Shown: positions 1-61,344 of the stretch, one piece after another | How positions within the stretch are numbered: the first letter of the stretch is position 1 | Layout: every line of letters begins with the position of its first letter | IMG/VR virus record: IMGVR_UViG_3300033153_010600 | Coordinates: 1-61,344 of that record | Source: a virus | Lineage: Duplodnaviria; Caudoviricetes | Reading direction: 5' to 3' (one strand) | DNA: 61,344 nt | Notes under the pieces: model-generated | What the model was told of the DNA's origin: nothing | What the model saw: the letters and a program-made list of their open reading frames with translations, nothing else | Database searches by the model: none | Translations under genes and position numbers: made by a program

Positions 1-1414
1 GAGGCATCTGCGCCGCACGAAGTTAGCTGCTTCGGTCAAGCTGGGAAATACTCGACTCTCGTGCTCGTAGAGGTCAGGATCGTATTCGGTCGCTCCCGGC
101 GGGTGGCGGTCGATAGCGACCCACCATGCTCGGTATCGCCGTTCGCCAATTTTCATTATCTCGTCTCCCGATTGCATCCGCGCTGCTACCGTGGGCAATC
201 TTCTGGATGCTCGATGCCAAGAATGCGGCACGCCCTCTTGGCAGCCGCGTTGACTTTCCGTTGCTCGTCGTCTGTGCGGAGCACATTGTAGCGACATGCC
301 TCGCGGCAATCTTCGATGGCCATTCGCCGTTCGTAGTAAGTCGGTCGCGTTTTCATCGTCTTGCTCCCTTAGACGTGGCTTTCCTCTCTCGTCTCTTAGC
401 GAGAATGCTCCACTTTTCGTGGATGGTTTCCCGGCGCATCCAGGCATTCAGCTTGCCACTCGTCAGAGATAGCTCTAGCAGCGGCAAAGGCGCGTTGGGC
501 ACGCGCCTAGGTGAGGGTAATGGTTTGCATCGGTTCTCTCCTATAGGGTTGGGAAAACAACTCTGCCCTCCGCCCGGATTTGTCTTATCGCTGGGCACCG
601 GGACGCCCACGCCTACTAAAGTAGGTGCCGCTGACGATGCCTGGTTGCAGCGACTTCAACCAGGGAGGGCAGGGTAGTCAGCACCCCGCCGAGTTGCGAC
701 GCTCGGTTACGCTTGCGGGGTGAAAGGTTCATGCGGGTGCCTTCTCTGCTGCCGGCAAATTGCAACCGCGATGCTCGCGTTCCGCTTGGTCAGCAGGACA
801 ACTCGCGTACATCGCGCAATCTTCGCAACGCAGCATCGGGGGATCGACGAAACTCTGGGAACATCGGTTGAACCAAGCAGCTTCGCCCTGCGCCACCTCA
901 CGGGTAGCGTAAGTCTCGTCAATCGGAACAACTGTCAGACTAGCCGAGACCACCAGATAGTGACCGTCCGGCGCTTGAATGATTCGGTAACGCATAACTC
1001 CCCTCCTGGGAAAGGGACAAGGCGAAGGGAAATCAGATCCTGGGGTAAGAGAAAAGGCCCCTCCCCGGCAACACGCCGGGGAGGGGGGAGCAAAAGTCAA
1101 GCGTTGGCGATCGCCTCCTCGGCAGCGTCCTCAGCCTGCGACAGCGCCTGCATCAGATACTCACGGCCAATGCCGGCGGCCTCCGCACGCTCTCGCGCAT
1201 TGTAGCACGCCGCCACGATCGACGAGCCGCGGCCAATGACCTCCCGGCGGCCGTGTTCCTCATCGTAGCTCTGACAGATCCCCCAAGACTGGCACACATG
1301 GACGCGGTAGCGGTCTCGTGACTCTTCGGGCAGTATGCAGTTCTCATAGCGATTCTCCCGTCCACGTGATGGCTCGCGGTAGCCGACGCGATAGATGAGG
1401 TCGCGTCTCCTCTC

Positions 1415-1810
1415 TTAGTGAGAATGCCCCAATGCCTCCTCGAATCCGCACTCGCCGGCAATTAGCCCCTTGGCCAGCTCCCGGTAGGGCCTCAGGCTCC
1501 GCCGGCAGTTGCGGCGGACGTGGGCCCTTGTCTCCGGCCCGGCAAATCGGGCCAGCGGCTTGTCCTGCCGGGCACAGTTGCACGCCCGGCACGCCGTGAT
1601 CAGGTTGTCCGCGTCGTTCGACCCGCCGTCGGCCCTGCATCGCACGTGATCGAGCGTGATGTCCTTCGGGTCCGCGTCCGAGAGGTCGCGGAGACAATAG
1701 ACGCACGTGAACCGGTCACGGAGGTAGATAGCCAACCGCTTGTCCGCGCGAATCCACCGGCCGGTCGGCTGGTGTTGCGAGCGGGCCTTCTTGGCGGTCG
1801 TGCAGGTCAT
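1415..1810 (-). CDS. HNH endonuclease
   Basis: RDRFTCVYC...TLDHV...GGSN...NLITACRACN HNH motif; start taken at MTCTT. Confidence 0.85.
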   Translation of the reverse strand: MTCTTAKKARSQHQPTGRWIRADKRLAIYLRDRFTCVYCLRDLSDADPKDITLDHVRCRADGGSNDADNLITACRACNCARQDKPLARFAGPETRAHVRRNCRRSLRPYRELAKGLIAGECGFEEALGHSH

Positions 1811-1920
1811 CGTCTTGCTCCCGAGGTTCGTGTTGGCTTGTTGTTTTCTCATTTCGGTAGGGGGATAGTGCAATCAGCGTACCAAATAGCGTCATGGGGA
1901 GAAAAAAGTATAGTCCAGCC

Positions 1921-2174
1921 CGTAAGTCGTTGTAACACAAGGGGTTACGCCTATCTGCCGCGCCCGCCCAGAAACCTCTCCATGCCCTAAGTGTATACCT
2001 GTTTGGTACACCTACGTAGCGGGGGTACTGGCGTAAACCGTTGCGAGACAAGGGGTTACGTTGCCGCAGGGGGTGTATACCTGCTTGGTACGCCTGCATG
2101 GGGGGGGAGCAACGTAAACCGTTGTAGGATAAGGAGTTATGCGGCCACCCGGGTGTATACCTATTTAGTACACC
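1921..2174. repeat. Three imperfect ~80-bp units made of two alternating motifs
   Basis: CGTAARYCGTTG..AYAAGGRGTTAYG at 1921, 2032, 2113 and GTGTATACCT..TTRGTACRCC at 1991, 2073, 2153. Confidence 0.8.
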
Positions 2175-2415
2175 GGGTCCGCATGGGCCGGTCGAGCAGC
2201 CACGGGTGCAAGCCGTGGATCATCGTCTCCGGCGTAGTCCCCAGCACCCGGGCTATCCGGGCCAACACCACGAGCGTAGGGATCCGGTCGCCGGCCTCGT
2301 AGCGTACCCAGCAGGGCCGCGGTATCCCCGCTAGCCGAGCCGCCTCCCGCTTGCTTATGCCGAGATCAAGCCGTCTCGCGGCGATGCGGGCCGCCAGGGA
2401 GTCTGTATGGGACAT
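2161..2415 (-). CDS. XRE-family HTH regulator
   Basis: RRLDLGISKREAARLAGI...RYEAGDRIPTLVVLARIARVLG is a typical Cro/C1 HTH. Confidence 0.85.
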   Translation of the reverse strand: MSHTDSLAARIAARRLDLGISKREAARLAGIPRPCWVRYEAGDRIPTLVVLARIARVLGTTPETMIHGLHPWLLDRPMRTRCTK

Positions 2416-2470
2416 CGGCGAATCCTCCGGCCGGTGAAACCGCAAACGGCATGCCGAACCGGGGCCTAGC

Positions 2471-2534
2471 ACTTTCTGGGGGAAGGGTCGGCTGAGCCGA
2501 CCCTTACCTACTATCCGGGGGGGGCTCTTGCGAC
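2471..2534 (+). repeat. Dispersed palindromic element, copy 1 of 3
   Basis: GGGGGAAGGGTCGGCTGAGCCGACCCTT.CCTACTATCCGGGGGGGG; also at 26667-26733 (+) and 44540-44614 (-). Confidence 0.85.
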
Positions 2535-2764
2535 TCGCAACACACTTCGGAGCACGTCTCGCTACTCATCTCGTCGTCTCGCAACACACTTCTCAGCACG
2601 TCATCTATCTCCGCCACGACCCCGCCCGGCGAATTGGCCGCGAATTTGATCTGGTCGCGTACTCGTCGCAGTTTGTCGCGGATGACATCCGCGTCGCTCG
2701 CCCTCACCCATTCGCCGTGCGGATCTTCCCTCAATTTGCCTTGCCGCAAGCGGTATCGTTTCAT
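2504..2764 (-). CDS. Hypothetical phage protein
   Basis: ATG ORF in a co-directional run; the C-terminal part contains two repeat handles (2534-2548, 2578-2596). Confidence 0.55.
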   Translation of the reverse strand: MKRYRLRQGKLREDPHGEWVRASDADVIRDKLRRVRDQIKFAANSPGGVVAEIDDVLRSVLRDDEMSSETCSEVCCESQEPPPDSR

Positions 2765-2810
2765 TCGTCGTGCTCCCTGCCTAAGGCGGTTCAGACCAGG
2801 ACGCTACTCA

Positions 2811-3029
2811 TTATACAGGTAGTGTCCTAGTCTGGACTACAACGGCATCGCGCTGCACCAGCTCGATCGCCGTCACCCAAGCGTCCTCCAGCCCGTCGCA
2901 GTATTCCGCAATGTATTCGGCCACCGCCACCGGACTCGACGTAGGCGTGACGACATATTCCCACTGGTTGTCGGACCAGTCGATCAGGCGATACCGCCAC
3001 AGGACGCCCTCGTGCTTGTCGCTGGCCAT
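2811..3029 (-). CDS. Hypothetical protein
   Basis: 72-aa ATG ORF directly after the portal stop. Confidence 0.55.
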   Translation of the reverse strand: MASDKHEGVLWRYRLIDWSDNQWEYVVTPTSSPVAVAEYIAEYCDGLEDAWVTAIELVQRDAVVVQTRTLPV

Positions 3030-3044
3030 TTCGCCCCCACCCGG

Positions 3045-6000
3045 CTAGAACGCGGCTGTAATGGTGCACCGGCAGTTGCTTATGCCGATGTCCTGTGCTA
3101 TAATGAGCCCGGTCACACTCTGGAGGTCATACACATGGTCCGCAAACTCGTAATACCGAACCTCGACGACTTGATCCAACAGTACATTGCCGGGAAATCG
3201 CTCAAGCAACTCAGCGACGAGTCTGGCTACAGCCGCCCCGTCCTGCTTCGTCGCCTCCGGGAACGCAACATCCAAATTAGAGGCCGATCCGAAGCAGAGA
3301 CCCTGAAATGGAGCCGACTCAAGACAGACCGCGCTGCCGTCGTTCGCCAATGCGGAGCTGCCTGGCACGCTACCGCCGCCAAAAGCAAACCCGCCCCTGG
3401 CGTGTTGTGTAGCTACAGGCATCGTGCCGACGCCGCCGTTACTAAATACAAACGGCAATCCCAAGTTTACCCCTTCGAGAACGTCTTCGCTGATATCTTG
3501 CGAGCCAACGGGTTCGCCGTTGAACAGCAATGGCCCGTCGGGCCTTACAACCTCGACATCGCCGTGGCAGAATCGCTCGTCGCCGTGGAAGTCGAGCGAA
3601 AAAATGCCCACACGTTCAACGCACCAACGACTGGACATCTCTGCTCGGGACCGCAACGCCTCGAATACTTGCTCGATGGCGGCTGGACGGTGATATTCAT
3701 TATCGCCGTTTATAGGCATGGCAAACGGATTATCGACCCGTCCTTGGTATCCAATGATCTGATCGCCCTTGTCAAGTTGGCCTGCGGGGACGAATCCCTC
3801 CGTGGTAAGTACGGTGTGTTGTGGGGTGACGGACAGCCGCCTGCCGCTTCGCGTTATCACTTCGCAGGCCGGCCCTTCATACCAGGCTTTGGTCCCGGCG
3901 ACAAATCGGCCTTGGACTAGCTGCCCCGGCAAGATGCAGTTGCATCGTTGCCCCGGCTCCAACGAGTGGTGTCCAGGGTACGGCACCCTCTGCCCACCAA
4001 GCTGAAACAGCCCGTCCGGCGAATCCGGCCCCGGCGCTACCACGCCGTGCAAGGCCAGGTGCTCTGGCCGCGTGTACTGGTCGGCCGTCGCGGACCACCG
4101 GCGACCCTTGATGAGACCCTGACGAATCAGCTCGTCCTGTTGGTGAAAATGCCCCCCATTCAACACGCCCGTCGTCTCCGTACGGGCGATGTTCGCCGAC
4201 CGGACCACCGTTGTTGTCGAGCCCAGCACGCCGTCCGTCACGCCCGGCACCGTCGGGCTGTCCCCGATGCGGACGATCAGCTCGTATTCGCTCTCGCCGG
4301 CCGCGATCCCCTCGCTCATCGTCTTGACCAGCTTGCCCCGCGTCGTCGCGTTGATATGCGGGCTGAAGTTCTGCGTCAGGATCGTTTCGAGATCCGCCCG
4401 CATCGCCGCCTGGACCTCCGGCGAAAGATCGGACATCTCTATCATTTGTTTCGATCGGCGCGGCGAAAGCTCCCGCAGGGCCCCGTCTACCATTATCGCC
4501 TCGCACGTCGGCCGGACGGCCTCTATCAGCCGCTCGTCCCAGTCGACCCGATCGAACACCTCGGCCGCCACGGCCTCGCCCGACAGCCCCTCGACGCCGC
4601 CGGCCGCCGCCAGCCGGCGGAACCGCTCCTGCACGTCCTCGCGCTGGGCCAAGAAGAAGTCGAGCATCACGGCCTGTAGCTGCCGCTCGTGATGCTTGTG
4701 GGCCTTGGCCCACGCCGATGTCTCAGGCGAGGCCGTCAGGGACTTTCGGCCGTTTTTTTTTGCGTCCTTCTGCGGCTCGACGGGCATAAGCACCTGCGTC
4801 GGGGGCGCCGCCATCGTCTCCCCGTCCATGATCGGCCCCAGCCCCAGCATCCCGGCCCGCAGCTCGTTGCGGCTGACGCTCTGATGCTTCGCCGCCAGCT
4901 CCCAGTCCTTCCGCCGCTCTTCCCGGTCGTCCGGCGTGTACGGCTCGATCCACATCGCCAGCTTCTGGTTGCGGCCCGCGAACCGGGGAGCGAATTTCTT
5001 GGTCAGCACTTTGCTGATCAGATCCATGTTGGGATTTAGGGTGAACTCCCCAAAATGGCGACGAGATTCTGCCGACGCCGCCCGGCTCGACGGCTCGGCC
5101 TTGCCCATCACGTAGGGATTCGCGCCAATCCCCTGCGTGATCCGCTCATAGGTAATTTGCCCCGAGTCGGGGAAGTCCATCTCCTCGACGCTGTTCGACA
5201 GCTTCTTCACGTCCCGGATCAGGGCGTCCAGCACAAGCGGCGACCCGGCCCTTGCGGCCGTGGCCCACTTCTGGGCGATCGCCGTCTCGACCAGCAGCCG
5301 CTGCTCCGATTTCAGCAGCGGCATGCCGTCCTCCTCGCCATCCTCGTCCGCCGGGTCGCCGACAAGGAACGCCCAGCGTGGGAACACGCCGTTGGAGAAC
5401 AGTGCCTCCTGGCACATCTGGATCTGCTCGTCCGTGCGAATGGCCCGCCCCTGGGCCTGGGCCGCCGATTTCGCCCCCAGCAGGTTCGCCGGGTCCGGAC
5501 GGTGAACCATGATTATTTCGTCGGCAGCCGCGTCAACCGACGTGATCCCGCCGCCGGGAAACACCTTCCATCCAGAGAACGGGCCCTTCTCGTGGTTCGG
5601 CACAACCCACGACGTTGGCAGCGGCCACAAGACATGGCCATTCGTTGCCCTGCGGGTGGCGGACTTGGTGTGCCACCAGTAGGTGATCCCCGTGACGATC
5701 AGGTTGACGATCGTCAGGTACTTGAGGTGCCAGTCCGTCATCACCGGATTGGGGTCTTCGATCAGGTCGAGAGCCAAGTGCGTCTCGTGGATGTCGAGGT
5801 CGGGAGCCGTCGCCTTGAGAGACTTCGGCAGCAACACTTCCCGGCCGTCGTGCGTCTCGCCCCAGAACGCGGTGGTCATGCCCTCGACAGGGCGGATGGA
5901 GCGGATGGATCTGCCGCCGGCCCTGGAGCCCGGCCTCCGCACCGTGGCAACCCGGACCGCCTGCCCCGCCACCGTGTCGGCGATCGGGCGGATGGCGGCG

Positions 6001-6191
6001 TAGAGGATGCCGCGGAACCGAAGATAGTCGTCCTCGGCCCCCATGTCTCTGGCCACGGTCGGCACCAAGGGCCCCAGGGCCACGCCTCCCTCGGCGAGCC
6101 CGGCGTCGGCAACGGCGCGGAATTGAGCTACGCGGGCGCGGCTCTGGGCCCTGAGCCTGGTGGCACGTTCGGCGGCGGCGATAGCGGTCAT
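3045..6191 (-). CDS. Portal protein fused to MuF (gpF-like head morphogenesis) domain, with an intein
   Basis: Portal-like N-terminus (LIEDPNP, LWPLPTSWV, IIMVHRPDP, FSNGVFP); MuF motifs IARTETT, RRWSATADQYTRPEH, PYPG; RCN/CRC split by an intein. Confidence 0.88.
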   Translation of the reverse strand: MTAIAAAERATRLRAQSRARVAQFRAVADAGLAEGGVALGPLVPTVARDMGAEDDYLRFRGILYAAIRPIADTVAGQAVRVATVRRPGSRAGGRSIRSIRPVEGMTTAFWGETHDGREVLLPKSLKATAPDLDIHETHLALDLIEDPNPVMTDWHLKYLTIVNLIVTGITYWWHTKSATRRATNGHVLWPLPTSWVVPNHEKGPFSGWKVFPGGGITSVDAAADEIIMVHRPDPANLLGAKSAAQAQGRAIRTDEQIQMCQEALFSNGVFPRWAFLVGDPADEDGEEDGMPLLKSEQRLLVETAIAQKWATAARAGSPLVLDALIRDVKKLSNSVEEMDFPDSGQITYERITQGIGANPYVMGKAEPSSRAASAESRRHFGEFTLNPNMDLISKVLTKKFAPRFAGRNQKLAMWIEPYTPDDREERRKDWELAAKHQSVSRNELRAGMLGLGPIMDGETMAAPPTQVLMPVEPQKDAKKNGRKSLTASPETSAWAKAHKHHERQLQAVMLDFFLAQREDVQERFRRLAAAGGVEGLSGEAVAAEVFDRVDWDERLIEAVRPTCEAIMVDGALRELSPRRSKQMIEMSDLSPEVQAAMRADLETILTQNFSPHINATTRGKLVKTMSEGIAAGESEYELIVRIGDSPTVPGVTDGVLGSTTTVVRSANIARTETTGVLNGGHFHQQDELIRQGLIKGRRWSATADQYTRPEHLALHGVVAPGPDSPDGLFQLGGQRVPYPGHHSLEPGQRCNCILPGQLVQGRFVAGTKAWYEGPACEVITRSGRRLSVTPQHTVLTTEGFVPAGQLDKGDQIIGYQGRVDNPFAMPINGDNEYHRPAAIEQVFEALRSRAEMSSRWCVERVGIFSLDFHGDERFCHGDVEVVRPDGPLLFNGEPVGSQDISEDVLEGVNLGLPFVFSNGGVGTMPVATQHARGGFAFGGGSVPGSSALANDGSAVCLESAPFQGLCFGSASNLDVAFPEATKQDGAAVARLVAELLERFPGNVLLDQVVEVRYYEFADHVYDLQSVTGLIIAQDIGISNCRCTITAAF
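3076..3126 (+). promoter_or_regulatory. Sigma70-type promoter and RBS of the nested antisense gene
   Basis: TTGCTT (3076-81), 17 bp, TATAAT (3099-3104) preceded by TG; GGAGG 3122-26; ATG 3135. Confidence 0.75.
3135..3920 (+). CDS. HTH + DUF559/Vsr-like endonuclease, antisense inside the intein
   Basis: 261-aa ORF; HTH YIAGKSLKQLSDESGYSRPVLLRRL; nuclease-like EQQWPVGPYNLDIAVAESLVAVEVE...LLDGGWTVIFI. Confidence 0.8.
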   Translation: MVRKLVIPNLDDLIQQYIAGKSLKQLSDESGYSRPVLLRRLRERNIQIRGRSEAETLKWSRLKTDRAAVVRQCGAAWHATAAKSKPAPGVLCSYRHRADAAVTKYKRQSQVYPFENVFADILRANGFAVEQQWPVGPYNLDIAVAESLVAVEVERKNAHTFNAPTTGHLCSGPQRLEYLLDGGWTVIFIIAVYRHGKRIIDPSLVSNDLIALVKLACGDESLRGKYGVLWGDGQPPAASRYHFAGRPFIPGFGPGDKSALD

Positions 6192-6658
6192 GCGCGTCTC
6201 CTTGGTTGGGCCACCATTCCCCCGATCGCCTCACAGGCGTTCAATACCGCCGTGTGGGCCGCAAACATGGCCATGGTGTGCTCGTGCGCCGCCTGGAACG
6301 CCTCGACCTCGGCCGTCCTGGCCGCCACCTGGGCCTCCGCCTCGGCCAGCGCCTCCCGCAGCCGGCGGATCTCGACCGCCGCGTCCTCCTCGGCCAGCGC
6401 CAGCCGCCCGGCCACGCCGGCCAGGCGGCTTCGCACCACTTTCAGCTCGGCCCGCAGGCGTCGCTCCTCGGCGGACGACCGGCAGCGGCCCAGCCGCCGC
6501 ACGACCCGCCGGAGCAGCCTGGCCAGGCCGCCCCACAGCCATCCCCGCGCAATCCACGGGGCTCGCCACGCGGCCGCCCAGCACCGGCCCGCCAGCCTTG
6601 CTAGCCCGGTCCACAGGCGCCATAAAATTTCCTCGACGGTCCGAACAGTTCGCCACAT
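6188..6658 (-). CDS. Hypothetical coiled-coil protein
   Basis: Overlaps the portal start; C-terminal heptad-like segment; start uncertain (MWRTV). Confidence 0.5.
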   Translation of the reverse strand: MWRTVRTVEEILWRLWTGLARLAGRCWAAAWRAPWIARGWLWGGLARLLRRVVRRLGRCRSSAEERRLRAELKVVRSRLAGVAGRLALAEEDAAVEIRRLREALAEAEAQVAARTAEVEAFQAAHEHTMAMFAAHTAVLNACEAIGGMVAQPRRRA

Positions 6659-6923
6659 GCTAGTATAATGATAGATATAGACTGGATTGTCAAGTTGATC
6701 CTGAAGTGTGTCGCGGGCGAGAAAACGCGCCAGGCCGAGCATGCGTGAAAATTGCAGCCAAGGCTCGGCTAGAGGCGGCTGCCACCAAGCGGGCACGGTG
6801 CGGTGTGCCGCCCTGGACGACGGCGAGAGCAAGCAGCCCGGCACAAATAGTCGTCCATACTATTCACGAAGTGTGTTGCGAGCTGAAGTGTGTAGTGGGC
6901 AAGCAAGCAAGAGGGAAAGTGCC

Positions 6924-7337
6924 ATGTCTATCTCCGTCACCGTCTGCCCCAAGTGCGGGGCCGGACTCATCAACATCGTCAGCGGGGCCCTATGCCCCTA
7001 CGGCTGTACGGGCGGCCCGTATCCGCTGCTGGCAGCCGAACAGAGCCGGCAGAACGCCCGGGCCTACAAGATTGCCCAGTTGCCGAACGCCGCCGTCCTG
7101 CCCGGGCTGCGGGCCCGCAAGGGCGAGTTCGCCGACTGCCGGCTGTTCACGGTCGAGGGGAACAACTTCGTCTTCCGCCGCGTCCGCCGCGAGTCCCAGT
7201 CGCTCGACAAGCGATTGCGCGAGCGCAACGTGCTCGCCAACCTGGACGGCGCACCGATCGAGCTGACGCCAGCGCCCCCGATCAACGGTCGTGTACTCAT
7301 GGCCGAGCTGGTAAGCGGCGAGGAGGAGGATCTCTAA
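6924..7337 (+). CDS. Hypothetical Zn-ribbon protein
   Basis: CPKCG..CPYGC; purine-rich RBS before ATG 6924; preceded by two repeat handles. Confidence 0.6.
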   Translation: MSISVTVCPKCGAGLINIVSGALCPYGCTGGPYPLLAAEQSRQNARAYKIAQLPNAAVLPGLRARKGEFADCRLFTVEGNNFVFRRVRRESQSLDKRLRERNVLANLDGAPIELTPAPPINGRVLMAELVSGEEEDL

Positions 7338-7792
7338 TGGGGCATACCTACTGCCGAAAATGCGGCTGGACCGGCAGTCGCCCGGGCACCGGCCGGATGC
7401 CCGATCCGAACCGGCGCTGGTGGCAATTCTGGCGCACCGTGCCGTGCGACGCGTGCGGTGGATCGGGGTACGCCAAACCGGGACCGCCACCCAAAGGCCC
7501 GTTTCCTCCACCACCGCCGCCGGGGCCTCCGCCCCGCAAATGCACCTGTGACGGGAGCGGGCCGACGCCGGGCTCGCCGAGGCCATGCTCGCGGTGGATT
7601 TCGATGGACGACGCCAAGCCTACCGAGGACAACGTCTATCTCGTTTTCGCCCCGAGCGCCAATCCAAAGTCGCCGTTCATTCACACAGCCTGGTACTGCC
7701 TCCGCCACGAGCGATGGGAAGTGATACACCACTTCTGGGCCGGCAAGATTACCCATTGGATGCCGCTGCCGCTTCCTCCATCTACCCCATGA
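7337..7792 (+). CDS. Zn-finger + DUF551-like protein
   Basis: CRKCG/CDACGGSG, then RWISMDDAKP...ITHWMPLPLPP (DUF551 signature). Confidence 0.65.
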   Translation: MGHTYCRKCGWTGSRPGTGRMPDPNRRWWQFWRTVPCDACGGSGYAKPGPPPKGPFPPPPPPGPPPRKCTCDGSGPTPGSPRPCSRWISMDDAKPTEDNVYLVFAPSANPKSPFIHTAWYCLRHERWEVIHHFWAGKITHWMPLPLPPSTP

Positions 7793-9506
7793 TCCGCTTC
7801 CACGCCTTCGTCTTCCGCACGTCGAAGTTCGGGTCCACCGGCTCGTACGCCTGGAGCCGGCGAAAGGCCCGCTGCCGGGTCCGCATCCGCCACACAGCGA
7901 GGGCGCAGGCGTCCGACCGGTCCGGCGATCGCCCCAGCATCTCCCGTAGGCACTGGCCCGTCTTCTGCCCGGCCTTGCGGTCCTTCGGGGGCAAAAACAT
8001 CTTGCCCTCGCCGTCGTGCAACCGGGGGATCAGCGACAGCTCGTCGACGAGGGCCTCGACATCGGCCCGCAGCCTGCCGTGAGGCGGCAGCGTGAACGCC
8101 CGCTCCCACCGCCGCCGGCCGCTCTCCGTCTCGACGGAGAGCCACTTGCGCGGCACGAGCGGGCTGTCCTCGTCTCCATCCGTCTCTCTCTCCAGCCCGG
8201 GGTCGATCTGCTTGGCCAGTTCGCCGTACAGCTCGGCCCGGCGGTTGACATACTCCTTCTTGTGCCGCTTCGACGCGCCGCCCCCGAACTCCACCGCCGC
8301 CACCCGCTTACCCTCCTTTCGCAGCGGGTCCACGATCGCCGGCTTGCCGGAGCCGCCCGCGTCCACCGCGATGTTCTCCCAGGGAATATCCCATTTGGCC
8401 TGCATCTGCCGCGTGATGTCGAGCTGCTTTCCCGTCTGGGGGATCCCCTCCTCGTCCGCGAATCCCGCCGCCGCGAGCGTGCGGATGTCGCAGACGCCGA
8501 GCTGATCCACCACGATCCAGCACGCCAGGTCCCCGCCGCCCATCGCCGCGTCAACCCCCATGTACTTCGGCAACGTCGCCCGGTGGTCCCGATCCACCTC
8601 GCCCCAGGCCGTCTGGCCGTACTCCAGCCACCGCCGCGGCACGAGCAGCTGGCTCGCGTCGTCCTCCAGCAGCTGACCGTACAGGCACGTGGTGATCCGA
8701 AACTCGGGCCACTCGCGAAGGTGATGAACGTAGTCGGGATACGACATGAGCCCGGGAAATGGGCGGGGGCACGGCCCCTGCCGCCCCTCCTTGTCCCACG
8801 CGATGCCGGCCGCCACGTTGGGCGTCTTGCGAACGTCGATGTGGATCACGCGGCGGCGAAACCTGCCGGGGCGAAACTCGTCCACCACGTCCCCGCCACG
8901 GATCATGTTGGCGTAGCGGCCCGACATGCGAAGCGGGTTGCCGATCACAAGGATGCGGTGGGCCTGCGACTCGATCAGCTCGGCCAGCTCGTCGGACACC
9001 GCGCTCGCCTCGTCGAGGACCGCAAGAATGCGCGGCGTGTCGTCGTCGCTCGCTAGGTGCGTGCCCATGAGGTTCTCGACGGCAGCCACCGACACGAGCT
9101 GCACCCAGTCGTTCGCGTAGGGCCGCCCCGCCGGGTCGAGCCGGCGAAGCATCATGTGCTTCTTGTCGATCCCGAGGGGGATGGCGGTGTCGCGGAAGGC
9201 CCTGTCGATCTCGCCCCAGAGGACGCGGCGGAGCTGCCCGACGCTGGAGGACGTGCATATCACGCGGCAAGGGTGCCGCGTCGAGAAGAACCACAGGACC
9301 AGCCTCGCCGCGATCCAGTCCTTCCCCGACTCCACGCAGGAGTGGACCACCGTAGAGTAGTTGTCCCGGACGGATAGCAAAATCTCCCGCTGCTTCTCCC
9401 AGTAGCTGCATCCCGGCCATACCGCGGCGAAGAAAGCCTCGGGGGTGTCGACCCACCGGCGGAGGATATGGCCGGCGCCTTGCCCCGCGTCACTCGGCTC
9501 CGGCAT
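7782..9506 (-). CDS. terL: Terminase large subunit
   Basis: Walker A-like SCVESGKD, Walker B VLDEAS, IGNP, nuclease YMGVDAA..GD, C-terminal GRSPDRSDA. Confidence 0.92.
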   Translation of the reverse strand: MPEPSDAGQGAGHILRRWVDTPEAFFAAVWPGCSYWEKQREILLSVRDNYSTVVHSCVESGKDWIAARLVLWFFSTRHPCRVICTSSSVGQLRRVLWGEIDRAFRDTAIPLGIDKKHMMLRRLDPAGRPYANDWVQLVSVAAVENLMGTHLASDDDTPRILAVLDEASAVSDELAELIESQAHRILVIGNPLRMSGRYANMIRGGDVVDEFRPGRFRRRVIHIDVRKTPNVAAGIAWDKEGRQGPCPRPFPGLMSYPDYVHHLREWPEFRITTCLYGQLLEDDASQLLVPRRWLEYGQTAWGEVDRDHRATLPKYMGVDAAMGGGDLACWIVVDQLGVCDIRTLAAAGFADEEGIPQTGKQLDITRQMQAKWDIPWENIAVDAGGSGKPAIVDPLRKEGKRVAAVEFGGGASKRHKKEYVNRRAELYGELAKQIDPGLERETDGDEDSPLVPRKWLSVETESGRRRWERAFTLPPHGRLRADVEALVDELSLIPRLHDGEGKMFLPPKDRKAGQKTGQCLREMLGRSPDRSDACALAVWRMRTRQRAFRRLQAYEPVDPNFDVRKTKAWKRIMG

Positions 9507-10161
9507 CGTCCCCCTCCGCGTTCGCCGGCTTCCCGTTGCCCCCGTCCCCCGGCAGCATCGGCACCCCGTCCGGTCCGCGCACCATTTCCCGGCCGTCCGC
9601 CGAGATCACCGTCGGCAGGTTCTCCGGCCGGGACCGCTCCTCCGCGTATTGCACCAGGGCGAAGACCGACGCTATCCGGCCCTCCATGTTCACGTCCAAC
9701 TCCTGCGGCACGGGCTTATACAACCCGAACAGCCGAATGTGCATGTCGATCGCCCGCAGCGCCTTCTCGATGTACGCCGTGTCGCCGCACCGGTCCGTCA
9801 TCTCCGTCCGTGTCTTCACCACCGGCCAGTCCTGGGGCTTCACCCCGGGCACCGCCTCCCGCTCCTGGATCACCTTCTTCATCGGCTGCTTGGACCGCTC
9901 GTACTCCGCCAGGCACTCCTCCAGCAGCTTGGTGAGCCGGGCGTCGGACTGGGCCCGGGCCGCCTCGACGGCCATTGGGACGGCTTTTCGCCACTGCGCC
10001 ATCGTCTGGGAGAAGTACCGCTGGATGGTTGTCACACCCAGCCCCATCTGCTTGGCAATCTGTTTGTCCGTCATGCCGAAATCGCGGCGGAGGCGCAGGG
10101 CCTCGGCTATTCTTGCCGCCCGCTGGGCCGTCGCACGCTGCATCTTGCCGTTGGCGCCCAT
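9490..10161 (-). CDS. Probable terminase small subunit
   Basis: N-terminal HTH (MTDKQIAKQMGLGVTTIQRY); overlaps the terL start. Confidence 0.7.
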   Translation of the reverse strand: MGANGKMQRATAQRAARIAEALRLRRDFGMTDKQIAKQMGLGVTTIQRYFSQTMAQWRKAVPMAVEAARAQSDARLTKLLEECLAEYERSKQPMKKVIQEREAVPGVKPQDWPVVKTRTEMTDRCGDTAYIEKALRAIDMHIRLFGLYKPVPQELDVNMEGRIASVFALVQYAEERSRPENLPTVISADGREMVRGPDGVPMLPGDGGNGKPANAEGDDAGAE

Positions 10162-10173
10162 CTAGGGGACTCC

Positions 10174-11433
10174 GTTATTCGGGGGGGATGTTGCCACTCT
10201 TACTCGGTTTTGGTTCTAGGCCCAGATCTTTGAGCCGCTGAAGCGTTACAGCTGTGTACGCCTCAGAGATTTCGATCCCGTACCCGATGCGGCCAAGCTA
10301 CTCGCAAGCGACAAGGGTGGTGCCGGAACCGAGGAAGGGATCAAGCACAGCATCGCCCTCGATCGAAAAAAGTCGGATACACCGAGCCGCCAGTTCTACT
10401 GGGAACGGGCACTTATGTCCTACCTGCTTTGCCGACGCAGGGGCAATGCTCCAAATACTGTCCATTTGGTGATTGTGATCTTCTCCGTGCAATCCATGCT
10501 TTTTCTCCCTGATCGTGCGGCCGTTGTGGTAACAGACGAGAACGTATTCATGGCTCAAATGGGGAACACATGGCCGGCGCATAAAGCTGATTGGTGGGAG
10601 CGGATTTGTAATCCCTTTGCGCCAAATGACATATCGGACTAAGTCGCCAAGACGTTCGGCCAACTCAATATAATGGACATGAACCCACTCTTGCTTCGCT
10701 TTACCTGCGGGCATGTCACCGCAGCAAACTCTCGGCACAACCCATAGATGGCATCGCCGAGTTCGTACAACCGTGAAATGTTGTCTGTAAAGCCGCCCTC
10801 GCCTTGCTCATTCCACATCTCAGCCGCAGGGTACGGCGGCGATGTAACAACAAGTTCACACTTTTGCCAGTTCTCCGCTTTCGTCGAGTCCCCGCACAAC
10901 ACCCGATGCACGCCCGCCTTGCCCGGGATCTCCCAGAGCTGGCCGCGCTCGGTCCCCCACTCCGCCTGCAACTCGGCCGCCCGGTCAACCTGCGGCTCAG
11001 GGGCTTCCTCCGCTTCCCCGTCGCTTGGCAATGCGAGTAGCTCGTGCAAATCCTCGTCCCCGAACCCCGTCGCCGCCAGCAGCTCCGCGTCGTCCTGCAT
11101 GGCCTGGAGCAGGGCCGCCAGACCGGACTCGTCCCATTCGGCGTGCTCGGCCGTGCGGTTGTCCGCGATCGAGTAGGCCGTCGCCTCCATCCCCTCCAGG
11201 TCCGTCCAGCGGACTTCGATCTCTCTCCACCCGAGGTCGCACGCCGCTTGCCACGTTCCGCTGCCCGCGCGGATCACGCCGTCCTGGCTCACGAGGATCG
11301 GCCGCTGCTGCCCGAACCTAAGTAGGCTCGCCTTGATCGCGTCGATCGACCGCGGCGGATGCAGCCTCACGTTGGCCGGGTCCGGCCCTACCGTGTCGAT
11401 CGGCACCTTTTCGACTATGCAAGGCTGAGGCAT
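10174..11433 (-). pseudogene. ParB-domain/DNA methyltransferase fusion, disrupted
   Basis: ParB-like DPANVRLH..FGQQRPI..IADNR; VTSPPY; HKCPFPVELA..LDPFLGSGTT in another frame (shift near 10720); TAG at 10298-10300 interrupts VACE*LGRIGYGIEISEAY. Confidence 0.75.
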
Positions 11434-11475
11434 GGTTGCTTTGTATACCTTTCGTTTTTGCGGTTTTTGGGGGGG

Positions 11476-12276
11476 CTACACGTCCATGCCGGCCACTTCC
11501 GCCAAGTCCAAGCCGAGCACCTTCTTGTAGCTTTCCTTCCACCGCACTTTGGGTTCGTCCCTCAACGCTGCATATATCCGCTGAACAGCTTCGTCGGTTT
11601 GCCCCGCTTCGATCCGCCGCAACTCCGTTTCGCTAGTGCCTGGGATGCACCGGCTCCGAAGCTGGTTCATCTTGCCGATCCAAATTGTGTCGCTGACGTA
11701 CGGCTCTACTGTGCGGAAGAGATTGACCGCATTGTCCGCGTCAAGCAGCGGCTCGCATGAAACCGAGGTGGCGTAGCCTTGTCTATGGGCGTATCGCAAA
11801 CAGGCAAGCCGTTCCTCGAACGTCGGGGCGCCCGGCTCCCAATACGCCAGGATCGACTCCTCCATTGCCCCGACGGTGAAGCGGAACAGGATCAATTCGT
11901 GGAACATCCGCGCCTCCAGGCAAATTGCCTGGACGCACTCCAGGTGCGGCTTGCTGACGATCAACAGCTCGTTGCCCGCCCGGAGGTGCTTGCGGATCAC
12001 CTCGAGGCATGGCGCGAGGTGCTCTGGCGTGATGTCGTGGGTGGTCGGAAACATCACCCGGCCGTTGACGGGCTTGCGGCGCCTGCGTAGCTGCGCCGGC
12101 CGAACGCGGTTGTATGACTCCCCCCACTCTTCGTAGCTGCCAATCTGCCGCCGCCGGACAGCGTTGGCCCTGGCGTAGCAGTAGCGGCACTTGTGAGTAC
12201 AGCCGAGGACCACGTTGTCGGACTCGACCGACCATTCCCGGGTCCCGCTGATTCGAGCAAAATTGGCGTCAGACAC
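11476..12276 (-). CDS. Radical SAM protein (gp37/gp68- or SplB-like)
   Basis: GCTHKCRYCYA CxxxCxxC; VSCEPLL; IWIG. Confidence 0.75.
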   Translation of the reverse strand: MSDANFARISGTREWSVESDNVVLGCTHKCRYCYARANAVRRRQIGSYEEWGESYNRVRPAQLRRRRKPVNGRVMFPTTHDITPEHLAPCLEVIRKHLRAGNELLIVSKPHLECVQAICLEARMFHELILFRFTVGAMEESILAYWEPGAPTFEERLACLRYAHRQGYATSVSCEPLLDADNAVNLFRTVEPYVSDTIWIGKMNQLRSRCIPGTSETELRRIEAGQTDEAVQRIYAALRDEPKVRWKESYKKVLGLDLAEVAGMDV

Positions 12277-12287
12277 GCTCAGGCTCC

Positions 12288-12983
12288 TTAGCCACCTACG
12301 CTATTCCAAGGGGAAAAATGTTGGTCGCCCCGGACGCGGCTCGCCCGTCGAACCACGAGTTGCGTGAACCAGGGGACGCGAAGGTTGCTTAGCAGACGCA
12401 ACAGATCCGCCACGTGCCGGCTACGCAGCAGCAGAAGGGCAAGCACGACGTTGAGTGCCACGGCGCCGTACTTCTCGCGCGAGAGGAGACGCGCATTCAG
12501 GTAAGTGCTTGCCAATTCCATCAGACGATCACCCAGCTCGGGCTCGCTATCCGGTTCCTCCGGCGGCTGTGAAGTCAGCTTCCGCACAAGGGTCTTGGCT
12601 ACCTCCAGTTCCACTTCCAGCGGAACCGTGGCATTTTGATCGCTGGCCAAGAGGACAGCCAAATCCCCTAAATCACCTCCGTGCATCGTTGCGACGTACT
12701 TCCGAATCGCCGAAGCAACTGCGACCAGGTCCTCTGGATCATCACTGTTGCGATGGTCCTCAATGAAGCGACGGAGGACCACATTGAGCCGGCTACGCTC
12801 GTCAGGCGCAAACGGTAGGACCTCCGCTTCGATCACCATTCTCCGCCTCACCGGATGATCCGTACTCGCATTCTCAAGTACGGCCAACACTGACTCAGGG
12901 GAGAGTCCTTCTGCGGTCAGATCACTTCGCAGGGACAGTTTTTGTCCCCCATGAATTGTCGGCTTGTGGGCTTGTTTGAACAC
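12288..12983 (-). CDS. Hypothetical helical protein
   Basis: 231-aa ORF with natural protein-like composition; no motif recognised. Confidence 0.55.
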   Translation of the reverse strand: MFKQAHKPTIHGGQKLSLRSDLTAEGLSPESVLAVLENASTDHPVRRRMVIEAEVLPFAPDERSRLNVVLRRFIEDHRNSDDPEDLVAVASAIRKYVATMHGGDLGDLAVLLASDQNATVPLEVELEVAKTLVRKLTSQPPEEPDSEPELGDRLMELASTYLNARLLSREKYGAVALNVVLALLLLRSRHVADLLRLLSNLRVPWFTQLVVRRASRVRGDQHFSPWNSVGG

Positions 12984-13644
12984 CGATCCCCATATCTAGG
13001 GGGATACTTTCGCAAATCTCCGGCGTGACCCGCCAGTGAAAACAGCTCCCGCCAATGGCAGATCCGGCTTTCCAGTTCGGAGACAGGGCCTTGGCGGCAC
13101 TGGCGGGCTTTACGGGATGTCGCAAACCCGCCGCCGGAGTATGGTCTTGACTTGTCCTTGTGCATGCGGTATTCTGTCGGCACTGGCTTTCCAGAGAGTC
13201 TAGTTTCGGAGTTTGGGTTATGTCGCGTCGCCACTTTCTCCCTACAAAAAGAGGCGAGTCACAAATCGGCGGGCCTTCAACTCGGCCCGAGAGTCTCGGC
13301 ACCCCAAAGGGGTTCTTTCCGCGTCATCGCGGTTTCTTCCCAGGCAACGGGCACAGGTTGTGTGCATTTACCCCTACGCCCTGGTCCCAATGGCTTCGCA
13401 ATAAGAATCCCGTATTAAAGGGTTGTGGCTCGCCACCGCAACGGCCGTGTCTCGAACCGCGTCCACGCCGACGGAGCAGCAGCGTGGGCTGACCCCGGAG
13501 CTATCGACACGTCGCGTCAGGCCCCCCATGGGGCAAGCCTATAGGGAAGGGGTACACCGATACATTCTCGACTACGCATAGTTGGGCGGAAGCGAATGCT
13601 CCGGAGCACGCTTCCCCCGTGATCCTTTTCTTCTGCTCTTGGTT

Positions 13645-13682
13645 ATGGTACCATGCAATTATGCTGAAAAGTGTGTTGCGAG
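13645..13682 (+). promoter_or_regulatory. Promoter + repeat-handle cassette, antisense to the ASCH 3' end
   Basis: TGGTACCAT then AAAGTGTGTTGCGAG (13668-82); the complement encodes the ASCH tail LATHFSA. Confidence 0.65.
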
Positions 13683-14114
13683 CTCTAGGATCTTTTTCTC
13701 CAGCCAGTTCGGCACATCCCAAAGCCCCAACGCTCCCTTGCATTGCACGGGCTGTTTCAACTTCCGCACTTTCCCCAATACCAAGCAAAGCGGGCCTTCG
13801 GTGTGTTCGTGTGCCAAGAACTCTTCGACCGTCGGGCCTTCGGGGGCAACCAAACGGTCGAGGGTTAACGAACAGTCATTCAGTCTCCGACGAACTACGT
13901 CGGGGCGTAAACAATTCAGCAACTCCGCCACCGCGACAATCGCTCCTGTCGGATATTCTCGCAGCTCATCGCGGCTCAGGTATTGCGTACCTTTACCCGC
14001 ATGGATTGCAAGCGGTCCACGGTAGGATGGCATGCGTTGCCAGCAGCGGTTCTCTACCCACTTCTCTGTGCCGATCATTGAGGCGTATGGTTGGGATATC
14101 GTGATGGCTTTCAT
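13659..14114 (-). CDS. ASCH domain protein
   Basis: MKAITISQPYA..KWVENR..YRGPLAIHAGK..GAIVAVAEL..KGALGLW. Confidence 0.9.
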   Translation of the reverse strand: MKAITISQPYASMIGTEKWVENRCWQRMPSYRGPLAIHAGKGTQYLSRDELREYPTGAIVAVAELLNCLRPDVVRRRLNDCSLTLDRLVAPEGPTVEEFLAHEHTEGPLCLVLGKVRKLKQPVQCKGALGLWDVPNWLEKKILELATHFSA

Positions 14115-14482
14115 CCGCTCGGCTCCGGAACACGCTTCTCCCGTGATCTCTTCTCGCGAAGCAGCTTCTTCGCCGCGAGCACGTGCTCGCGGAACGCCTC
14201 CCGCCCCGCCCCGAACGTCGCGTCGTTCGCCACCGCCACCAGGGCCAACAGCACGTGCGACACGGCTTCCGACAGGCACTCCCCGTAGAGGTGCCCGTAC
14301 ACGCGGTCGTTGGCGAGGTGCTCGTCCAACTCCTCGGCCGTCGCACGTATCTCCCTCGCCTCCGCGGCCCACGCCGCCTGCTGTTCCACGTCACGCCGGT
14401 CCACAAACTTGGACTCGGCCTTCCGCAGCCGGCGGAGTAGGGCTTTCAGCGCTCGCCGGGCCGTCCGCTCGTCAGGCGTCAT
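14111..14482 (-). CDS. Hypothetical protein
   Basis: 123-aa ORF overlapping both neighbours. Confidence 0.6.
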   Translation of the reverse strand: MTPDERTARRALKALLRRLRKAESKFVDRRDVEQQAAWAAEAREIRATAEELDEHLANDRVYGHLYGECLSEAVSHVLLALVAVANDATFGAGREAFREHVLAAKKLLREKRSREKRVPEPSG

Positions 14483-14693
14483 CTCGCTTCCCCCTGTGCG
14501 GATCGTTGTGGCGGAGCCCCGGCCCGCCCTCGCTCCGCGCGATCGCCTTGTAGATCTCTAGGCGGTGGACCGGTATCTCCTTGGGGGCGTTAATCCCAAG
14601 CCTCACCATGCCGTCCTTGATCTCCATGACAGTAATCGTGATGTCGTCACCGATCACGATCTTCTCGTTCTTTTTCCTCGTGAGCATCAGCAT
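14472..14693 (-). CDS. csrA: Carbon storage regulator CsrA
   Basis: MLMLTRKKNEKIVIGDDITITVMEIKDGMVRLGINAPKEIPVHRLEIY; GGAGGT RBS. Confidence 0.95.
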   Translation of the reverse strand: MLMLTRKKNEKIVIGDDITITVMEIKDGMVRLGINAPKEIPVHRLEIYKAIARSEGGPGLRHNDPHRGKRDDA

Positions 14694-14725
14694 AGCCGTT
14701 ACCTCCATGTTCAGAATCAGTACCC

Positions 14726-15202
14726 CTATTGTACCATTTTCCCGCAGGTTTTCCAAGCCGGCTCGCCTATCCGTCGCATGTAGCGGCGATGCCCCTCCCA
14801 GTCGACCGCCAGGTCCGGCAGAAATCGGCGACGGAGGATAGCCGAGCGCACCCAGTCCGTGTGGACCGCATCCGTTGCCCACTTGCGGAACAGCAGGAGC
14901 CCCACGTTCGCCTCGCTCTGCGGCCCGTACCGCTCGTGGCACTCCCGGCAGCACATAATTACAGCGCAGAGTTCGTCGCTTTTTCCGTGCCGGCCGGCGA
15001 ACATGTGGTGTATTTCCAGGATCGCCCCCCTCCGGCCCAAGGCGCCGCACACCTGGCACCACTGCCAGTCATAGTACATCCGCCGACCGAAGTCCCGATC
15101 TCGCACCCGGTTGGCTGGGGGAAAATTCCGGGCCAGATTCGGCAGCAGCTCTCGGTACCGGGCGAAAGGCACGCCCCGGCCGTCGACGAAGGCGTCCACC
15201 AT
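14726..15202 (-). CDS. HNH-like protein
   Basis: CQVCG..LEIHH..CRECHE. Confidence 0.65.
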   Translation of the reverse strand: MVDAFVDGRGVPFARYRELLPNLARNFPPANRVRDRDFGRRMYYDWQWCQVCGALGRRGAILEIHHMFAGRHGKSDELCAVIMCCRECHERYGPQSEANVGLLLFRKWATDAVHTDWVRSAILRRRFLPDLAVDWEGHRRYMRRIGEPAWKTCGKMVQ

Positions 15203-15216
15203 TTGTGGTCGGTCCC

Positions 15217-15513
15217 TTAGCTTTCAATCCACTTGCCGCACACTGGACACTCGCTCGGATTTTCACGTCCCGCCAGGACGAGCTGTCGCAATGCCCTGCA
15301 TCCCACACATTCCTCGACAGATTTCTTGACAGATTTTGACTTCGCCGATTGTTGTCGAATGCTCCGCCTGCCCGCTAGATACTCCTCGATGCTAGTATGG
15401 CTCCAACCGGTCTCGTGTGCAATTTGGCGCATTGTGAGACCGGCAGCCCGAAGTCGGCGGAATTCAAGAATATCCGCTTGGGTAATTTTGGTTTGGCCGG
15501 GTTGCCTGGGCAT
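15217..15513 (-). CDS. HTH + Zn-ribbon protein
   Basis: GLTMRQIAHETGWSHTSI; CVGC/CPVCG. Confidence 0.65.
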   Translation of the reverse strand: MPRQPGQTKITQADILEFRRLRAAGLTMRQIAHETGWSHTSIEEYLAGRRSIRQQSAKSKSVKKSVEECVGCRALRQLVLAGRENPSECPVCGKWIES

Positions 15514-15534
15514 CCGCCTATCCTCCGCTACTAT

Positions 15535-16953
15535 CTACCACTTGGCGAACTGCTCCGCGATCTCTTCACAGGTGTCCGGGATCGCAACCATCTCGGCAGC
15601 ATCGCAGTAGGACGAAGGCCCCATCTTGTTGGCCACCGCGTCCATGTACATGCTGAATTTGCCCTCTAGCGTCGTAATACACACGTCGGGGACTACCTTT
15701 GCGAGCTGAACGGAAAACTCCTGCGCCACCACCGTGTCGATCGACACGTGTTGCAGATCGGCCTTGCGAACCCAGTCCATCCAGTCGGAATAGTCCCGGG
15801 GTTCTTTGCCCTGCGCCCGCCCCTCCGGTTTCCATCCCAGTAGCACCACGTCTAGCCCCATGCGCTCGGCATCGCGTATGCAGTATTCCGCGTACGGCGA
15901 CCCCAGAACGACATGGACCGCAAGTTTTCCCTTGGGCAGCTTCGCGTGGCAGCCTGCCTCCGCAAACTTGCAGATCTCCCAATTGCTCAGCGGCGAGAAC
16001 GCCACTCTTCCGGGATGCTCCCGCAACCATAGGACTATCGGGTCTTCGGCAGTCATCCAATCCAGCGAACCTGTAGAAAAGTTGGCGACGATGCCTTGGT
16101 GGGCCGCGGACTCCAAAATGCTCACGAAATGGGGATGCAGCGTCGGTTCGCCCCCACCAATGGCAATCTCGAAGACGTGCATTTCCCCTAATCGCCGTAG
16201 CAACTGGAAAATGTTGTCAAAGTTCGCGTGCTGCCCTTCAGCCGTTGATCCCTGATAGCAGTACGGACAGCCTCGCTCGCAACGGTCCGTGATTTTCAGG
16301 TCCACCAGTTCAGGCCACGTTGCCTTCTCGTAGATGGGATAATTATCGTGTTGCGCATCCGGATACGGCACGAGGTTGATGCGAATCTTGGTCCCGGTCT
16401 TCCGATTAAACAGCACCCACCAGTCGCCATCCTTTCTCGCAACAAGACTACCCCACTGCTCCGCGAGATTGTTAAGCCCGGGCGGATCAGCACAAGATCC
16501 CATGTCCAACAGCGGGCAGTATTCATCGACATTATCGTCGCCGCCGCATATCACGATACCGGATGTCAGGATATACTTCTCCAGATCCCGAACAAACTCG
16601 ATATTCAGCCCGCGCCCATCCCAGTTGTTCGGCAATGCCCAAGACGATTGGTGATCGACATAGGCGTTAAGGTGTCCGTGCTTGTCCAGCGGAGGCATCT
16701 TGACGCCGAACAACGATTCCACGACGCACTTCGCAGCGAACTTATCCCCAAGTATTCCCTTACACGTCATGTAGACCATTGCGGCGAGATATTTCGCCTT
16801 GGCCTCCGTTGTCGCGCAGACGAAGATGTCTCGCCCGAACGCGTATCTTCCGTCTTCGGGAGCCACGTCTTTGGTGTATCCCGGCAGCCATATTAGCGAA
16901 TGTGTGCTGCTGCTATTGGTCGCCAGGCCGACCCGAATGTTGGAAATTTGCAC
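15535..16953 (-). CDS. Radical SAM protein with N-terminal TNSSS domain
   Basis: RVGLATNSSSTH; ITDRCERGCPYCY; IAIGGGEPTLHP; AAGGAG RBS before GTG. Confidence 0.85.
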   Translation of the reverse strand: MQISNIRVGLATNSSSTHSLIWLPGYTKDVAPEDGRYAFGRDIFVCATTEAKAKYLAAMVYMTCKGILGDKFAAKCVVESLFGVKMPPLDKHGHLNAYVDHQSSWALPNNWDGRGLNIEFVRDLEKYILTSGIVICGGDDNVDEYCPLLDMGSCADPPGLNNLAEQWGSLVARKDGDWWVLFNRKTGTKIRINLVPYPDAQHDNYPIYEKATWPELVDLKITDRCERGCPYCYQGSTAEGQHANFDNIFQLLRRLGEMHVFEIAIGGGEPTLHPHFVSILESAAHQGIVANFSTGSLDWMTAEDPIVLWLREHPGRVAFSPLSNWEICKFAEAGCHAKLPKGKLAVHVVLGSPYAEYCIRDAERMGLDVVLLGWKPEGRAQGKEPRDYSDWMDWVRKADLQHVSIDTVVAQEFSVQLAKVVPDVCITTLEGKFSMYMDAVANKMGPSSYCDAAEMVAIPDTCEEIAEQFAKW

Positions 16954-16970
16954 AACACTCTCCTTTCCCC

Positions 16971-17027
16971 TTGCTACGTCCACCGAGGAATAGTACAATG
17001 CATTCGTGCTAAGAAGTGTGTTGCGAG
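16971..17027 (+). promoter_or_regulatory. Promoter + repeat-handle cassette
   Basis: TTGCTA-17 bp-TACAAT, then GAAGTGTGTTGCGAG 17013-27; antisense to the end of 17009-17296 (SQHTS). Confidence 0.8.
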
Positions 17028-17296
17028 TATTTGGCGATAGCCCGCCAATCCCGACGACTCATCAGCCGGCAGGCAATAACCGGTGAGTGCCTTCGGTCCT
17101 CCGGCTGGCGATACAGCCGCAGCCGGGCCGTTCGGCCGCCGACGTGCACGGTCAGGTCGACGTACCAGCCGTGCTCGTCCACTCGCGTTACCATTCCCTC
17201 GATCTGCGGGCCGCCGACCTCCTCGGCCACCGTCGCCCGGATCGTGTCGCCAGGCCGCAGGTCTACGTCGTATTGCTGATCAGTCAGCGTTAGCAC
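17009..17296 (-). CDS. Hypothetical protein
   Basis: Part of a tightly packed minus-strand run. Confidence 0.55.
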   Translation of the reverse strand: MLTLTDQQYDVDLRPGDTIRATVAEEVGGPQIEGMVTRVDEHGWYVDLTVHVGGRTARLRLYRQPEDRRHSPVIACRLMSRRDWRAIAKYSQHTS

Positions 17297-17549
17297 GGCT
17301 CACCTCCAGATCCTCGGCCTGCTCGATGGCCGTCTTGAGTGATTGCCCTAAAGACCGAGCTTGCTCAAGCGTTAGAAAATGGGATACGCCTACGTCTTCG
17401 CCCGGCGCTTCCCTAATGACTACGCCTAGTACCAGTGCTTCCCGTGTCACGTCCGCCCTAAGCCGCAGCCCATGCGTCCTGATTCTGGGCCTATTGCACC
17501 CACTTGTGGCGCCAACCTGAAATTCCCATTTTGTCGATTCGCCCATCAT
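17280..17549 (-). CDS. Hypothetical protein
   Basis: Overlaps both neighbours. Confidence 0.55.
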   Translation of the reverse strand: MMGESTKWEFQVGATSGCNRPRIRTHGLRLRADVTREALVLGVVIREAPGEDVGVSHFLTLEQARSLGQSLKTAIEQAEDLEVSRANAD

Positions 17550-17911
17550 CCGCTCCTGTCAATCGCGGCCACCGGGTCGACCTCTGCCGGGAAATCAACC
17601 GGGACAGCCTGGTGTAGTTTCTCGGCCAAAGCATTGAGAGCGTCGATCGTTAAGTCTTCGCCGAACAACTCGCGAAACCGGGTCCGCACGGCGTCGCCGA
17701 CGAACAGCCTGTCGAGCTGGTGGTGCAGCATCCGGGTCACGTCCGGCGGGCAGAACAGCTCGACCCTTTGCTCGTCTGCTGCCTGGATACTGATGGCGAC
17801 GAAGTCCATCCCGCTCGGCCTGTTGCGGCAGTCGATCACGTCGGTGCCGCTCACGTCGTGCACGTTGATCTTGTCCAGTCGCCCGTCGTTGTAATGCATC
17901 TCGATACTCAT
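17546..17911 (-). CDS. Hypothetical protein
   Basis: Start MSIEMH coupled to the upstream stop. Confidence 0.55.
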   Translation of the reverse strand: MSIEMHYNDGRLDKINVHDVSGTDVIDCRNRPSGMDFVAISIQAADEQRVELFCPPDVTRMLHHQLDRLFVGDAVRTRFRELFGEDLTIDALNALAEKLHQAVPVDFPAEVDPVAAIDRSG

Positions 17912-18216
17912 GCGTTCGCTCCCATTGCTTCGGCCACGGTCCGCCGCCCTATCGCCCGGGGGACGCCGCCGCCTTCGCCTCGTAGATAGTCCCGCAGCCG
18001 CCCCGCGCAACATCCGGAGCAGACTGCCCACCATTCGCCCCCCTCCCGGAAGTGCTGCCGAAAATACCCCAGCGGCCGGCCGCAGCAGTCGCACGACTTG
18101 CGGCCGTCGAGATCGTGCCGCCGCCTCCGCTCCTGGTGCTCGGCCTCGATCACGTCTAGCAGCACCGACGGTGCCGCAATGCGGTGTTCTGGTCGCGTCA
18201 TGTCCTCGCCCTCCAT
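17908..18216 (-). CDS. Small Zn-finger protein
   Basis: CDCCG...CSGC. Confidence 0.55.
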   Translation of the reverse strand: MEGEDMTRPEHRIAAPSVLLDVIEAEHQERRRRHDLDGRKSCDCCGRPLGYFRQHFREGGEWWAVCSGCCAGRLRDYLRGEGGGVPRAIGRRTVAEAMGANA

Positions 18217-18358
18217 TTTCGTGGTTTCGCACTCACTCGCAACACATTCCTAAGCCATACGATACCAGATAGACATCGTATGTCAATAGTCTATCGGGTA
18301 TTTTGCCAAAATAAATTCGGCAATCGCCGTAAGTTGTTGTCGGAGTTGAGGTTAGGAG

Positions 18359-18523
18359 TCACGACATACGCTTGCCCAGGGCCTGGATGACCAGAAAATC
18401 GGACACGCTCCGGCTCGTGGCCCGGGCACGCTGGCTCAGCTCCCTCCGCTCGCGGGCCGTGACCCGGATTAGAATCGCCTTGTTTCGCCGCTCCGCCGGC
18501 GACTTCCGCCTATTGTCCGCCAT
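18359..18523 (-). CDS. Ribbon-helix-helix (MobC-like) regulator
   Basis: RRNKAILIRVTARERREL..ARATSRSVSDFL; GAGGTG RBS. Confidence 0.75.
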   Translation of the reverse strand: MADNRRKSPAERRNKAILIRVTARERRELSQRARATSRSVSDFLVIQALGKRMS

Positions 18524-18534
18524 GTCGCCACCTC

Positions 18535-18591
18535 TTGCTACGTCTACCGGAGAATGGTGCAATACAATTATACTGAGAAGTATGTTGCGAG
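18535..18591 (+). promoter_or_regulatory. Promoter + repeat-handle cassette
   Basis: TTGCTA-17 bp-TGCAAT; GAAGTATGTTGCGAG 18577-91. Confidence 0.7.
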
Positions 18592-18619
18592 CGAGCGCTC
18601 CGCCGCGACGAACAGCCCC

Positions 18620-19195
18620 TCACCACTCCAGCGTCGGCTCGCCCCCGCCGATACCGATGGAGGTGGTCGTGTCGACGTACTCGGCAGACGCAGGCTGGTC
18701 GGCCGTCTGCGAGTTGTACGCGCCGAGCAACCACGGGATAGCGGTTCCGAGCCCGCCGCCGGCTAGCAGACCAGCCGCAACGTACGGTAGAGCTTTGGCT
18801 ACGAGGCCCTTTTCGGGGCTTGCTGTAGCGGGCTGCCCAGGTTGACCCGCGGGACCAGCCGGCTCGTGTATATGCACGTCGCGCGCAGCCATGATTCGCA
18901 TCGGGTTATCTTCCTCCGGCGGCCCAGATCCCCCGTCCTTTTTCCCGTAGAACAGATCTCGATGCAACGCCTTGGACTGCTCTCGCACCATTCGGTTTTC
19001 TTCCTCCATGCCGCCGACGATTGCGTCGAGTCCAACCATGCGAGTCAACCTTGCGAGTCCCGCTTTGCTCTCAAGTGCTTCAGTCACCGCCGCTTTCGCC
19101 GCCTCCAAGGGATTCGGCGAACTCGTCGACGAGTCGGTCGTAGTTGGTGAAGTCACCGCTAGTTGCTCCCGCGACAAAGGCTTTTCGGATGGCAT
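18620..19195 (-). CDS. Hypothetical membrane protein
   Basis: C-terminal hydrophobic segment ALPYVAAGLLAGGGLGTAIPWLL. Confidence 0.6.
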   Translation of the reverse strand: MPSEKPLSREQLAVTSPTTTDSSTSSPNPLEAAKAAVTEALESKAGLARLTRMVGLDAIVGGMEEENRMVREQSKALHRDLFYGKKDGGSGPPEEDNPMRIMAARDVHIHEPAGPAGQPGQPATASPEKGLVAKALPYVAAGLLAGGGLGTAIPWLLGAYNSQTADQPASAEYVDTTTSIGIGGGEPTLEW

Positions 19196-19430
19196 CGGCT
19201 CGGTCCGCGATCCGCTTCCGCCGAAGCGCGCTGTCCTCCACGGTTTCTGATTCTCGCAGATAATCGACCAACTCCCCCATGATGGAAAGCATGTTGGCCG
19301 TTACCTTCGCGATCACCGCAGCCGCTTGGGCCTTGCGGTCGGTCGCAAACTCCGCCGCAGAAAACAACTTTTCGGCCGTAGCGTTGTTCTCCGCGGCGCG
19401 TTTGCGGAAATCGTCTCCCAAGCCGCTCAT
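19080..19430 (-). CDS. Hypothetical helical protein
   Basis: ATG ORF with RBS in the operon. Confidence 0.55.
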   Translation of the reverse strand: MSGLGDDFRKRAAENNATAEKLFSAAEFATDRKAQAAAVIAKVTANMLSIMGELVDYLRESETVEDSALRRKRIADRADAIRKAFVAGATSGDFTNYDRLVDEFAESLGGGESGGD

Positions 19431-19439
19431 GTTGACCCC

Positions 19440-19631
19440 TTACGGCAAGAGGAGCACTTTGTCGATGGCCCGAGCCTCGGCCGGTCCAGGTTCATCGGCA
19501 ACTTTGATGGCCACCGCACGGAGGGTCCGGTTCGCATGGCCGATGCCGGCCCGAACCGAATTGATGTGCTTCTGATGGCTCAAGTGGGCCGACGTCTTGA
19601 TGAGTGTTTTGACGTTCTCAGGAAGTGCCAT
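19440..19631 (-). CDS. Hypothetical protein
   Basis: AGGAG RBS; EPGPAEARA tail resembles that of 19702-19995. Confidence 0.55.
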   Translation of the reverse strand: MALPENVKTLIKTSAHLSHQKHINSVRAGIGHANRTLRAVAIKVADEPGPAEARAIDKVLLLP

Positions 19632-19701
19632 AGTCTGTACGCTCCTATTTCAGCGAAGAAGAACTTGGTACGTTCACACGAAAGGCATGGTCGCTAGGCG
19701 A

Positions 19702-19995
19702 TCACGGCTTCTTTTTCATAATCACCTCGGCCGCCGCCGCTTCGATGGGGCCAACTTCATCGAACTTGCGCCCAGAGGCAAAGTCAACAATCTGGCCCAT
19801 CGTCTCTTCGTTGGCCGCCTGGTCTTCGACAAAAGCCGTGTGCCCCTTGGCCATGTCTTCAATAATGACCTGGAGGCAATCGCCATCAATGTCGCCACTG
19901 GCGTGTTCTTCCAAAACTGTACTCACTGCGTCATCTCCTTGCCCGTCGCCGGGCGTTACGGTGTTGATGGTCGCGGGTGCCACGTCGCACCTCAC
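19702..19995 (-). CDS. Hypothetical acidic protein
   Basis: Tail EVGPIEAAA; start uncertain. Confidence 0.5.
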
Positions 19996-21335
19996 TTCAA
20001 TGCTTCGGGTTTTACAAGATCACGAACCGCTTTCGTGATTGACTCTTCGTATATCGTGAGCACGTCGGCAAGATGAACCTGCTCGATCGCGGTAATAGGA
20101 CCGTCCTTCTGGTCTCGATGTTGGACTTCGATCCCCGGCAAGCGAACATCGGAGCCGGGTTTCAGTTCAGCCTTCCAGTATTCATAGCCGCCCTTCTCGG
20201 GGCGTTCCGCAGAACGCAGAGTAATCGGCGGTATCCTCGCAATCACCTGTGTGGTTAGCTTGTCAAGATCAATCGTGGGGGCCGCGCTGATCGCTCCACC
20301 CGGCAGTCCTTGCGGCCCCGGAGGGCCTCGCTCGCCCGGCGCCCCCGGCAAGCCCATCGGCCCACGCTCGCCAGGCGGTCCTTGCGGCCCCCGGGGTCCC
20401 GGCTCGCCTTTCCCAGCAGTGCTTTCGACAGCGGCAAGTCGCTTTGCAAGGCTGTCGATCTGCGCCGCCAGTGCATGTTGGGCCTCCAAAAAATCCTTCA
20501 ACTGGGACGCCGACGGAGACGGAAGTGTCGTCGAGGGCGGAGGCTGCGAAGGCGGCACTTCCTCGGTATGGTAGCCGCCACCTTGGGGTTGCGGCACAGG
20601 AGTAGGCGTTGTCGGCCGGCGCCGAATCGTCCCGTAATTCGGCGCCGGCCGACAGATATAGCCTGGAGGGCAAGTGTAGTTCGGACTCGCCCCAGGATAG
20701 GGACGGATCTGTCGTGATCCGCTCCCGCAGCGGCGAAGGAGATTGCGTAGCCGTTCGCCAAACGTGCCGACGAAAGTTCGGCCGTCCGTGCCCCAAAACA
20801 CGGCTACCAATTCGCCCCGCTCGTTGAAAATCGGCCCGCCTGAATCGCCGTTGCGAAGCGATCCACGGACTTCGATCATTTCGCTGGTCGTAGTGCCGGT
20901 CGTGTTGACCCGCCCAATCATCGTACCCCGACACTCACGATAAGTGGAATCTGGGCCCCAGCCCGCTCCGATAAGCGTATCGCCAGGTTGTGGCGGCGTG
21001 TCGGCCAACTTCACCGTCGCGATCTTCGGCAAAAAGGCGCATTGCAGAACAGCCAGATCCCACACTAGATCACGGCCAACCAGTTGGAGACCGCGCATGG
21101 AGCCCGTTGTCCACCGTGCCTGGATCTCTACGACCCCATCGTTGAACAGGTGGGAGGCCGTCAACACGAGCCCGTCGCCAACATAGGTGCCCGAACCGTA
21201 GCTATTCGTCCCGTTGCCGTGCACTACGCCAATCCGGCAGACGGAGGGATGAGGAGTTGCGCCATGCGCTGCCGCGGCCAGAATCGCCAGCACGGCGAGC
21301 ACGTAGACGATGAGTTCTGCGGCCCAGGATTTCAT
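19992..21335 (-). CDS. Secreted trypsin-like serine protease with collagen-like repeat
   Basis: Signal peptide; LTASH, DLAVL, GDSGGP triad; G-X-Y run [16 protein letters not shown]. Confidence 0.88.
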
Positions 21336-21739
21336 CGGTCAATCCTCTCCACGTACAACGGCATCCCCAGTTTCGCGCACACCGCCTGGCATCGCCAGAC
21401 GAACCGTTCTTCGCCATCTTCGACAAGCAGTAATACGGCCGGCTGCTTCCGCAGCACCAACCCGTAGTATTGGCCTTGGCCGATTGCTTCTGCCCACTTC
21501 TTAGCACGATCTACTTCAATCGCCTCCGTCTCGGTCACGAGGTCGCACCGCGAGCGATCCCACAACATTACTTCCGTTTCGGCTCCGTACTTGTCGGCCA
21601 GCCGTTCGCACCAGTCGTGTTCGGACAGCTTTACGTCGGTGCTGGATCTTGCACTCGTGGGGCGTCCGGCGATGATCGCCAAAATGACGGCCAACCCAAA
21701 CAGACTCATCACGATGGCTTCTGTTGTTGACAGCTTCAT
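21332..21739 (-). CDS. Membrane-anchored PD-(D/E)XK-like protein
   Basis: N-terminal TM; [22 protein letters not shown]. Confidence 0.65.
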
Positions 21740-21754
21740 CGCCTTGGCCTTTCG

Positions 21755-22714
21755 CTATTCCAAACGAAATCTGAACAGTTTTCCGTTTAGGTAGCGTGGT
21801 GTATATCCTCTCGCTTCCGTCTCCGCTGGCGTAGGCGATTTCCTTTTTCCCGCCGACGCAAACCCCGCCGGATTCAATTCGAGGGGAATCTTCTCAACGA
21901 CTTCCTTTGTCGGTCGCGGTAGTTTCGGATCGAAAAGCCACTCGACTCCGATTTCCTTTGCCCAGATACGAACGCTCCGCACAGGAACAACCCAATGAAA
22001 CGAGTCGCCACCACCACGAAGACCAAGGGTAATCATCCCTACCCATCGCCCGTCGCTACGCAAAGCGACAAGGCCGCCGGACGATCCGGGCAACCCTGCA
22101 CAATCCGTCTGATCGAATATGCCATGTTGCGAGCCGCCGAAATCAGGAATGCGAACACCGAGACGACTCAGAATCCCCGAAGTGAGTGAACAAGTCCCGC
22201 CAATTTCTTTTCCGCCAGGCGCGCCAGCGTGATAAAGCGGCGTCCCCGGCGCCGGAATCGTTTCGTCCAAGTACATCTCGCCGCCGACTTTCGTAAAGTC
22301 ACCCTTGCGAACGCGCAATAGGGCGATGTCCCTCGCAGGATCAACGTTCACGACCTTTGCATCGTATTTGATTTCCCCCACGCCACGGCCGTTCTCAACC
22401 TGTTCCTGGACTATCTGGGCGTCCCGGTAGCGGATCTGCTTACGCTCTTCGCCATCCGAACCAATGACGGTTTTGATTTCCCGCAACTTCTCGACCACAT
22501 GATGAGCCGTGAGTATCCAAACTGTTGGCGTCTTCTCGATCTCGCTCAAGAAAATCGTGCCCGAACCTTGCCCATCATTCGGACAGACGACATTGACCGA
22601 GATAGACTGCAAATATGGTCCGACTTCTTCGGGCTTGCGTTGACCCTTGGCGGGAATCGCCAGCACGACGAACATACAGACGGCGAGTTCAGCAGACTTT
22701 AGCCAGATTGCCAT
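21755..22714 (-). CDS. Secreted trypsin-like serine protease
   Basis: GSGT, ILTAHHV, DIALL, PGSSGG; signal peptide; GGAGGTG RBS. Confidence 0.88.
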   Translation of the reverse strand: MAIWLKSAELAVCMFVVLAIPAKGQRKPEEVGPYLQSISVNVVCPNDGQGSGTIFLSEIEKTPTVWILTAHHVVEKLREIKTVIGSDGEERKQIRYRDAQIVQEQVENGRGVGEIKYDAKVVNVDPARDIALLRVRKGDFTKVGGEMYLDETIPAPGTPLYHAGAPGGKEIGGTCSLTSGILSRLGVRIPDFGGSQHGIFDQTDCAGLPGSSGGLVALRSDGRWVGMITLGLRGGGDSFHWVVPVRSVRIWAKEIGVEWLFDPKLPRPTKEVVEKIPLELNPAGFASAGKRKSPTPAETEARGYTPRYLNGKLFRFRLE

Positions 22715-23184
22715 CACATCACCTCCATCTGTCCAGTATATCGCATCCGCGTGCTCGTCCCGAGCAGCCCCGGCGATGTCCGCCACGGCTCGGCGTTCAC
22801 CAACGGCTCGCCAATCGACGCGCACGCCGCCTGCAATATCTCCGAGCAAAACCACCAGCCCGGCTTATCGCACCGCCTGCGGACGGCAAATCCGAGTATC
22901 CCCCAAAGGTCGTATCGCTCGCCCTCGTGCCGCTCGTAGAACGCCGTCACCGCGTCGGCCTTCGCCGGGTCCCGCTCGAAGTCGGCCTGGTACACGTCGA
23001 TCACCGTCCCGGGCGTGTGCCCCCGGGACAGCCCAGGAACGATCCTAACGCCATCCGGCCACCACGCCTCGCACACCCGGGCGTCCCCCCGCGTAAGCCA
23101 CGCAGCGTGCGAGTAGGGGCTCCAGGTACGCCACTGGATCAGGCGGGAGAGCCAAGACTTGCCGCGGTAGAGCAGGACAGCCAT
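22714..23184 (-). CDS. Permuted papain-like NlpC/P60 (YiiX-like) enzyme
   Basis: SPYSHAA..EA..GVR..YDLWG..WFCSEI. Confidence 0.8.
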   Translation of the reverse strand: MAVLLYRGKSWLSRLIQWRTWSPYSHAAWLTRGDARVCEAWWPDGVRIVPGLSRGHTPGTVIDVYQADFERDPAKADAVTAFYERHEGERYDLWGILGFAVRRRCDKPGWWFCSEILQAACASIGEPLVNAEPWRTSPGLLGTSTRMRYTGQMEVM

Positions 23185-23537
23185 CCTCGCAACACACTCC
23201 GGAGAAATCTTACATTCCCATATAGTCTAGCACTGTGCTAGCACCCTGTCAACTCTAGAGCCCCCCCTTCCGGGGCTCTCCCTGGCCTGCCGGCTGCCGT
23301 TTGCCGTGACTCGTCCGTCCCTACTGTCGTGTGCCAGGTGTGTTGGCCTGACAGGGCTGTGGATTCGACGGGTTGTCGCATGCTGCGGGTTTCGCCCCAC
23401 CGGGATGCAGGGGTTGGCAGAGCCCGGAATTATGGTTTTGCCCATCTATCCACTCCCCCCTGGGCGGCGGGGGGTTCCGGTCGCGGTCTGGCCGCTCTAG
23501 CCCTTCGGTCGATTTGGACCGATTCGACAAAATAGTC

Positions 23538-23583
23538 TTGCTACGTCCACCGAGGATATGGTACAATGCAGTTGTGCTGCGAG
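23538..23583 (+). promoter_or_regulatory. Promoter cassette with degenerate handle
   Basis: TTGCTACGTCCACCGAGGATATGGTACAAT, nearly identical to 16971; ends GTTGTGCTGCGAG. Confidence 0.7.
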
Positions 23584-24367
23584 TGAGTACCCGATAACGC
23601 ACCGCTTTTTTGGAGAAAGGGCACGGCCCATAACCCGCGACGGATGGATTGCCGTCGCGTCCTCTGAGTTCAGGACGAACGAGTCTGGCGGTCGGGGGAT
23701 GGCACCCCGCGTACCGCCGAAGTTTGCTGGACGGCCGGTTGATCCACGAGGTTGGCCGGCCGTTCTGTTTTCCATAGGCGCTCCGTTTGGTTTGGGGGGG
23801 AAAAACAGCATCCAGACGGGGCCGGCAGCGGACGCCCCGGAGTGGGTTCGCAGTTCCGCCAGCCCCGCCGCCGGGGGTATATCCAGAAAGAGCAGGGGCC
23901 CCCGGCAGGCAATTCCTGCTGCGGGGGCCCCAAAAAACCGCAACCGACGGGAGATTCGGTTGTACTATGGGCGTTTTGTGTGGTATACTGCTAGTAGGCA
24001 TAGGTGGTGTTGCACCTTGTCTCACCGGCTCGGGGCCTCTCACCCGCGAGCCTCTTTTCTTTCCTTGGCTGGTTGATCGAACCTCATGCCGTCCATTCTA
24101 CCATAGCCGTCGGGCCATGTCTACACCTCGCAACACACTTCAATTCTCATGCCGCCGAGATTTGCCTCACCGGCCGGAGAATGGCCCGACCGGCCATCGA
24201 ATACTTTCGTTCCGGTTCGGCCAGCGGCGGTAGATCTCGCCCATGCAGCCGTTCACGTTCCTCTATGATGGCAGCGAACTCGCCATCGTCTATCGTGTCC
24301 ATTGTCGCCTCGACGGCGGTCAGCAGAGCGTCCGATCCCCAGGGGGCGTGTAGCAGAATGTCGTGAG

Positions 24368-24691
24368 TCATTTGCCGCCCCCCGCGAGCTTCGCCCGCTT
24401 TTCGGCCAGTCGTTTGGCCAGCGCCCGCCGGGCCTCTATCTCCACCGTTGTTGCCGGCGCCCGTCGCCCCGGGGGCGGCGTCGCCCGGGCAATTCGCCAC
24501 ACCGAGCCCGCCGGCACGCCCGTCAGCCGGGACACTTCAGCTTCACTGATTCCCAGCCTCACCAGGTCGGCCACCCGCCGCCTCACTTCGGGCCGATACT
24601 TGTGTCGTCCCATCACGGTACTCCACAATGATAGGTCCGTCGGGTATTCGATCGGGCCGAATCCGTTTGTAGCCCGACGGCCCACCGACAA
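24368..24691 (-). CDS. HTH protein
   Basis: LGISEAEVSRLTGVPAGSVWRI; true start probably MGRHKY. Confidence 0.6.
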   Translation of the reverse strand: MSVGRRATNGFGPIEYPTDLSLWSTVMGRHKYRPEVRRRVADLVRLGISEAEVSRLTGVPAGSVWRIARATPPPGRRAPATTVEIEARRALAKRLAEKRAKLAGGGK

Positions 24692-24745
24692 ATCCCCACG
24701 GGCGCCGCACGCAGACGGGCGCGTAGTATGCCGGCGGCCCCAGCG

Positions 24746-25657
24746 TCAATTCGCGTTTGCCGCCTTGCACCATCCGCTTACCCCTACTGGGTAGTTTACC
24801 CACAGGCATTCCGTCATCCGTCTCTTCGTCTTCGCGCCCGATGCGTTGTTCGGCAGTTCAAACTCGACGCAATGCCAGCCCCGCGCTTTCGCAGTAGCAT
24901 TATACCAACGGTTATGATAACCGCTAAGCTGGAACGTGCCCTTGATTCCGGCCAGCACGTCCAGCAACTTCGCATGTTGCTCCTCCGTCATCTCGTGCTC
25001 GTAACAGCGCGTCGCCGTCCGCGTCTCGTGCAAGTAGGGGGGGTCGATATAATAGTGCGTTCGCGGCCCATCCTGTTGCCGGATCACGTCAATCGCGTCG
25101 TCATTTAGTATCACCACCCGTTTAAGCCGCTCGTGCGCCTTGGGCAAACCCTCCACGGTAGAAAGCCAGGACGCCACCTGCTCGTTCATCCCCCGCCGCG
25201 TCCGGTTGCGCGAAAGCGTGGCGAAGTCCTTGCCGAGCCCCTGGCGAGATTGGCGGTAGCGGATGAAGAAGTTGACAGCCGAAACGACGCACGGCGTCTC
25301 CCGGGGCATGTTGTCCTGGTTGTACTGGACGGCTGCTTGCCACCGCGCTTGGCTGAACGGCGTTGCCTCAACGACCCGGTAGAAGGCCGCAAACGCGTCG
25401 TCGTCCTGAAGCGTTCGCCAGAAGTTTACCAGGCCCCCGTTAATGTCGTTCACCACCTCGCTGCATCCGCGCATTTCCGCCGAGCCGTCATACTCCGGCG
25501 AACCCTCGTACCAATCGCGGTCCGGGTCGCGGGCAAATAGCACCGCACCGCCGCCAAAATACGGCTCGACGTAGTGCAAGTGCGGGGGCATCAGGCCGAC
25601 GATCCGCTTCGCCATGTAGTGCTTTCCACCGTGGATCTTTAGGGGGAGGCTGCTCAT
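24746..25657 (-). CDS. Dam-like DNA adenine methyltransferase
   Basis: HGGKHY, YVEPYFGGGAV, VVNDIN, YIDPPY. Confidence 0.92.
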   Translation of the reverse strand: MSSLPLKIHGGKHYMAKRIVGLMPPHLHYVEPYFGGGAVLFARDPDRDWYEGSPEYDGSAEMRGCSEVVNDINGGLVNFWRTLQDDDAFAAFYRVVEATPFSQARWQAAVQYNQDNMPRETPCVVSAVNFFIRYRQSRQGLGKDFATLSRNRTRRGMNEQVASWLSTVEGLPKAHERLKRVVILNDDAIDVIRQQDGPRTHYYIDPPYLHETRTATRCYEHEMTEEQHAKLLDVLAGIKGTFQLSGYHNRWYNATAKARGWHCVEFELPNNASGAKTKRRMTECLWVNYPVGVSGWCKAANAN

Positions 25658-25677
25658 GGCCAACATAGCGCCTATTA

Positions 25678-25972
25678 TTCGCAACACACTTCTCAGATTT
25701 CAGCCGTTGTCACTAGGTGAGGAGGATACGAAACTGACCGAGAGGCTGCTCTCGCAACACACTTCTCAGACTTCAGCCGTTGTCACGCCCGGATGATGGG
25801 CGTGAGGCGGTCCTATTTCTCGCAACACACTTCTCAGATTTTAGCCGTCGTCACCACACCCGCGCGGTTGACACTGGCCCCATCTCGGCTACTCGCAACA
25901 CACTTCTCGATTTTTAGCCGTCGTTACTAGCGACAAACGCCGGCGCGATCCCGCACTCTCGCAACACACTTC
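25678..25972 (-). CRISPR. CRISPR array A: 15-nt handle + 4 full repeats, 4 spacers
   Basis: Repeats at 25678, 25751, 25819, 25892 and half repeat 25958-72; TGCTATAAT on the minus strand at 25982-90 just upstream of the half repeat. Confidence 0.93.
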
Positions 25973-26228
25973 ATGCTCCCTATTATAGCAGCCTTGACGG
26001 CCGAGCGTCCATGGATTCCCGAAGGGAACCTAACTCCTACCCCCGCAACGATTTAGGGTTTCCGGCCGAAATTGCCCGGGAGAAGGTATAATAGGCATCG
26101 TGGACGCAAGATGACGATCGCCGAACTGCCCGATGGCGCGGCCGGGCTGCGAAAGCAGCATGGGATAGAAGTGTGTTGCGAGGTCGCTCCCTGTCCACCG
26201 GCCGCGTTTTTTTTGTGGAGGCTAGAGC

Positions 26229-27089
26229 ATGGCTGAAACCAAACGGCTATCCATCAACCTGATCCGCCGCGACAAGAGCACGCAGGGACGAGTGGGCGTC
26301 GACACGGAAACGGTAGAACAATACCGGGAAGTCTATACGGAGCTGCCGCCCCCCAAGGTCTGCAAGGACGACGAGGGCATCTACTGGCTATATGACGGCT
26401 TCGCCACGATAGAGGCGTTTACCCTAGAGGGCCGCAAACAGATCGACTGCGAGGTCCGCAAGGGCAGCTACGAAGACGCCAGGTGGCTGGCGGCCGGCGC
26501 GAACGTTGACCACGACACCGCCGGCCGGCGGCGGACAAACGCGGACAAGCGGCGGGCCGTCGAAGTGGCCCTGTCGTGCCCGCGGTCGGACGAGAAGTCG
26601 AACGGCGAGATCGCGGATCACTGCCGGGTCAGCCGCGACCTAGTTGCCTCGGTCCGGGCGGAAATTGGCGACACGGTACTTTTGGGGGGAAGGGTCGGCT
26701 CAGCCGACCCTTCCCTACTATCCGGGGGGGGCGCGGCGGCCGGCACTTTGGCGGCCGCCTCGAAGCGGCAGCGGGCAAAAACATCTAAGCAAAAGCCACC
26801 CAAAGCCGAGACGCCCGAGCCTACCTCGCCGCCGAACGGCTCCAGCCGCCTCTCCGCCCCCGCTTCGGCTGAGGACTGCGGGCACCACGATGACCCGAAG
26901 TATCTCCACGGCACGCGGGCCGAGCTGAAGGATCGCCTCACGAAACGGCTCACTTCGCTACATTCATTGCTGGGCGAGATCGACAAACTGTACGATCGGA
27001 TAGGAGCAAATACGGGGCAGGTAGAGGAGCACCTGGCGGCGATCGCCAAGGCCCAGCACAGCCTGGCGGCGATCGCCAACGGTCTATAG
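26229..27089 (+). CDS. ParB-like DNA-binding protein
   Basis: TQGRVGVD..VEQY..YWLYDGF..RRTNADKRRAV..SNGEIADHCRVS; GGAGG RBS; palindromic element in frame at 26667-26733. Confidence 0.75.
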   Translation: MAETKRLSINLIRRDKSTQGRVGVDTETVEQYREVYTELPPPKVCKDDEGIYWLYDGFATIEAFTLEGRKQIDCEVRKGSYEDARWLAAGANVDHDTAGRRRTNADKRRAVEVALSCPRSDEKSNGEIADHCRVSRDLVASVRAEIGDTVLLGGRVGSADPSLLSGGGAAAGTLAAASKRQRAKTSKQKPPKAETPEPTSPPNGSSRLSAPASAEDCGHHDDPKYLHGTRAELKDRLTKRLTSLHSLLGEIDKLYDRIGANTGQVEEHLAAIAKAQHSLAAIANGL

Positions 27090-27130
27090 TCGATGTACGC
27101 TCGCCACTACGAACTACGGGAGCTATACTA

Positions 27131-28198
27131 ATGTGCGAGTTCTTATCCGGCGTGGTCACGATAGAACGGTGCCCTCGTGTGCTTTGTGCCGATTTATGGC
27201 ATCACGAGCGCACGGTGGAGGCGTTCGATCTCAAACCAGAAACGTACCGGGAGTGGGAATGGACTAGGGACGACGACGGCGCCAGCCTCACGGTGCGTGC
27301 CGCGCCGGGCGAAAAAAGCAGCGTGCTGAAGTCGGCTATTCTTGCGAAGTTCCCAACGCGGGAAGACGCGCTGAGGGATTGTATCGCACAAACGTTGGAG
27401 AAAGGTGGTTCGCTCTCCCTTTGCGATTGCACGCTACCCGATAATCTAACGCTACCCGAGTCGATCGGCGGCGGGCTCGACTTTAGTAGATGTACACTAC
27501 CCGATGGTCTGACGCTACCCGAGTCGATCGGCGGCGGGCTCGACTTTAGTAGATGTACACTACCCGATGGTCTGACGCTACCCAAGACGATAGACGGTTG
27601 GCTCAACCTTAGTTACTGCGTGCTGCCTGCCGATTTGACGTTGCCCAAGTCGATCGGCGGTGCATTCTACTTTCGCGGTTGCACGCTGCCCGCTGGTTTG
27701 ACGCTGCCCAAAACAGTAGGCGGTTGTCTCGACCTTTGCGGTTGCACGCTGCCCGCCGATTTGAAGCTACCCGAGTCGGTCGGCGAGTGGTTCTACCTTT
27801 ACGACTGCAAACTGCCTGCCGGATTGACACTACCCAAGTCGATAGGCGGTTGGCTCGATCTTCGCGGTTGCCCATTACCTACTGGCCTGACGCTGCCCGA
27901 GTCGATCGGCGGCGGGCTTGACCTTCGCGGTTGCACGCTACCCGCCGATTTGAAGCTGCCCAAATTGGTAGGCGACTGGCTCTACCTTAGCGGTTGCTCA
28001 TTGCCTGTTGGTCTAACGCTACCCAAGATAGTCGGCGGTTCGCTCTCCCTTTGCGATTGCAAGCTACCCGCCGGATTGAAGCTACCTGAGTCGATTGGCG
28101 GTTGCCTTGACCTTCGTCGCTGCACGCTGGCTGAGGGGCTAACATTGGACCTGAGCAAATATAGTGTGGTCCGCGCTGCAAGCTGGCTGAAGGCTTAA
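27131..28198 (+). CDS. LRR-like 21-aa repeat protein, paralog 1
   Basis: Shared MCEFLSG N-terminal domain + tandem LPESIGGxLDLxGCTLPAGLT. Confidence 0.9.
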   Translation: MCEFLSGVVTIERCPRVLCADLWHHERTVEAFDLKPETYREWEWTRDDDGASLTVRAAPGEKSSVLKSAILAKFPTREDALRDCIAQTLEKGGSLSLCDCTLPDNLTLPESIGGGLDFSRCTLPDGLTLPESIGGGLDFSRCTLPDGLTLPKTIDGWLNLSYCVLPADLTLPKSIGGAFYFRGCTLPAGLTLPKTVGGCLDLCGCTLPADLKLPESVGEWFYLYDCKLPAGLTLPKSIGGWLDLRGCPLPTGLTLPESIGGGLDLRGCTLPADLKLPKLVGDWLYLSGCSLPVGLTLPKIVGGSLSLCDCKLPAGLKLPESIGGCLDLRRCTLAEGLTLDLSKYSVVRAASWLKA

Positions 28199-28251
28199 CA
28201 TTGGACCTGAGCAAGTACCGTATAATCCGCTAGGCAACAGGAGCCATCACA

Positions 28252-29361
28252 ATGTGCAAATTTTTATCCGGCGTGGTCACGATGGAGCGGTGCCCGCGAG
28301 TGCTCTGCGCCGACCTATGGCACCACGAGCGTACGGTGGAGGCGTTCGGCCTTAAGCCGGAGACGTACCGAGAATGGGAATGGCTCGAAGACGACGACGG
28401 CGCCAGCCTCACGGTGCGTGCTATACCCGATGAAAATCCCAACGTGTTGAAGTCGGCCATCCTAGCGAAATACCCGACGCGGGAAGAAGCGCTGAGGGCT
28501 TGTATTGCACAGGTGTTAGAGAGACATGGCAGGCTCGATTTCGGTGATTGCGTGCTGCCTGCCAACCTAACACTACCTGAGTTGATAGACGGTTGTCTCG
28601 ACTTTAGCGGATGTGCACTACCCGCCAGTCTAACACTACCCGAGACGATAGGCGAATGGCTCGATCTTAGTGGTTGTGTATTGCCTGCCGAATTAACGCT
28701 ACCCAAGTCAGTCGGCAGTTCACTCTACCTCTGCAACTGCGTGTTACCCGCTAGTTTGGAGTTACCTGAGACGATTGGTGGCTCACTTAACCTTAGTGGC
28801 TGCAAGTTGCCTGTTGGATTAACGCTACCCAATCCAATAGACGGTATACTCAACCTCAACGGCTGCACGCTACCTATTGGTTTGACGCTACCCGAGTCGA
28901 TCGGCGGCGGGCTCGACCTTCGCGGTTGCACGCTGCCCGCCGATTTGAAGCTACCCGAGTCGATCGGCGGCTCGCTTGACCTTCGCGGTTGCTCATTGCC
29001 TATTGGTCTAACGCTACCCAAGACAGTCGGCGGTTCGCTCTCCCTTTGCGATTGCAAGCTACCCGCCGGATTGAAGCTACCCGAGTCGATTAGCGGCGGA
29101 CTCGACCTTTGTGGTTGCGTACTGCCTGCCGATCTGAAGATGCCCGAGTCGGTGGGCGATTGGCTCTACCTTAGCGGTTGCTTATTGCCCGTTGGTCTAA
29201 CGCTACCCGAGACAGTCGGCGGTTCGCTCTACCTTTGCGATTGCGAGTTACCTGCTAGGCTAACGCTACCCGAGTCGATCGGCGGCTCGCTTGACCTTCG
29301 CGGTTGCACGCCGGCTGAAGGCTTAACATTGGACCTGAGCAAGTACCGCGTGATCCGTTAA
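28252..29361 (+). CDS. LRR-like repeat protein, paralog 2
   Basis: Same architecture; AGGAG RBS. Confidence 0.9.
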   Translation: MCKFLSGVVTMERCPRVLCADLWHHERTVEAFGLKPETYREWEWLEDDDGASLTVRAIPDENPNVLKSAILAKYPTREEALRACIAQVLERHGRLDFGDCVLPANLTLPELIDGCLDFSGCALPASLTLPETIGEWLDLSGCVLPAELTLPKSVGSSLYLCNCVLPASLELPETIGGSLNLSGCKLPVGLTLPNPIDGILNLNGCTLPIGLTLPESIGGGLDLRGCTLPADLKLPESIGGSLDLRGCSLPIGLTLPKTVGGSLSLCDCKLPAGLKLPESISGGLDLCGCVLPADLKMPESVGDWLYLSGCLLPVGLTLPETVGGSLYLCDCELPARLTLPESIGGSLDLRGCTPAEGLTLDLSKYRVIR

Positions 29362-29379
29362 TCAACAGGAGCCATCACA

Positions 29380-30678
29380 ATGTGCGAGTTCTTATCCGGC
29401 GTGGTCACGATGGAGCGGTGCCCGCGAGTGCTCTGCGCTGATTTGCGGCATTGCGAATACACAGTGGCAGCGTTCGGTCTTAAGCCGGAGACGTACCGAG
29501 AATGGGAATGGCTCGAAGACGACGACGGAGCCAGCCTCACGGTGTATGCCGCGCCCGGCGAAGAAGGCAGCGTGCTGAAGTCGGCCATCCTGGCAAAATA
29601 CCCGACGCGGGAAGACGCGCTGAGGGCTTGCGTCGCTCAGGCGTTGGAGAAACGCGGTTTGCTCGACTTTCGCAGCTGTACGCTACCCGCTGATTTGAAG
29701 CTACCCGAGTCGATGGATGACTCGCTCAATCTTCGCTATTGCACGCTACCCGACGGATTGACGCTACCCAAGTCGATCGGTGGCTGGCTCGACCTTAACA
29801 ACTCCGTGCTACCCGACGGTTTGAAGCTACCCGAATCGGTAGGCGGCTCGCTCGACCTTAGTGGCTGCAAGTTGCCTGTTGGATTGACGCTACCCAAGTC
29901 GATCGGCGGCTCGCTCGACCTTAGCGATTGTAAGCTGCACGCTGGATTGAAATTACCCAAGTCGGTGGGCAAGTGGCTCTACCTTTGCGGCTGCACGCTA
30001 CCCAACGGGCTGACGTTGCCTAAGTCGATGAACGGTTCGCTTGACCTCAGCTACTGCACGCTACCCGCCGATCTGAAGCTACCCAAGTCGATTGGCGGCT
30101 CGCTTGACCTCTATTACTGCGTGCTACCTGCTGGCCTGACGCTGCCCGAGTCGATCGGCGGCGGGCTCGATCTTCGCGGCTGCGTATTACCCGCTGGGCT
30201 GACGCTGCCCGAGTCGATCGGCGATGAACTCTGCCTTCGCAACTGCACGCTGCCCGACGATTTGACGCTGCCCGAGACAATAGGCGGTTGGCTTGACCTT
30301 CGCGGCTGCGTATTACCCGCTAGTCTGACACTACCCGAGTCGATCAGCGGCTCGCTCGATCTTCGCGGCTGCAAGCTACCCGCTAGTCTGTCGCTACCCG
30401 AGTCGATCGGCGGTTCGCTCTACCTTCGCGGCTGCACATTGTCTAGCGATTTGACATTACCCAAATCGGTAGGCGGTTCGTTTAACCTTTGCGATTGCGT
30501 ATTACCTGTTGGGCTGACGCTACCCGAGTCGATTGGCGGTGAACTCTACTTTTGGAATTGTAAGCTACCCGCTGGGCTAACGCTACCCAAGTCGATTGGC
30601 GGTTGGCTCGACCTTAGCGGCTGCACGTTGGCTGAAGGCTTAACGTTGGACCTGAGTAAGTACCGCGTGATCCGTTAA
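29380..30678 (+). CDS. LRR-like repeat protein, paralog 3
   Basis: Same architecture; longest repeat tract. Confidence 0.9.
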   Translation: MCEFLSGVVTMERCPRVLCADLRHCEYTVAAFGLKPETYREWEWLEDDDGASLTVYAAPGEEGSVLKSAILAKYPTREDALRACVAQALEKRGLLDFRSCTLPADLKLPESMDDSLNLRYCTLPDGLTLPKSIGGWLDLNNSVLPDGLKLPESVGGSLDLSGCKLPVGLTLPKSIGGSLDLSDCKLHAGLKLPKSVGKWLYLCGCTLPNGLTLPKSMNGSLDLSYCTLPADLKLPKSIGGSLDLYYCVLPAGLTLPESIGGGLDLRGCVLPAGLTLPESIGDELCLRNCTLPDDLTLPETIGGWLDLRGCVLPASLTLPESISGSLDLRGCKLPASLSLPESIGGSLYLRGCTLSSDLTLPKSVGGSFNLCDCVLPVGLTLPESIGGELYFWNCKLPAGLTLPKSIGGWLDLSGCTLAEGLTLDLSKYRVIR

Positions 30679-30696
30679 TCAACAGGAGCCAATATA

Positions 30697-31512
30697 ATGT
30701 GCGAATTTCTATCCGGCATAGTTACGATGGAGCGGTACCCTCGTGTGCTCTGCGCCGACCTACGGCATCACGAGCGCACGGTGGAGGCGTTCGATCTCAA
30801 GCCGGAAACGTACCGGGAGTGGGAATGGGTCGAGGACGACGACGGAGCCAGCCTCACGGTGCGTGCCGCGCCCGGCGAGAATCCCAGCGTGCTGAAGTCG
30901 GCCATCCTGGCGAAATACCCGACGCGGGGAGACGCGCTGAGGACTTGCGTTGCTCAGGCGTTGGAAAAAAGCGGTTCGCTCTACCTTCGCGATTGCAAGC
31001 TGCCTGACGGTTTGACGCTGCCCGAGACGATAGATGGTTGGCTCGACCTTCATGGTTGCGTATTGCCTGCTAGTCTAACGCTACCCAAAACAGTTGGTGG
31101 CTGGCTCAACCTCGACGGCTGCATGCTACCCGCCGGAGTGACGTTACCCGAGTCGATCGGCGGCTGGCTTGACCTCAACAACTCCGTGCTACCCGACGGA
31201 CTAACGCTACCCAAGTTGGTAGGCGATTCGCTCGACCTTCGCGGCTGCAATCTACCTGCTAGTCTGACGCTACCCAAGACAGTTGGCAGTTCACTCTACC
31301 TTTGCGATTGCGAGCTACCCAACGGATTGACATTACCCAAGTTGGTAGGCGGTTCGCTCGACCTTCGCGGTTGCAAGCTACCTGCTGGCCTGACGCTACC
31401 CGAGTCGATCGGCGGTTCGCTCGACCTTCGTCGCTGCACGCTAGCTGAGGGTCTGATATTGGACCTGAGCAAATATAGTGCGGTCCGCGCTGCACGTTGG
31501 CGAAGGGTTTAA
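30697..31512 (+). CDS. LRR-like repeat protein, paralog 4
   Basis: Same architecture; shortest repeat tract. Confidence 0.9.
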   Translation: MCEFLSGIVTMERYPRVLCADLRHHERTVEAFDLKPETYREWEWVEDDDGASLTVRAAPGENPSVLKSAILAKYPTRGDALRTCVAQALEKSGSLYLRDCKLPDGLTLPETIDGWLDLHGCVLPASLTLPKTVGGWLNLDGCMLPAGVTLPESIGGWLDLNNSVLPDGLTLPKLVGDSLDLRGCNLPASLTLPKTVGSSLYLCDCELPNGLTLPKLVGGSLDLRGCKLPAGLTLPESIGGSLDLRRCTLAEGLILDLSKYSAVRAARWRRV

Positions 31513-31589
31513 CATTGGACCTGAGCAAGTACCGCGTGATTCGCTAGGGTGTAACTACCCACTATCTAATTCGGGCAAAGGAACGCACC

Positions 31590-33251
31590 GTGAAGCGCGA
31601 CTGCGGACACGACAGTCCGTCGGGCCTGACTTGCAAGTGCGGGATGACATGGTGCCCTGACTGTTACGACAAGCACATTTGCCCCGAACCACTTCCCCCG
31701 CTGTGGCCGACGCAGGAGCGCGGCATACAGGCGATCCGCAATGCGTTCAGAGCAGGGCACCGACGAATACTCGTGACGGCTCCCTGCGGGGCCGGCAAGA
31801 CGCTTATGATGGCCATGATTGCCCGCGGCGTGCAGGAGAAGTCTCGCCGGGCGATCATCTACAGCAACCGCCGCATGCTCACAACGCAGACGAGCCGCAA
31901 GCTGCACCAAGCCGGCGTGGACCACGGCATGTTTCTCTCCGGCGAGCGGATGGCGTTCTTGCGGGACGTGCAGGTCGCCAGTATCCAGACGGTACACTCG
32001 TGGCTGAAGCGCAAGAAGATCGAGCTGCACCCGGCTGACGCTATAATGATAGACGAACCCCATGCGCAAAAAGGCGAAATGATGCGGTCGCTGATGGCCC
32101 AGCACCTAGAGCAGGGGGCCGTCATCATAGGCTTCACAGCAACGCCGGTCGACTTGGGGGGATACTACGACGTGCTGGTGGAGGCGGGCACGAAGCAGGA
32201 TCTCCGCGAGATCGGGGCGCTGGTGCCGGCCCGCACGTTCGGACCCGACGAGCCGGACCTGCGGCACGTCGGTATCGACAAGCTGGTCTATACGGTCGGC
32301 GAGCAGACGGAGGCAATCATCCGGCCGAAGGTGTTCGGCCGGATATGGGATAACTGGTCGCGGCTACAGAGGGATCTTTTTGGTGTGTTGAACCTACAGC
32401 AGGACGCCCGGCCGACGGTGCTTTTCGCCCCAGGCGTGCCGCACTCACGGTGGTTCGCGGAGCGGTTTGAACACCGTGGAGTCGCTGCCGCCCATATCGA
32501 CGCAACGACGCCCGACGACGAGCGGGCAGAGATCGAAGAGGGGTCGCGGGATGGACGCATCAAAGTCGTATGCAACCGATTCTTGCTACGGGAAGGGATT
32601 GATTGGCCCTGGATCGAACACATGATCCTTGCATGCGTGATGGGGTCAATCCAGACATGGGTGCAGGCTACCGGCCGGGGGCTGCGCGCGTGCCCGGATG
32701 TAGGCAAGCAGTTCGTAATCGTGCAAGATCACGGCGGCCATTGGCATCGCCACGGCGACATCAACGACGACATCGACTGGGTGCTCAGCGACACGTCGGT
32801 TGACGTGCATCGCAAGCGGCGGGAGGCCGTCCAGTCCGGCGAAGTCAAAGAAGACTTCCGATGCCCGCAGTGCGGCGAGATCATCAAGCCGTACGACCTC
32901 CAGCACTTCGGCGGCTGCCCGCATTGCGGCAAGAAATTCAAGCGGTCGGTCCGCGAGGTTGTCCAGGTGGACGGCACGCTCAAGCGAATGTACGGGCCGG
33001 CGAGGCCCCGTAGGCGCAAGCACCCGGTCAAGATGGATTCGGAGAAGCTGTGGGACAAGTGTTTCTGGGGCAGCATGCGGGCAAAGCGGAAGATGACGTT
33101 GGAGCAGACGAAGATGTGGTTCTATTCGGAGCGGCACAAGCGGGGCATGGGCGACGCCCAGCCGCCCTACGGGGCGTGGAACTGCCCGGAACAGGGGAGT
33201 ATCGACTGGACGCGGTACGTGCGTGAGGTGTACGCGAAGTACGTCAAATAG
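31590..33251 (+). CDS. SF2 helicase with Zn finger
   Basis: APCGAGKT, IDEPH, GFTATP, QATGRGLR, CPQC/CPHC. Confidence 0.92.
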   Translation: MKRDCGHDSPSGLTCKCGMTWCPDCYDKHICPEPLPPLWPTQERGIQAIRNAFRAGHRRILVTAPCGAGKTLMMAMIARGVQEKSRRAIIYSNRRMLTTQTSRKLHQAGVDHGMFLSGERMAFLRDVQVASIQTVHSWLKRKKIELHPADAIMIDEPHAQKGEMMRSLMAQHLEQGAVIIGFTATPVDLGGYYDVLVEAGTKQDLREIGALVPARTFGPDEPDLRHVGIDKLVYTVGEQTEAIIRPKVFGRIWDNWSRLQRDLFGVLNLQQDARPTVLFAPGVPHSRWFAERFEHRGVAAAHIDATTPDDERAEIEEGSRDGRIKVVCNRFLLREGIDWPWIEHMILACVMGSIQTWVQATGRGLRACPDVGKQFVIVQDHGGHWHRHGDINDDIDWVLSDTSVDVHRKRREAVQSGEVKEDFRCPQCGEIIKPYDLQHFGGCPHCGKKFKRSVREVVQVDGTLKRMYGPARPRRRKHPVKMDSEKLWDKCFWGSMRAKRKMTLEQTKMWFYSERHKRGMGDAQPPYGAWNCPEQGSIDWTRYVREVYAKYVK

Positions 33252-33272
33252 AAGGTATAATGGAGAGCAGCT

Positions 33273-33491
33273 GTGAGATACACGCTGTGGTTCCTGTCGT
33301 TGTTCATTGCCAGCATAGCTAGTTTCTGCGGCCTTATTTGCGCCTGGGCAGTAGCGGCCAACCTGGGCGGCTGGTGGTTGGTGGGAGCGTTGGCATGCCC
33401 GAACATTGCTATAATTGTCTTGTTGGGTCACATGCTGCAAGCCCGGCCGAATCGGCGTTGTCCAACGGGTTGCTCCCGTGACAACGGCTGA
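33273..33491 (+). CDS. Small membrane protein
   Basis: Two hydrophobic segments; stop lies inside the lone repeat. Confidence 0.5.
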   Translation: MRYTLWFLSLFIASIASFCGLICAWAVAANLGGWWLVGALACPNIAIIVLLGHMLQARPNRRCPTGCSRDNG

Positions 33492-33513
33492 AATTCGAGA
33501 AGTGTGTTGCGAG
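33478..33513 (+). repeat. Lone full CRISPR repeat
   Basis: GTGACAACGGCTGAAATTCGAGAAGTGTGTTGCGAG, 8 nt before ATG 33522. Confidence 0.9.
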
Positions 33514-33521
33514 CGAATGAG

Positions 33522-34529
33522 ATGACAACCGAATTGCTGACAACCGATCCGCCTCCCGGCCCGGGCGTTTACCCCGGCGTGCCTATGCGGGAGTACATGG
33601 CGTGGCCGTACATGAACGCCTCGACGCTCGTCCAGGCGTTCCCCGGCGGCGACCGCGAGATGATGTCGATGGCCCGGCTCAAGGCCGCGATCGACGGCCG
33701 GCTGCCCGGGCCGAGCGCCGCGATGTTGTTGGGGCAGGCGATCCACATGCGGCTTCTTGAGCCCGACAAGTTCGCGGCCACCTACGTCGTGGCCCAGCCT
33801 TGCGGGGCGACGATCCAGTCCAAGTCGTCCAAGAACTACGGCAAGCTGTGCGGGCGTATCGGCGATACGATGTACCGCGACGGTGAAGGGACGTGGTTCT
33901 GCTCGATGCACAATCCGGGCGGGCTGGAGCCGGAGGAAGACTTCCTGGACCCGGACACGGCCGCCGCAATCGAGGAGATCGTGGCCGTGATCGCCAAACG
34001 GAAGGTGGTCCAACTCCTCAAGGCGTTCGGTGGCTGCGAGGTGAGCTACGTCTGGGACCAGGCGGTGGAGTTCGCCGTTGGCGACGAGAGGCACGAGACG
34101 GTCGTGCGGATAAAGTGCCGCGTCGACAAGGACCTGACGGATTTGCCCCAACAGTACCCGAAGCTCCGGCCGCTGTTCGTGGACCTGAAGAAGGTGGGCC
34201 GCGACAGGTGGACCGACCGCAAAGTTCTCACGGCCGTCCACGACTACTGCTACGACATCAAGGCCGCGCTCTACCTAGACGGCGCAAGGGCCGTCGACGG
34301 CATCGAGCGGCAGTGGATATGGCTGGTCCTGGAGGACACGTATCCCTACCACACGAATGCGGTCGAGGCCCCGTCGGGAATGATCGAAACGGGTAGGGCG
34401 TGGTACAATAAGGTGCTGAGCGAATACGCGAGGTGCGTCTACCTTGCCGAGCAGGACGACTCGTTTCAATGGCCCGTGGCCTGCGAGAAGATACATTTCA
34501 GCCGTGACCCGTGGTGGGAGCCGCCGTGA
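33522..34529 (+). CDS. RecE/ExoVIII-like PD-(D/E)XK exonuclease
   Basis: AMLLGQAIHMRLLEP; IKCRVD..VDLK..YDIKAALYLDG; near recT. Confidence 0.85.
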   Translation: MTTELLTTDPPPGPGVYPGVPMREYMAWPYMNASTLVQAFPGGDREMMSMARLKAAIDGRLPGPSAAMLLGQAIHMRLLEPDKFAATYVVAQPCGATIQSKSSKNYGKLCGRIGDTMYRDGEGTWFCSMHNPGGLEPEEDFLDPDTAAAIEEIVAVIAKRKVVQLLKAFGGCEVSYVWDQAVEFAVGDERHETVVRIKCRVDKDLTDLPQQYPKLRPLFVDLKKVGRDRWTDRKVLTAVHDYCYDIKAALYLDGARAVDGIERQWIWLVLEDTYPYHTNAVEAPSGMIETGRAWYNKVLSEYARCVYLAEQDDSFQWPVACEKIHFSRDPWWEPP

Positions 34530-34954
34530 TGTATAAACAAGACATAAGAGACGTACTTCGCACGCTGGACAGTCTTGGTTCGGCCGACAGGATAGCAGCC
34601 GCGTTGCGGCAAGCTAGATGTTTTGGCGCGAAGTTTCCGGCGAATCATCCATTGGTCTACGCGCTAATCGAATACTATCCATGGGGGCTAGATGTATTTC
34701 CTAAGACGCGCGGGCCTTACGGCGAGTCGTCGAAACCGGACTGCGGAATACTGCTAAGTGACGGCATCGAAGGAGACGAGTGGCTGGACTGTAACGTGTG
34801 GCAGCATCTGAGCGAATTTATGGAAGTATTCGCGTCCACCGAATGCTACGACTTCCTGCTGCGAACGCCGTGCAATCATACCAAGGAATACCTGCGCACG
34901 GATTGGCATAGCATCGTAGGTATAATGAATAGTAAGGAAATACTACATACCTGA
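34529..34954 (+). CDS. Hypothetical protein
   Basis: Coupled ORF between the nuclease and recT. Confidence 0.55.
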   Translation: MYKQDIRDVLRTLDSLGSADRIAAALRQARCFGAKFPANHPLVYALIEYYPWGLDVFPKTRGPYGESSKPDCGILLSDGIEGDEWLDCNVWQHLSEFMEVFASTECYDFLLRTPCNHTKEYLRTDWHSIVGIMNSKEILHT

Positions 34955-34988
34955 GCACACAAACATCTATGTTGTGGGAGCCGCCGCA

Positions 34989-35807
34989 ATGAGAACCCGA
35001 TCGAGCGGGCTGATGTTGCCCGATCCGAAGAACGACATGGCCAAGTGCGTGACGGAGAACATTGACGGAGTGCTGTCGGTGCTCCGCGACGCGACGGACC
35101 GGCAGCGGTTCGCCTCGTCTGTTGTGATCGCCGCCAACTCGCTCAAGGCGCATTCGTGCCGGCCGGAGTCCGTGGTGATCGCATCTCTGCATGCCGCGAT
35201 GATTGGGCTGGTGCCCGGCCCGGCCGTTCGGCACTGCTACTTTATCCCTCGCAAGCTGCGGAGGGCGGACACCCTGGCCACGTGCCAGCTTGAGGTGGGC
35301 TACCAAGGCTACCTGCATCTCGTCTACGGATGCCGCTACCTCAAAGGCGTCTACTGCGATTGGGTGCTGCGGGGGGAAGAATTCCGACACGGGATGATTG
35401 GGGGCGTGCCGACCATCGAGCACGAGCCGGCCCCGGACCGGGACGACACGGCGGAGGCGCTGCGCAAGACGATGATCGGCGCGTACTGCTACTGGGAGAC
35501 GACGACGGGGTTCGGCAGCCATCGCTATCTGACGCGGAAGCAGATCGACGTGGTAGAGTCGTGCGGCGGCCCTGTCTGGAAGAGCCGCTTCTACGGCGAA
35601 ATGGTGCTCAAGACCCCGCTGCGCCGTGCGGCGAAATGGTGGAACCTCACGGAGCCGCTGTCGATGGCGCTGACGTTGGACGACCAGTTGGAGGCGGGCG
35701 AAGAGCAGAACATAGGGGCTGCGCTGCCGGCGATTTCGCCGGCCGGCGAGGAGCCTGTGGACCTTGACGACATGACCGGAGAGCCCGCCGATGCCGCCAC
35801 CGAATGA
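34989..35807 (+). CDS. recT: RecT-family annealing protein
   Basis: AAMIGLVP..CYFIP..CQLEVGYQGYLHLV..EMVLKTPLRRAAK. Confidence 0.88.
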   Translation: MRTRSSGLMLPDPKNDMAKCVTENIDGVLSVLRDATDRQRFASSVVIAANSLKAHSCRPESVVIASLHAAMIGLVPGPAVRHCYFIPRKLRRADTLATCQLEVGYQGYLHLVYGCRYLKGVYCDWVLRGEEFRHGMIGGVPTIEHEPAPDRDDTAEALRKTMIGAYCYWETTTGFGSHRYLTRKQIDVVESCGGPVWKSRFYGEMVLKTPLRRAAKWWNLTEPLSMALTLDDQLEAGEEQNIGAALPAISPAGEEPVDLDDMTGEPADAATE

Positions 35808-36009
35808 GTGGGACGCAGACGATACCACCCTGGAGGTTATGGAGGGCCGGATAGACGGCAGGCTGATCGTCATCCTGAAGATCGTCGGGCCAGACATGCG
35901 ACACTTCCTGGTATTTGACGATGCTGCCGAGCTGGGGATGTTTGCCCAGGCGATGGGCCTCGCCGCCCGGAAGATGGCGGAGGGAAACAATGGGCAGACG
36001 ACGTATTGA
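35791..36009 (+). CDS. Hypothetical protein
   Basis: Overlaps the recT end. Confidence 0.5.
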   Translation: MPPPNEWDADDTTLEVMEGRIDGRLIVILKIVGPDMRHFLVFDDAAELGMFAQAMGLAARKMAEGNNGQTTY

Positions 36010-36218
36010 GATTTCAGTCGGGCAACGGAGGGGAGACCTTGTGCCTAATTGAATAGGCGGAACGCTTCGGATTGATGCAGTATAATAGGGAGAGTTGTAG
36101 ATGCGTCAACCCCGGTAGGCGTTTCTGCTGAGATCTGAGAAGTGTGTTGCGAGCGAGAGCGGCTGAATCGCGGATGGCCGATTTAGCAGGCGCTTACCAA
36201 GCCGATAGGAGAACCATT

Positions 36219-37092
36219 ATGAGCAGATCGCAATGGGTCCGCGTCAGTCGACGCGAGCCTTGTCCGGTCTGTCATCCACAAGCCGGACTGGTGCCTTGTA
36301 ACTGGTCCTGAAGGATGTCGTACGGCCGTGATATGCGCCCGCGTCGAGAGCCCCAAGCGCTGCGGCGAGGCTGGCTGGCTCCACAAGCTGCGGGATGACT
36401 GGCGGAATTCGCCCCCGCCCAGACTCGATCCGAAGCCGGAGCGGCCAGAGCCGAAGCGGGACTTCGCGGCGTTCGCGGAGCTGTGCACGACACAGTTGCA
36501 CCGAGACGCCCTGGGGGCGTTTGCCGGGAAGATGGGGCTAAGCGTCGGCTCGCTCGTGCGGCTGGGGCTCGGCTGGTCGCTGGAACATAAGGCGTTCACG
36601 TTCCCAATGCGGCGGGGCTCCGACGGCAAGGTGGTGGGCATCCGGCTGCGTCTACGCAGCGGCCGGAAGCTGGCGGTCAAAGGCGGGAGGGAGGGGCTGT
36701 TTGTGCCGTCGGACACGCCGCGGACTGGCGAGCTGTACCTGCCGGAGGGGCCGACGGACACGGCGGCGCTGCTGGACATCGGCTGCGAGGCGGTAGGGCG
36801 GCCGAGTTGCAACGGCGGCATCCAACACATACTGTCGTTCATCGCGCGGTCGAAGTACGCCGGCATCTGCGTTGTGGCGGACGCGGACGCGCCGGGCCAG
36901 CAGTGGGCGAAGGTGTTGGCGGAAAAGCTGCTACCGTACGCCCCCCGGGTGTGGATCGTCACGCCGCCTGACGGACACAAGGACGTGAGAGACTGGGTGC
37001 GGGGGGGAGCGACAAAACGCAACATTGACGGCGCAGCCGTGCCGCAAGAAACTCGCAACACACTTCTTAGCACAAATGCATTGTACCATTAG
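36219..37092 (+). CDS. Primase (Zn finger + TOPRIM), frameshifted near 36275
   Basis: AGGAG + ATG 36219 MSRSQWVRVSRREPCPVC continues in another frame as HKPDWC..ICAR; EGPTDTAAL, VADADAPG, HKDVRDW. Confidence 0.8.
37052..37088 (-). promoter_or_regulatory. Promoter + repeat-handle cassette, antisense to the primase 3' end
   Basis: TGGTACAAT then GAAGTGTGTTGCGAG (37066-37052). Confidence 0.72.
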
Positions 37093-37122
37093 AGGCAGGA
37101 TGCGGCAATACAGGATAACCGA

Positions 37123-37530
37123 ATGAGCCGGCAGAAACGCATAGCGAAGGCACACCGCGAACTGTACGCCGCAATACCCGAGGTGAAAGGATGCACGCAC
37201 TGCGGCGAGTGCTGCGGGCCGGTGGTATGGTCGGCGTGGGAATGGTCGCGGGTGGAGCACCGCAAGCCGACCGAGCAGGACGCCCGGCTGCTGCGGTGCC
37301 CGTACTATCGGGCGAAGATATGCGACTGCTACGAGAATCGGCCGTTTCTGTGCCGGTTGTTCGGTGCCGCGGACAACCTGCGGTGCCCGAACGGAGCGCG
37401 GCCGGATCGGCTGCTTACGGCGGCCGAATCTAATGCCCTGATGGAAAAATACCTGACGCTGTGCAAACAGTCCGACGCAGGGGATCTGGTATTGTGCAAG
37501 GGGGAGGCACAACCAAATGAGACCGCATGA
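37123..37530 (+). CDS. YkgJ-family cysteine-cluster protein
   Basis: CTHCGECCG..CPY..CDCYENRPFLCRLFG. Confidence 0.85.
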   Translation: MSRQKRIAKAHRELYAAIPEVKGCTHCGECCGPVVWSAWEWSRVEHRKPTEQDARLLRCPYYRAKICDCYENRPFLCRLFGAADNLRCPNGARPDRLLTAAESNALMEKYLTLCKQSDAGDLVLCKGEAQPNETA

Positions 37531-37720
37531 CATACGTATGGGCGCGACGTATCGCGGTCGCGGCAAACGCAAGACGATTCGGACCGTGCTGTATATCGGC
37601 AGCTCTCCGCCGGAGCCGCCTCGCGTCATATACCGCGACTATCGCGGGCGCAGACGCGACACGTCCCTCACGTCGTTTGCGCGCTGGGCGGACGAGGAAG
37701 TTCTAGTGTACGTTGGATAA
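37517..37720 (+). CDS. Hypothetical protein
   Basis: GGAGG RBS; 67 aa. Confidence 0.55.
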   Translation: MRPHDIRMGATYRGRGKRKTIRTVLYIGSSPPEPPRVIYRDYRGRRRDTSLTSFARWADEEVLVYVG

Positions 37721-38320
37721 CCGATTTCAGCGGAGCCGGATTTCTCTGGCGAGTCGAATAGATAGACCGACCCTCCCTGGGCATCCCCGTACATGGTAGC
37801 CGTGATGACGCTCGTTGATTCTAGAAGACGCCCGGCTGTCTGCTTCGATCGGCCGGGACCGGTTCGGGCTTCTGCGACACAGGCTGGCAAGGCCCGTGTA
37901 GACCTACTGACGGCGTTCTGTTTGCCGGATGCCTTTTGGACCGGGACGCGGTCGGCGCGGTTGGATCGACTACCAGCTCGTTGCCCGGGAGAAGCCGCGA
38001 TGTGCGGCACAGAATACCTTTCGGCTGCATCGGCCCTCGGGCGGAGATATGCGCCCGCCGATTTGTATTCCGGCTCTTTTTGTGGGGTGAAAGTGCCGGC
38101 ACGACGTAACCCCTCTTCGAGAATCGGTCTCCGCCGAACTATTCGGCTGAATGTAGTATAATATGGGCTAGTGAACGTGTCAACCCCGGCAGGCGAGTCG
38201 GTCTCCGCCTTTGAGTCCCCCAATCGGCCGTAACCCCCGTGCGGGGGGCGAGCCGGGTTTTTCATGGCAACGGCTGAAATCCAAGAAGTGTATAGCGAGC
38301 AAAAGCGAAAGGACAATCGA

Positions 38321-38764
38321 ATGGCCGAAAAAGCACCTGAAGAGCGTTTGTGGGGCTGCATAGTACAAATCATGCTGATGGCGTTTTTCATCTATATCAT
38401 AGGCGTTCTTCTTGCGGCCCTGTTTAAGTCCGCGTCTATGCCGGACGTTACGCCGTCGTACAGGCCGCCTGCCACGCCGTCTTGGGACGACATGTATTCG
38501 TCGCCGGGGCCGTCGCGCAGCAGCGGTGCGACGACTGTCTCGACGTGTACTCTGGCCCCGTCGGCCTCGGCCTACAGGCAGGCCACCGACGCGGCGGCAC
38601 ACGGCAACGGGCTCGGCGTGGCGGCGACCGGCACGGTGATCCTGGAGAGCGGCACGCGGGTCAGGGTGCTCGGCTCGGGCGGGTTCATGCTGAAGCGGGT
38701 GGCCGTGCTGAGCGGACCCTATGCCGGAAAGACGGGCGTGGTTGCGTCGGAAAAAATCCGCTGA
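38321..38764 (+). CDS. Membrane-anchored hypothetical protein
   Basis: N-terminal TM; preceded by a degenerate full repeat at 38264-38299. Confidence 0.6.
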   Translation: MAEKAPEERLWGCIVQIMLMAFFIYIIGVLLAALFKSASMPDVTPSYRPPATPSWDDMYSSPGPSRSSGATTVSTCTLAPSASAYRQATDAAAHGNGLGVAATGTVILESGTRVRVLGSGGFMLKRVAVLSGPYAGKTGVVASEKIR

Positions 38765-38782
38765 GATATGGTATAATAGAAA

Positions 38783-39009
38783 TCAACGGGGTCCTCGCAG
38801 CCCCAATGAGAGGCGAGAAGTACCATGACACCCAAACGGCAATCACGGCGCATCCGTCCCCGATCATGTGCAAGCATGACGGGTGACGGTCGCCGGCTGA
38901 GCGGGTCCGGGCAACTCTCGCTGAAGGCTCCTGAAACAGGCCGGATATGCCGTGAGCCCGGCCGACACACTTCGCCTGGTGCGGTGATTCATCGCCGCAC
39001 CAGGTTTTT
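38783..39009 (+). ncRNA. Candidate tracrRNA
   Basis: TGGTATAAT 38769-77 upstream; CTCGCAG (38794-800) pairs with TTGCGAG; CGACACACTTC (38963-73) pairs with GAAGTGTGTTG; terminator follows. Confidence 0.8.
38975..39009 (+). terminator. Intrinsic terminator
   Basis: 13-bp stem CCTGGTGCGGTGA/TCGCCGCACCAGG with TTCA loop, then TTTTT. Confidence 0.88.
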
Positions 39010-39014
39010 ATTCT

Positions 39015-40676
39015 GGCTGAAATTCAAGAAGTGTGTTGCGAGGCACGGGGCGACCTGGACACGTCACACCTCGTGACGACGGCTGAAATCTGAGAAGTGT
39101 GTTGCGAGACCGAATCTCACCGTAGAGAAGAGCCTCTTTATAGGGTGGCGACAACGGCTGAAATCTGAGAAGTGTGTTGCGAGCGAGCAAACAAAAACGA
39201 AAGGGAAAGGAGAACGACATGGCGACTACAAGACAAGCGTTGTTGGAGCTGAAGAGGCTGGCGGCATCGGCCGCCGACAACCTGTACCGCCGCATCGAGC
39301 TGTCGGCGCAGGTGATGAGCGACCTGGACTGGATTGCCCGCGAGCACGGCGGTTCCGACTTGAAGGCCCAAGACACGTTGCAGGATCAGTTCTTCAGGGA
39401 CCTTGGCGGGTTCATCTCCCTCGGCAAGCTGATTGCGATGTTTCGCAACGTGCCGCAGGAGACGTGGGCCGAGCTGAAGTACGACGTGGCGGCCGTCGAA
39501 GTCGTCTACGACGACCAGGCCATCGAGAAGACGGAGAAGGGGACCAAGACCGCCTGGAAGCCCATTGCGGAGGAGAGGGGCGAAAAGATCGAACGCCTTC
39601 AGCGGCAGATGTCTCAGGTCAACGAGCTGGCCGATAAGCAGCGTTCGGAAATCGACGTGCTGCGGGCGAAGGTTGAAGAGCTGACCCGCGAGAACGAGCG
39701 TCTTCGGGGGCGCGTCGAGGAGCTTCAACGACTGCTCGATAGGCAGGTCGTGCAAGTGTGACGGGAAGTGTGTTGCGAGGGCGAGAACCGGCTTCAGCAC
39801 GTGGTCCCCGCAAGAGGTGACAACGGCTGAAAGCGGAGAAGTGTGTTGTGAGGACGGGGCGATTGCGGGTTGTGACGACGGCTGAAATTGGAGAAGTGTG
39901 TTGCGAGCCGAGTCTGTCCCCGAGGGTGACAACGGCTGAAAATCGAGAAGTGTGTTGCGAGACACGGCGCCCGCGCCCGTCTCGACGCCGCGAGCGACGT
40001 GACAATGGCTGAAAATCGAGAAGTGTGTTGCGAGCACCCGGCTCACGTCCACGCCGCCCGGGCCGGCCCGGTGACAATGGCTGAAATCCGAGAAGTGTGT
40101 TGTGAGAAGGTCACCCACCCTCCGAGTGGTGACAACGGCTGAAATCGGAGAAGTGTGTTGCGAGACCTCCCAGCGCCGCCCGCCGGGGTCGGACAGCTCG
40201 CCCGTGACAACGGCTGAAAATCGAGAAGTGTGTTGCGAGCCGAATAGGTCGGTAAGCTTGGTTGGGTGGTGCTCTCGTGACGATGGCTGAAATTCGAGAA
40301 GTGTGTTGCGAGCAGACCCCAATCGTGCAAGACCGCGACACTAAGGCACGTGACGACGGCTAAAATCTGAGAAGTGTGTTGCGAGCCGACGAAGAATCCC
40401 GCCGTCGCGAGGGAGATGGCCGTGACAACGGCTGAAATCTGAGAAGTGTGTTGCGAGCTGCCATCGTTACCCTTTCAGTCTGGTTATGTTACCCGTGACG
40501 ACGGCTGAAATCCGAGAAGTGTGTTGCGAGGCTTCGGAGTAGGCCAGCCGCCCGTCCAGGTCCGGGGTGATGACGGCTGAAAGTCGAGAAGTGTGTTGCG
40601 AGTGTCCATGATGCAATCGCAGGGGACGCTGCTGGAGGCGCTGACGACGGCTGAAATCGGAGAAGTGTGTAACGAG
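39015..40676 (+). CRISPR. CRISPR array B: 17 repeats (2 partial), 15 spacers, one embedded gene
   Basis: Consensus GTGACRAYGGCTGAAA....AGAAGTGTGTTGCGAG; degenerate last repeat 40641-76; spacers 18-39 nt. Confidence 0.95.
39219..39761 (+). CDS. Coiled-coil protein embedded in array B
   Basis: AAGGAG RBS, 180 aa, C-terminal LRAKVEELTRENERLRGRVEELQRLL; repeats on both sides. Confidence 0.8.
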   Translation: MATTRQALLELKRLAASAADNLYRRIELSAQVMSDLDWIAREHGGSDLKAQDTLQDQFFRDLGGFISLGKLIAMFRNVPQETWAELKYDVAAVEVVYDDQAIEKTEKGTKTAWKPIAEERGEKIERLQRQMSQVNELADKQRSEIDVLRAKVEELTRENERLRGRVEELQRLLDRQVVQV

Positions 40677-40701
40677 CAAACAAGCGAGGGAGCGAGGCAA
40701 A

Positions 40702-41985
40702 ATGGCCATCGGAATTCTAGAAGTCAAGCTGGGGCGTCCGATCCAAATGCCAACGAAGCGGTTCCACCAGCTACTCAGGCAGGCCCGCCGCGATTGCTGC
40801 AAAGCACGCAACGCGGCCATGCTCCACTGGTATGTCTGGCGGCGAGAGCACGCGGATTGGGAGCCGGGAAAACCATACGAGGCGCCGAAAGCCAAGATTA
40901 TGCGAACTCGCAAACCGGCAGGCGAAGGGAAGAAGCCACCGAAGGACTCGCCGATTGCCCCTCGCCTATTTCTTAGCCGCGAACTCTACCACGCGGCAAC
41001 CGCGGCGGCGCGGAACCTGTCGGCGTCGCTCGCCTCGTCGTGTGTACAGGAGGTGATCGCCCGACTCAAGGCCAACACCCCTTACGACCACGACGGCGAA
41101 GCGAGGTGGGTATGGCAAGCAATCCTTGCGTCCGAAGTCAATCTGCCCACCTGGCGCGGCGGGCGCATCCCGATGCCCAAGCGGTGCTCGTCGCTCGGAT
41201 ACGACGGGGCCGTCAGCCAACCGTCGGCTGACGTGGCGAGGGCCTGCAAAAGCGGGTGCGTTTTGAAGTTTCAACTGCTGTCTAGGCTGAGCGGCTATAG
41301 GACGCTATCGCCCATCGTCCGACTGGACGCCGCCGACCTGACGCGGGGCAACCGGCGATTGCTGAGGCGTCTGGCGTCTGGCGAGGTACGTCTGGCAGAC
41401 AGCCAGATCGTCGAGAAAAAGGGCAAGTGGTTCGCCCAATTCTGCTACGAGGTGGCGGCCAACGCGATCGGCCTGCCAACGGATCAGGTGTTGACGCTAC
41501 TGCCGGCGGAGCCGGACGACAAGTGGCCGTTCGCGCTCGCATGGACCAAGGAGGATGGGAATGGGCGGGTGTGGAAGATTGGCAACGGGCGGCCGCTCGT
41601 GGCCGAATACCGCCGGGTAGTAGCCCGGCGCCGGGCGATCCGCTACCGCTACCAGGACGGGACGGGCAGCGGGCACGGGCGCCAGCGGTGGTACAAGGCG
41701 ATTCGTCCGATGGCTCACGCCGTGCGGGACATGCAGAACCGCTTTGAGAAGCAGACGATTGCGGACATCATCAAGCTGGCGATTCGTGAGCGGTGCGGCA
41801 CGGTCCTGTACCGCGAGCCGACGATGCCGGTCCGCAACTATTCGTGGTTTGCGGCCAAGGACGTGCCGTTTGACTGGACGAGTTTCGAGGCGAGGCTGCG
41901 GTTCAAGACGGAGACGCGCGGCCTGGCCTACGAGAAGGCGCGTATCGGGATGAAGGAATGGCGTCCAAGAAAAATCGCAAACTGA
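40702..41985 (+). CDS. cas12f: Cas12f-like effector, predicted nuclease-dead and C-terminally truncated
   Basis: Collinear motifs resembling AsCas12f1 as I recall it: RLASGEVRLADSQIVEKKGKWF, GSGHGRQR, LAIRERCGTV, FEARLRFKTE; no GIDLG Asp, no RuvC-II Glu in register, no Zn finger/RuvC-III; between two arrays. Confidence 0.85.
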   Translation: MAIGILEVKLGRPIQMPTKRFHQLLRQARRDCCKARNAAMLHWYVWRREHADWEPGKPYEAPKAKIMRTRKPAGEGKKPPKDSPIAPRLFLSRELYHAATAAARNLSASLASSCVQEVIARLKANTPYDHDGEARWVWQAILASEVNLPTWRGGRIPMPKRCSSLGYDGAVSQPSADVARACKSGCVLKFQLLSRLSGYRTLSPIVRLDAADLTRGNRRLLRRLASGEVRLADSQIVEKKGKWFAQFCYEVAANAIGLPTDQVLTLLPAEPDDKWPFALAWTKEDGNGRVWKIGNGRPLVAEYRRVVARRRAIRYRYQDGTGSGHGRQRWYKAIRPMAHAVRDMQNRFEKQTIADIIKLAIRERCGTVLYREPTMPVRNYSWFAAKDVPFDWTSFEARLRFKTETRGLAYEKARIGMKEWRPRKIAN

Positions 41986-42278
41986 TCCTCGACTGCGAGA
42001 TATGCGGGGAGCCGGTAGTGCTGTCGCCGTCGCGGTACGTCGCGCTCGTGCGGGCTGGCGAGCGGCCGCGGTGCCGGAAGAACGGGTGCGAGAGGTTGTG
42101 CGGTGCGAAAAGTGCGGGGACCTCTCGCGGCACGCAAGTACTTGCCGGGGCGAGGGTTTCGCCGCTGGTAGTGCAATGGCCCCACACGAAGAGGGGCAAC
42201 AAGAATGGAGCCCTCGCAAAGCTGGCCGTAAAGCGAGACGGCGCATGGCGTTACGAGGGGTGCCGTGACGATGGCTGA
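41958..42278 (+). CDS. Possible small Zn-finger ORF overlapping the effector end
   Basis: CEICG...CRKNGC; runs through the probable leader, so it may be spurious. Confidence 0.35.
   Translation: MASKKNRKLILDCEICGEPVVLSPSRYVALVRAGERPRCRKNGCERLCGAKSAGTSRGTQVLAGARVSPLVVQWPHTKRGNKNGALAKLAVKRDGAWRYEGCRDDG
42085..42264 (+). promoter_or_regulatory. Probable leader of array C
   Basis: Inverted repeat GCGAGAGGT...ACCTCTCGC, second CCCTCGCAAA, and GTAA..TTACG just before the first repeat. Confidence 0.6.
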
Positions 42279-43946
42279 AATCGGAGAAGTGTGTTGCGAG
42301 ACACGAGTTCAGGCGATGTATATACTGGTATGAGCAAGTGACGATGGCTGAAATCGGAGAAGTGTGTTGCGAGGGTCCGACGCCTCCGCAATCTGCTTGG
42401 CGTAGCCGAGTGACAACGGCTGAAATCGGAGAAGTGTGTTGCGAGTGCGAGCGTCCTCCACCCCGAGGCTCGGGTACCTCCCGTGACGACGGCTGAAATC
42501 GGAGAAGTGTGTTGCGAGGCACGTCTCTGGCCTCGCCAATCGCCGCGTTCTTGCCGTGACGATGGCTGAAAATCGAGAAGTGTGTTGCGAGAGAACCGTC
42601 AAGTCCGGGTCGCCACCGTGCGACGACGGCTGAAAGCGGAGAAGTGTGTTGCGAGGCGAATACGAGAGACGTGGGCGCCGACCGTTGGCCGCGTGATGAC
42701 GGCTGAAAGCGGAGAAGTGTGTTGCGAGCTGGTAGCGGCAGGCGTGTATCGCCCGAAAGACGGGCGTGACGCGGCTGAAATCCAAGAAGTGTGTTGCGAG
42801 TAGAGTCTGCATAGGCTCAGCGTGTGACAACGGCTGAAAGTCAAGAAGTGTGTTGCGAGCCTGCCGATCGCCCATTGCGTCTCACTCCTTTCGGGTCGTG
42901 ACGATGGCTAAAATCCGAGAAGTGTGTTGCGAGAAGGTCGCCCACCCTCCGAGTGGTGACGACGGCTGAAATTCGAGAAGTGTGTTGCGAGAATGAAGAG
43001 GGAAGGCAGGGGTTACGATCCCATCCGGCGTGATGATGGCTGAAATCTGAGAAGTGTGTTGCGAGGGGTGGACGTGCCGGCGGCGACGATCACGGTGGAC
43101 GGCGTGACGATGGCTGAAATCGGAGAAGTGTGTTGCGAGTCGAGTAGCTGCCCGGGGGCTTGTAGGCACCGGCCCGCGTGACGATGGCTGAAAATCGAGA
43201 AGTGTGTTGCGAGAACCACGCAATCAGGGAGCTGGCCTGGGAGGGTGTCAAGTGACGACGGCTGAAATCGGAGAAGTGTGTTGCGAGGCCGAAAACCGAA
43301 GACGATCAGCGTGCGATAGCTGGTCGTGACGATGGCTGAAATCTGAGAAGTGTGTTGCGAGAGCACGTACGGGCTCACACCCGGCGGTTGACTCCAGCGG
43401 TGACGACGGCTGAAATCTGAGAAGTGTGTTGCGAGCCCTCCCGTGTGACGAGCCGGATGACCTATACGCAGGTGACGACGGCTGAAAATCAAGAAGTGTG
43501 TTGCGAGTCGCCAACCCGGGGATACGTTCAACGGACAGCTACGGACGTGACGATGGCTGAAATTCGAGAAGTGTGTTGCGAGTTGATCGAGAAGATGTTG
43601 GTGGCTGGCCAGCCGGCGTGTGACGATGGCTGAAATTCGAGAAGTGTGTTGCGAGTCGCGGGCCTTCAGGAGGGCAGTTAGCCGTGATTGCAGTGATGAC
43701 GGCTGAAATCTGAGAAGTGTGTTGCGAGGCGTCGATCAGCGCCAGCGGGGCCGGCCCGTGGAATGCGTGACGATGGCTGAAATCTGAGAAGTGTGTTGCG
43801 AGAAGCCAAGAGGCAATGCGAGCACGGCGAATGGGGGCGTGACAACGGCTGAAAGCGGAGAAGTGTGTTGCGAGGCTGCCCAATGTGCCCTTGTATTTGG
43901 CGAGAGAACGCGTGCCAACGGCTGAATCCAAGAAGTGTGTCGCGAG
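42265..43946 (+). CRISPR. CRISPR array C: 24 repeats, 23 spacers
   Basis: 36-nt repeats at ~73-nt period; degenerate last repeat 43912-46. Confidence 0.97.
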
Positions 43947-44289
43947 CGAAAAGAAGCCGCACAAGTACAGGGCCCGCCCCGTTGTGGTAGACGGCATCCG
44001 GTTCGCAAGCAAGCGGGAAGCCGCCCGCTACGGCGAGCTGCGATTGCTGGAGCGCGGCGGCCGGATCAAGAATCTCCAGGTCCATCCGCCTTTTATATTG
44101 CAAGAAAAGTTCATCCGGCCGGACGGAAGGAAGGTGCCGGCAATCCGATACATAGGGGATTTCTCCTATTGGGAGGCCGGCGTGTTCGTTGTGGAAGATG
44201 TGAAGGGCGTCGAGACCGTAGTGTGGAAGCTGAAGCAGAAAATGTTTTGGAAGCGGTACCCCGAGATCGATCTGAGGATAGTAAAATGA
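43912..44289 (+). CDS. DUF1064-family putative endonuclease
   Basis: KYRARPVVVDGIRFASKREAARYGEL..YIGDFSY..VVEDVKG; the likely GTG start lies in the last repeat. Confidence 0.85.
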   Translation: MPTAESKKCVASEKKPHKYRARPVVVDGIRFASKREAARYGELRLLERGGRIKNLQVHPPFILQEKFIRPDGRKVPAIRYIGDFSYWEAGVFVVEDVKGVETVVWKLKQKMFWKRYPEIDLRIVK

Positions 44290-44460
44290 ACACGCTGATC
44301 TTCCTGGCCGCGTGGCTGGCGATGGGCCTGGCTGGCGTCGCCCTTGGGGCGATTGCACGGCGGCGTATCGGCTTGCCGCAGAACGACCGCCTAACGCAGG
44401 TCACAGCTTCGTTTGCTGGGCCGATGGTCCTGATAGGCGGGATCGTGATGCTGATCTACT

Positions 44461-44516
44461 CTCGCAACATACTTCGCAGCACAACTGCATGGTACCATTC
44501 CTCGGCGGACGCAGGG
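44461..44516 (-). promoter_or_regulatory. Promoter + repeat-handle cassette
   Basis: CGTCCGCCGAGGAATGGTACCAT...GAAGTATGTTGCGAG on the minus strand. Confidence 0.65.
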
Positions 44517-44626
44517 AGGACGACTCGCAATTTGCCCTGTCGCAAGACGCCCCCCCCGGACAGTAGGGAAGGGTCGGCCGAGCCGACCCTTCCCCCCAAA
44601 AGTACCGTGTCGCCGGAGAAATAGCG

Positions 44627-45313
44627 ATGAAATGTTCGGCCGTAGTCCTATCCTTCAATCGCGTGCCCAACCTGGGCCGTATCGTCGAGAACCTCCGGCG
44701 GCACGACTGGATAGACGACATCGTGATATGGCACCAAGGCGAGCGGCTGCCGCCCGACTTCGAAGTGTGTTGCGAGCCTATCTGGTATGGCGTCCGCGAA
44801 ATCCACGCGCACAACCGCCTGCGCATGGGGCGATTCGACGCGATGGACCATTGCGCCCACGACGCGGTGCTCGTCCAGGACGACGACACGCTGCCCCGCA
44901 ACCTCGACGCGGCGTGGCAAGCCTGGCGCGAGGAGCAGTCCCGGATCGTTGCCCTGCTCGACCGTGGGCACCTGATGACGGACCGCTGGCGGCACTGGGG
45001 CGATTGCCATGAGGTGCTGCTCGGCTGGGGCGCAATCCTCGATCGGCGGTGGCGGAACGTGTTCAGGCTATGGGAGCACAGCTACGGCGTTGACGAGTTG
45101 CTAGAGCGGAAGGCCGACCGTATCTTCTCAATCCTCCAGCGGCGGCACCACACCGTCCTGCTGGCTGACTACGAGAAGCTACCCGGGGCGGACTCGAACG
45201 ACGCGGCGTGGAAGCAGCCGGACCATGACGCGACGACGAGAGAGGCGAGAGAGCGGTGCCTGAACGGCATATGTGGAATGGGATTGCAGCGCCACGAGTA
45301 CCGGATACGATAA
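44627..45313 (+). CDS. GT-A glycosyltransferase-like protein
   Basis: AVVLSFNR..DIVIW..VQDDD..LGWGA..ADRIF; in-frame handle at 44762-76. Confidence 0.75.
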   Translation: MKCSAVVLSFNRVPNLGRIVENLRRHDWIDDIVIWHQGERLPPDFEVCCEPIWYGVREIHAHNRLRMGRFDAMDHCAHDAVLVQDDDTLPRNLDAAWQAWREEQSRIVALLDRGHLMTDRWRHWGDCHEVLLGWGAILDRRWRNVFRLWEHSYGVDELLERKADRIFSILQRRHHTVLLADYEKLPGADSNDAAWKQPDHDATTREARERCLNGICGMGLQRHEYRIR

Positions 45314-46038
45314 TGCATTTGCCCCTGTACCCCGTGCCGAGCGACACTTGGCAGGACGAATACGAGGCGTGTTTGGCGGACCCGTACCTGCAAAAGAAAT
45401 ACGACCGGGAGAAGAGCATCCGGGAGCACGTCGACTACTTCGGCCGATACTGCCCGGAACTCGTGCCCGTAACCAAACCGCCCGGGCTGGTCGTCGACAT
45501 CGGCCCCGGCTTCGGCGTTGGGCTAGAGGTCGCCCGCCAGCTCGGATACGACACGATCGGCGTCGAGTCCCCGTCCGGCGATGGCGGGATGGGGGACGCC
45601 TACCACCGGCTGAGTCGCCTACTGCATGCGCGGCAGAAGCTAGCCGTAACCTACGTCGGCTGGCAGGAGTGGGTTGAGGCGGCCGAGATTCCCGAGGACA
45701 GCGTGTTTCTGTTCAACTCGCGCGGATCGTGGGAGCAGTGCTACGCGGAACTTCTGAGCGGCCCGCCTCACGACCGGCACCACGACTGCAAACAGCAGAC
45801 GTGGGATCAGATCGTGACGTGCGTTATCCGGTGGCGGCGGGCGTTCGCGTTCATGGCGTCCCGGCTCGTGCCTGGCGGGCTCGTGCTGATCCACGCCAAC
45901 GGGACCGGCTCGTCGACCAGCGACCGATGGTACAGCGCGGCGATAGCCGCCGCTGGGGAGTTTGCCGGACTCGAATTGGCGCTGAAGGAGGGCAATAAAT
46001 TGCACAAGTGGAAGAAACCACAACTGATGGAGACATAG
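45313..46038 (+). CDS. Class I SAM methyltransferase
   Basis: VVDIGPGFG; LVPGGLV. Confidence 0.75.
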   Translation: MHLPLYPVPSDTWQDEYEACLADPYLQKKYDREKSIREHVDYFGRYCPELVPVTKPPGLVVDIGPGFGVGLEVARQLGYDTIGVESPSGDGGMGDAYHRLSRLLHARQKLAVTYVGWQEWVEAAEIPEDSVFLFNSRGSWEQCYAELLSGPPHDRHHDCKQQTWDQIVTCVIRWRRAFAFMASRLVPGGLVLIHANGTGSSTSDRWYSAAIAAAGEFAGLELALKEGNKLHKWKKPQLMET

Positions 46039-46041
46039 CCG

Positions 46042-46626
46042 ATGCCAGGCTCGCAACACACTTCAACTTCCCATCATAGCGGAAAGACGGTTGCCGACAA
46101 GTCATCCGAGGGAAACGGCGAAGAAATCGACCGGCTGAAATCGGAAATCGCCGCACACAAGGAAAGCCTGAAAACATGCCGCAAGACGATTGCGTCGCTC
46201 GAACAGTCTCTGGAAACGGCCAACGCTGCGATTTGGCGAATCGTAGATGAGGTCTGGTCGGTGCGAACTTGCAAGGAAAACGTCGAGCTGGGCGAGACAG
46301 TCGAGGCATTGGTTGAAAACCACAAAGCGTATCTCGCGTTGATCAGGTCGAGGAGGCAAGAGGCTGCAAGAATATGCAAGGAAGCACGCGAGATTCAATC
46401 CGCGTTGCGGTTCGTCGGGCGTGCTGCCAGTTCAGGGTCGAGCGGTATGATGTTCGGATCAGCAGAGCACTTGGTACTCAGCATCGACGCAATCATGCGC
46501 CAGGCGTGTCGAGATATTGACGGTTTGATTGCCAGTTCGACTGGCGTCGTAAACGGCAGCCAAGATCGCTTGATGCGGGACGCGGTGGCAGAACTCCCGC
46601 AACACCACTCGCAACACACTTCATAA
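46042..46626 (+). CDS. Coiled-coil hypothetical protein
   Basis: Both ends contain antisense handle cassettes (46050-64, 46608-22; SQHTS). Confidence 0.6.
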   Translation: MPGSQHTSTSHHSGKTVADKSSEGNGEEIDRLKSEIAAHKESLKTCRKTIASLEQSLETANAAIWRIVDEVWSVRTCKENVELGETVEALVENHKAYLALIRSRRQEAARICKEAREIQSALRFVGRAASSGSSGMMFGSAEHLVLSIDAIMRQACRDIDGLIASSTGVVNGSQDRLMRDAVAELPQHHSQHTS

Positions 46627-46660
46627 CTGTATTATACCATGTCCTCAGCGGACGCAGCAA
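46608..46660 (-). promoter_or_regulatory. Promoter + repeat-handle cassette
   Basis: TTGCTG-18 bp-TATAAT, 8 nt, GAAGTGTGTTGCGAG. Confidence 0.8.
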
Positions 46661-46685
46661 GGAGTCTTGACATGAAGGACGCGGG

Positions 46686-47600
46686 ATGCGGGCAATAATA
46701 ATATACGACGTGGACGGTTTCGCGTACCACCGGCGGGCGGTAGCATTGAAAAAGTACGCGCCGCCCGACGCGGACGTGCGGCTTGTCAGGACGCCCGACT
46801 ACTGCGGCCCCGGCGACGCGGACGTAGTGGTGCTTTTGGACTATATCTGTCTGGGCATGGTTCAGGGCATGACGCCGGCCCGAGTGCCGCTCGTTTGCAC
46901 ATTTTCGGCGGACCACCGGCGGCGGGAGAAACAGTGGCGGCACACCTGCGAGCACGCCGACTGGGTGATAGCGTTGAGCCGGGAGCGGTACGAGGCGGAG
47001 CCGCGATTCGGCAACACCTGCTGCATTGCCAACGGCGTGGACCTCGACGATTTTGGTGCAGACGTACCGATCGAGGGCCGGCCAGACAAGGCGCTGTGGA
47101 TCGGCCAGGACGGGCGAGGGGACAACAAGGGGCTGATCTCCGTCCTGTCGCCGCTGCGCAAGCTGGCCGAGCGGAGCGGGTTCGCCTGCGACTTCCGGGC
47201 GGTGGGCCCTCGCGGATTTTCTACGGATCGCCTGCGGAGTTGGTATAATAGCGGGAGTTACATCGTGTGCGCTAGCCGCTCGGAGGCGACGGCAAACACG
47301 GTGATGGAGGCAGCCGCTTGCGGCTGCGTGCCGGTGAGCACGCCGGTTGGTACCCTGACGGATTGGGGCCAGGATGGCGAGAACTGCGTGCTCGTGAAGG
47401 ATCGGTCGCCGGAGGCGTTCCTGAAAGGACTGCAACGGGCGAAGGACGCACGCCTCCGGCTGGCCGCCGGCACGATGGAGGCCGTGGCGAGGTATGACTA
47501 CCGCCGCGTGGCGGAGCTGTACTGGGAGGATGTAATTCGGCCAATCGCCGAAGGGCGCCGGCCGGAACAATTCTGCTACCTCTCGCAACACACTTCCTGA
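46686..47600 (+). CDS. GT4-like glycosyltransferase
   Basis: IANGVD..CASRSEATANTVMEAAACGCVPVST. Confidence 0.85.
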   Translation: MRAIIIYDVDGFAYHRRAVALKKYAPPDADVRLVRTPDYCGPGDADVVVLLDYICLGMVQGMTPARVPLVCTFSADHRRREKQWRHTCEHADWVIALSRERYEAEPRFGNTCCIANGVDLDDFGADVPIEGRPDKALWIGQDGRGDNKGLISVLSPLRKLAERSGFACDFRAVGPRGFSTDRLRSWYNSGSYIVCASRSEATANTVMEAAACGCVPVSTPVGTLTDWGQDGENCVLVKDRSPEAFLKGLQRAKDARLRLAAGTMEAVARYDYRRVAELYWEDVIRPIAEGRRPEQFCYLSQHTS

Positions 47601-47739
47601 CTATATTATACTATATCCACCGAGGAAATTTTGTAGGAGAAAGAGCCGTGGAGCCAGAATTGAGTTCGGAAGCCTGAAACCACCTTAAGAACTCGGCCGT
47701 TAAGGCTGCTATAATGGGGAGTATGAAGTGTGTTGCGAG
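47582..47739. promoter_or_regulatory. Back-to-back promoter + handle cassettes
   Basis: Minus: TATAAT 47610-05, handle 47596-82. Plus: TGCTATAAT 47707-15, handle 47725-39. Confidence 0.8.
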
Positions 47740-48000
47740 AGTAAAGACAAGACCTCGGACGCAACCACAGTGATAAGCGGGTGCGCCTTGTTGGCGTGGC
47801 GAGTGTTCGTAGTGTTGCCTCTGTGGTATGTGTTGCTGGCGTCGCTGCTTTTGGCTACAGATGCCGAAGGGTGGCAATGGGTTCTGTACATCCTGTATGT
47901 TCCCGCGGGGGTATTCGGCTCCATAATGGTGTATGGATTCAATCTCCTACGCAAGGCAAATAGCATAAGCCCTTCCGAGAAGTGTATTGCGAACGAGTGA
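47728..48000 (+). CDS. Small membrane protein
   Basis: Two hydrophobic segments; bounded by handles; start uncertain. Confidence 0.45.
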   Translation: MCCESKDKTSDATTVISGCALLAWRVFVVLPLWYVLLASLLLATDAEGWQWVLYILYVPAGVFGSIMVYGFNLLRKANSISPSEKCIANE

Positions 48001-48021
48001 GCGGGCGAAAGGAGAAGCGGT

Positions 48022-48438
48022 ATGTGGTCAATCGTGGTATGGTTTGTCGTCCCGGGCATTGTAATGGGGCTTGGCCTGTTCATGGCATGGCGGGCTAACA
48101 AAATGCCTATCAAATGCACAGGTCTTGTAATGCTGGTCCTCATAGGGATGGCTCTGGGGACCTGCTTAGCTATTCTGCCGTTGTTTCGCATTGAAATACA
48201 CGCCCAAATCGCACGATTTCATTCCGTTCGGCAATCCGTGGAAGCTGCGCGTAACGGCAACACCGCCGAAGATATCGAGCGTGCCGCCATGTTGGACAAA
48301 ATCGTCGAGCGGGCCGCCCTGTCGCACAAAACCGTCGAGGCCAACGAATGGCTGGCACGATCTCGCTACTACGCGAGTCGATGGTATCTGGACGTATTCT
48401 GGCCTGACGAGGTGCTGATGTTGGAACCGATACGGTGA
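48022..48438 (+). CDS. Membrane protein
   Basis: AAGGAG RBS; two N-terminal TM segments. Confidence 0.65.
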   Translation: MWSIVVWFVVPGIVMGLGLFMAWRANKMPIKCTGLVMLVLIGMALGTCLAILPLFRIEIHAQIARFHSVRQSVEAARNGNTAEDIERAAMLDKIVERAALSHKTVEANEWLARSRYYASRWYLDVFWPDEVLMLEPIR

Positions 48439-49139
48439 CTGCTGCTATCCCCAAGGTAACGGCCGTCCTGCTTAACTGGAGGCGGCCGGACAACATCCCG
48501 CTGATCCTGGAACGGCTGGCCGAGCAGCCGTTTGTCGATGAAATAGTGCTGTGGAACAACGACGACAGCATTTGCGAGCACAAGGACCACTCGGACTGGT
48601 TCTGGGCGACGGGCGACGTAAGGCTGCGTCTTCTGTTTCGGTTCGCCAACCTCGGCACTTGGGCGAGATTCCTCGCGTGCCGAGAGGCGTCTTGCGACTG
48701 GATTATCACGCAGGACGACGACTGCCTCTGCGACAACTGGCCCGAACTCTACCGCGAGGCTCTGGCCCATCCCGACGCGATTACGGCCAACATGCACCGC
48801 AACGAGGACGACACCCACGACGGGCTGATCTACGTCGACGGCAAGTGCTGGGATGTATGGCTTGGCTGGGGCTCGATGTTCCGACGGGAGCTGATAGGAG
48901 ACATATTCGAGCGGTACGTGGCCAAGTGGGGCGAGGACGAGTGCCTGCTACGGGACGCGGACCGAGTGTTTGCGGTGGCACTGGGGCGTAGGCACCACGC
49001 GATCCAAGCCAGAACCGAAAACTTGCCGGGGATCGACGGGCCGATGGCGATCCACAAGGATGGGAGGAAACACCTCACATGGCTTGCGCGGCGGCGAGGA
49101 GTCCAGTTGGCGGAGAAATGCGAAAGGGAGGGACGATGA
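48435..49139 (+). CDS. GT-A glycosyltransferase-like protein (paralog of 44627)
   Basis: AVLLNWRRPDN..EIVLWNN..TQDDD..LGWGS..ADRVF. Confidence 0.78.
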   Translation: MTAAIPKVTAVLLNWRRPDNIPLILERLAEQPFVDEIVLWNNDDSICEHKDHSDWFWATGDVRLRLLFRFANLGTWARFLACREASCDWIITQDDDCLCDNWPELYREALAHPDAITANMHRNEDDTHDGLIYVDGKCWDVWLGWGSMFRRELIGDIFERYVAKWGEDECLLRDADRVFAVALGRRHHAIQARTENLPGIDGPMAIHKDGRKHLTWLARRRGVQLAEKCEREGR

Positions 49140-49333
49140 GCAGATCTGATTTGCGGTACGCCGTGATTGTTGCGGTGACTCATGCGCTCTACAGCGGAGA
49201 TACATGGAGAGCGTCAGCAGTAGAGTCAGGACCGGTATATCGTCGTGCTGCCGAAATCGCGGTAAAGCAGGCTGACGCAATCCTGGCATGTCTTGAGTCA
49301 GAAGACCAAGAAACCGCTGAATAGGATGAAAAA

Positions 49334-49537
49334 ATGAGTGAGTGGAAAAGGTATCGGAAACGAGGCACAACCGAGATGCGCCCATACGTGCCGGGCGAAG
49401 ATCTGTCGGACATATCCGTCAACAAGGAAGACACGCCAGAGGAGGGCGGCATGATTGCCCGCAACTCGGACAACCACGAGGACCAATGGTACGTCGCCAA
49501 GGCGTATTTTGCAGCCCATTACGAGGCGGCGCAATGA
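49334..49537 (+). CDS. Hypothetical phage protein
   Basis: WKRYRKRG..MRPYVPGE..MIARN..WYVAKAYF. Confidence 0.65.
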   Translation: MSEWKRYRKRGTTEMRPYVPGEDLSDISVNKEDTPEEGGMIARNSDNHEDQWYVAKAYFAAHYEAAQ

Positions 49538-49760
49538 GCCGCACCATCATCGCCGGCAACGGCCACAAGATCGGCTACGTCCATATTCCTTGCACCGGCG
49601 GGCGGAGCGTAATGCACGCACTGGGGCTTTTGCCGAGCCACGCAACCGCGGCGGAATTGAGGCGTCGGCACCCGGACCTGACGCATGTCGTTGCCATAGT
49701 CCGCTCCCCGTTTACGCTGCTCGTCTCGTGGTACAATCGGATCTCGCAACACACTTCAGC
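49534..49760 (+). pseudogene. Truncated sulfotransferase-family gene
   Basis: YVHIPCTGGRS..HATA..IVRSPFTLLVSWY, then runs directly into a handle cassette. Confidence 0.6.
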
Positions 49761-49802
49761 ATCTTATCATAGCGAAAAAGACGGTCGAGGACAAGTCATC
49801 CG

Positions 49803-49882
49803 AGAAGTGTGTTGCGAGCGGGCGAGCTCGTCGAAGGTCACGCGGCGTGGCAACGGCTAAAATTCGAGAAATGTGTTGCGAG
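49803..49882 (+). CRISPR. One-spacer mini-array
   Basis: Handle 49803-17, 29-nt spacer, full degenerate repeat 49847-82; opposite-strand cassette at 49743-71. Confidence 0.7.
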
Positions 49883-49897
49883 CGAGTGAGCGAGCGA

Positions 49898-50518
49898 ATG
49901 AGGGCGTGGGGCCAACTACAAGGACGTTATCCGTGGCCGGATCGGCAGCCAAGCGACCAAGGGGTCAAGCGGCCGTTTGGCTGGCTGCACAACAAGACGC
50001 AAGCGGCCCTGCGCCAGCATCTTGGCGAACACACGCGATACGTCGTGGAGTTGGGGACGTGGCTTGGCAGGTCGGCCCGGTTCATTTTGTCGTGCGCGCC
50101 GAACGCGAAAATAGTCTGCGTCGATCACTGGCAGGGCTCGCCGGAGTTGGGCGAGGACCACGGGCACCTGTTTGGCGAACCGGTGTATCAGGCGTTTCTA
50201 CACCACAACTGGGACCTGAGAGAGCGGATCGTGGCCGTACAGGACCGAACCGAGGCCGGCATAACCGAGGTCGTGATGGCCGGCCTGACGCCTGACCTGG
50301 TGTACATCGACGCCGCGCACGACGCGGAGAGCGTGCGGCTAGACGTATACGCATCAGCGATGGCGTTTCCCGACGCGATATTGGTCGGGGACGACTGGGA
50401 TGTGGACGCCGATCACTACGGCGTGGCGTCCGGCGTAGCGGATGGGTTGAGCCAGGCGTTCGCCAGCTACGACCTACGCAACAACGGCAAAGCGTGGTGG
50501 GCGAAAAGAGTGCCATGA
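49898..50518 (+). CDS. Class I SAM methyltransferase (Methyltransf_24-like)
   Basis: VVELGTWLGRS..CVDHWQGS..LVYIDAAH..GDDW. Confidence 0.85.
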   Translation: MRAWGQLQGRYPWPDRQPSDQGVKRPFGWLHNKTQAALRQHLGEHTRYVVELGTWLGRSARFILSCAPNAKIVCVDHWQGSPELGEDHGHLFGEPVYQAFLHHNWDLRERIVAVQDRTEAGITEVVMAGLTPDLVYIDAAHDAESVRLDVYASAMAFPDAILVGDDWDVDADHYGVASGVADGLSQAFASYDLRNNGKAWWAKRVP

Positions 50519-51288
50519 GAACCGATCTTCCCCCGTGTTACCGCTGCCACAAACAGCCCTGCAAGTGCAAGGACGGGGTGGCATTGTACCACGGCGACTG
50601 CCTTGACGTGATGCTCGCGATAGAGCCGGAGAGCGTGGACTTAGTGTTAACGGACCCGCCGTACGGCATATCACAAATAGGGGTATCGCACACACGAAGA
50701 CCAGGCAAGGGAAGTCGTAATTTCGATTTCTTCAACAACGATACTCCGCAAGAGGCCGTATCATTGATGTTGAAGGCGGCGGGGTTGTGCAATCGCCTTG
50801 TAACGGAGAAAGCGTCAGCCTACTGGTGGGTTGGCCATTACGGATTCGGTCCGCTCATCAGCTGGTATGAAGGGCAGTCGTGGAAAACGCGATTCCTCGT
50901 GTGGAACAAGGCCGCTCCCTGCCCACCTCCACCGGGTAGCGGATGGCCGAGTGCTGCGGAACTATGCGTCTACGCTTGGCGGCTTGGTCGGACATGGACA
51001 CACGACGGGAAGAACTATCCACAGTCAAACGTAATAACCGCCGATAGCTATAGGCATGGTATGCCGGGGAAGGTGAACCATCCCACACAAAAGCCACTGA
51101 CGGTCATTCGGCCGTTAATTCAGGCGTCTTCGTGCAAAGGACATACTATTCTCGATCCGTTTGCCGGCAGCGGCACAACCGGCCTCGCCTGCAAGGAACT
51201 GGGGCGAAAAGCCATTTTGATAGAGATCGAAGAGAAATACTGCGAAATCGCCGCACGGCGGCTTGAGCAGGGAATGCTGTTTGGCTAA
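50515..51288 (+). CDS. N4/N6 DNA methyltransferase
   Basis: LYHGDC, LTDPPY, HPTQKP, LDPFAGSGTT. Confidence 0.92.
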   Translation: MRTDLPPCYRCHKQPCKCKDGVALYHGDCLDVMLAIEPESVDLVLTDPPYGISQIGVSHTRRPGKGSRNFDFFNNDTPQEAVSLMLKAAGLCNRLVTEKASAYWWVGHYGFGPLISWYEGQSWKTRFLVWNKAAPCPPPPGSGWPSAAELCVYAWRLGRTWTHDGKNYPQSNVITADSYRHGMPGKVNHPTQKPLTVIRPLIQASSCKGHTILDPFAGSGTTGLACKELGRKAILIEIEEKYCEIAARRLEQGMLFG

Positions 51289-51967
51289 AGAGGCGTATCC
51301 TGTGTTCGTAACCGATTCGCACCTGTTCATTGGGATGCACCGCACGGGCACCACCTGGGTCTGCCGCGTGCTGGAGGCCGCGTTCGGCCCCAGCCAGATG
51401 CCCGTGCAGCACACGCCGATATCGGACGTGCCCGCCGAGTTCAAAGCCGGCCGCACTGTCGTCGGCGTCGTGTGCAATCCGCTGGAGTGGTATGTCTCCC
51501 GCTGGGCGTATTCGTACCAGACCACGAAGGACAAGTCGAAGCGGCTGGGCTTCTGCGATTATCTGGACCGGCACATGGGCAACCCGCAAGGGCCGATTGG
51601 CAAGGCGTGCGAAGACTTCCCCCAAACCGACATGCGGATCGGGGCGTACAGCTATCTCTACGTGTGCTACTTCTTCGAGCGGGCCCGCGAGTTGCTGCCG
51701 GGACTGGGCCCGGACCGGCTGCAAGAGTTGCACGACGAGGGGTGCTCAGTTAACCTGATGATGCGAAGGGACAACCTGACCCGCGACCTGATCGAGGTCT
51801 TCGGCGAGAGGGTGCGGCCACACCTTGGCGAGTGGCGCAACGCCACGATCCACGATCCGTGGCAGGACTATTACCGCGACGCCCGGGGCAAATGGTGGGA
51901 GCGCAGAATCCTTAGTCTCGACGCGGCAATTTTTCGGCGGTGGGGTATTGAAACCATAAGAGGATAG
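51281..51967 (+). CDS. Sulfotransferase-like protein
   Basis: FIGMHRTGTTWV..VCNPLEWYVSRW..WQDYY; start uncertain. Confidence 0.65.
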   Translation: MAKEAYPVFVTDSHLFIGMHRTGTTWVCRVLEAAFGPSQMPVQHTPISDVPAEFKAGRTVVGVVCNPLEWYVSRWAYSYQTTKDKSKRLGFCDYLDRHMGNPQGPIGKACEDFPQTDMRIGAYSYLYVCYFFERARELLPGLGPDRLQELHDEGCSVNLMMRRDNLTRDLIEVFGERVRPHLGEWRNATIHDPWQDYYRDARGKWWERRILSLDAAIFRRWGIETIRG

Positions 51968-52149
51968 CATGGCTAAAATTACGATTACACTTACAGATAC
52001 GCGAGAAGGTGAAATTTGCATTCAAGTGGTCACCACTCCGCCGGTGAAACCAGGCGACAAAAGTACGCCTGCCCAAAAAATAGCGGCAGCATGCCTGGCA
52101 GCAATCGCAGTGCGACACGATAGCGGGAGCCCAAACTAGGGGAAGTCGG

Positions 52150-53187
52150 ATGGCGAAGATCATAGTCGACCCTTATGTCCCCGGCAACGACAACCGGAAA
52201 TGCCGCAAGATGCGCCGGCTGGTTTACCTGGCGTGGATCGCACGCGACCTGGGGCACGAGGTGGCCGTCCACTACGACCGGGACGAGATCGACGCCCTAC
52301 GGCAGCGCACCGCCTACAATGGCAGGACGGACTTCAGCTACCTCGACCTGCTCGGATCGTTCCGCAAGTGTGTTGCGAGCGAGGACGCCGACCTGCTGAT
52401 CTGCTCGGAGGAGACGGCCCTGGGGCAGCAGCGGCCGGACTGCAAAGTGGCGGCATGGCGGTCGGTACTCGGTGGCGGACACAGGGCCGTCGAGCACCAC
52501 GACAAGTTTGACCTGCTCTGCGGCTATGCGTTTTCGCAGCAGGACTGGACGAGGAAGACAACCATAGAGGGAAAGCTGCGGCACGATACGCCCGTGCGGA
52601 ATAGGCTGGGCGACAAGTGGTTTTCAGTCCCGTGGCTGCCCTTTGAGTGCACGCTGCATCAGCTTCACAAGGACGGCCTATGGAAGGCGTATCTGCGGGA
52701 CGACCTGGACGCGATCCGTGAGCGATATGGGAGCGCCAAGAAGAGACGAGTGTTCGGGTTCGCGGGATACCCATGGCCATGGCGGACGCGGATTGCCGGC
52801 ATTTTCGACGGCGACGAGCGGTTCGTCTTCAGGTGGGCGGACTGCGCCGAGAAGGCCATGCCGCCCGCCGAATATCTGCGGTGGCTCAGCGAGTGCGAGG
52901 TGTCCATGTGCCTGCCGGGCGACACCTGGAAATGCAGCCGGTTCGCCGAGTCGGTGATGATGGGCGTCCCCGTAGTGCATCCCCGCGGCGTGGTCGACCT
53001 GACGCCGCCGTTGTCTAGCCTGAACGCGATACTGGTTGGGGAGTGGGAGGAGTTGGCAGACATGCGGGTGGCTGATCTCGACCTGATCGTTGCCAACGCT
53101 GACAAGGCGTACCGCGAGGGATGGGGACTTCGCGGGCAGTTCTCGCAACACACTTCTATGACTGCATTATACCATAAAAGAGCCTAG
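52150..53187 (+). CDS. Glycosyltransferase-like protein (GT-B/exostosin-like C-terminus)
   Basis: FGFAG..EYLRWL..SMCLPGDTWKCSRFAESVMMG. Confidence 0.6.
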   Translation: MAKIIVDPYVPGNDNRKCRKMRRLVYLAWIARDLGHEVAVHYDRDEIDALRQRTAYNGRTDFSYLDLLGSFRKCVASEDADLLICSEETALGQQRPDCKVAAWRSVLGGGHRAVEHHDKFDLLCGYAFSQQDWTRKTTIEGKLRHDTPVRNRLGDKWFSVPWLPFECTLHQLHKDGLWKAYLRDDLDAIRERYGSAKKRRVFGFAGYPWPWRTRIAGIFDGDERFVFRWADCAEKAMPPAEYLRWLSECEVSMCLPGDTWKCSRFAESVMMGVPVVHPRGVVDLTPPLSSLNAILVGEWEELADMRVADLDLIVANADKAYREGWGLRGQFSQHTSMTALYHKRA

Positions 53188-53367
53188 CGGGTGGCCACCG
53201 CGTGCCGATGCCAAAGTACGACCGGCACATGGACTTTGCGGCCCCGCAATCGCGGTAGCTCGCCGTAGACTTCCTCGGGGAGCAGGAGCGGCTCGACTAC
53301 GTGTCCCGGCAGAAGCCGAAGACGAGCCGCTTTATGGTATAATGCAGTCATAGAAGTGTGTTGCGAG
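53142..53367. repeat. Perfect 37-bp inverted repeat of the promoter + handle cassette
   Basis: TTTATGGTATAATGCAGTCATAGAAGTGTGTTGCGAG at 53331-67 (+) and 53178-42 (-). Confidence 0.9.
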
Positions 53368-53424
53368 GTAAACAATATGCCAACATGAGGCACACCAACC
53401 TCGGACAGAAACAAGATCAGGGAG

Positions 53425-54432
53425 GTGATGCCTCGCATGTCGTCTGCTAAAATACTGTTAGTCTATGACGTGCCGAACTGGGCATGGGGTTTTCGCGCCC
53501 AAGACATCCAGCGATTCGCCCCCGACGGCTTCGATGTCGAGACGGTGGACTACACGAGTCTCCCGAAGCGATACCCGCCGGAGCGGATACGCGACTACTG
53601 CGTGCTCAACTTTTCCTGGACCATGTGTCCGATGGGCTTGGTGATGCACGCCAAGCGGAACGTCGCGCTCGTCACTTGCGGCGGGCTGATCTACGACCGG
53701 CAGAGGGAGGGCGACTGGCGGAGCCGCGTTGTCACCGCGTCCCGAAACACGACGCGGGCGAGGCTACGGCTGCCGAACTTCGACGGCTGCATCGCCGTCA
53801 ACCGCGAAATCTGCGAGGCGGCCAAACAGCACAACGTGAACACCGTCCTAATACCGTCGGGCGTCAACACGGACTTCTGGTATCACAGGCCCATGCGGGG
53901 GTACGACGGACGGCTTCGCGTCGGCTGGTCCGCCCAGCGGCGGTGCAACGTCAAGGGGCTGCACGAGGTGCTAGAGCCGCTTGTGGCCCGATGCCCGCAG
54001 TACGACTGGCGGGTAAACGACCGCAACTTCAACGAGGCCATGAGCCGCGAAGAAATGCGGGACTGGTATCACGACCTGGACGTGTTTGTGAGCACGTCGA
54101 TCATCGAAGGCACGCCCTCGCCGCCGTTCGAGGCCGCGAGCTGCGGCCGAGTCGTCCTGTCAACCGACGTGGGCGTCGTGTCCGACTGGGACTACCTAGG
54201 GCAACGGGAGTTGCGCGCCCCGGCGTACAGGAATCAATCAGAGGCAAACGCAACGGTCGACTGGTTTGTCGCCAAGTTGGCAGAGATGGAGCGATACGCG
54301 AAGGCGGGCAGGCTGCCGAAGATCGGCGAGCTGCTTCGCCTGTCGGTGATCGCCAACTATTCGTACGACTCGCTCGCGGGCATTGCCCGCAAGTACCTGG
54401 AGTTTATCGCAGGGGAGAATGATGAAGCGTAA
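53425..54432 (+). CDS. GT4-like glycosyltransferase
   Basis: PSGVNT..LDVFVSTSIIEGTPSPPFEAASCG..STDVG. Confidence 0.88.
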   Translation: MMPRMSSAKILLVYDVPNWAWGFRAQDIQRFAPDGFDVETVDYTSLPKRYPPERIRDYCVLNFSWTMCPMGLVMHAKRNVALVTCGGLIYDRQREGDWRSRVVTASRNTTRARLRLPNFDGCIAVNREICEAAKQHNVNTVLIPSGVNTDFWYHRPMRGYDGRLRVGWSAQRRCNVKGLHEVLEPLVARCPQYDWRVNDRNFNEAMSREEMRDWYHDLDVFVSTSIIEGTPSPPFEAASCGRVVLSTDVGVVSDWDYLGQRELRAPAYRNQSEANATVDWFVAKLAEMERYAKAGRLPKIGELLRLSVIANYSYDSLAGIARKYLEFIAGENDEA

Positions 54433-55615
54433 CAACCAGTGTAAATTGCTGATCGTGTACGACGTGGGGCCGCCTCATTGCTCCGGCTGGGCCCAGTACA
54501 GACACGCCGAGGGACTGAGTCGTTACTCGCCGAAGAACGTGACCGTCCACATCGTACCGCTCGGTACCTACTTGCAGCAGCAGGAAACGTGGCTTTCGCA
54601 GTACGCGGCCGTGTACGTCATTTCGCTATACCACGCCCAGCCGCGAAAGGGTATTGGACGTCTTGCGGCATGCGTCGCCTCCCACGCCTGGACGCATAAG
54701 CGGCTAGACAAATCCGACTGGCGCACCTACGGCGTCAACAAGGACCGCTGCCATTCGGTTGGGGCGCAGCGGCTCCGCGGACTATATGCCGCCGTGTGCC
54801 GCAACGAGGCGCTAGGCAAGTGGGCTCGCTCACTCGGCGCGAACGTGGCCGTCATCCCGGCCGGCGTCGACTGCGAGATATTCAAGCCCGGTGAGTTCCG
54901 TCACGACACGAAGCGGCTCCGCGTGGGGTGGTGCGGCCAGCTTGGCGGGATCACGAGCTTCAAGGGCTATGACGAAGTGCTCCAGCCGTTGCGGCACCTG
55001 TTCCAGCAGTACGATTGGCGCGTCAACACCAGGACGCACGAGAACGCCTACTCTGCGGAGCGCATGGCCGACTGGTATCGCAGCCTGGACGTGTTCGTTT
55101 GCACGAGCAGTGCCGAAGGAACGCCCAATCCGGCGATGGAAGCCGCGGCGTGCGGCGTTCCCGTCGTCGCGACCGACGTGGGGCAGCTGGCCGACTGGGA
55201 CGACTTGCGGGAGACGGGCATGATCGTGCCGGACTGGGGCAACCAAAGGGAAGCCCAGATTGTTGTCAACAAGATAGCTGGACGGCTGACCCTACTGGAG
55301 GAGCCGGCGGTAAGGCGGGAGTGCCGGGAGCGGCTGCTGCAATCCGTCGCGGACCGATACGATTATCGTGTCGTGACCCCGGAGACGCTGAATTTCTTGC
55401 TGGCGGGCATCAAAAAGCCGGTGGCGCCTGTGGCCCAGACCACCCTCCAGGCCGACGCGGCGAGGTGGGACTACATGCGGCGGCGGCTAACCACGAAGCG
55501 ACGCGACGCGAAGGGCGGCAAGCTGTGGCGGTTCGAGCCTCTCCGCAACTACCACGGGGACACGGTTGACGAGGCCATGGACAAAGCGATTGCCGACGAG
55601 CAGGAGGGCGGGTGA
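54419..55615 (+). CDS. GT4-like glycosyltransferase
   Basis: PAGVD..LDVFVCTSSAEGTPNPAMEAAACG..ATDVG. Confidence 0.88.
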   Translation: MMKRNNQCKLLIVYDVGPPHCSGWAQYRHAEGLSRYSPKNVTVHIVPLGTYLQQQETWLSQYAAVYVISLYHAQPRKGIGRLAACVASHAWTHKRLDKSDWRTYGVNKDRCHSVGAQRLRGLYAAVCRNEALGKWARSLGANVAVIPAGVDCEIFKPGEFRHDTKRLRVGWCGQLGGITSFKGYDEVLQPLRHLFQQYDWRVNTRTHENAYSAERMADWYRSLDVFVCTSSAEGTPNPAMEAAACGVPVVATDVGQLADWDDLRETGMIVPDWGNQREAQIVVNKIAGRLTLLEEPAVRRECRERLLQSVADRYDYRVVTPETLNFLLAGIKKPVAPVAQTTLQADAARWDYMRRRLTTKRRDAKGGKLWRFEPLRNYHGDTVDEAMDKAIADEQEGG

Positions 55616-56628
55616 TGCCGAGCGTCCTTGTGCGTTACGACGTGGAAAACTGGGCCTTTCACCGCCGTGCCCTCGGCCTGCAACGGTATCGCCGGCCCGG
55701 CGACCAAGTGACGATCGCCAGCGACTACGCCTACGGCATGGGCGTAGCCGACGGCGAGTACGACGCCGTGCTCCTGTGCGACATGACATCCAGCTTCCCC
55801 GGTTCGCGGCCCCACTGCCGGGCCGGGAGAATAGTGCGGCTCGTCGGGTCGCACGGGTGGTTGTACCCCGAATACGATCCCGACGACTGGCGGACGAAGG
55901 GAGTGAACGGCCGCAACTCCAACCAAGCCGCGTCGATCGTGGAAGACTGCGACACGGTGGTCGTCTATAGCGCGGAGCAAAAGCGGTTCTTCGACTCGAT
56001 CCACAGCGACGTGCGGCTCATGCCGTACTCGATCGACACAAATGTGTTCAGACCGCGTAGGATAACGGCCGAATTCGAGAAGTGTGTACGGAGGCTCCGC
56101 GTGGGTTGGTGCGGCCAGCTTGGCGGCGGCGAAGGGAGCTTCAAGGGATTCGTCGAGGTCATGGTGCCCGTGATCGCCAGGCTCGGCGAGCAATTCGAGT
56201 GGTCGATCAATCACCGGGACTTCCGTACGGCGCTGAGCGGGCCGGACCTGGCCAAGTGGTATCAGTCGCTCGACGTGTTCCTTTGCACCAGCGTGGCGGA
56301 GGGGGGGCCGCAGACGGTATTCGAGGCCGCGGCGTGCGGATGCGTGCCCCTGTCGACGGCGGTCGGGCAGGTGGCGGACTGGCGGTGGATGCGCGACAAG
56401 AGCCTGACGACGCCCCCGCCGGCGAACGCGGAGGACGCGGCTCGCGTGGTAGGCTGGTTCGTCGAGAGCCTTCGCTACATGGACGCCAACAGGCAGATGC
56501 GCGACCGGTGGAGCCAGGACGCCGTCCGCGCCGTCCGACGCGACTACGACGCGGCGGAGTTAGTGCCCCAGCACCTGGCAATTATCACGGGGCCCGCTTG
56601 CTCGCTTGCAACACACTTCTCAGCATAA
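55612..56628 (+). CDS. GT4-like glycosyltransferase
   Basis: LDVFLCTSVAEGGPQTVFEAAACG; internal degenerate repeat 56061-93; antisense cassette 56605-38 encodes the tail LATHFSA. Confidence 0.88.
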   Translation: MMPSVLVRYDVENWAFHRRALGLQRYRRPGDQVTIASDYAYGMGVADGEYDAVLLCDMTSSFPGSRPHCRAGRIVRLVGSHGWLYPEYDPDDWRTKGVNGRNSNQAASIVEDCDTVVVYSAEQKRFFDSIHSDVRLMPYSIDTNVFRPRRITAEFEKCVRRLRVGWCGQLGGGEGSFKGFVEVMVPVIARLGEQFEWSINHRDFRTALSGPDLAKWYQSLDVFLCTSVAEGGPQTVFEAAACGCVPLSTAVGQVADWRWMRDKSLTTPPPANAEDAARVVGWFVESLRYMDANRQMRDRWSQDAVRAVRRDYDAAELVPQHLAIITGPACSLATHFSA

Positions 56629-56661
56629 CTGTATTGTACCGTATCCTTGGAGGGAAGGATA

Positions 56662-56940
56662 ATGTTTACTCGCTGGACAGCCCTATTGTGGCGGTGGTTC
56701 CGTATGCAGATTACATTTCGCTGGCCGATTCGCTCCCCAGTTTCGATCGACCTGCGAAATTTCATCTACATGTGCCGGCGGCTTCGGCGGCGGACTAACT
56801 GGTATCGGTGCGTCGACTGCGGGCGGTGGGCGCACACGGACCTCGGCGTTGGCGGTTGCCACTGGGCCGAGCGGGTCGACGGCAAGGCAAGGATCGTCGG
56901 CTGGTGCGAAAAATGTGGCCGAAAGAGGACGATAACATGA
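56662..56940 (+). CDS. Small Zn-finger protein
   Basis: CVDCG..CEKCG; GGAGG upstream. Confidence 0.5.
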   Translation: MFTRWTALLWRWFRMQITFRWPIRSPVSIDLRNFIYMCRRLRRRTNWYRCVDCGRWAHTDLGVGGCHWAERVDGKARIVGWCEKCGRKRTIT

Positions 56941-57884
56941 ACGTCGTCTTTCTGATTAGTCGCCGATTACACGAGATGAAGGTCGATAGACACAGACCTT
57001 CCCTGGCTGCGGCGCTGACTCGTCGTGATGACTGCCGCGTCATCACGACCGGCCACGGCTGGCCGGGCTACGACAGCGGCAGGACGGTCTCGCAGAACTT
57101 GGCAAACATGGGGCTTTCGCCCGACGTGCTATGGGTATACCAGACGGCGGCCGACCATATTCACGAGGGTGTCCGCTCGGTCGAGGCCGTGAGGTGTCTC
57201 TTGATATACGACGCCTACGAAACCAAAAAGCGGAAGGCCGAGGTGGAGGCCGTCGAGCCGCAGGTCATCGTTCACACGCACGCCAACGACGCCAAACGCC
57301 TGGCCAAGATCGCCCCTCGCGCCAGGCGCGTCCACGTGCCGTTCGGCGTCGACAAGGCCACGTTCTACCGGCCGGACTACGGCGAGCGGCCGATCGACTG
57401 CCTGGTGGTCGGCCAGACGGACCCGGACACGTACCCCCTGCGTGCCCGGTGGCGGAGGCTCGTGGAGTCCGGGGCGATCCCCGGCGAGGTCCGGCGGATG
57501 CCGTCCTACCGGCTGGAGCCCGCCCAGTGCGTCCGCCAGTACGTGGAGTGGGGCGAGCACATGCGGCGGGCGAAGATCGTGCTCACCGGCGGCTCGAAGT
57601 ACCGCTACGCGCTCCAGGTCTACTACGCCGCGGCGATGTGCGGCTGTGTGGTGGTCGCGGACATGCCGGACGACTTGGTCTACCGCGAGACGCTGGGCGT
57701 GCACCAAGTGGCAGTCGACGCGGGAGCCATTCACGATTCGCTGGCGAACACCGTCAAGCGACTTCTCCGAGATGACCTGGCGATCCGCCAGCGCGGCCTC
57801 GCGGCCCGCAACACATGCCTGGAACTCTACACGACGGATATCGTCGCGGAGCGGTTCGTCGAGGAGTGCAGTGACAACGGCTGA
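56937..57884 (+). CDS. GT-B (CgeB-like) glycosyltransferase
   Basis: TGHGWPGY..HVPFGVD..YPLRARW..AKIVL..YRYAL. Confidence 0.75.
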   Translation: MNVVFLISRRLHEMKVDRHRPSLAAALTRRDDCRVITTGHGWPGYDSGRTVSQNLANMGLSPDVLWVYQTAADHIHEGVRSVEAVRCLLIYDAYETKKRKAEVEAVEPQVIVHTHANDAKRLAKIAPRARRVHVPFGVDKATFYRPDYGERPIDCLVVGQTDPDTYPLRARWRRLVESGAIPGEVRRMPSYRLEPAQCVRQYVEWGEHMRRAKIVLTGGSKYRYALQVYYAAAMCGCVVVADMPDDLVYRETLGVHQVAVDAGAIHDSLANTVKRLLRDDLAIRQRGLAARNTCLELYTTDIVAERFVEECSDNG

Positions 57885-57906
57885 AAGTCAAGAAGTGTGT
57901 TGCGAG
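57871..57906 (+). repeat. Lone full CRISPR repeat between convergent GT paralogs
   Basis: GTGACAACGGCTGAAAGTCAAGAAGTGTGTTGCGAG; contains the stop of 56937-57884. Confidence 0.9.
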
Positions 57907-57908
57907 GC

Positions 57909-58925
57909 TCACAGGCACCTCTCCACGGCCGCGACGAACCGCTCCGCGAAATGCTCCTGCGTGTACGCCTCCCGCCACAGCCGCCACGCCGCTTCGCTCC
58001 GCTCCTCCAGCCCGCCGTCGTCCTCCATCGCGGTACGCACCGCCCCGACCAGTTCGGCGTCGTTGGCCTCCGGATCGACCTCGACAATGTGCTTCCCCAG
58101 CCCATCCCTGAACACGTCGTCGTCCGGCATGTCCGAGACGTGCACGGCCCCGGCGGCGGCGGCTTCGGGGAACCTGGCGAGGGCGTAGCGGTAGCGGCTG
58201 GAACACCCCAGCACGACCTTCGCCCGCCCCAGAAGGTCCGCGTACTCCTGGACGTATTGGTTGGCCTCCGCCAGGTTCTTGGCCAGGTGCGGCGGACGGG
58301 CGTGACAGTGCACCGGCGTCCCGATTGCTACGGATACCTTGCCCTGTAGGTCCCGCCACCGGGCCCGCAGCGGGTAGTGCTCCCGCCCGATAGTCCCTGT
58401 CAGCACGACGGGTATGTCCCGGCCACGCCATGAGCGCCTCGCTGCCCCGAACACTGCCGACTCCGCACAGTGGTGGATCACCTCGACGGCGATGCCCCGC
58501 TTCTCCGCCTCCTCCAGACGCGGGCGGTCGTTCGCGTGCGACAGGACGCAAAGGCCGACGCGGCGGTCGACCATCTGCTGCCAGAAGGGTATTCCGGGAA
58601 GCCCGCCAATTCCATGCCACGCTTCTTGAAGCTTCTCCACTAATAGGTAATTGCTGCCAATGGATCGGTAATCCCTGACGGCCGGAATTCGCACGCCGCC
58701 AATCCGTGTTCCTTCGATCTTGTAGCCAATCACGGCGTCGATGTTCGGCATGAGTCGCTTGATGTTCTGTACGCCTGTCAGCTTGTTGTCCCAGTCCGGC
58801 CAACCCACACCCGAATAGTGGAACTCGACACCGCCGTGATTGGCCACCGCCTCCATATCGTGGCGGCGGGACGCGGAGACGCGGCGCAACCACATGAGAT
58901 ACGGGCAGATATAGAGCAGTCGCAT
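57909..58925 (-). CDS. GT-B (CgeB-like) glycosyltransferase, paralog
   Basis: SGVGWPDW..YPLRARW..AKVVL..YRYALARFPE. Confidence 0.75.
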   Translation of the reverse strand: MRLLYICPYLMWLRRVSASRRHDMEAVANHGGVEFHYSGVGWPDWDNKLTGVQNIKRLMPNIDAVIGYKIEGTRIGGVRIPAVRDYRSIGSNYLLVEKLQEAWHGIGGLPGIPFWQQMVDRRVGLCVLSHANDRPRLEEAEKRGIAVEVIHHCAESAVFGAARRSWRGRDIPVVLTGTIGREHYPLRARWRDLQGKVSVAIGTPVHCHARPPHLAKNLAEANQYVQEYADLLGRAKVVLGCSSRYRYALARFPEAAAAGAVHVSDMPDDDVFRDGLGKHIVEVDPEANDAELVGAVRTAMEDDGGLEERSEAAWRLWREAYTQEHFAERFVAAVERCL

Positions 58926-59190
58926 CAGTCTTCGTCCTCCTGGTCCTCCGGACAGCACACATGCCAATGGTGGGCGGGGACTTTGTCCGGAATCGGCCCA
59001 TCATAGTAGAGCACCCCATGCACGAGTGGCTTCTGGCAGTCGAGCCGCACCGTGCAGACGCCGCCATTATTATCGTCGCAGATACACTTCAGACACTCTC
59101 GCAACACAACTTCGCCGGGAAATTCGCCGGCTCTGAACAGCGTCCTGAGGACCACGCGCTGACCAATGTGCAGTGGCATGGCAATTTCTC

Positions 59191-59904
59191 TTATCGCTTC
59201 CGCGTCTCGCAACACACTTCTCGATTTTCAGCTAACTCCCGGCAGTCCTCCACGAACTCACCCTCGTGCCTGTACTGCATCCACTTTCGGTTGCCCCGCC
59301 TGGTGTACACCGCCGATACCACCCCAACGTGTCGCACCAGCGACGGGCTGTGATGCGCCCACCGCAGCCCCCGATCCTTGCACCAGCAGGCCACGTGGTA
59401 GTCCGTCTTTGTGCGACCGTCCGGCCTCGGGAACAGCTTCGCCAGATCCTCAGCCCTACCCCTCATTATAGCAATCGCTACCGCCCCGTACGCTTTGCGG
59501 GGCATCGACTTCTCCGGCAGGCAGAACCAGCCCCGCGACGGACCAAAGTTCTTTGCTATTTGTTCAGAGGTGTAGAGCGAGACCACCCCGGTGTCCGGCC
59601 AGGGCCACTGGGCCAGCTCCGCCTCCAACCACTCGCGGCAGCCACGGGCCACCAAGCAGTCGTCCTGGAATACGGCCACGGCGTCGCACGGCGATTCTAG
59701 GCACCCTCGCAGGGCGCGCTGGAACTGGGGCCACGGGCCGACGCTCCGCTCCGCGTAGTCCATCGGCCAGCGGCAGTCGGGCGTGCCCGGGTCCGCGTAG
59801 ACCACGCCGTCGGGCCAGCCGGCGGCGGCGATGCTCTCGATCGCATCGGCTAGATAGAATGTCCCTTTGCGAGGGGCCGCTGTCACGGCGGCGGACCAGT
59901 TCAC
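59191..59904 (-). CDS. GT-A glycosyltransferase-like protein
   Basis: AVFQDDC..VVSLY..PSLVRHVG; tail EVCCE comes from a sense repeat at 59206-32. Confidence 0.7.
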   Translation of the reverse strand: MNWSAAVTAAPRKGTFYLADAIESIAAAGWPDGVVYADPGTPDCRWPMDYAERSVGPWPQFQRALRGCLESPCDAVAVFQDDCLVARGCREWLEAELAQWPWPDTGVVSLYTSEQIAKNFGPSRGWFCLPEKSMPRKAYGAVAIAIMRGRAEDLAKLFPRPDGRTKTDYHVACWCKDRGLRWAHHSPSLVRHVGVVSAVYTRRGNRKWMQYRHEGEFVEDCRELAENREVCCETRKR

Positions 59905-60031
59905 GGCTCATCCCCCCGGGATTCCCGGCCTGTTTCGGGAAAATAGTAGATAGCCCCTTGATACACAACCGATATATGCGATAATAAGGGTGTCGTGAGA
60001 ATAGTCTCACCAACACGAAGGGAGCGAGACC

Positions 60032-60346
60032 ATGAAGAAGCACTGGCATCAAATAATTGTTGCGATTTTGCTTATCGGCATTGGCATCGGTTTCTGGATG
60101 TTCTGGTTGTCCGGAGATCAGCCATCTGGAAATCTTCCGACTCGCGTCATGCCGCGCGAATGGGCCTGGAACATCAAGGCACTACGGGATGAATTGAACC
60201 ATGCCGGACAAGCCTTGGATGCAGGGGACCAAACCGAAGTCGCCGCAGCGATAGCCAGAATGCGCAAACAGTGTACGACGATTGAGCGAAACGTCCAGAC
60301 TGATAATGCGGCATGGGTGGCATGGACGGCGAAATTTAACTACTGA
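60032..60346 (+). CDS. Membrane-anchored hypothetical protein
   Basis: GGAG RBS; N-terminal TM. Confidence 0.6.
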   Translation: MKKHWHQIIVAILLIGIGIGFWMFWLSGDQPSGNLPTRVMPREWAWNIKALRDELNHAGQALDAGDQTEVAAAIARMRKQCTTIERNVQTDNAAWVAWTAKFNY

Positions 60347-60584
60347 GATTTTCTGTCCAATTCCGTCCATATCTCGCACCAGTTCCCCCGGTCGCACAAC
60401 CACTCTGCGAACTTCCCGCCGCTGAGTCCGAGCCGGCGGCACCCGTCGCCCGACCATTCAGAACACCGCTGGCAGAGTCCGAGGTAGAGACCTGCCATCG
60501 CCCACTGCCTGGTCGCTAGTCCGTTCGATTCAAGCTCGTCAATCGCACGGGTGATCTCAGGACAAGCCATTTCGTTCCTTGCCG

Positions 60585-61337
60585 TTATGGTATTTTGCTC
60601 TGCATCCTGGCCTTCCTATGCCGTTTAATCTCTAGCCACGGTGTGCGATGTCTGTAGCCGCGGGGATACGGGATACCTGCAAGACAGTATACTACACCGG
60701 ATGCCCAAAGGGCGTACGAAAGGCTCAACTGGTCTCGTATTGGGCCGGAGCAGTATTCATTCCACCATATTTGGTTGAATAGCTCGCAACCAGGACGTCT
60801 TAGGATACATCCGCCCCAGGCCAAACACTTTGCGGCGTCAATTAGGTCGTCGTAACGTGTTATGTACTGGCGCACGATCTTCGGATCGTCCAGCCCCATG
60901 CGTACTACGGCGGCGGCCTCCTGGGCCACGGTTTTCCGTAGATTGTGCCGCAGTAAGAACAGTTGTGCCTCCGGCCTCGTTTCTACCATCGCCAAGGCGA
61001 GGCCCCGGGGATCGGTCAGTCTAACATTGGCGTCGACGTACAACGTGGTCGCGTCCGGAGGAAAGAACTCGTGAGCCAGGATTTTTGGCCGCCGGCTGGC
61101 TCTCCGCGGACTGCCGTTCGCCCATTCGATAGGGATTCTGTTCCATGGCTCAACTACATTGCCGTCCGTTATCGCCACGTAGGAGACGCCGTCCTGCCGG
61201 GGCTGCGCCTGCAGCTGGTCATAACCACCGATGCAAACCGTATAGACATGGAGCTCGGGAAGCCGAATCTCCGACATGCCTAGGTAGGGCAGGTAATACT
61301 CGTGATCAAGCCCGAGCCATGTCCGAAGCTGACTCAA
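60585..61337 (-). CDS. DUF616-like glycosyltransferase
   Basis: VYTVCIGGYD..PKILAH..LYVDAN..RDQLSLSYALW; the N-terminus may extend beyond the window. Confidence 0.8.
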   Translation of the reverse strand: MSQLRTWLGLDHEYYLPYLGMSEIRLPELHVYTVCIGGYDQLQAQPRQDGVSYVAITDGNVVEPWNRIPIEWANGSPRRASRRPKILAHEFFPPDATTLYVDANVRLTDPRGLALAMVETRPEAQLFLLRHNLRKTVAQEAAAVVRMGLDDPKIVRQYITRYDDLIDAAKCLAWGGCILRRPGCELFNQIWWNEYCSGPIRDQLSLSYALWASGVVYCLAGIPYPRGYRHRTPWLEIKRHRKARMQSKIP

Positions 61338-61344
61338 GTCGCGG

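What the first reader, a model, noticed from the sequence alone, without database searches (positions are those of the whole stretch)
38769..39009. tracrRNA candidate with a split anti-repeat covering exactly the conserved handle
Seen: extended -10 TGGTATAAT; a 5' hairpin GGGGT-CCTCGCA-GCCCC displaying the complement of TGCGAG; 3' CGACACACTTC complementary to GAAGTGTGTTG (one G-U); then a 13-bp terminator. Known: Cas12f tracrRNAs pair with the repeat through two separate segments. Inference: this fixes crRNA orientation as GTGAC...TTGCGAG-spacer and explains why only the 3' 15 nt are conserved.
Basis: partly seen in the sequence, partly recalled or inferred. Interest (0 to 1): 0.8.

Follow-up and report, generated by a model that had tools for sequence, protein, structure and literature searches.

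The report
Helper RNA for phage's non-cutting Cas12f
A roughly 225-base RNA gene in an uncultured phage is very probably a true tracrRNA: its two short pairing segments change in step with the CRISPR repeat across related phages, and it accompanies a miniature Cas12f-like protein that seems unable to cut DNA.

Summary

Within this one sequence the complementarity is only suggestive; 11 of 500 shuffles pair as well. Comparison with related phages decides it.
- The RNA lies upstream of the same 427-aa gene in 14 of 16 related loci that have at least 1 kb of upstream sequence.
- In 12 loci with different repeat ends, the 3' segment pairs with the cognate repeat at 105 of 108 variable cells. None of 200,000 re-assignments of RNAs to repeats reaches that.
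- The hairpin loop shows two independent compensatory changes.
- A repeat end predicted from a newly found RNA occurred 15 times in that phage and 0 times in the control.

So this is a Cas12f-type bipartite anti-repeat, a long stem plus a short pseudoknot stem. It covers repeat positions -1 to -15 and fixes the orientation as repeat-then-spacer.

The partner protein has a Cas12f fold but lacks the RuvC residues and the C-terminal zinc finger, so it is probably nuclease-dead.

Of the 77 handle copies, 27 are solitary. Many of those sit directly behind promoters or in 5' UTRs.

Expression and protein binding were not tested.

The parts
38769..38777 (+). Extended -10 promoter TGGTATAAT of the tracrRNA. 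The predicted start is about 38784-38786.
   Evidence: It is one of 11 TGNTATAAT sites in the window against 0.33 expected. It is not conserved in the 14 other loci.
38784..39010 (+). Predicted tracrRNA transcript, about 226 nt.
   Evidence: A profile of 14 homologues matches 38785-39009 with E 5e-50. Consensus structure: 89.9% of cells paired, 17 of 31 pairs with double changes, 0 of 500 shuffles as good. MFE z = -3.97.
38788..38804 (+). 5' hairpin. Its loop CTCGCA (38794-38799) is the short anti-repeat, or pseudoknot partner, for repeat positions -6 to -1 (TGCGAG).
   Evidence: 6 of 6 pairs in 11 of 12 loci, with compensatory changes in L001 and L030.
38808..38921 (+). Scaffold core. Box GAGAGGCGAGAAGT (38808-38821) pairs with AACTCTCGC (38913-38921) and encloses variable stem-loops.
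   Evidence: helix 2, 96.4% of cells paired, mostly invariant.
38963..38973 (+). 3' long anti-repeat CGACACACTTC, pairing with repeat positions -5 to -15 (GAAGTGTGTTG).
   Evidence: 105 of 108 cells paired across 12 loci; 0 of 200,000 permutations as good.
38974..39010 (+). Intrinsic terminator: a 14-pair stem and a T run.
   Evidence: Helix 4 has double changes at 10 of 10 pairs.
39007..39183 (+). Three-unit mini-array directly after the terminator, with handles at 39028, 39094 and 39169. The last handle ends 35 nt before the next start codon.
39219..39761 (+). Conserved 180-aa coiled-coil protein gene of the module. Function unknown.
   Evidence: Found by tblastn in 27 of 37 related loci and in G001. 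No family above threshold.
39744..40676 (+). CRISPR array 1 with 14 handle copies at about 73-nt period.
40702..41985 (+). 427-aa Cas12f-like effector (P0001), probably nuclease-dead.
   Evidence: Profile against PDB: AsCas12f 7wju, E 7e-16. AF2 model pLDDT 90.3. Foldseek top hit 7wju, E 1e-18. RuvC residues are substituted or absent.
41958..42278 (+). Conserved 106-aa zinc-ribbon protein (P0050) immediately after the effector.
   Evidence: Found in 30 of 37 related loci and in G001. Four invariant Cys. Its C-terminal half is fused to the effector in 9 distant homologues.
42265..43946 (+). CRISPR array 2 with 24 handle copies.
25678..25990 (-). Promoter-led array. TGCTATAAT (25982-25990) is followed 9 nt later by a bare handle, then four full repeats, then a methyltransferase gene.

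Best explanation
38784-39010(+) most likely encodes a trans-acting CRISPR RNA (tracrRNA) of a phage-borne, Cas12f-derived system.

How it would work:
1. The RNA is transcribed from its own extended -10 promoter and ends at an intrinsic terminator (inferred).
2. It pairs with any RNA that carries the 15-nt repeat end GAAGUGUGUUGCGAG, through two segments (shown by covariation).
   - The 3' segment CGACACACUUC forms a 9-11 bp long stem with repeat positions -15 to -5/-7. This stem stacks against the terminator helix.
   - The loop CUCGCA of the 5' hairpin forms a 5-6 bp pseudoknot stem with positions -6 to -1, right next to the guide.
3. The result is a dual-guide RNA of the Cas12f1/Cas12b type, handle-then-spacer. 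It is presumably bound by the neighbouring 427-aa Cas12f-like protein (inferred from synteny and fold).
4. That protein lacks the RuvC catalytic residues, so the complex probably binds targets without cutting them (inferred).

Because only the 15-nt handle is needed for pairing, the handle alone, when placed at a transcription start, should be enough to turn a transcript into a guide.
For: 1. Homologues of the RNA lie upstream on the same strand as the effector gene in 14 of 16 related loci with at least 1000 nt upstream. They also occur, partly cut off, in 4 of 21 shorter loci. The order tracr, coiled-coil gene, effector, Zn-ribbon gene, array is also seen in a 95%-complete 37.7-kb phage, G001.
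2. Intermolecular covariation: 105 of 108 cells are paired at handle positions -7 to -15 in 12 loci, and 0 of 200,000 permutations reach this. With 10 loci the figure was 89 of 90, and slid registers gave 23-51.
3. The pseudoknot loop is compensated twice independently, in L001 and L030, and has wobble-compatible changes in L006 and L020.
4. A blind prediction of the handle from a new tracr was confirmed: 15 exact hits, 0 in the control.
5. It is a structured RNA. Consensus structure: 17 of 31 pairs with double changes and 0 of 500 shuffles as good. Single-sequence fold: z = -3.97.
6. The partner is Cas12f-like by sequence profile and by fold.
7. In L035 the tracr homologue is fused through a 4-nt loop to a handle, forming a natural single guide.
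8. Published Cas12f1 duplexes have exactly this architecture, a long R/AR stem plus a 5-7 bp short R/AR pseudoknot (PMC11246509, passages read).
Against: - There are no expression data. No sequencing run was listed, so the ends of the RNA are predictions.
- The sigma70-type promoter is not found upstream of the homologue in any of 14 other loci. Elsewhere the RNA may be made differently or processed from a longer transcript.
- Two of 16 loci with enough upstream sequence lack a detectable homologue. In L004 the upstream space is filled by arrays; L037 has a 27%-identical effector.
- In this sequence alone the complementarity is weak evidence: 11 of 500 shuffles do as well.
- The long stem is short (9-12 bp) compared with classical anti-repeats.
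- For L020 and L027 the handle rests on a single copy.
- Binding by the protein was not tested and cannot be tested with these tools.
- No match to any Rfam family.
Confidence: 0.82

Rival explanations
1. It is a trans-acting regulatory small RNA, an 'anti-handle'. It pairs with the handle on phage mRNAs and array transcripts to direct RNase cleavage or to alter translation. It does this on its own, without acting as a scaffold for the Cas12f-like protein.
For: Pairing with the handle is shown, but protein binding is not. 27 of the 77 handle copies are solitary. Many of them sit 1-46 nt before start codons or at transcription starts, where a pairing sRNA could act directly.
Against: The RNA is tightly syntenic with the effector gene (14 of 16 loci). 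Its roughly 200-nt conserved scaffold carries invariant boxes far beyond what pairing needs. Its bipartite pairing reproduces the Cas12f1 guide architecture. In L035 it is fused to a handle like a single-guide RNA.
Confidence: 0.1
2. It is a decoy or RNA anti-CRISPR. The phage RNA soaks up the crRNAs or the Cas12f of a host type V-F system rather than serving a phage system.
For: Phages are known to carry solitary repeats and repeat-like RNAs that interfere with host CRISPR systems. This is recalled; the earlier scan note e1-5824728 cites PMC10651486, which I did not read.
Against: The RNA covaries with the repeats carried by the same phage. It sits in a conserved module with the phage's own effector and arrays. 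No relative of the effector was found in 185,579 species genomes.
Confidence: 0.03
3. It is a chance complementarity inside a leader or small protein-coding region (ORF 38825-39076, 83 aa).
For: An 83-aa ORF overlaps the region. The single-sequence duplex energy is not exceptional.
Against: The ORF runs through the terminator. The start codon is not kept in homologues: L005 and L020 have CCGAG, and L006 has CCGTG. The homologues differ by indels that are not multiples of three. Base-pair covariation occurs both within the RNA and with the repeat.
Confidence: 0.02

Closest known systems
tracrRNA:crRNA dual guide of type V-F1 Cas12f1 (AsCas12f, Un1Cas12f1), and the similar Cas12b duplex
   Same: - A long (about 200 nt) structured tracrRNA is encoded beside the cas gene.
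- The repeat-derived handle lies 5' of the guide.
- Pairing is bipartite: a long repeat/anti-repeat stem plus a pseudoknot with a 5-7 bp short stem next to the guide (PMC11246509).
- The effector has the AsCas12f fold.
   Different: - The effector lacks the RuvC Asp and Glu and the whole Zn-finger/RuvC-III tail.
- The long stem is only 9-12 bp and covers just 15-17 nt of a 36-nt repeat.
- The system is carried by a phage.
- Two extra conserved small proteins belong to the module.
- Bare handles occur at promoters and in 5' UTRs.
dCas12f-sigmaE RNA-guided transcription systems (PMC13472631; PDB 9n9c)
   Same: Both have a C-terminally truncated, RuvC-inactive Cas12f homologue that should bind DNA without cutting. 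The structure 9n9c is matched at Foldseek E 2e-13 and profile E 7.5e-8.
   Different: Those systems use a single chimeric guide RNA, and the authors found no tracrRNA-like species. Most lack CRISPR arrays and are linked to a sigmaE gene (passages read). Here there is a separate tracrRNA, large arrays and no adjacent sigma factor gene.
Phage-encoded TldR (TnpB-like nuclease-dead repressors)
   Same: Both are phage-borne, nuclease-dead, RNA-guided proteins of the TnpB/Cas12 lineage used for regulation rather than cleavage (abstracts and listing seen; passage in PMC13472631).
   Different: TldR uses one omega-RNA-like guide encoded next to the gene. It has no arrays and no tracrRNA. The protein is closer to TnpB than to Cas12f.
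Solitary repeat units, mini-arrays and crRNA-like regulatory RNAs (CreR/CreA type; viral SRUs/Racrs)
   Same: Stand-alone repeat ends with their own promoters, placed outside arrays.
   Different: This comparison rests on recall and on the earlier scan notes; I read none of these papers here. In this phage the solitary handles match the phage's own tracrRNA and effector, and they head ordinary mRNAs and antisense RNAs.
Engineered 'reprogrammed tracrRNAs' that turn any cellular RNA into a Cas12 guide (PMC11246509)
   Same: The principle is shared: a tracrRNA can recruit an mRNA as a guide if the mRNA carries the two short pairing sites.
   Different: There the tracrRNA is redesigned to fit the mRNA. 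Here natural transcripts carry the cognate 15-nt handle.

Membership tests
tracrRNA of a type V (Cas12f/Cas12b-like) system | Encoded in trans next to the cas gene and array, on a defined strand | tested here: met
   It lies 1.7 kb upstream of the effector on the same strand. Homologues are in the same position in 14 of 16 loci with at least 1 kb upstream and in G001.
tracrRNA of a type V (Cas12f/Cas12b-like) system | An anti-repeat that base-pairs with the CRISPR repeat | tested here: met
   105 of 108 cells paired in 12 loci, 0 of 200,000 permutations as good. Blind prediction of the handle confirmed.
tracrRNA of a type V (Cas12f/Cas12b-like) system | Bipartite pairing: a long R/AR stem plus a short 5-7 bp R/AR pseudoknot stem adjacent to the guide | tested here: met
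   The loop hexamer pairs 6 of 6 in 11 of 12 loci, with two compensatory events. The feature is defined in PMC11246509.
tracrRNA of a type V (Cas12f/Cas12b-like) system | Expressed as a discrete small RNA | not testable with these tools
   No sequencing run was listed. The promoter and terminator are predictions.
tracrRNA of a type V (Cas12f/Cas12b-like) system | Bound by the effector and required for guide function or maturation | not testable with these tools
   No RNA-protein modelling or assay is available here.
Cas12f (type V-F effector nuclease) | Cas12f fold (WED, REC, RuvC core) | tested here: met
   AF2 model pLDDT 90.3. Foldseek top hits are AsCas12f chains at E 1e-18. Profile against 7wju gives E 7e-16.
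Cas12f (type V-F effector nuclease) | Intact RuvC catalytic triad and a C-terminal Zn-finger (TNB) domain | tested here: not met
   Position 225 of 7wju (GIALG in the deposited chain; I recall the wild type as Asp) aligns to Leu. E324 aligns to the invariant R371. The alignment ends at 7wju residue 359 of 422 and the protein stops about 20 residues later. The assignment of the catalytic residues is recalled, not taken from a call.
dCas12f-sigmaE RNA-guided transcription system | A single chimeric guide RNA without a tracrRNA, and an adjacent sigmaE gene with a C-terminal extension | tested here: not met
   A separate tracrRNA and arrays are present. The neighbouring genes are a coiled-coil protein and a Zn-ribbon protein. 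The only sigma-r4-like HTH hit is 30 kb away and below the Pfam cut-off.
Viral solitary repeat unit / RNA anti-CRISPR | The repeat mimics that of a host CRISPR-Cas system which the phage lacks | tested here: not met
   The phage carries its own effector, tracrRNA and arrays with the same handle. No cellular relative of the effector was found.

The most novel reading that the evidence does not exclude
In this phage the tracrRNA and the non-cutting Cas12f may form a genome-wide device that acts on the phage's own transcripts, and not only an array-fed targeting system.

The observations behind this reading:
- 27 of the 77 handle copies are solitary.
- 13 solitary copies sit 8-13 nt behind a -10 element, so the transcript would begin with the handle.
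- About 10 head 5' UTRs, 1-46 nt before a start codon.
- 8-11 start antisense RNAs over the 3' ends of genes.

The tracrRNA would then convert ordinary phage mRNAs and antisense RNAs into guide RNAs, or capture them on the protein. This would give RNA-guided control of phage gene expression, timing or mRNA fate. It would be a natural counterpart of engineered reprogrammed tracrRNAs.
Probability: 0.3. Interest if true: 0.9.

Novelty: new variant of a known kind. Interest (0 to 1): 0.72.

Why it matters
A tracrRNA with a bipartite anti-repeat is textbook for Cas12f. Three things here are not.

1. It serves a phage-encoded Cas12f derivative that appears nuclease-dead. The published nuclease-dead Cas12f systems use single guides and have no tracrRNA (PMC13472631, passages read).
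2. Its footprint, 15 nt of a 36-nt repeat, defines a minimal portable tag. The phage has copied this tag onto promoters and 5' UTRs across its genome.
3. The effector family is large in metagenomes: 151 cluster representatives at E <= 1e-30. It is absent from cultured phages and from 185,579 species genomes.

The covarying handle-tracr pairs from 12 phages give ready-made orthogonal guide scaffolds for a roughly 420-aa DNA binder. They also make directly testable the question of what a phage does with a programmable non-cutting Cas protein.

Tried and rejected
- Rfam: no family at gathering score in the window. Only sub-threshold chance hits appear in 38700-39250.
- Sequencing runs: none was listed for 38700-40800, so no read mapping was done.
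- Sigma70 promoter scan requiring a -35 element: 0 sites in 38200-39800. The promoter call rests on the extended -10 alone.
- Conserved promoter upstream of tracr homologues: none in 14 other loci.
- Targets of the guides:
  - Array spacers and solitary guides show no match to the phage's own DNA beyond their own loci and one spacer shared by both arrays.
  - Seed matches are not enriched. With K = 14 and 1 mismatch there are 7 observed against a mean of 2.5 and a maximum of 7 in shuffles, and 4 of the 7 are guide-to-guide pairs.
  - Cross-matches among related loci are all homologous arrays or homologous flanks.
  - No PAM could be derived.
- Cellular relatives of the effector: none in genome contigs.
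- Cultured phages: no tblastn match for the effector. The terminase has only hits of 27.5% identity or less, so the host is unknown.
- Coiled-coil and Zn-ribbon proteins: no Pfam, NCBIfam, PHROG or PDB family. Atlas hits for the coiled-coil protein score 0.82 or less, which is chance level.
- Complex prediction of the effector with the Zn-ribbon protein: no verdict.
- Pairing between the tracrRNA and the 5' 21 nt of the repeat: none found by cofolding. L001 carries two repeat types that share only the handle.
- My first register for the covariation script was off by one base and gave 44 of 120 pairs. I keep it as an unintended slid control.
- Literature: searches found no description of a tracrRNA-dependent nuclease-dead Cas12f in phages. 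The Thermus-phage Cas12r system (10.64898/2026.04.20.719267, passages read) is different: 29-bp repeats and no tracrRNA.

Full report
CONTEXT. The window is a 61-kb virus record of phage type. It encodes a portal/Mu-F fusion at 3045-6191(-), a large terminase at 7782-9506(-), RecT at 34974-35807 and a helicase at 31590-33251. It carries a 36-nt repeat, GTGACGACGGCTGAAATCNGA|GAAGTGTGTTGCGAG. The last 15 nt, called the handle here, occur 77 times at up to 2 mismatches against 0.11 expected. Fifty copies lie in arrays or pairs: 14 at 39765-40676, 24 at 42286-43946, 3 at 39028-39183, 5 at 25972-25678 on the - strand, and two pairs. The other 27 are solitary.

THE EFFECTOR. Between the two large arrays lies a 427-aa ORF, 40702-41985 (P0001). 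It has no Pfam family. It matches AsCas12f structures by sequence at E 2e-9 alone and E 7e-16 as a 48-sequence profile. It also matches by fold: the AF2 model has pLDDT 90.3, and the top Foldseek hits are AsCas12f at E 1e-18, with the nuclease-deactivated Cas12f 9n9c at E 2e-13. In the profile alignment, position 225 of the chain (GIALG in the deposited mutant) falls on a Leu of the family. E324 falls on the invariant R371. The family ends about 20 residues after chain position 359 of 422, so the zinc finger and the third RuvC motif are absent. That D225, E324 and D401 are the catalytic residues is my recollection and comes from no call. The effector is therefore best described as a Cas12f derivative that probably cannot cut.

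THE OBSERVATION.
- TGGTATAAT at 38769-38777.
- Hairpin at 38788-38804 with loop CTCGCA.
- CGACACACTTC at 38963-38973.
- A 14-pair terminator at 38974-39005, followed by a T run.

The 11-mer is the only CRACACACTTC in the window that is not simply the opposite strand of a repeat copy (1 of 68 matches). Taken alone the complementarity is modest. The best handle-tracr duplex is -17.7 kcal/mol, and 11 of 500 shuffled tracr sequences do as well. The RNA as a whole folds unusually well (z = -3.97, 0 of 200 shuffles as good), and the centroid shows the 5' hairpin, a long-range helix and the terminator.

COMPARATIVE TEST. The effector family was used to fetch 1 viral locus and 36 metagenomic loci. A profile of the RNA finds homologues on the effector's strand in 18 of these 37 loci. 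That is 14 of the 16 loci with at least 1000 nt upstream, and 4 (partly cut off) of the 21 shorter ones. The two exceptions are L004, whose upstream space is filled with 21 handle copies up to the contig end, and L037, whose effector is only 27% identical.

Fourteen distinct RNAs align over about 226 columns with invariant boxes. On the RNAalifold consensus, 89.9% of cells are paired and 17 of 31 pairs show changes on both sides. No shuffle out of 500 reaches any of the five measures, and slid partners give 40-51% paired.

PAIRING WITH THE REPEAT. The repeat end differs between phages: GAAGTGTGTTGCGAG here, GAGAGCATGTTGCAAG in L001, GAGGTGTGATGCGAG in L008, CGAAACGTGATGCGAG in L023, GTCGAAGTGAGAG in L030, and so on.

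For the test I used the 12 loci where both a handle and a complete tracr 3' end are known: the window, L001, L005, L006, L008, L011, L017, L020, L023, L027, L030 and L041/G001. I left out the following.
- L003 and L025, which have no repeat on the contig.
- L035, where tracr and handle are fused.
- L010 and L019, which have partial tracrs and are close kin of L025 and L017.
- L014, L015 and L033, which are duplicates.

In L020 and L027 the handle rests on a single copy.

In these 12 loci the 3' segment pairs with its own phage's handle at 105 of 108 cells over positions -7 to -15. When RNAs are re-dealt among phages the mean is 72.8 and the maximum 95, and 0 of 200,000 permutations reach 105. 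All nine positions show two or more Watson-Crick pair types. With the first 10 loci the figure was 89 of 90, and slid registers gave 23-51.

The G-U at position -6 is kept in 11 of 12 loci. Further G-U pairs occur in L006 and L017. Such pairs exist only if the + strand repeat is the RNA partner.

The loop hexamer pairs with positions -6 to -1 at 6 of 6 in 11 of 12 loci. It has two independent compensatory changes: TGCAAG with CTTGCA in L001, and TGAGAG with CTCTCA in L030. It also has two wobble-compatible changes.

Positions -5 and -6 are claimed by both segments. In addition, the first C of the 3' segment closes a tracr helix in 13 of 14 sequences. The real split is therefore probably -15 to -7 for the long stem and -6/-5 to -1 for the pseudoknot stem.

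BLIND PREDICTION. A scan of viral contigs for the conserved box CAACTCTCGCWGAAGGC gave six loci. Three of them (L040-L042, one phage) contain a full tracr homologue not used before. The other three match only the box over 19-28 nt and are taken as chance. From the new RNA's 3' segment and loop I predicted the handle GGAATGATGCGAG. The 37.7-kb record (G001, 95% complete) holds 15 exact copies on the tracr's strand at about 72-nt period, with 0 for the reversed control. They lie directly after the effector and Zn-ribbon genes. G001 has no scattered copies even at 2 mismatches. The basic system is therefore tracr, effector and one array, and the dispersal of handles is an elaboration of the window's phage and some relatives.

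A NATURAL FUSION. In L035 (effector 31% identical) the tracr homologue runs without a terminator into CGTCA-TACG-TGATGCGAG. This is a 5-bp version of the long stem closed by a tetraloop, followed by the handle. The guide position is then occupied by the 31-nt 5' UTR of the effector gene itself. This is the architecture of an engineered single-guide RNA, and it ties the tracr and the handle together functionally.

WHAT IT IS AND HOW IT WORKS. The pairing of this RNA with the repeat end is shown by covariation. That it is a discrete transcript is inferred from the promoter and terminator. That it is bound by the Cas12f-like protein is inferred from synteny, from the fusion in L035, and from the match to the published Cas12f1/Cas12b guide architecture, a long R/AR stem plus a pseudoknot with a 5-7 bp short R/AR stem (PMC11246509, passages read). 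The footprint -1 to -15 explains why the handle alone is kept in the solitary copies.

COMPARISON WITH WHAT IS KNOWN. The RNA meets the testable criteria for a type V-F-like tracrRNA. The protein meets the fold criterion for Cas12f but fails the catalytic criterion. The published nuclease-dead Cas12f systems differ. They use single guides, the authors report no tracrRNA-like species, and they are linked to sigmaE, although the paper mentions some dCas12f genes near CRISPR arrays (PMC13472631, passages read). Four literature searches found no description of a tracrRNA-dependent dead Cas12f in phages. Supplementary files could not be seen. Two earlier notes of this scan, on other genomes, describe promoter-plus-handle units alongside a nuclease-dead Cas12f in huge phages. 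I treat them as leads. My window shows the same kind of unit independently.

OPEN POINTS.
- Targets are unknown. Guides have no significant matches to the phage's own DNA or to related loci, and no PAM could be derived.
- The host is unknown.
- The promoter is not conserved outside this phage.
- The roles of the conserved coiled-coil protein and Zn-ribbon protein are unknown.

VERDICT. The finding is a new variant of a known kind: a bona fide Cas12f-type tracrRNA that serves a phage-borne, apparently non-cutting effector and defines a 15-nt portable tag that this phage uses genome-wide.

Noticed in passing
window, 27 solitary handle copies (e.g. 53353+, 53156-, 47725+, 46622-, 47596-, 46064-, 49757-, 25972-): The bare 15-nt handle sits 8-9 nt after TATAAT-like -10 boxes. 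Five of the 11 TGNTATAAT sites in the window are followed by a handle, one drives the tracrRNA, and one (33407) leads into a full repeat. These transcripts should start with the handle and need no processing.
   Followed up: partly
window 13668+, 17013+, 18577+, 37066-, 44475-, 56619-: A second promoter class, GGTAC(A/C)ATGCAnTnnTGCTnA followed by the handle, is always oriented antisense at or near the 3' end of a gene on the other strand (for example 36328-37092 and 55612-56628). This suggests handle-headed antisense RNAs.
   Followed up: partly
window 38285, 39169, 40662, 47979, 18250(-), 23200(-), 59220(-), 33499, 26168; also L001 129-147: Handles or full repeats lie 1-46 nt before start codons of ordinary genes, including the coiled-coil gene and the effector gene. 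Many phage mRNAs would therefore carry the handle in their 5' UTR. The UTRs after them often begin CGAG and are purine-rich.
   Followed up: partly
window 41958-42278 (+); L001 3898-4206 and 28 other loci: A 106-aa protein with four invariant Cys (a zinc ribbon) always follows the effector gene. It is 55-73% identical in loci where the effector is 54-68% identical. Its C-terminal half (TAR...KRG...APLA motif) is fused to the effector's C-terminus in 9 distant family members (P0087, P0095, P0098, P0109, P0141, P0149, P0160, P0168; P0125 by eye).
   Followed up: partly
L035 4737-4971: A natural single-guide form. The tracr homologue is fused through a TACG loop to a handle, and the guide position is the 5' UTR of the effector gene itself. 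There is no array in the 7.3-kb locus.
   Followed up: partly
window 2470-2533(-), 26690-26740(-), 44540-44600(+): Three copies of a roughly 60-nt element, TCGCAAGA..GCCCCCCCCGGAyAGTAGG.AAGGGTCGGC.GAGCCGACCCTTCCCCC, with a 10-bp hairpin. It may be a shared terminator. The copy at 2533(-) sits directly after a handle.
   Followed up: no
window 40107-40133 and 42934-42960: The two large arrays share one spacer, identical at 26 of 27 positions.
   Followed up: no
window 27131-31512 (+): Five consecutive genes are built from 63-bp (21-aa) tandem units. They show weak LRR similarity (PF00560, E 2e-5).
   Followed up: no
window 3045-6191 (-): A 1048-aa fusion of portal and Mu-F-like domains, with a weak, sub-threshold intein-splicing match at residues 771-1024.
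   Followed up: no
L001 2268-2634 versus 4211-4320: One phage carries two repeat types with unrelated 5' parts (GGTGGAACCAATCCTAGTTT... and GTCACAACGACTGAATTTGA...) that share only the handle GAGAGCATGTTGCAAG.
   Followed up: no
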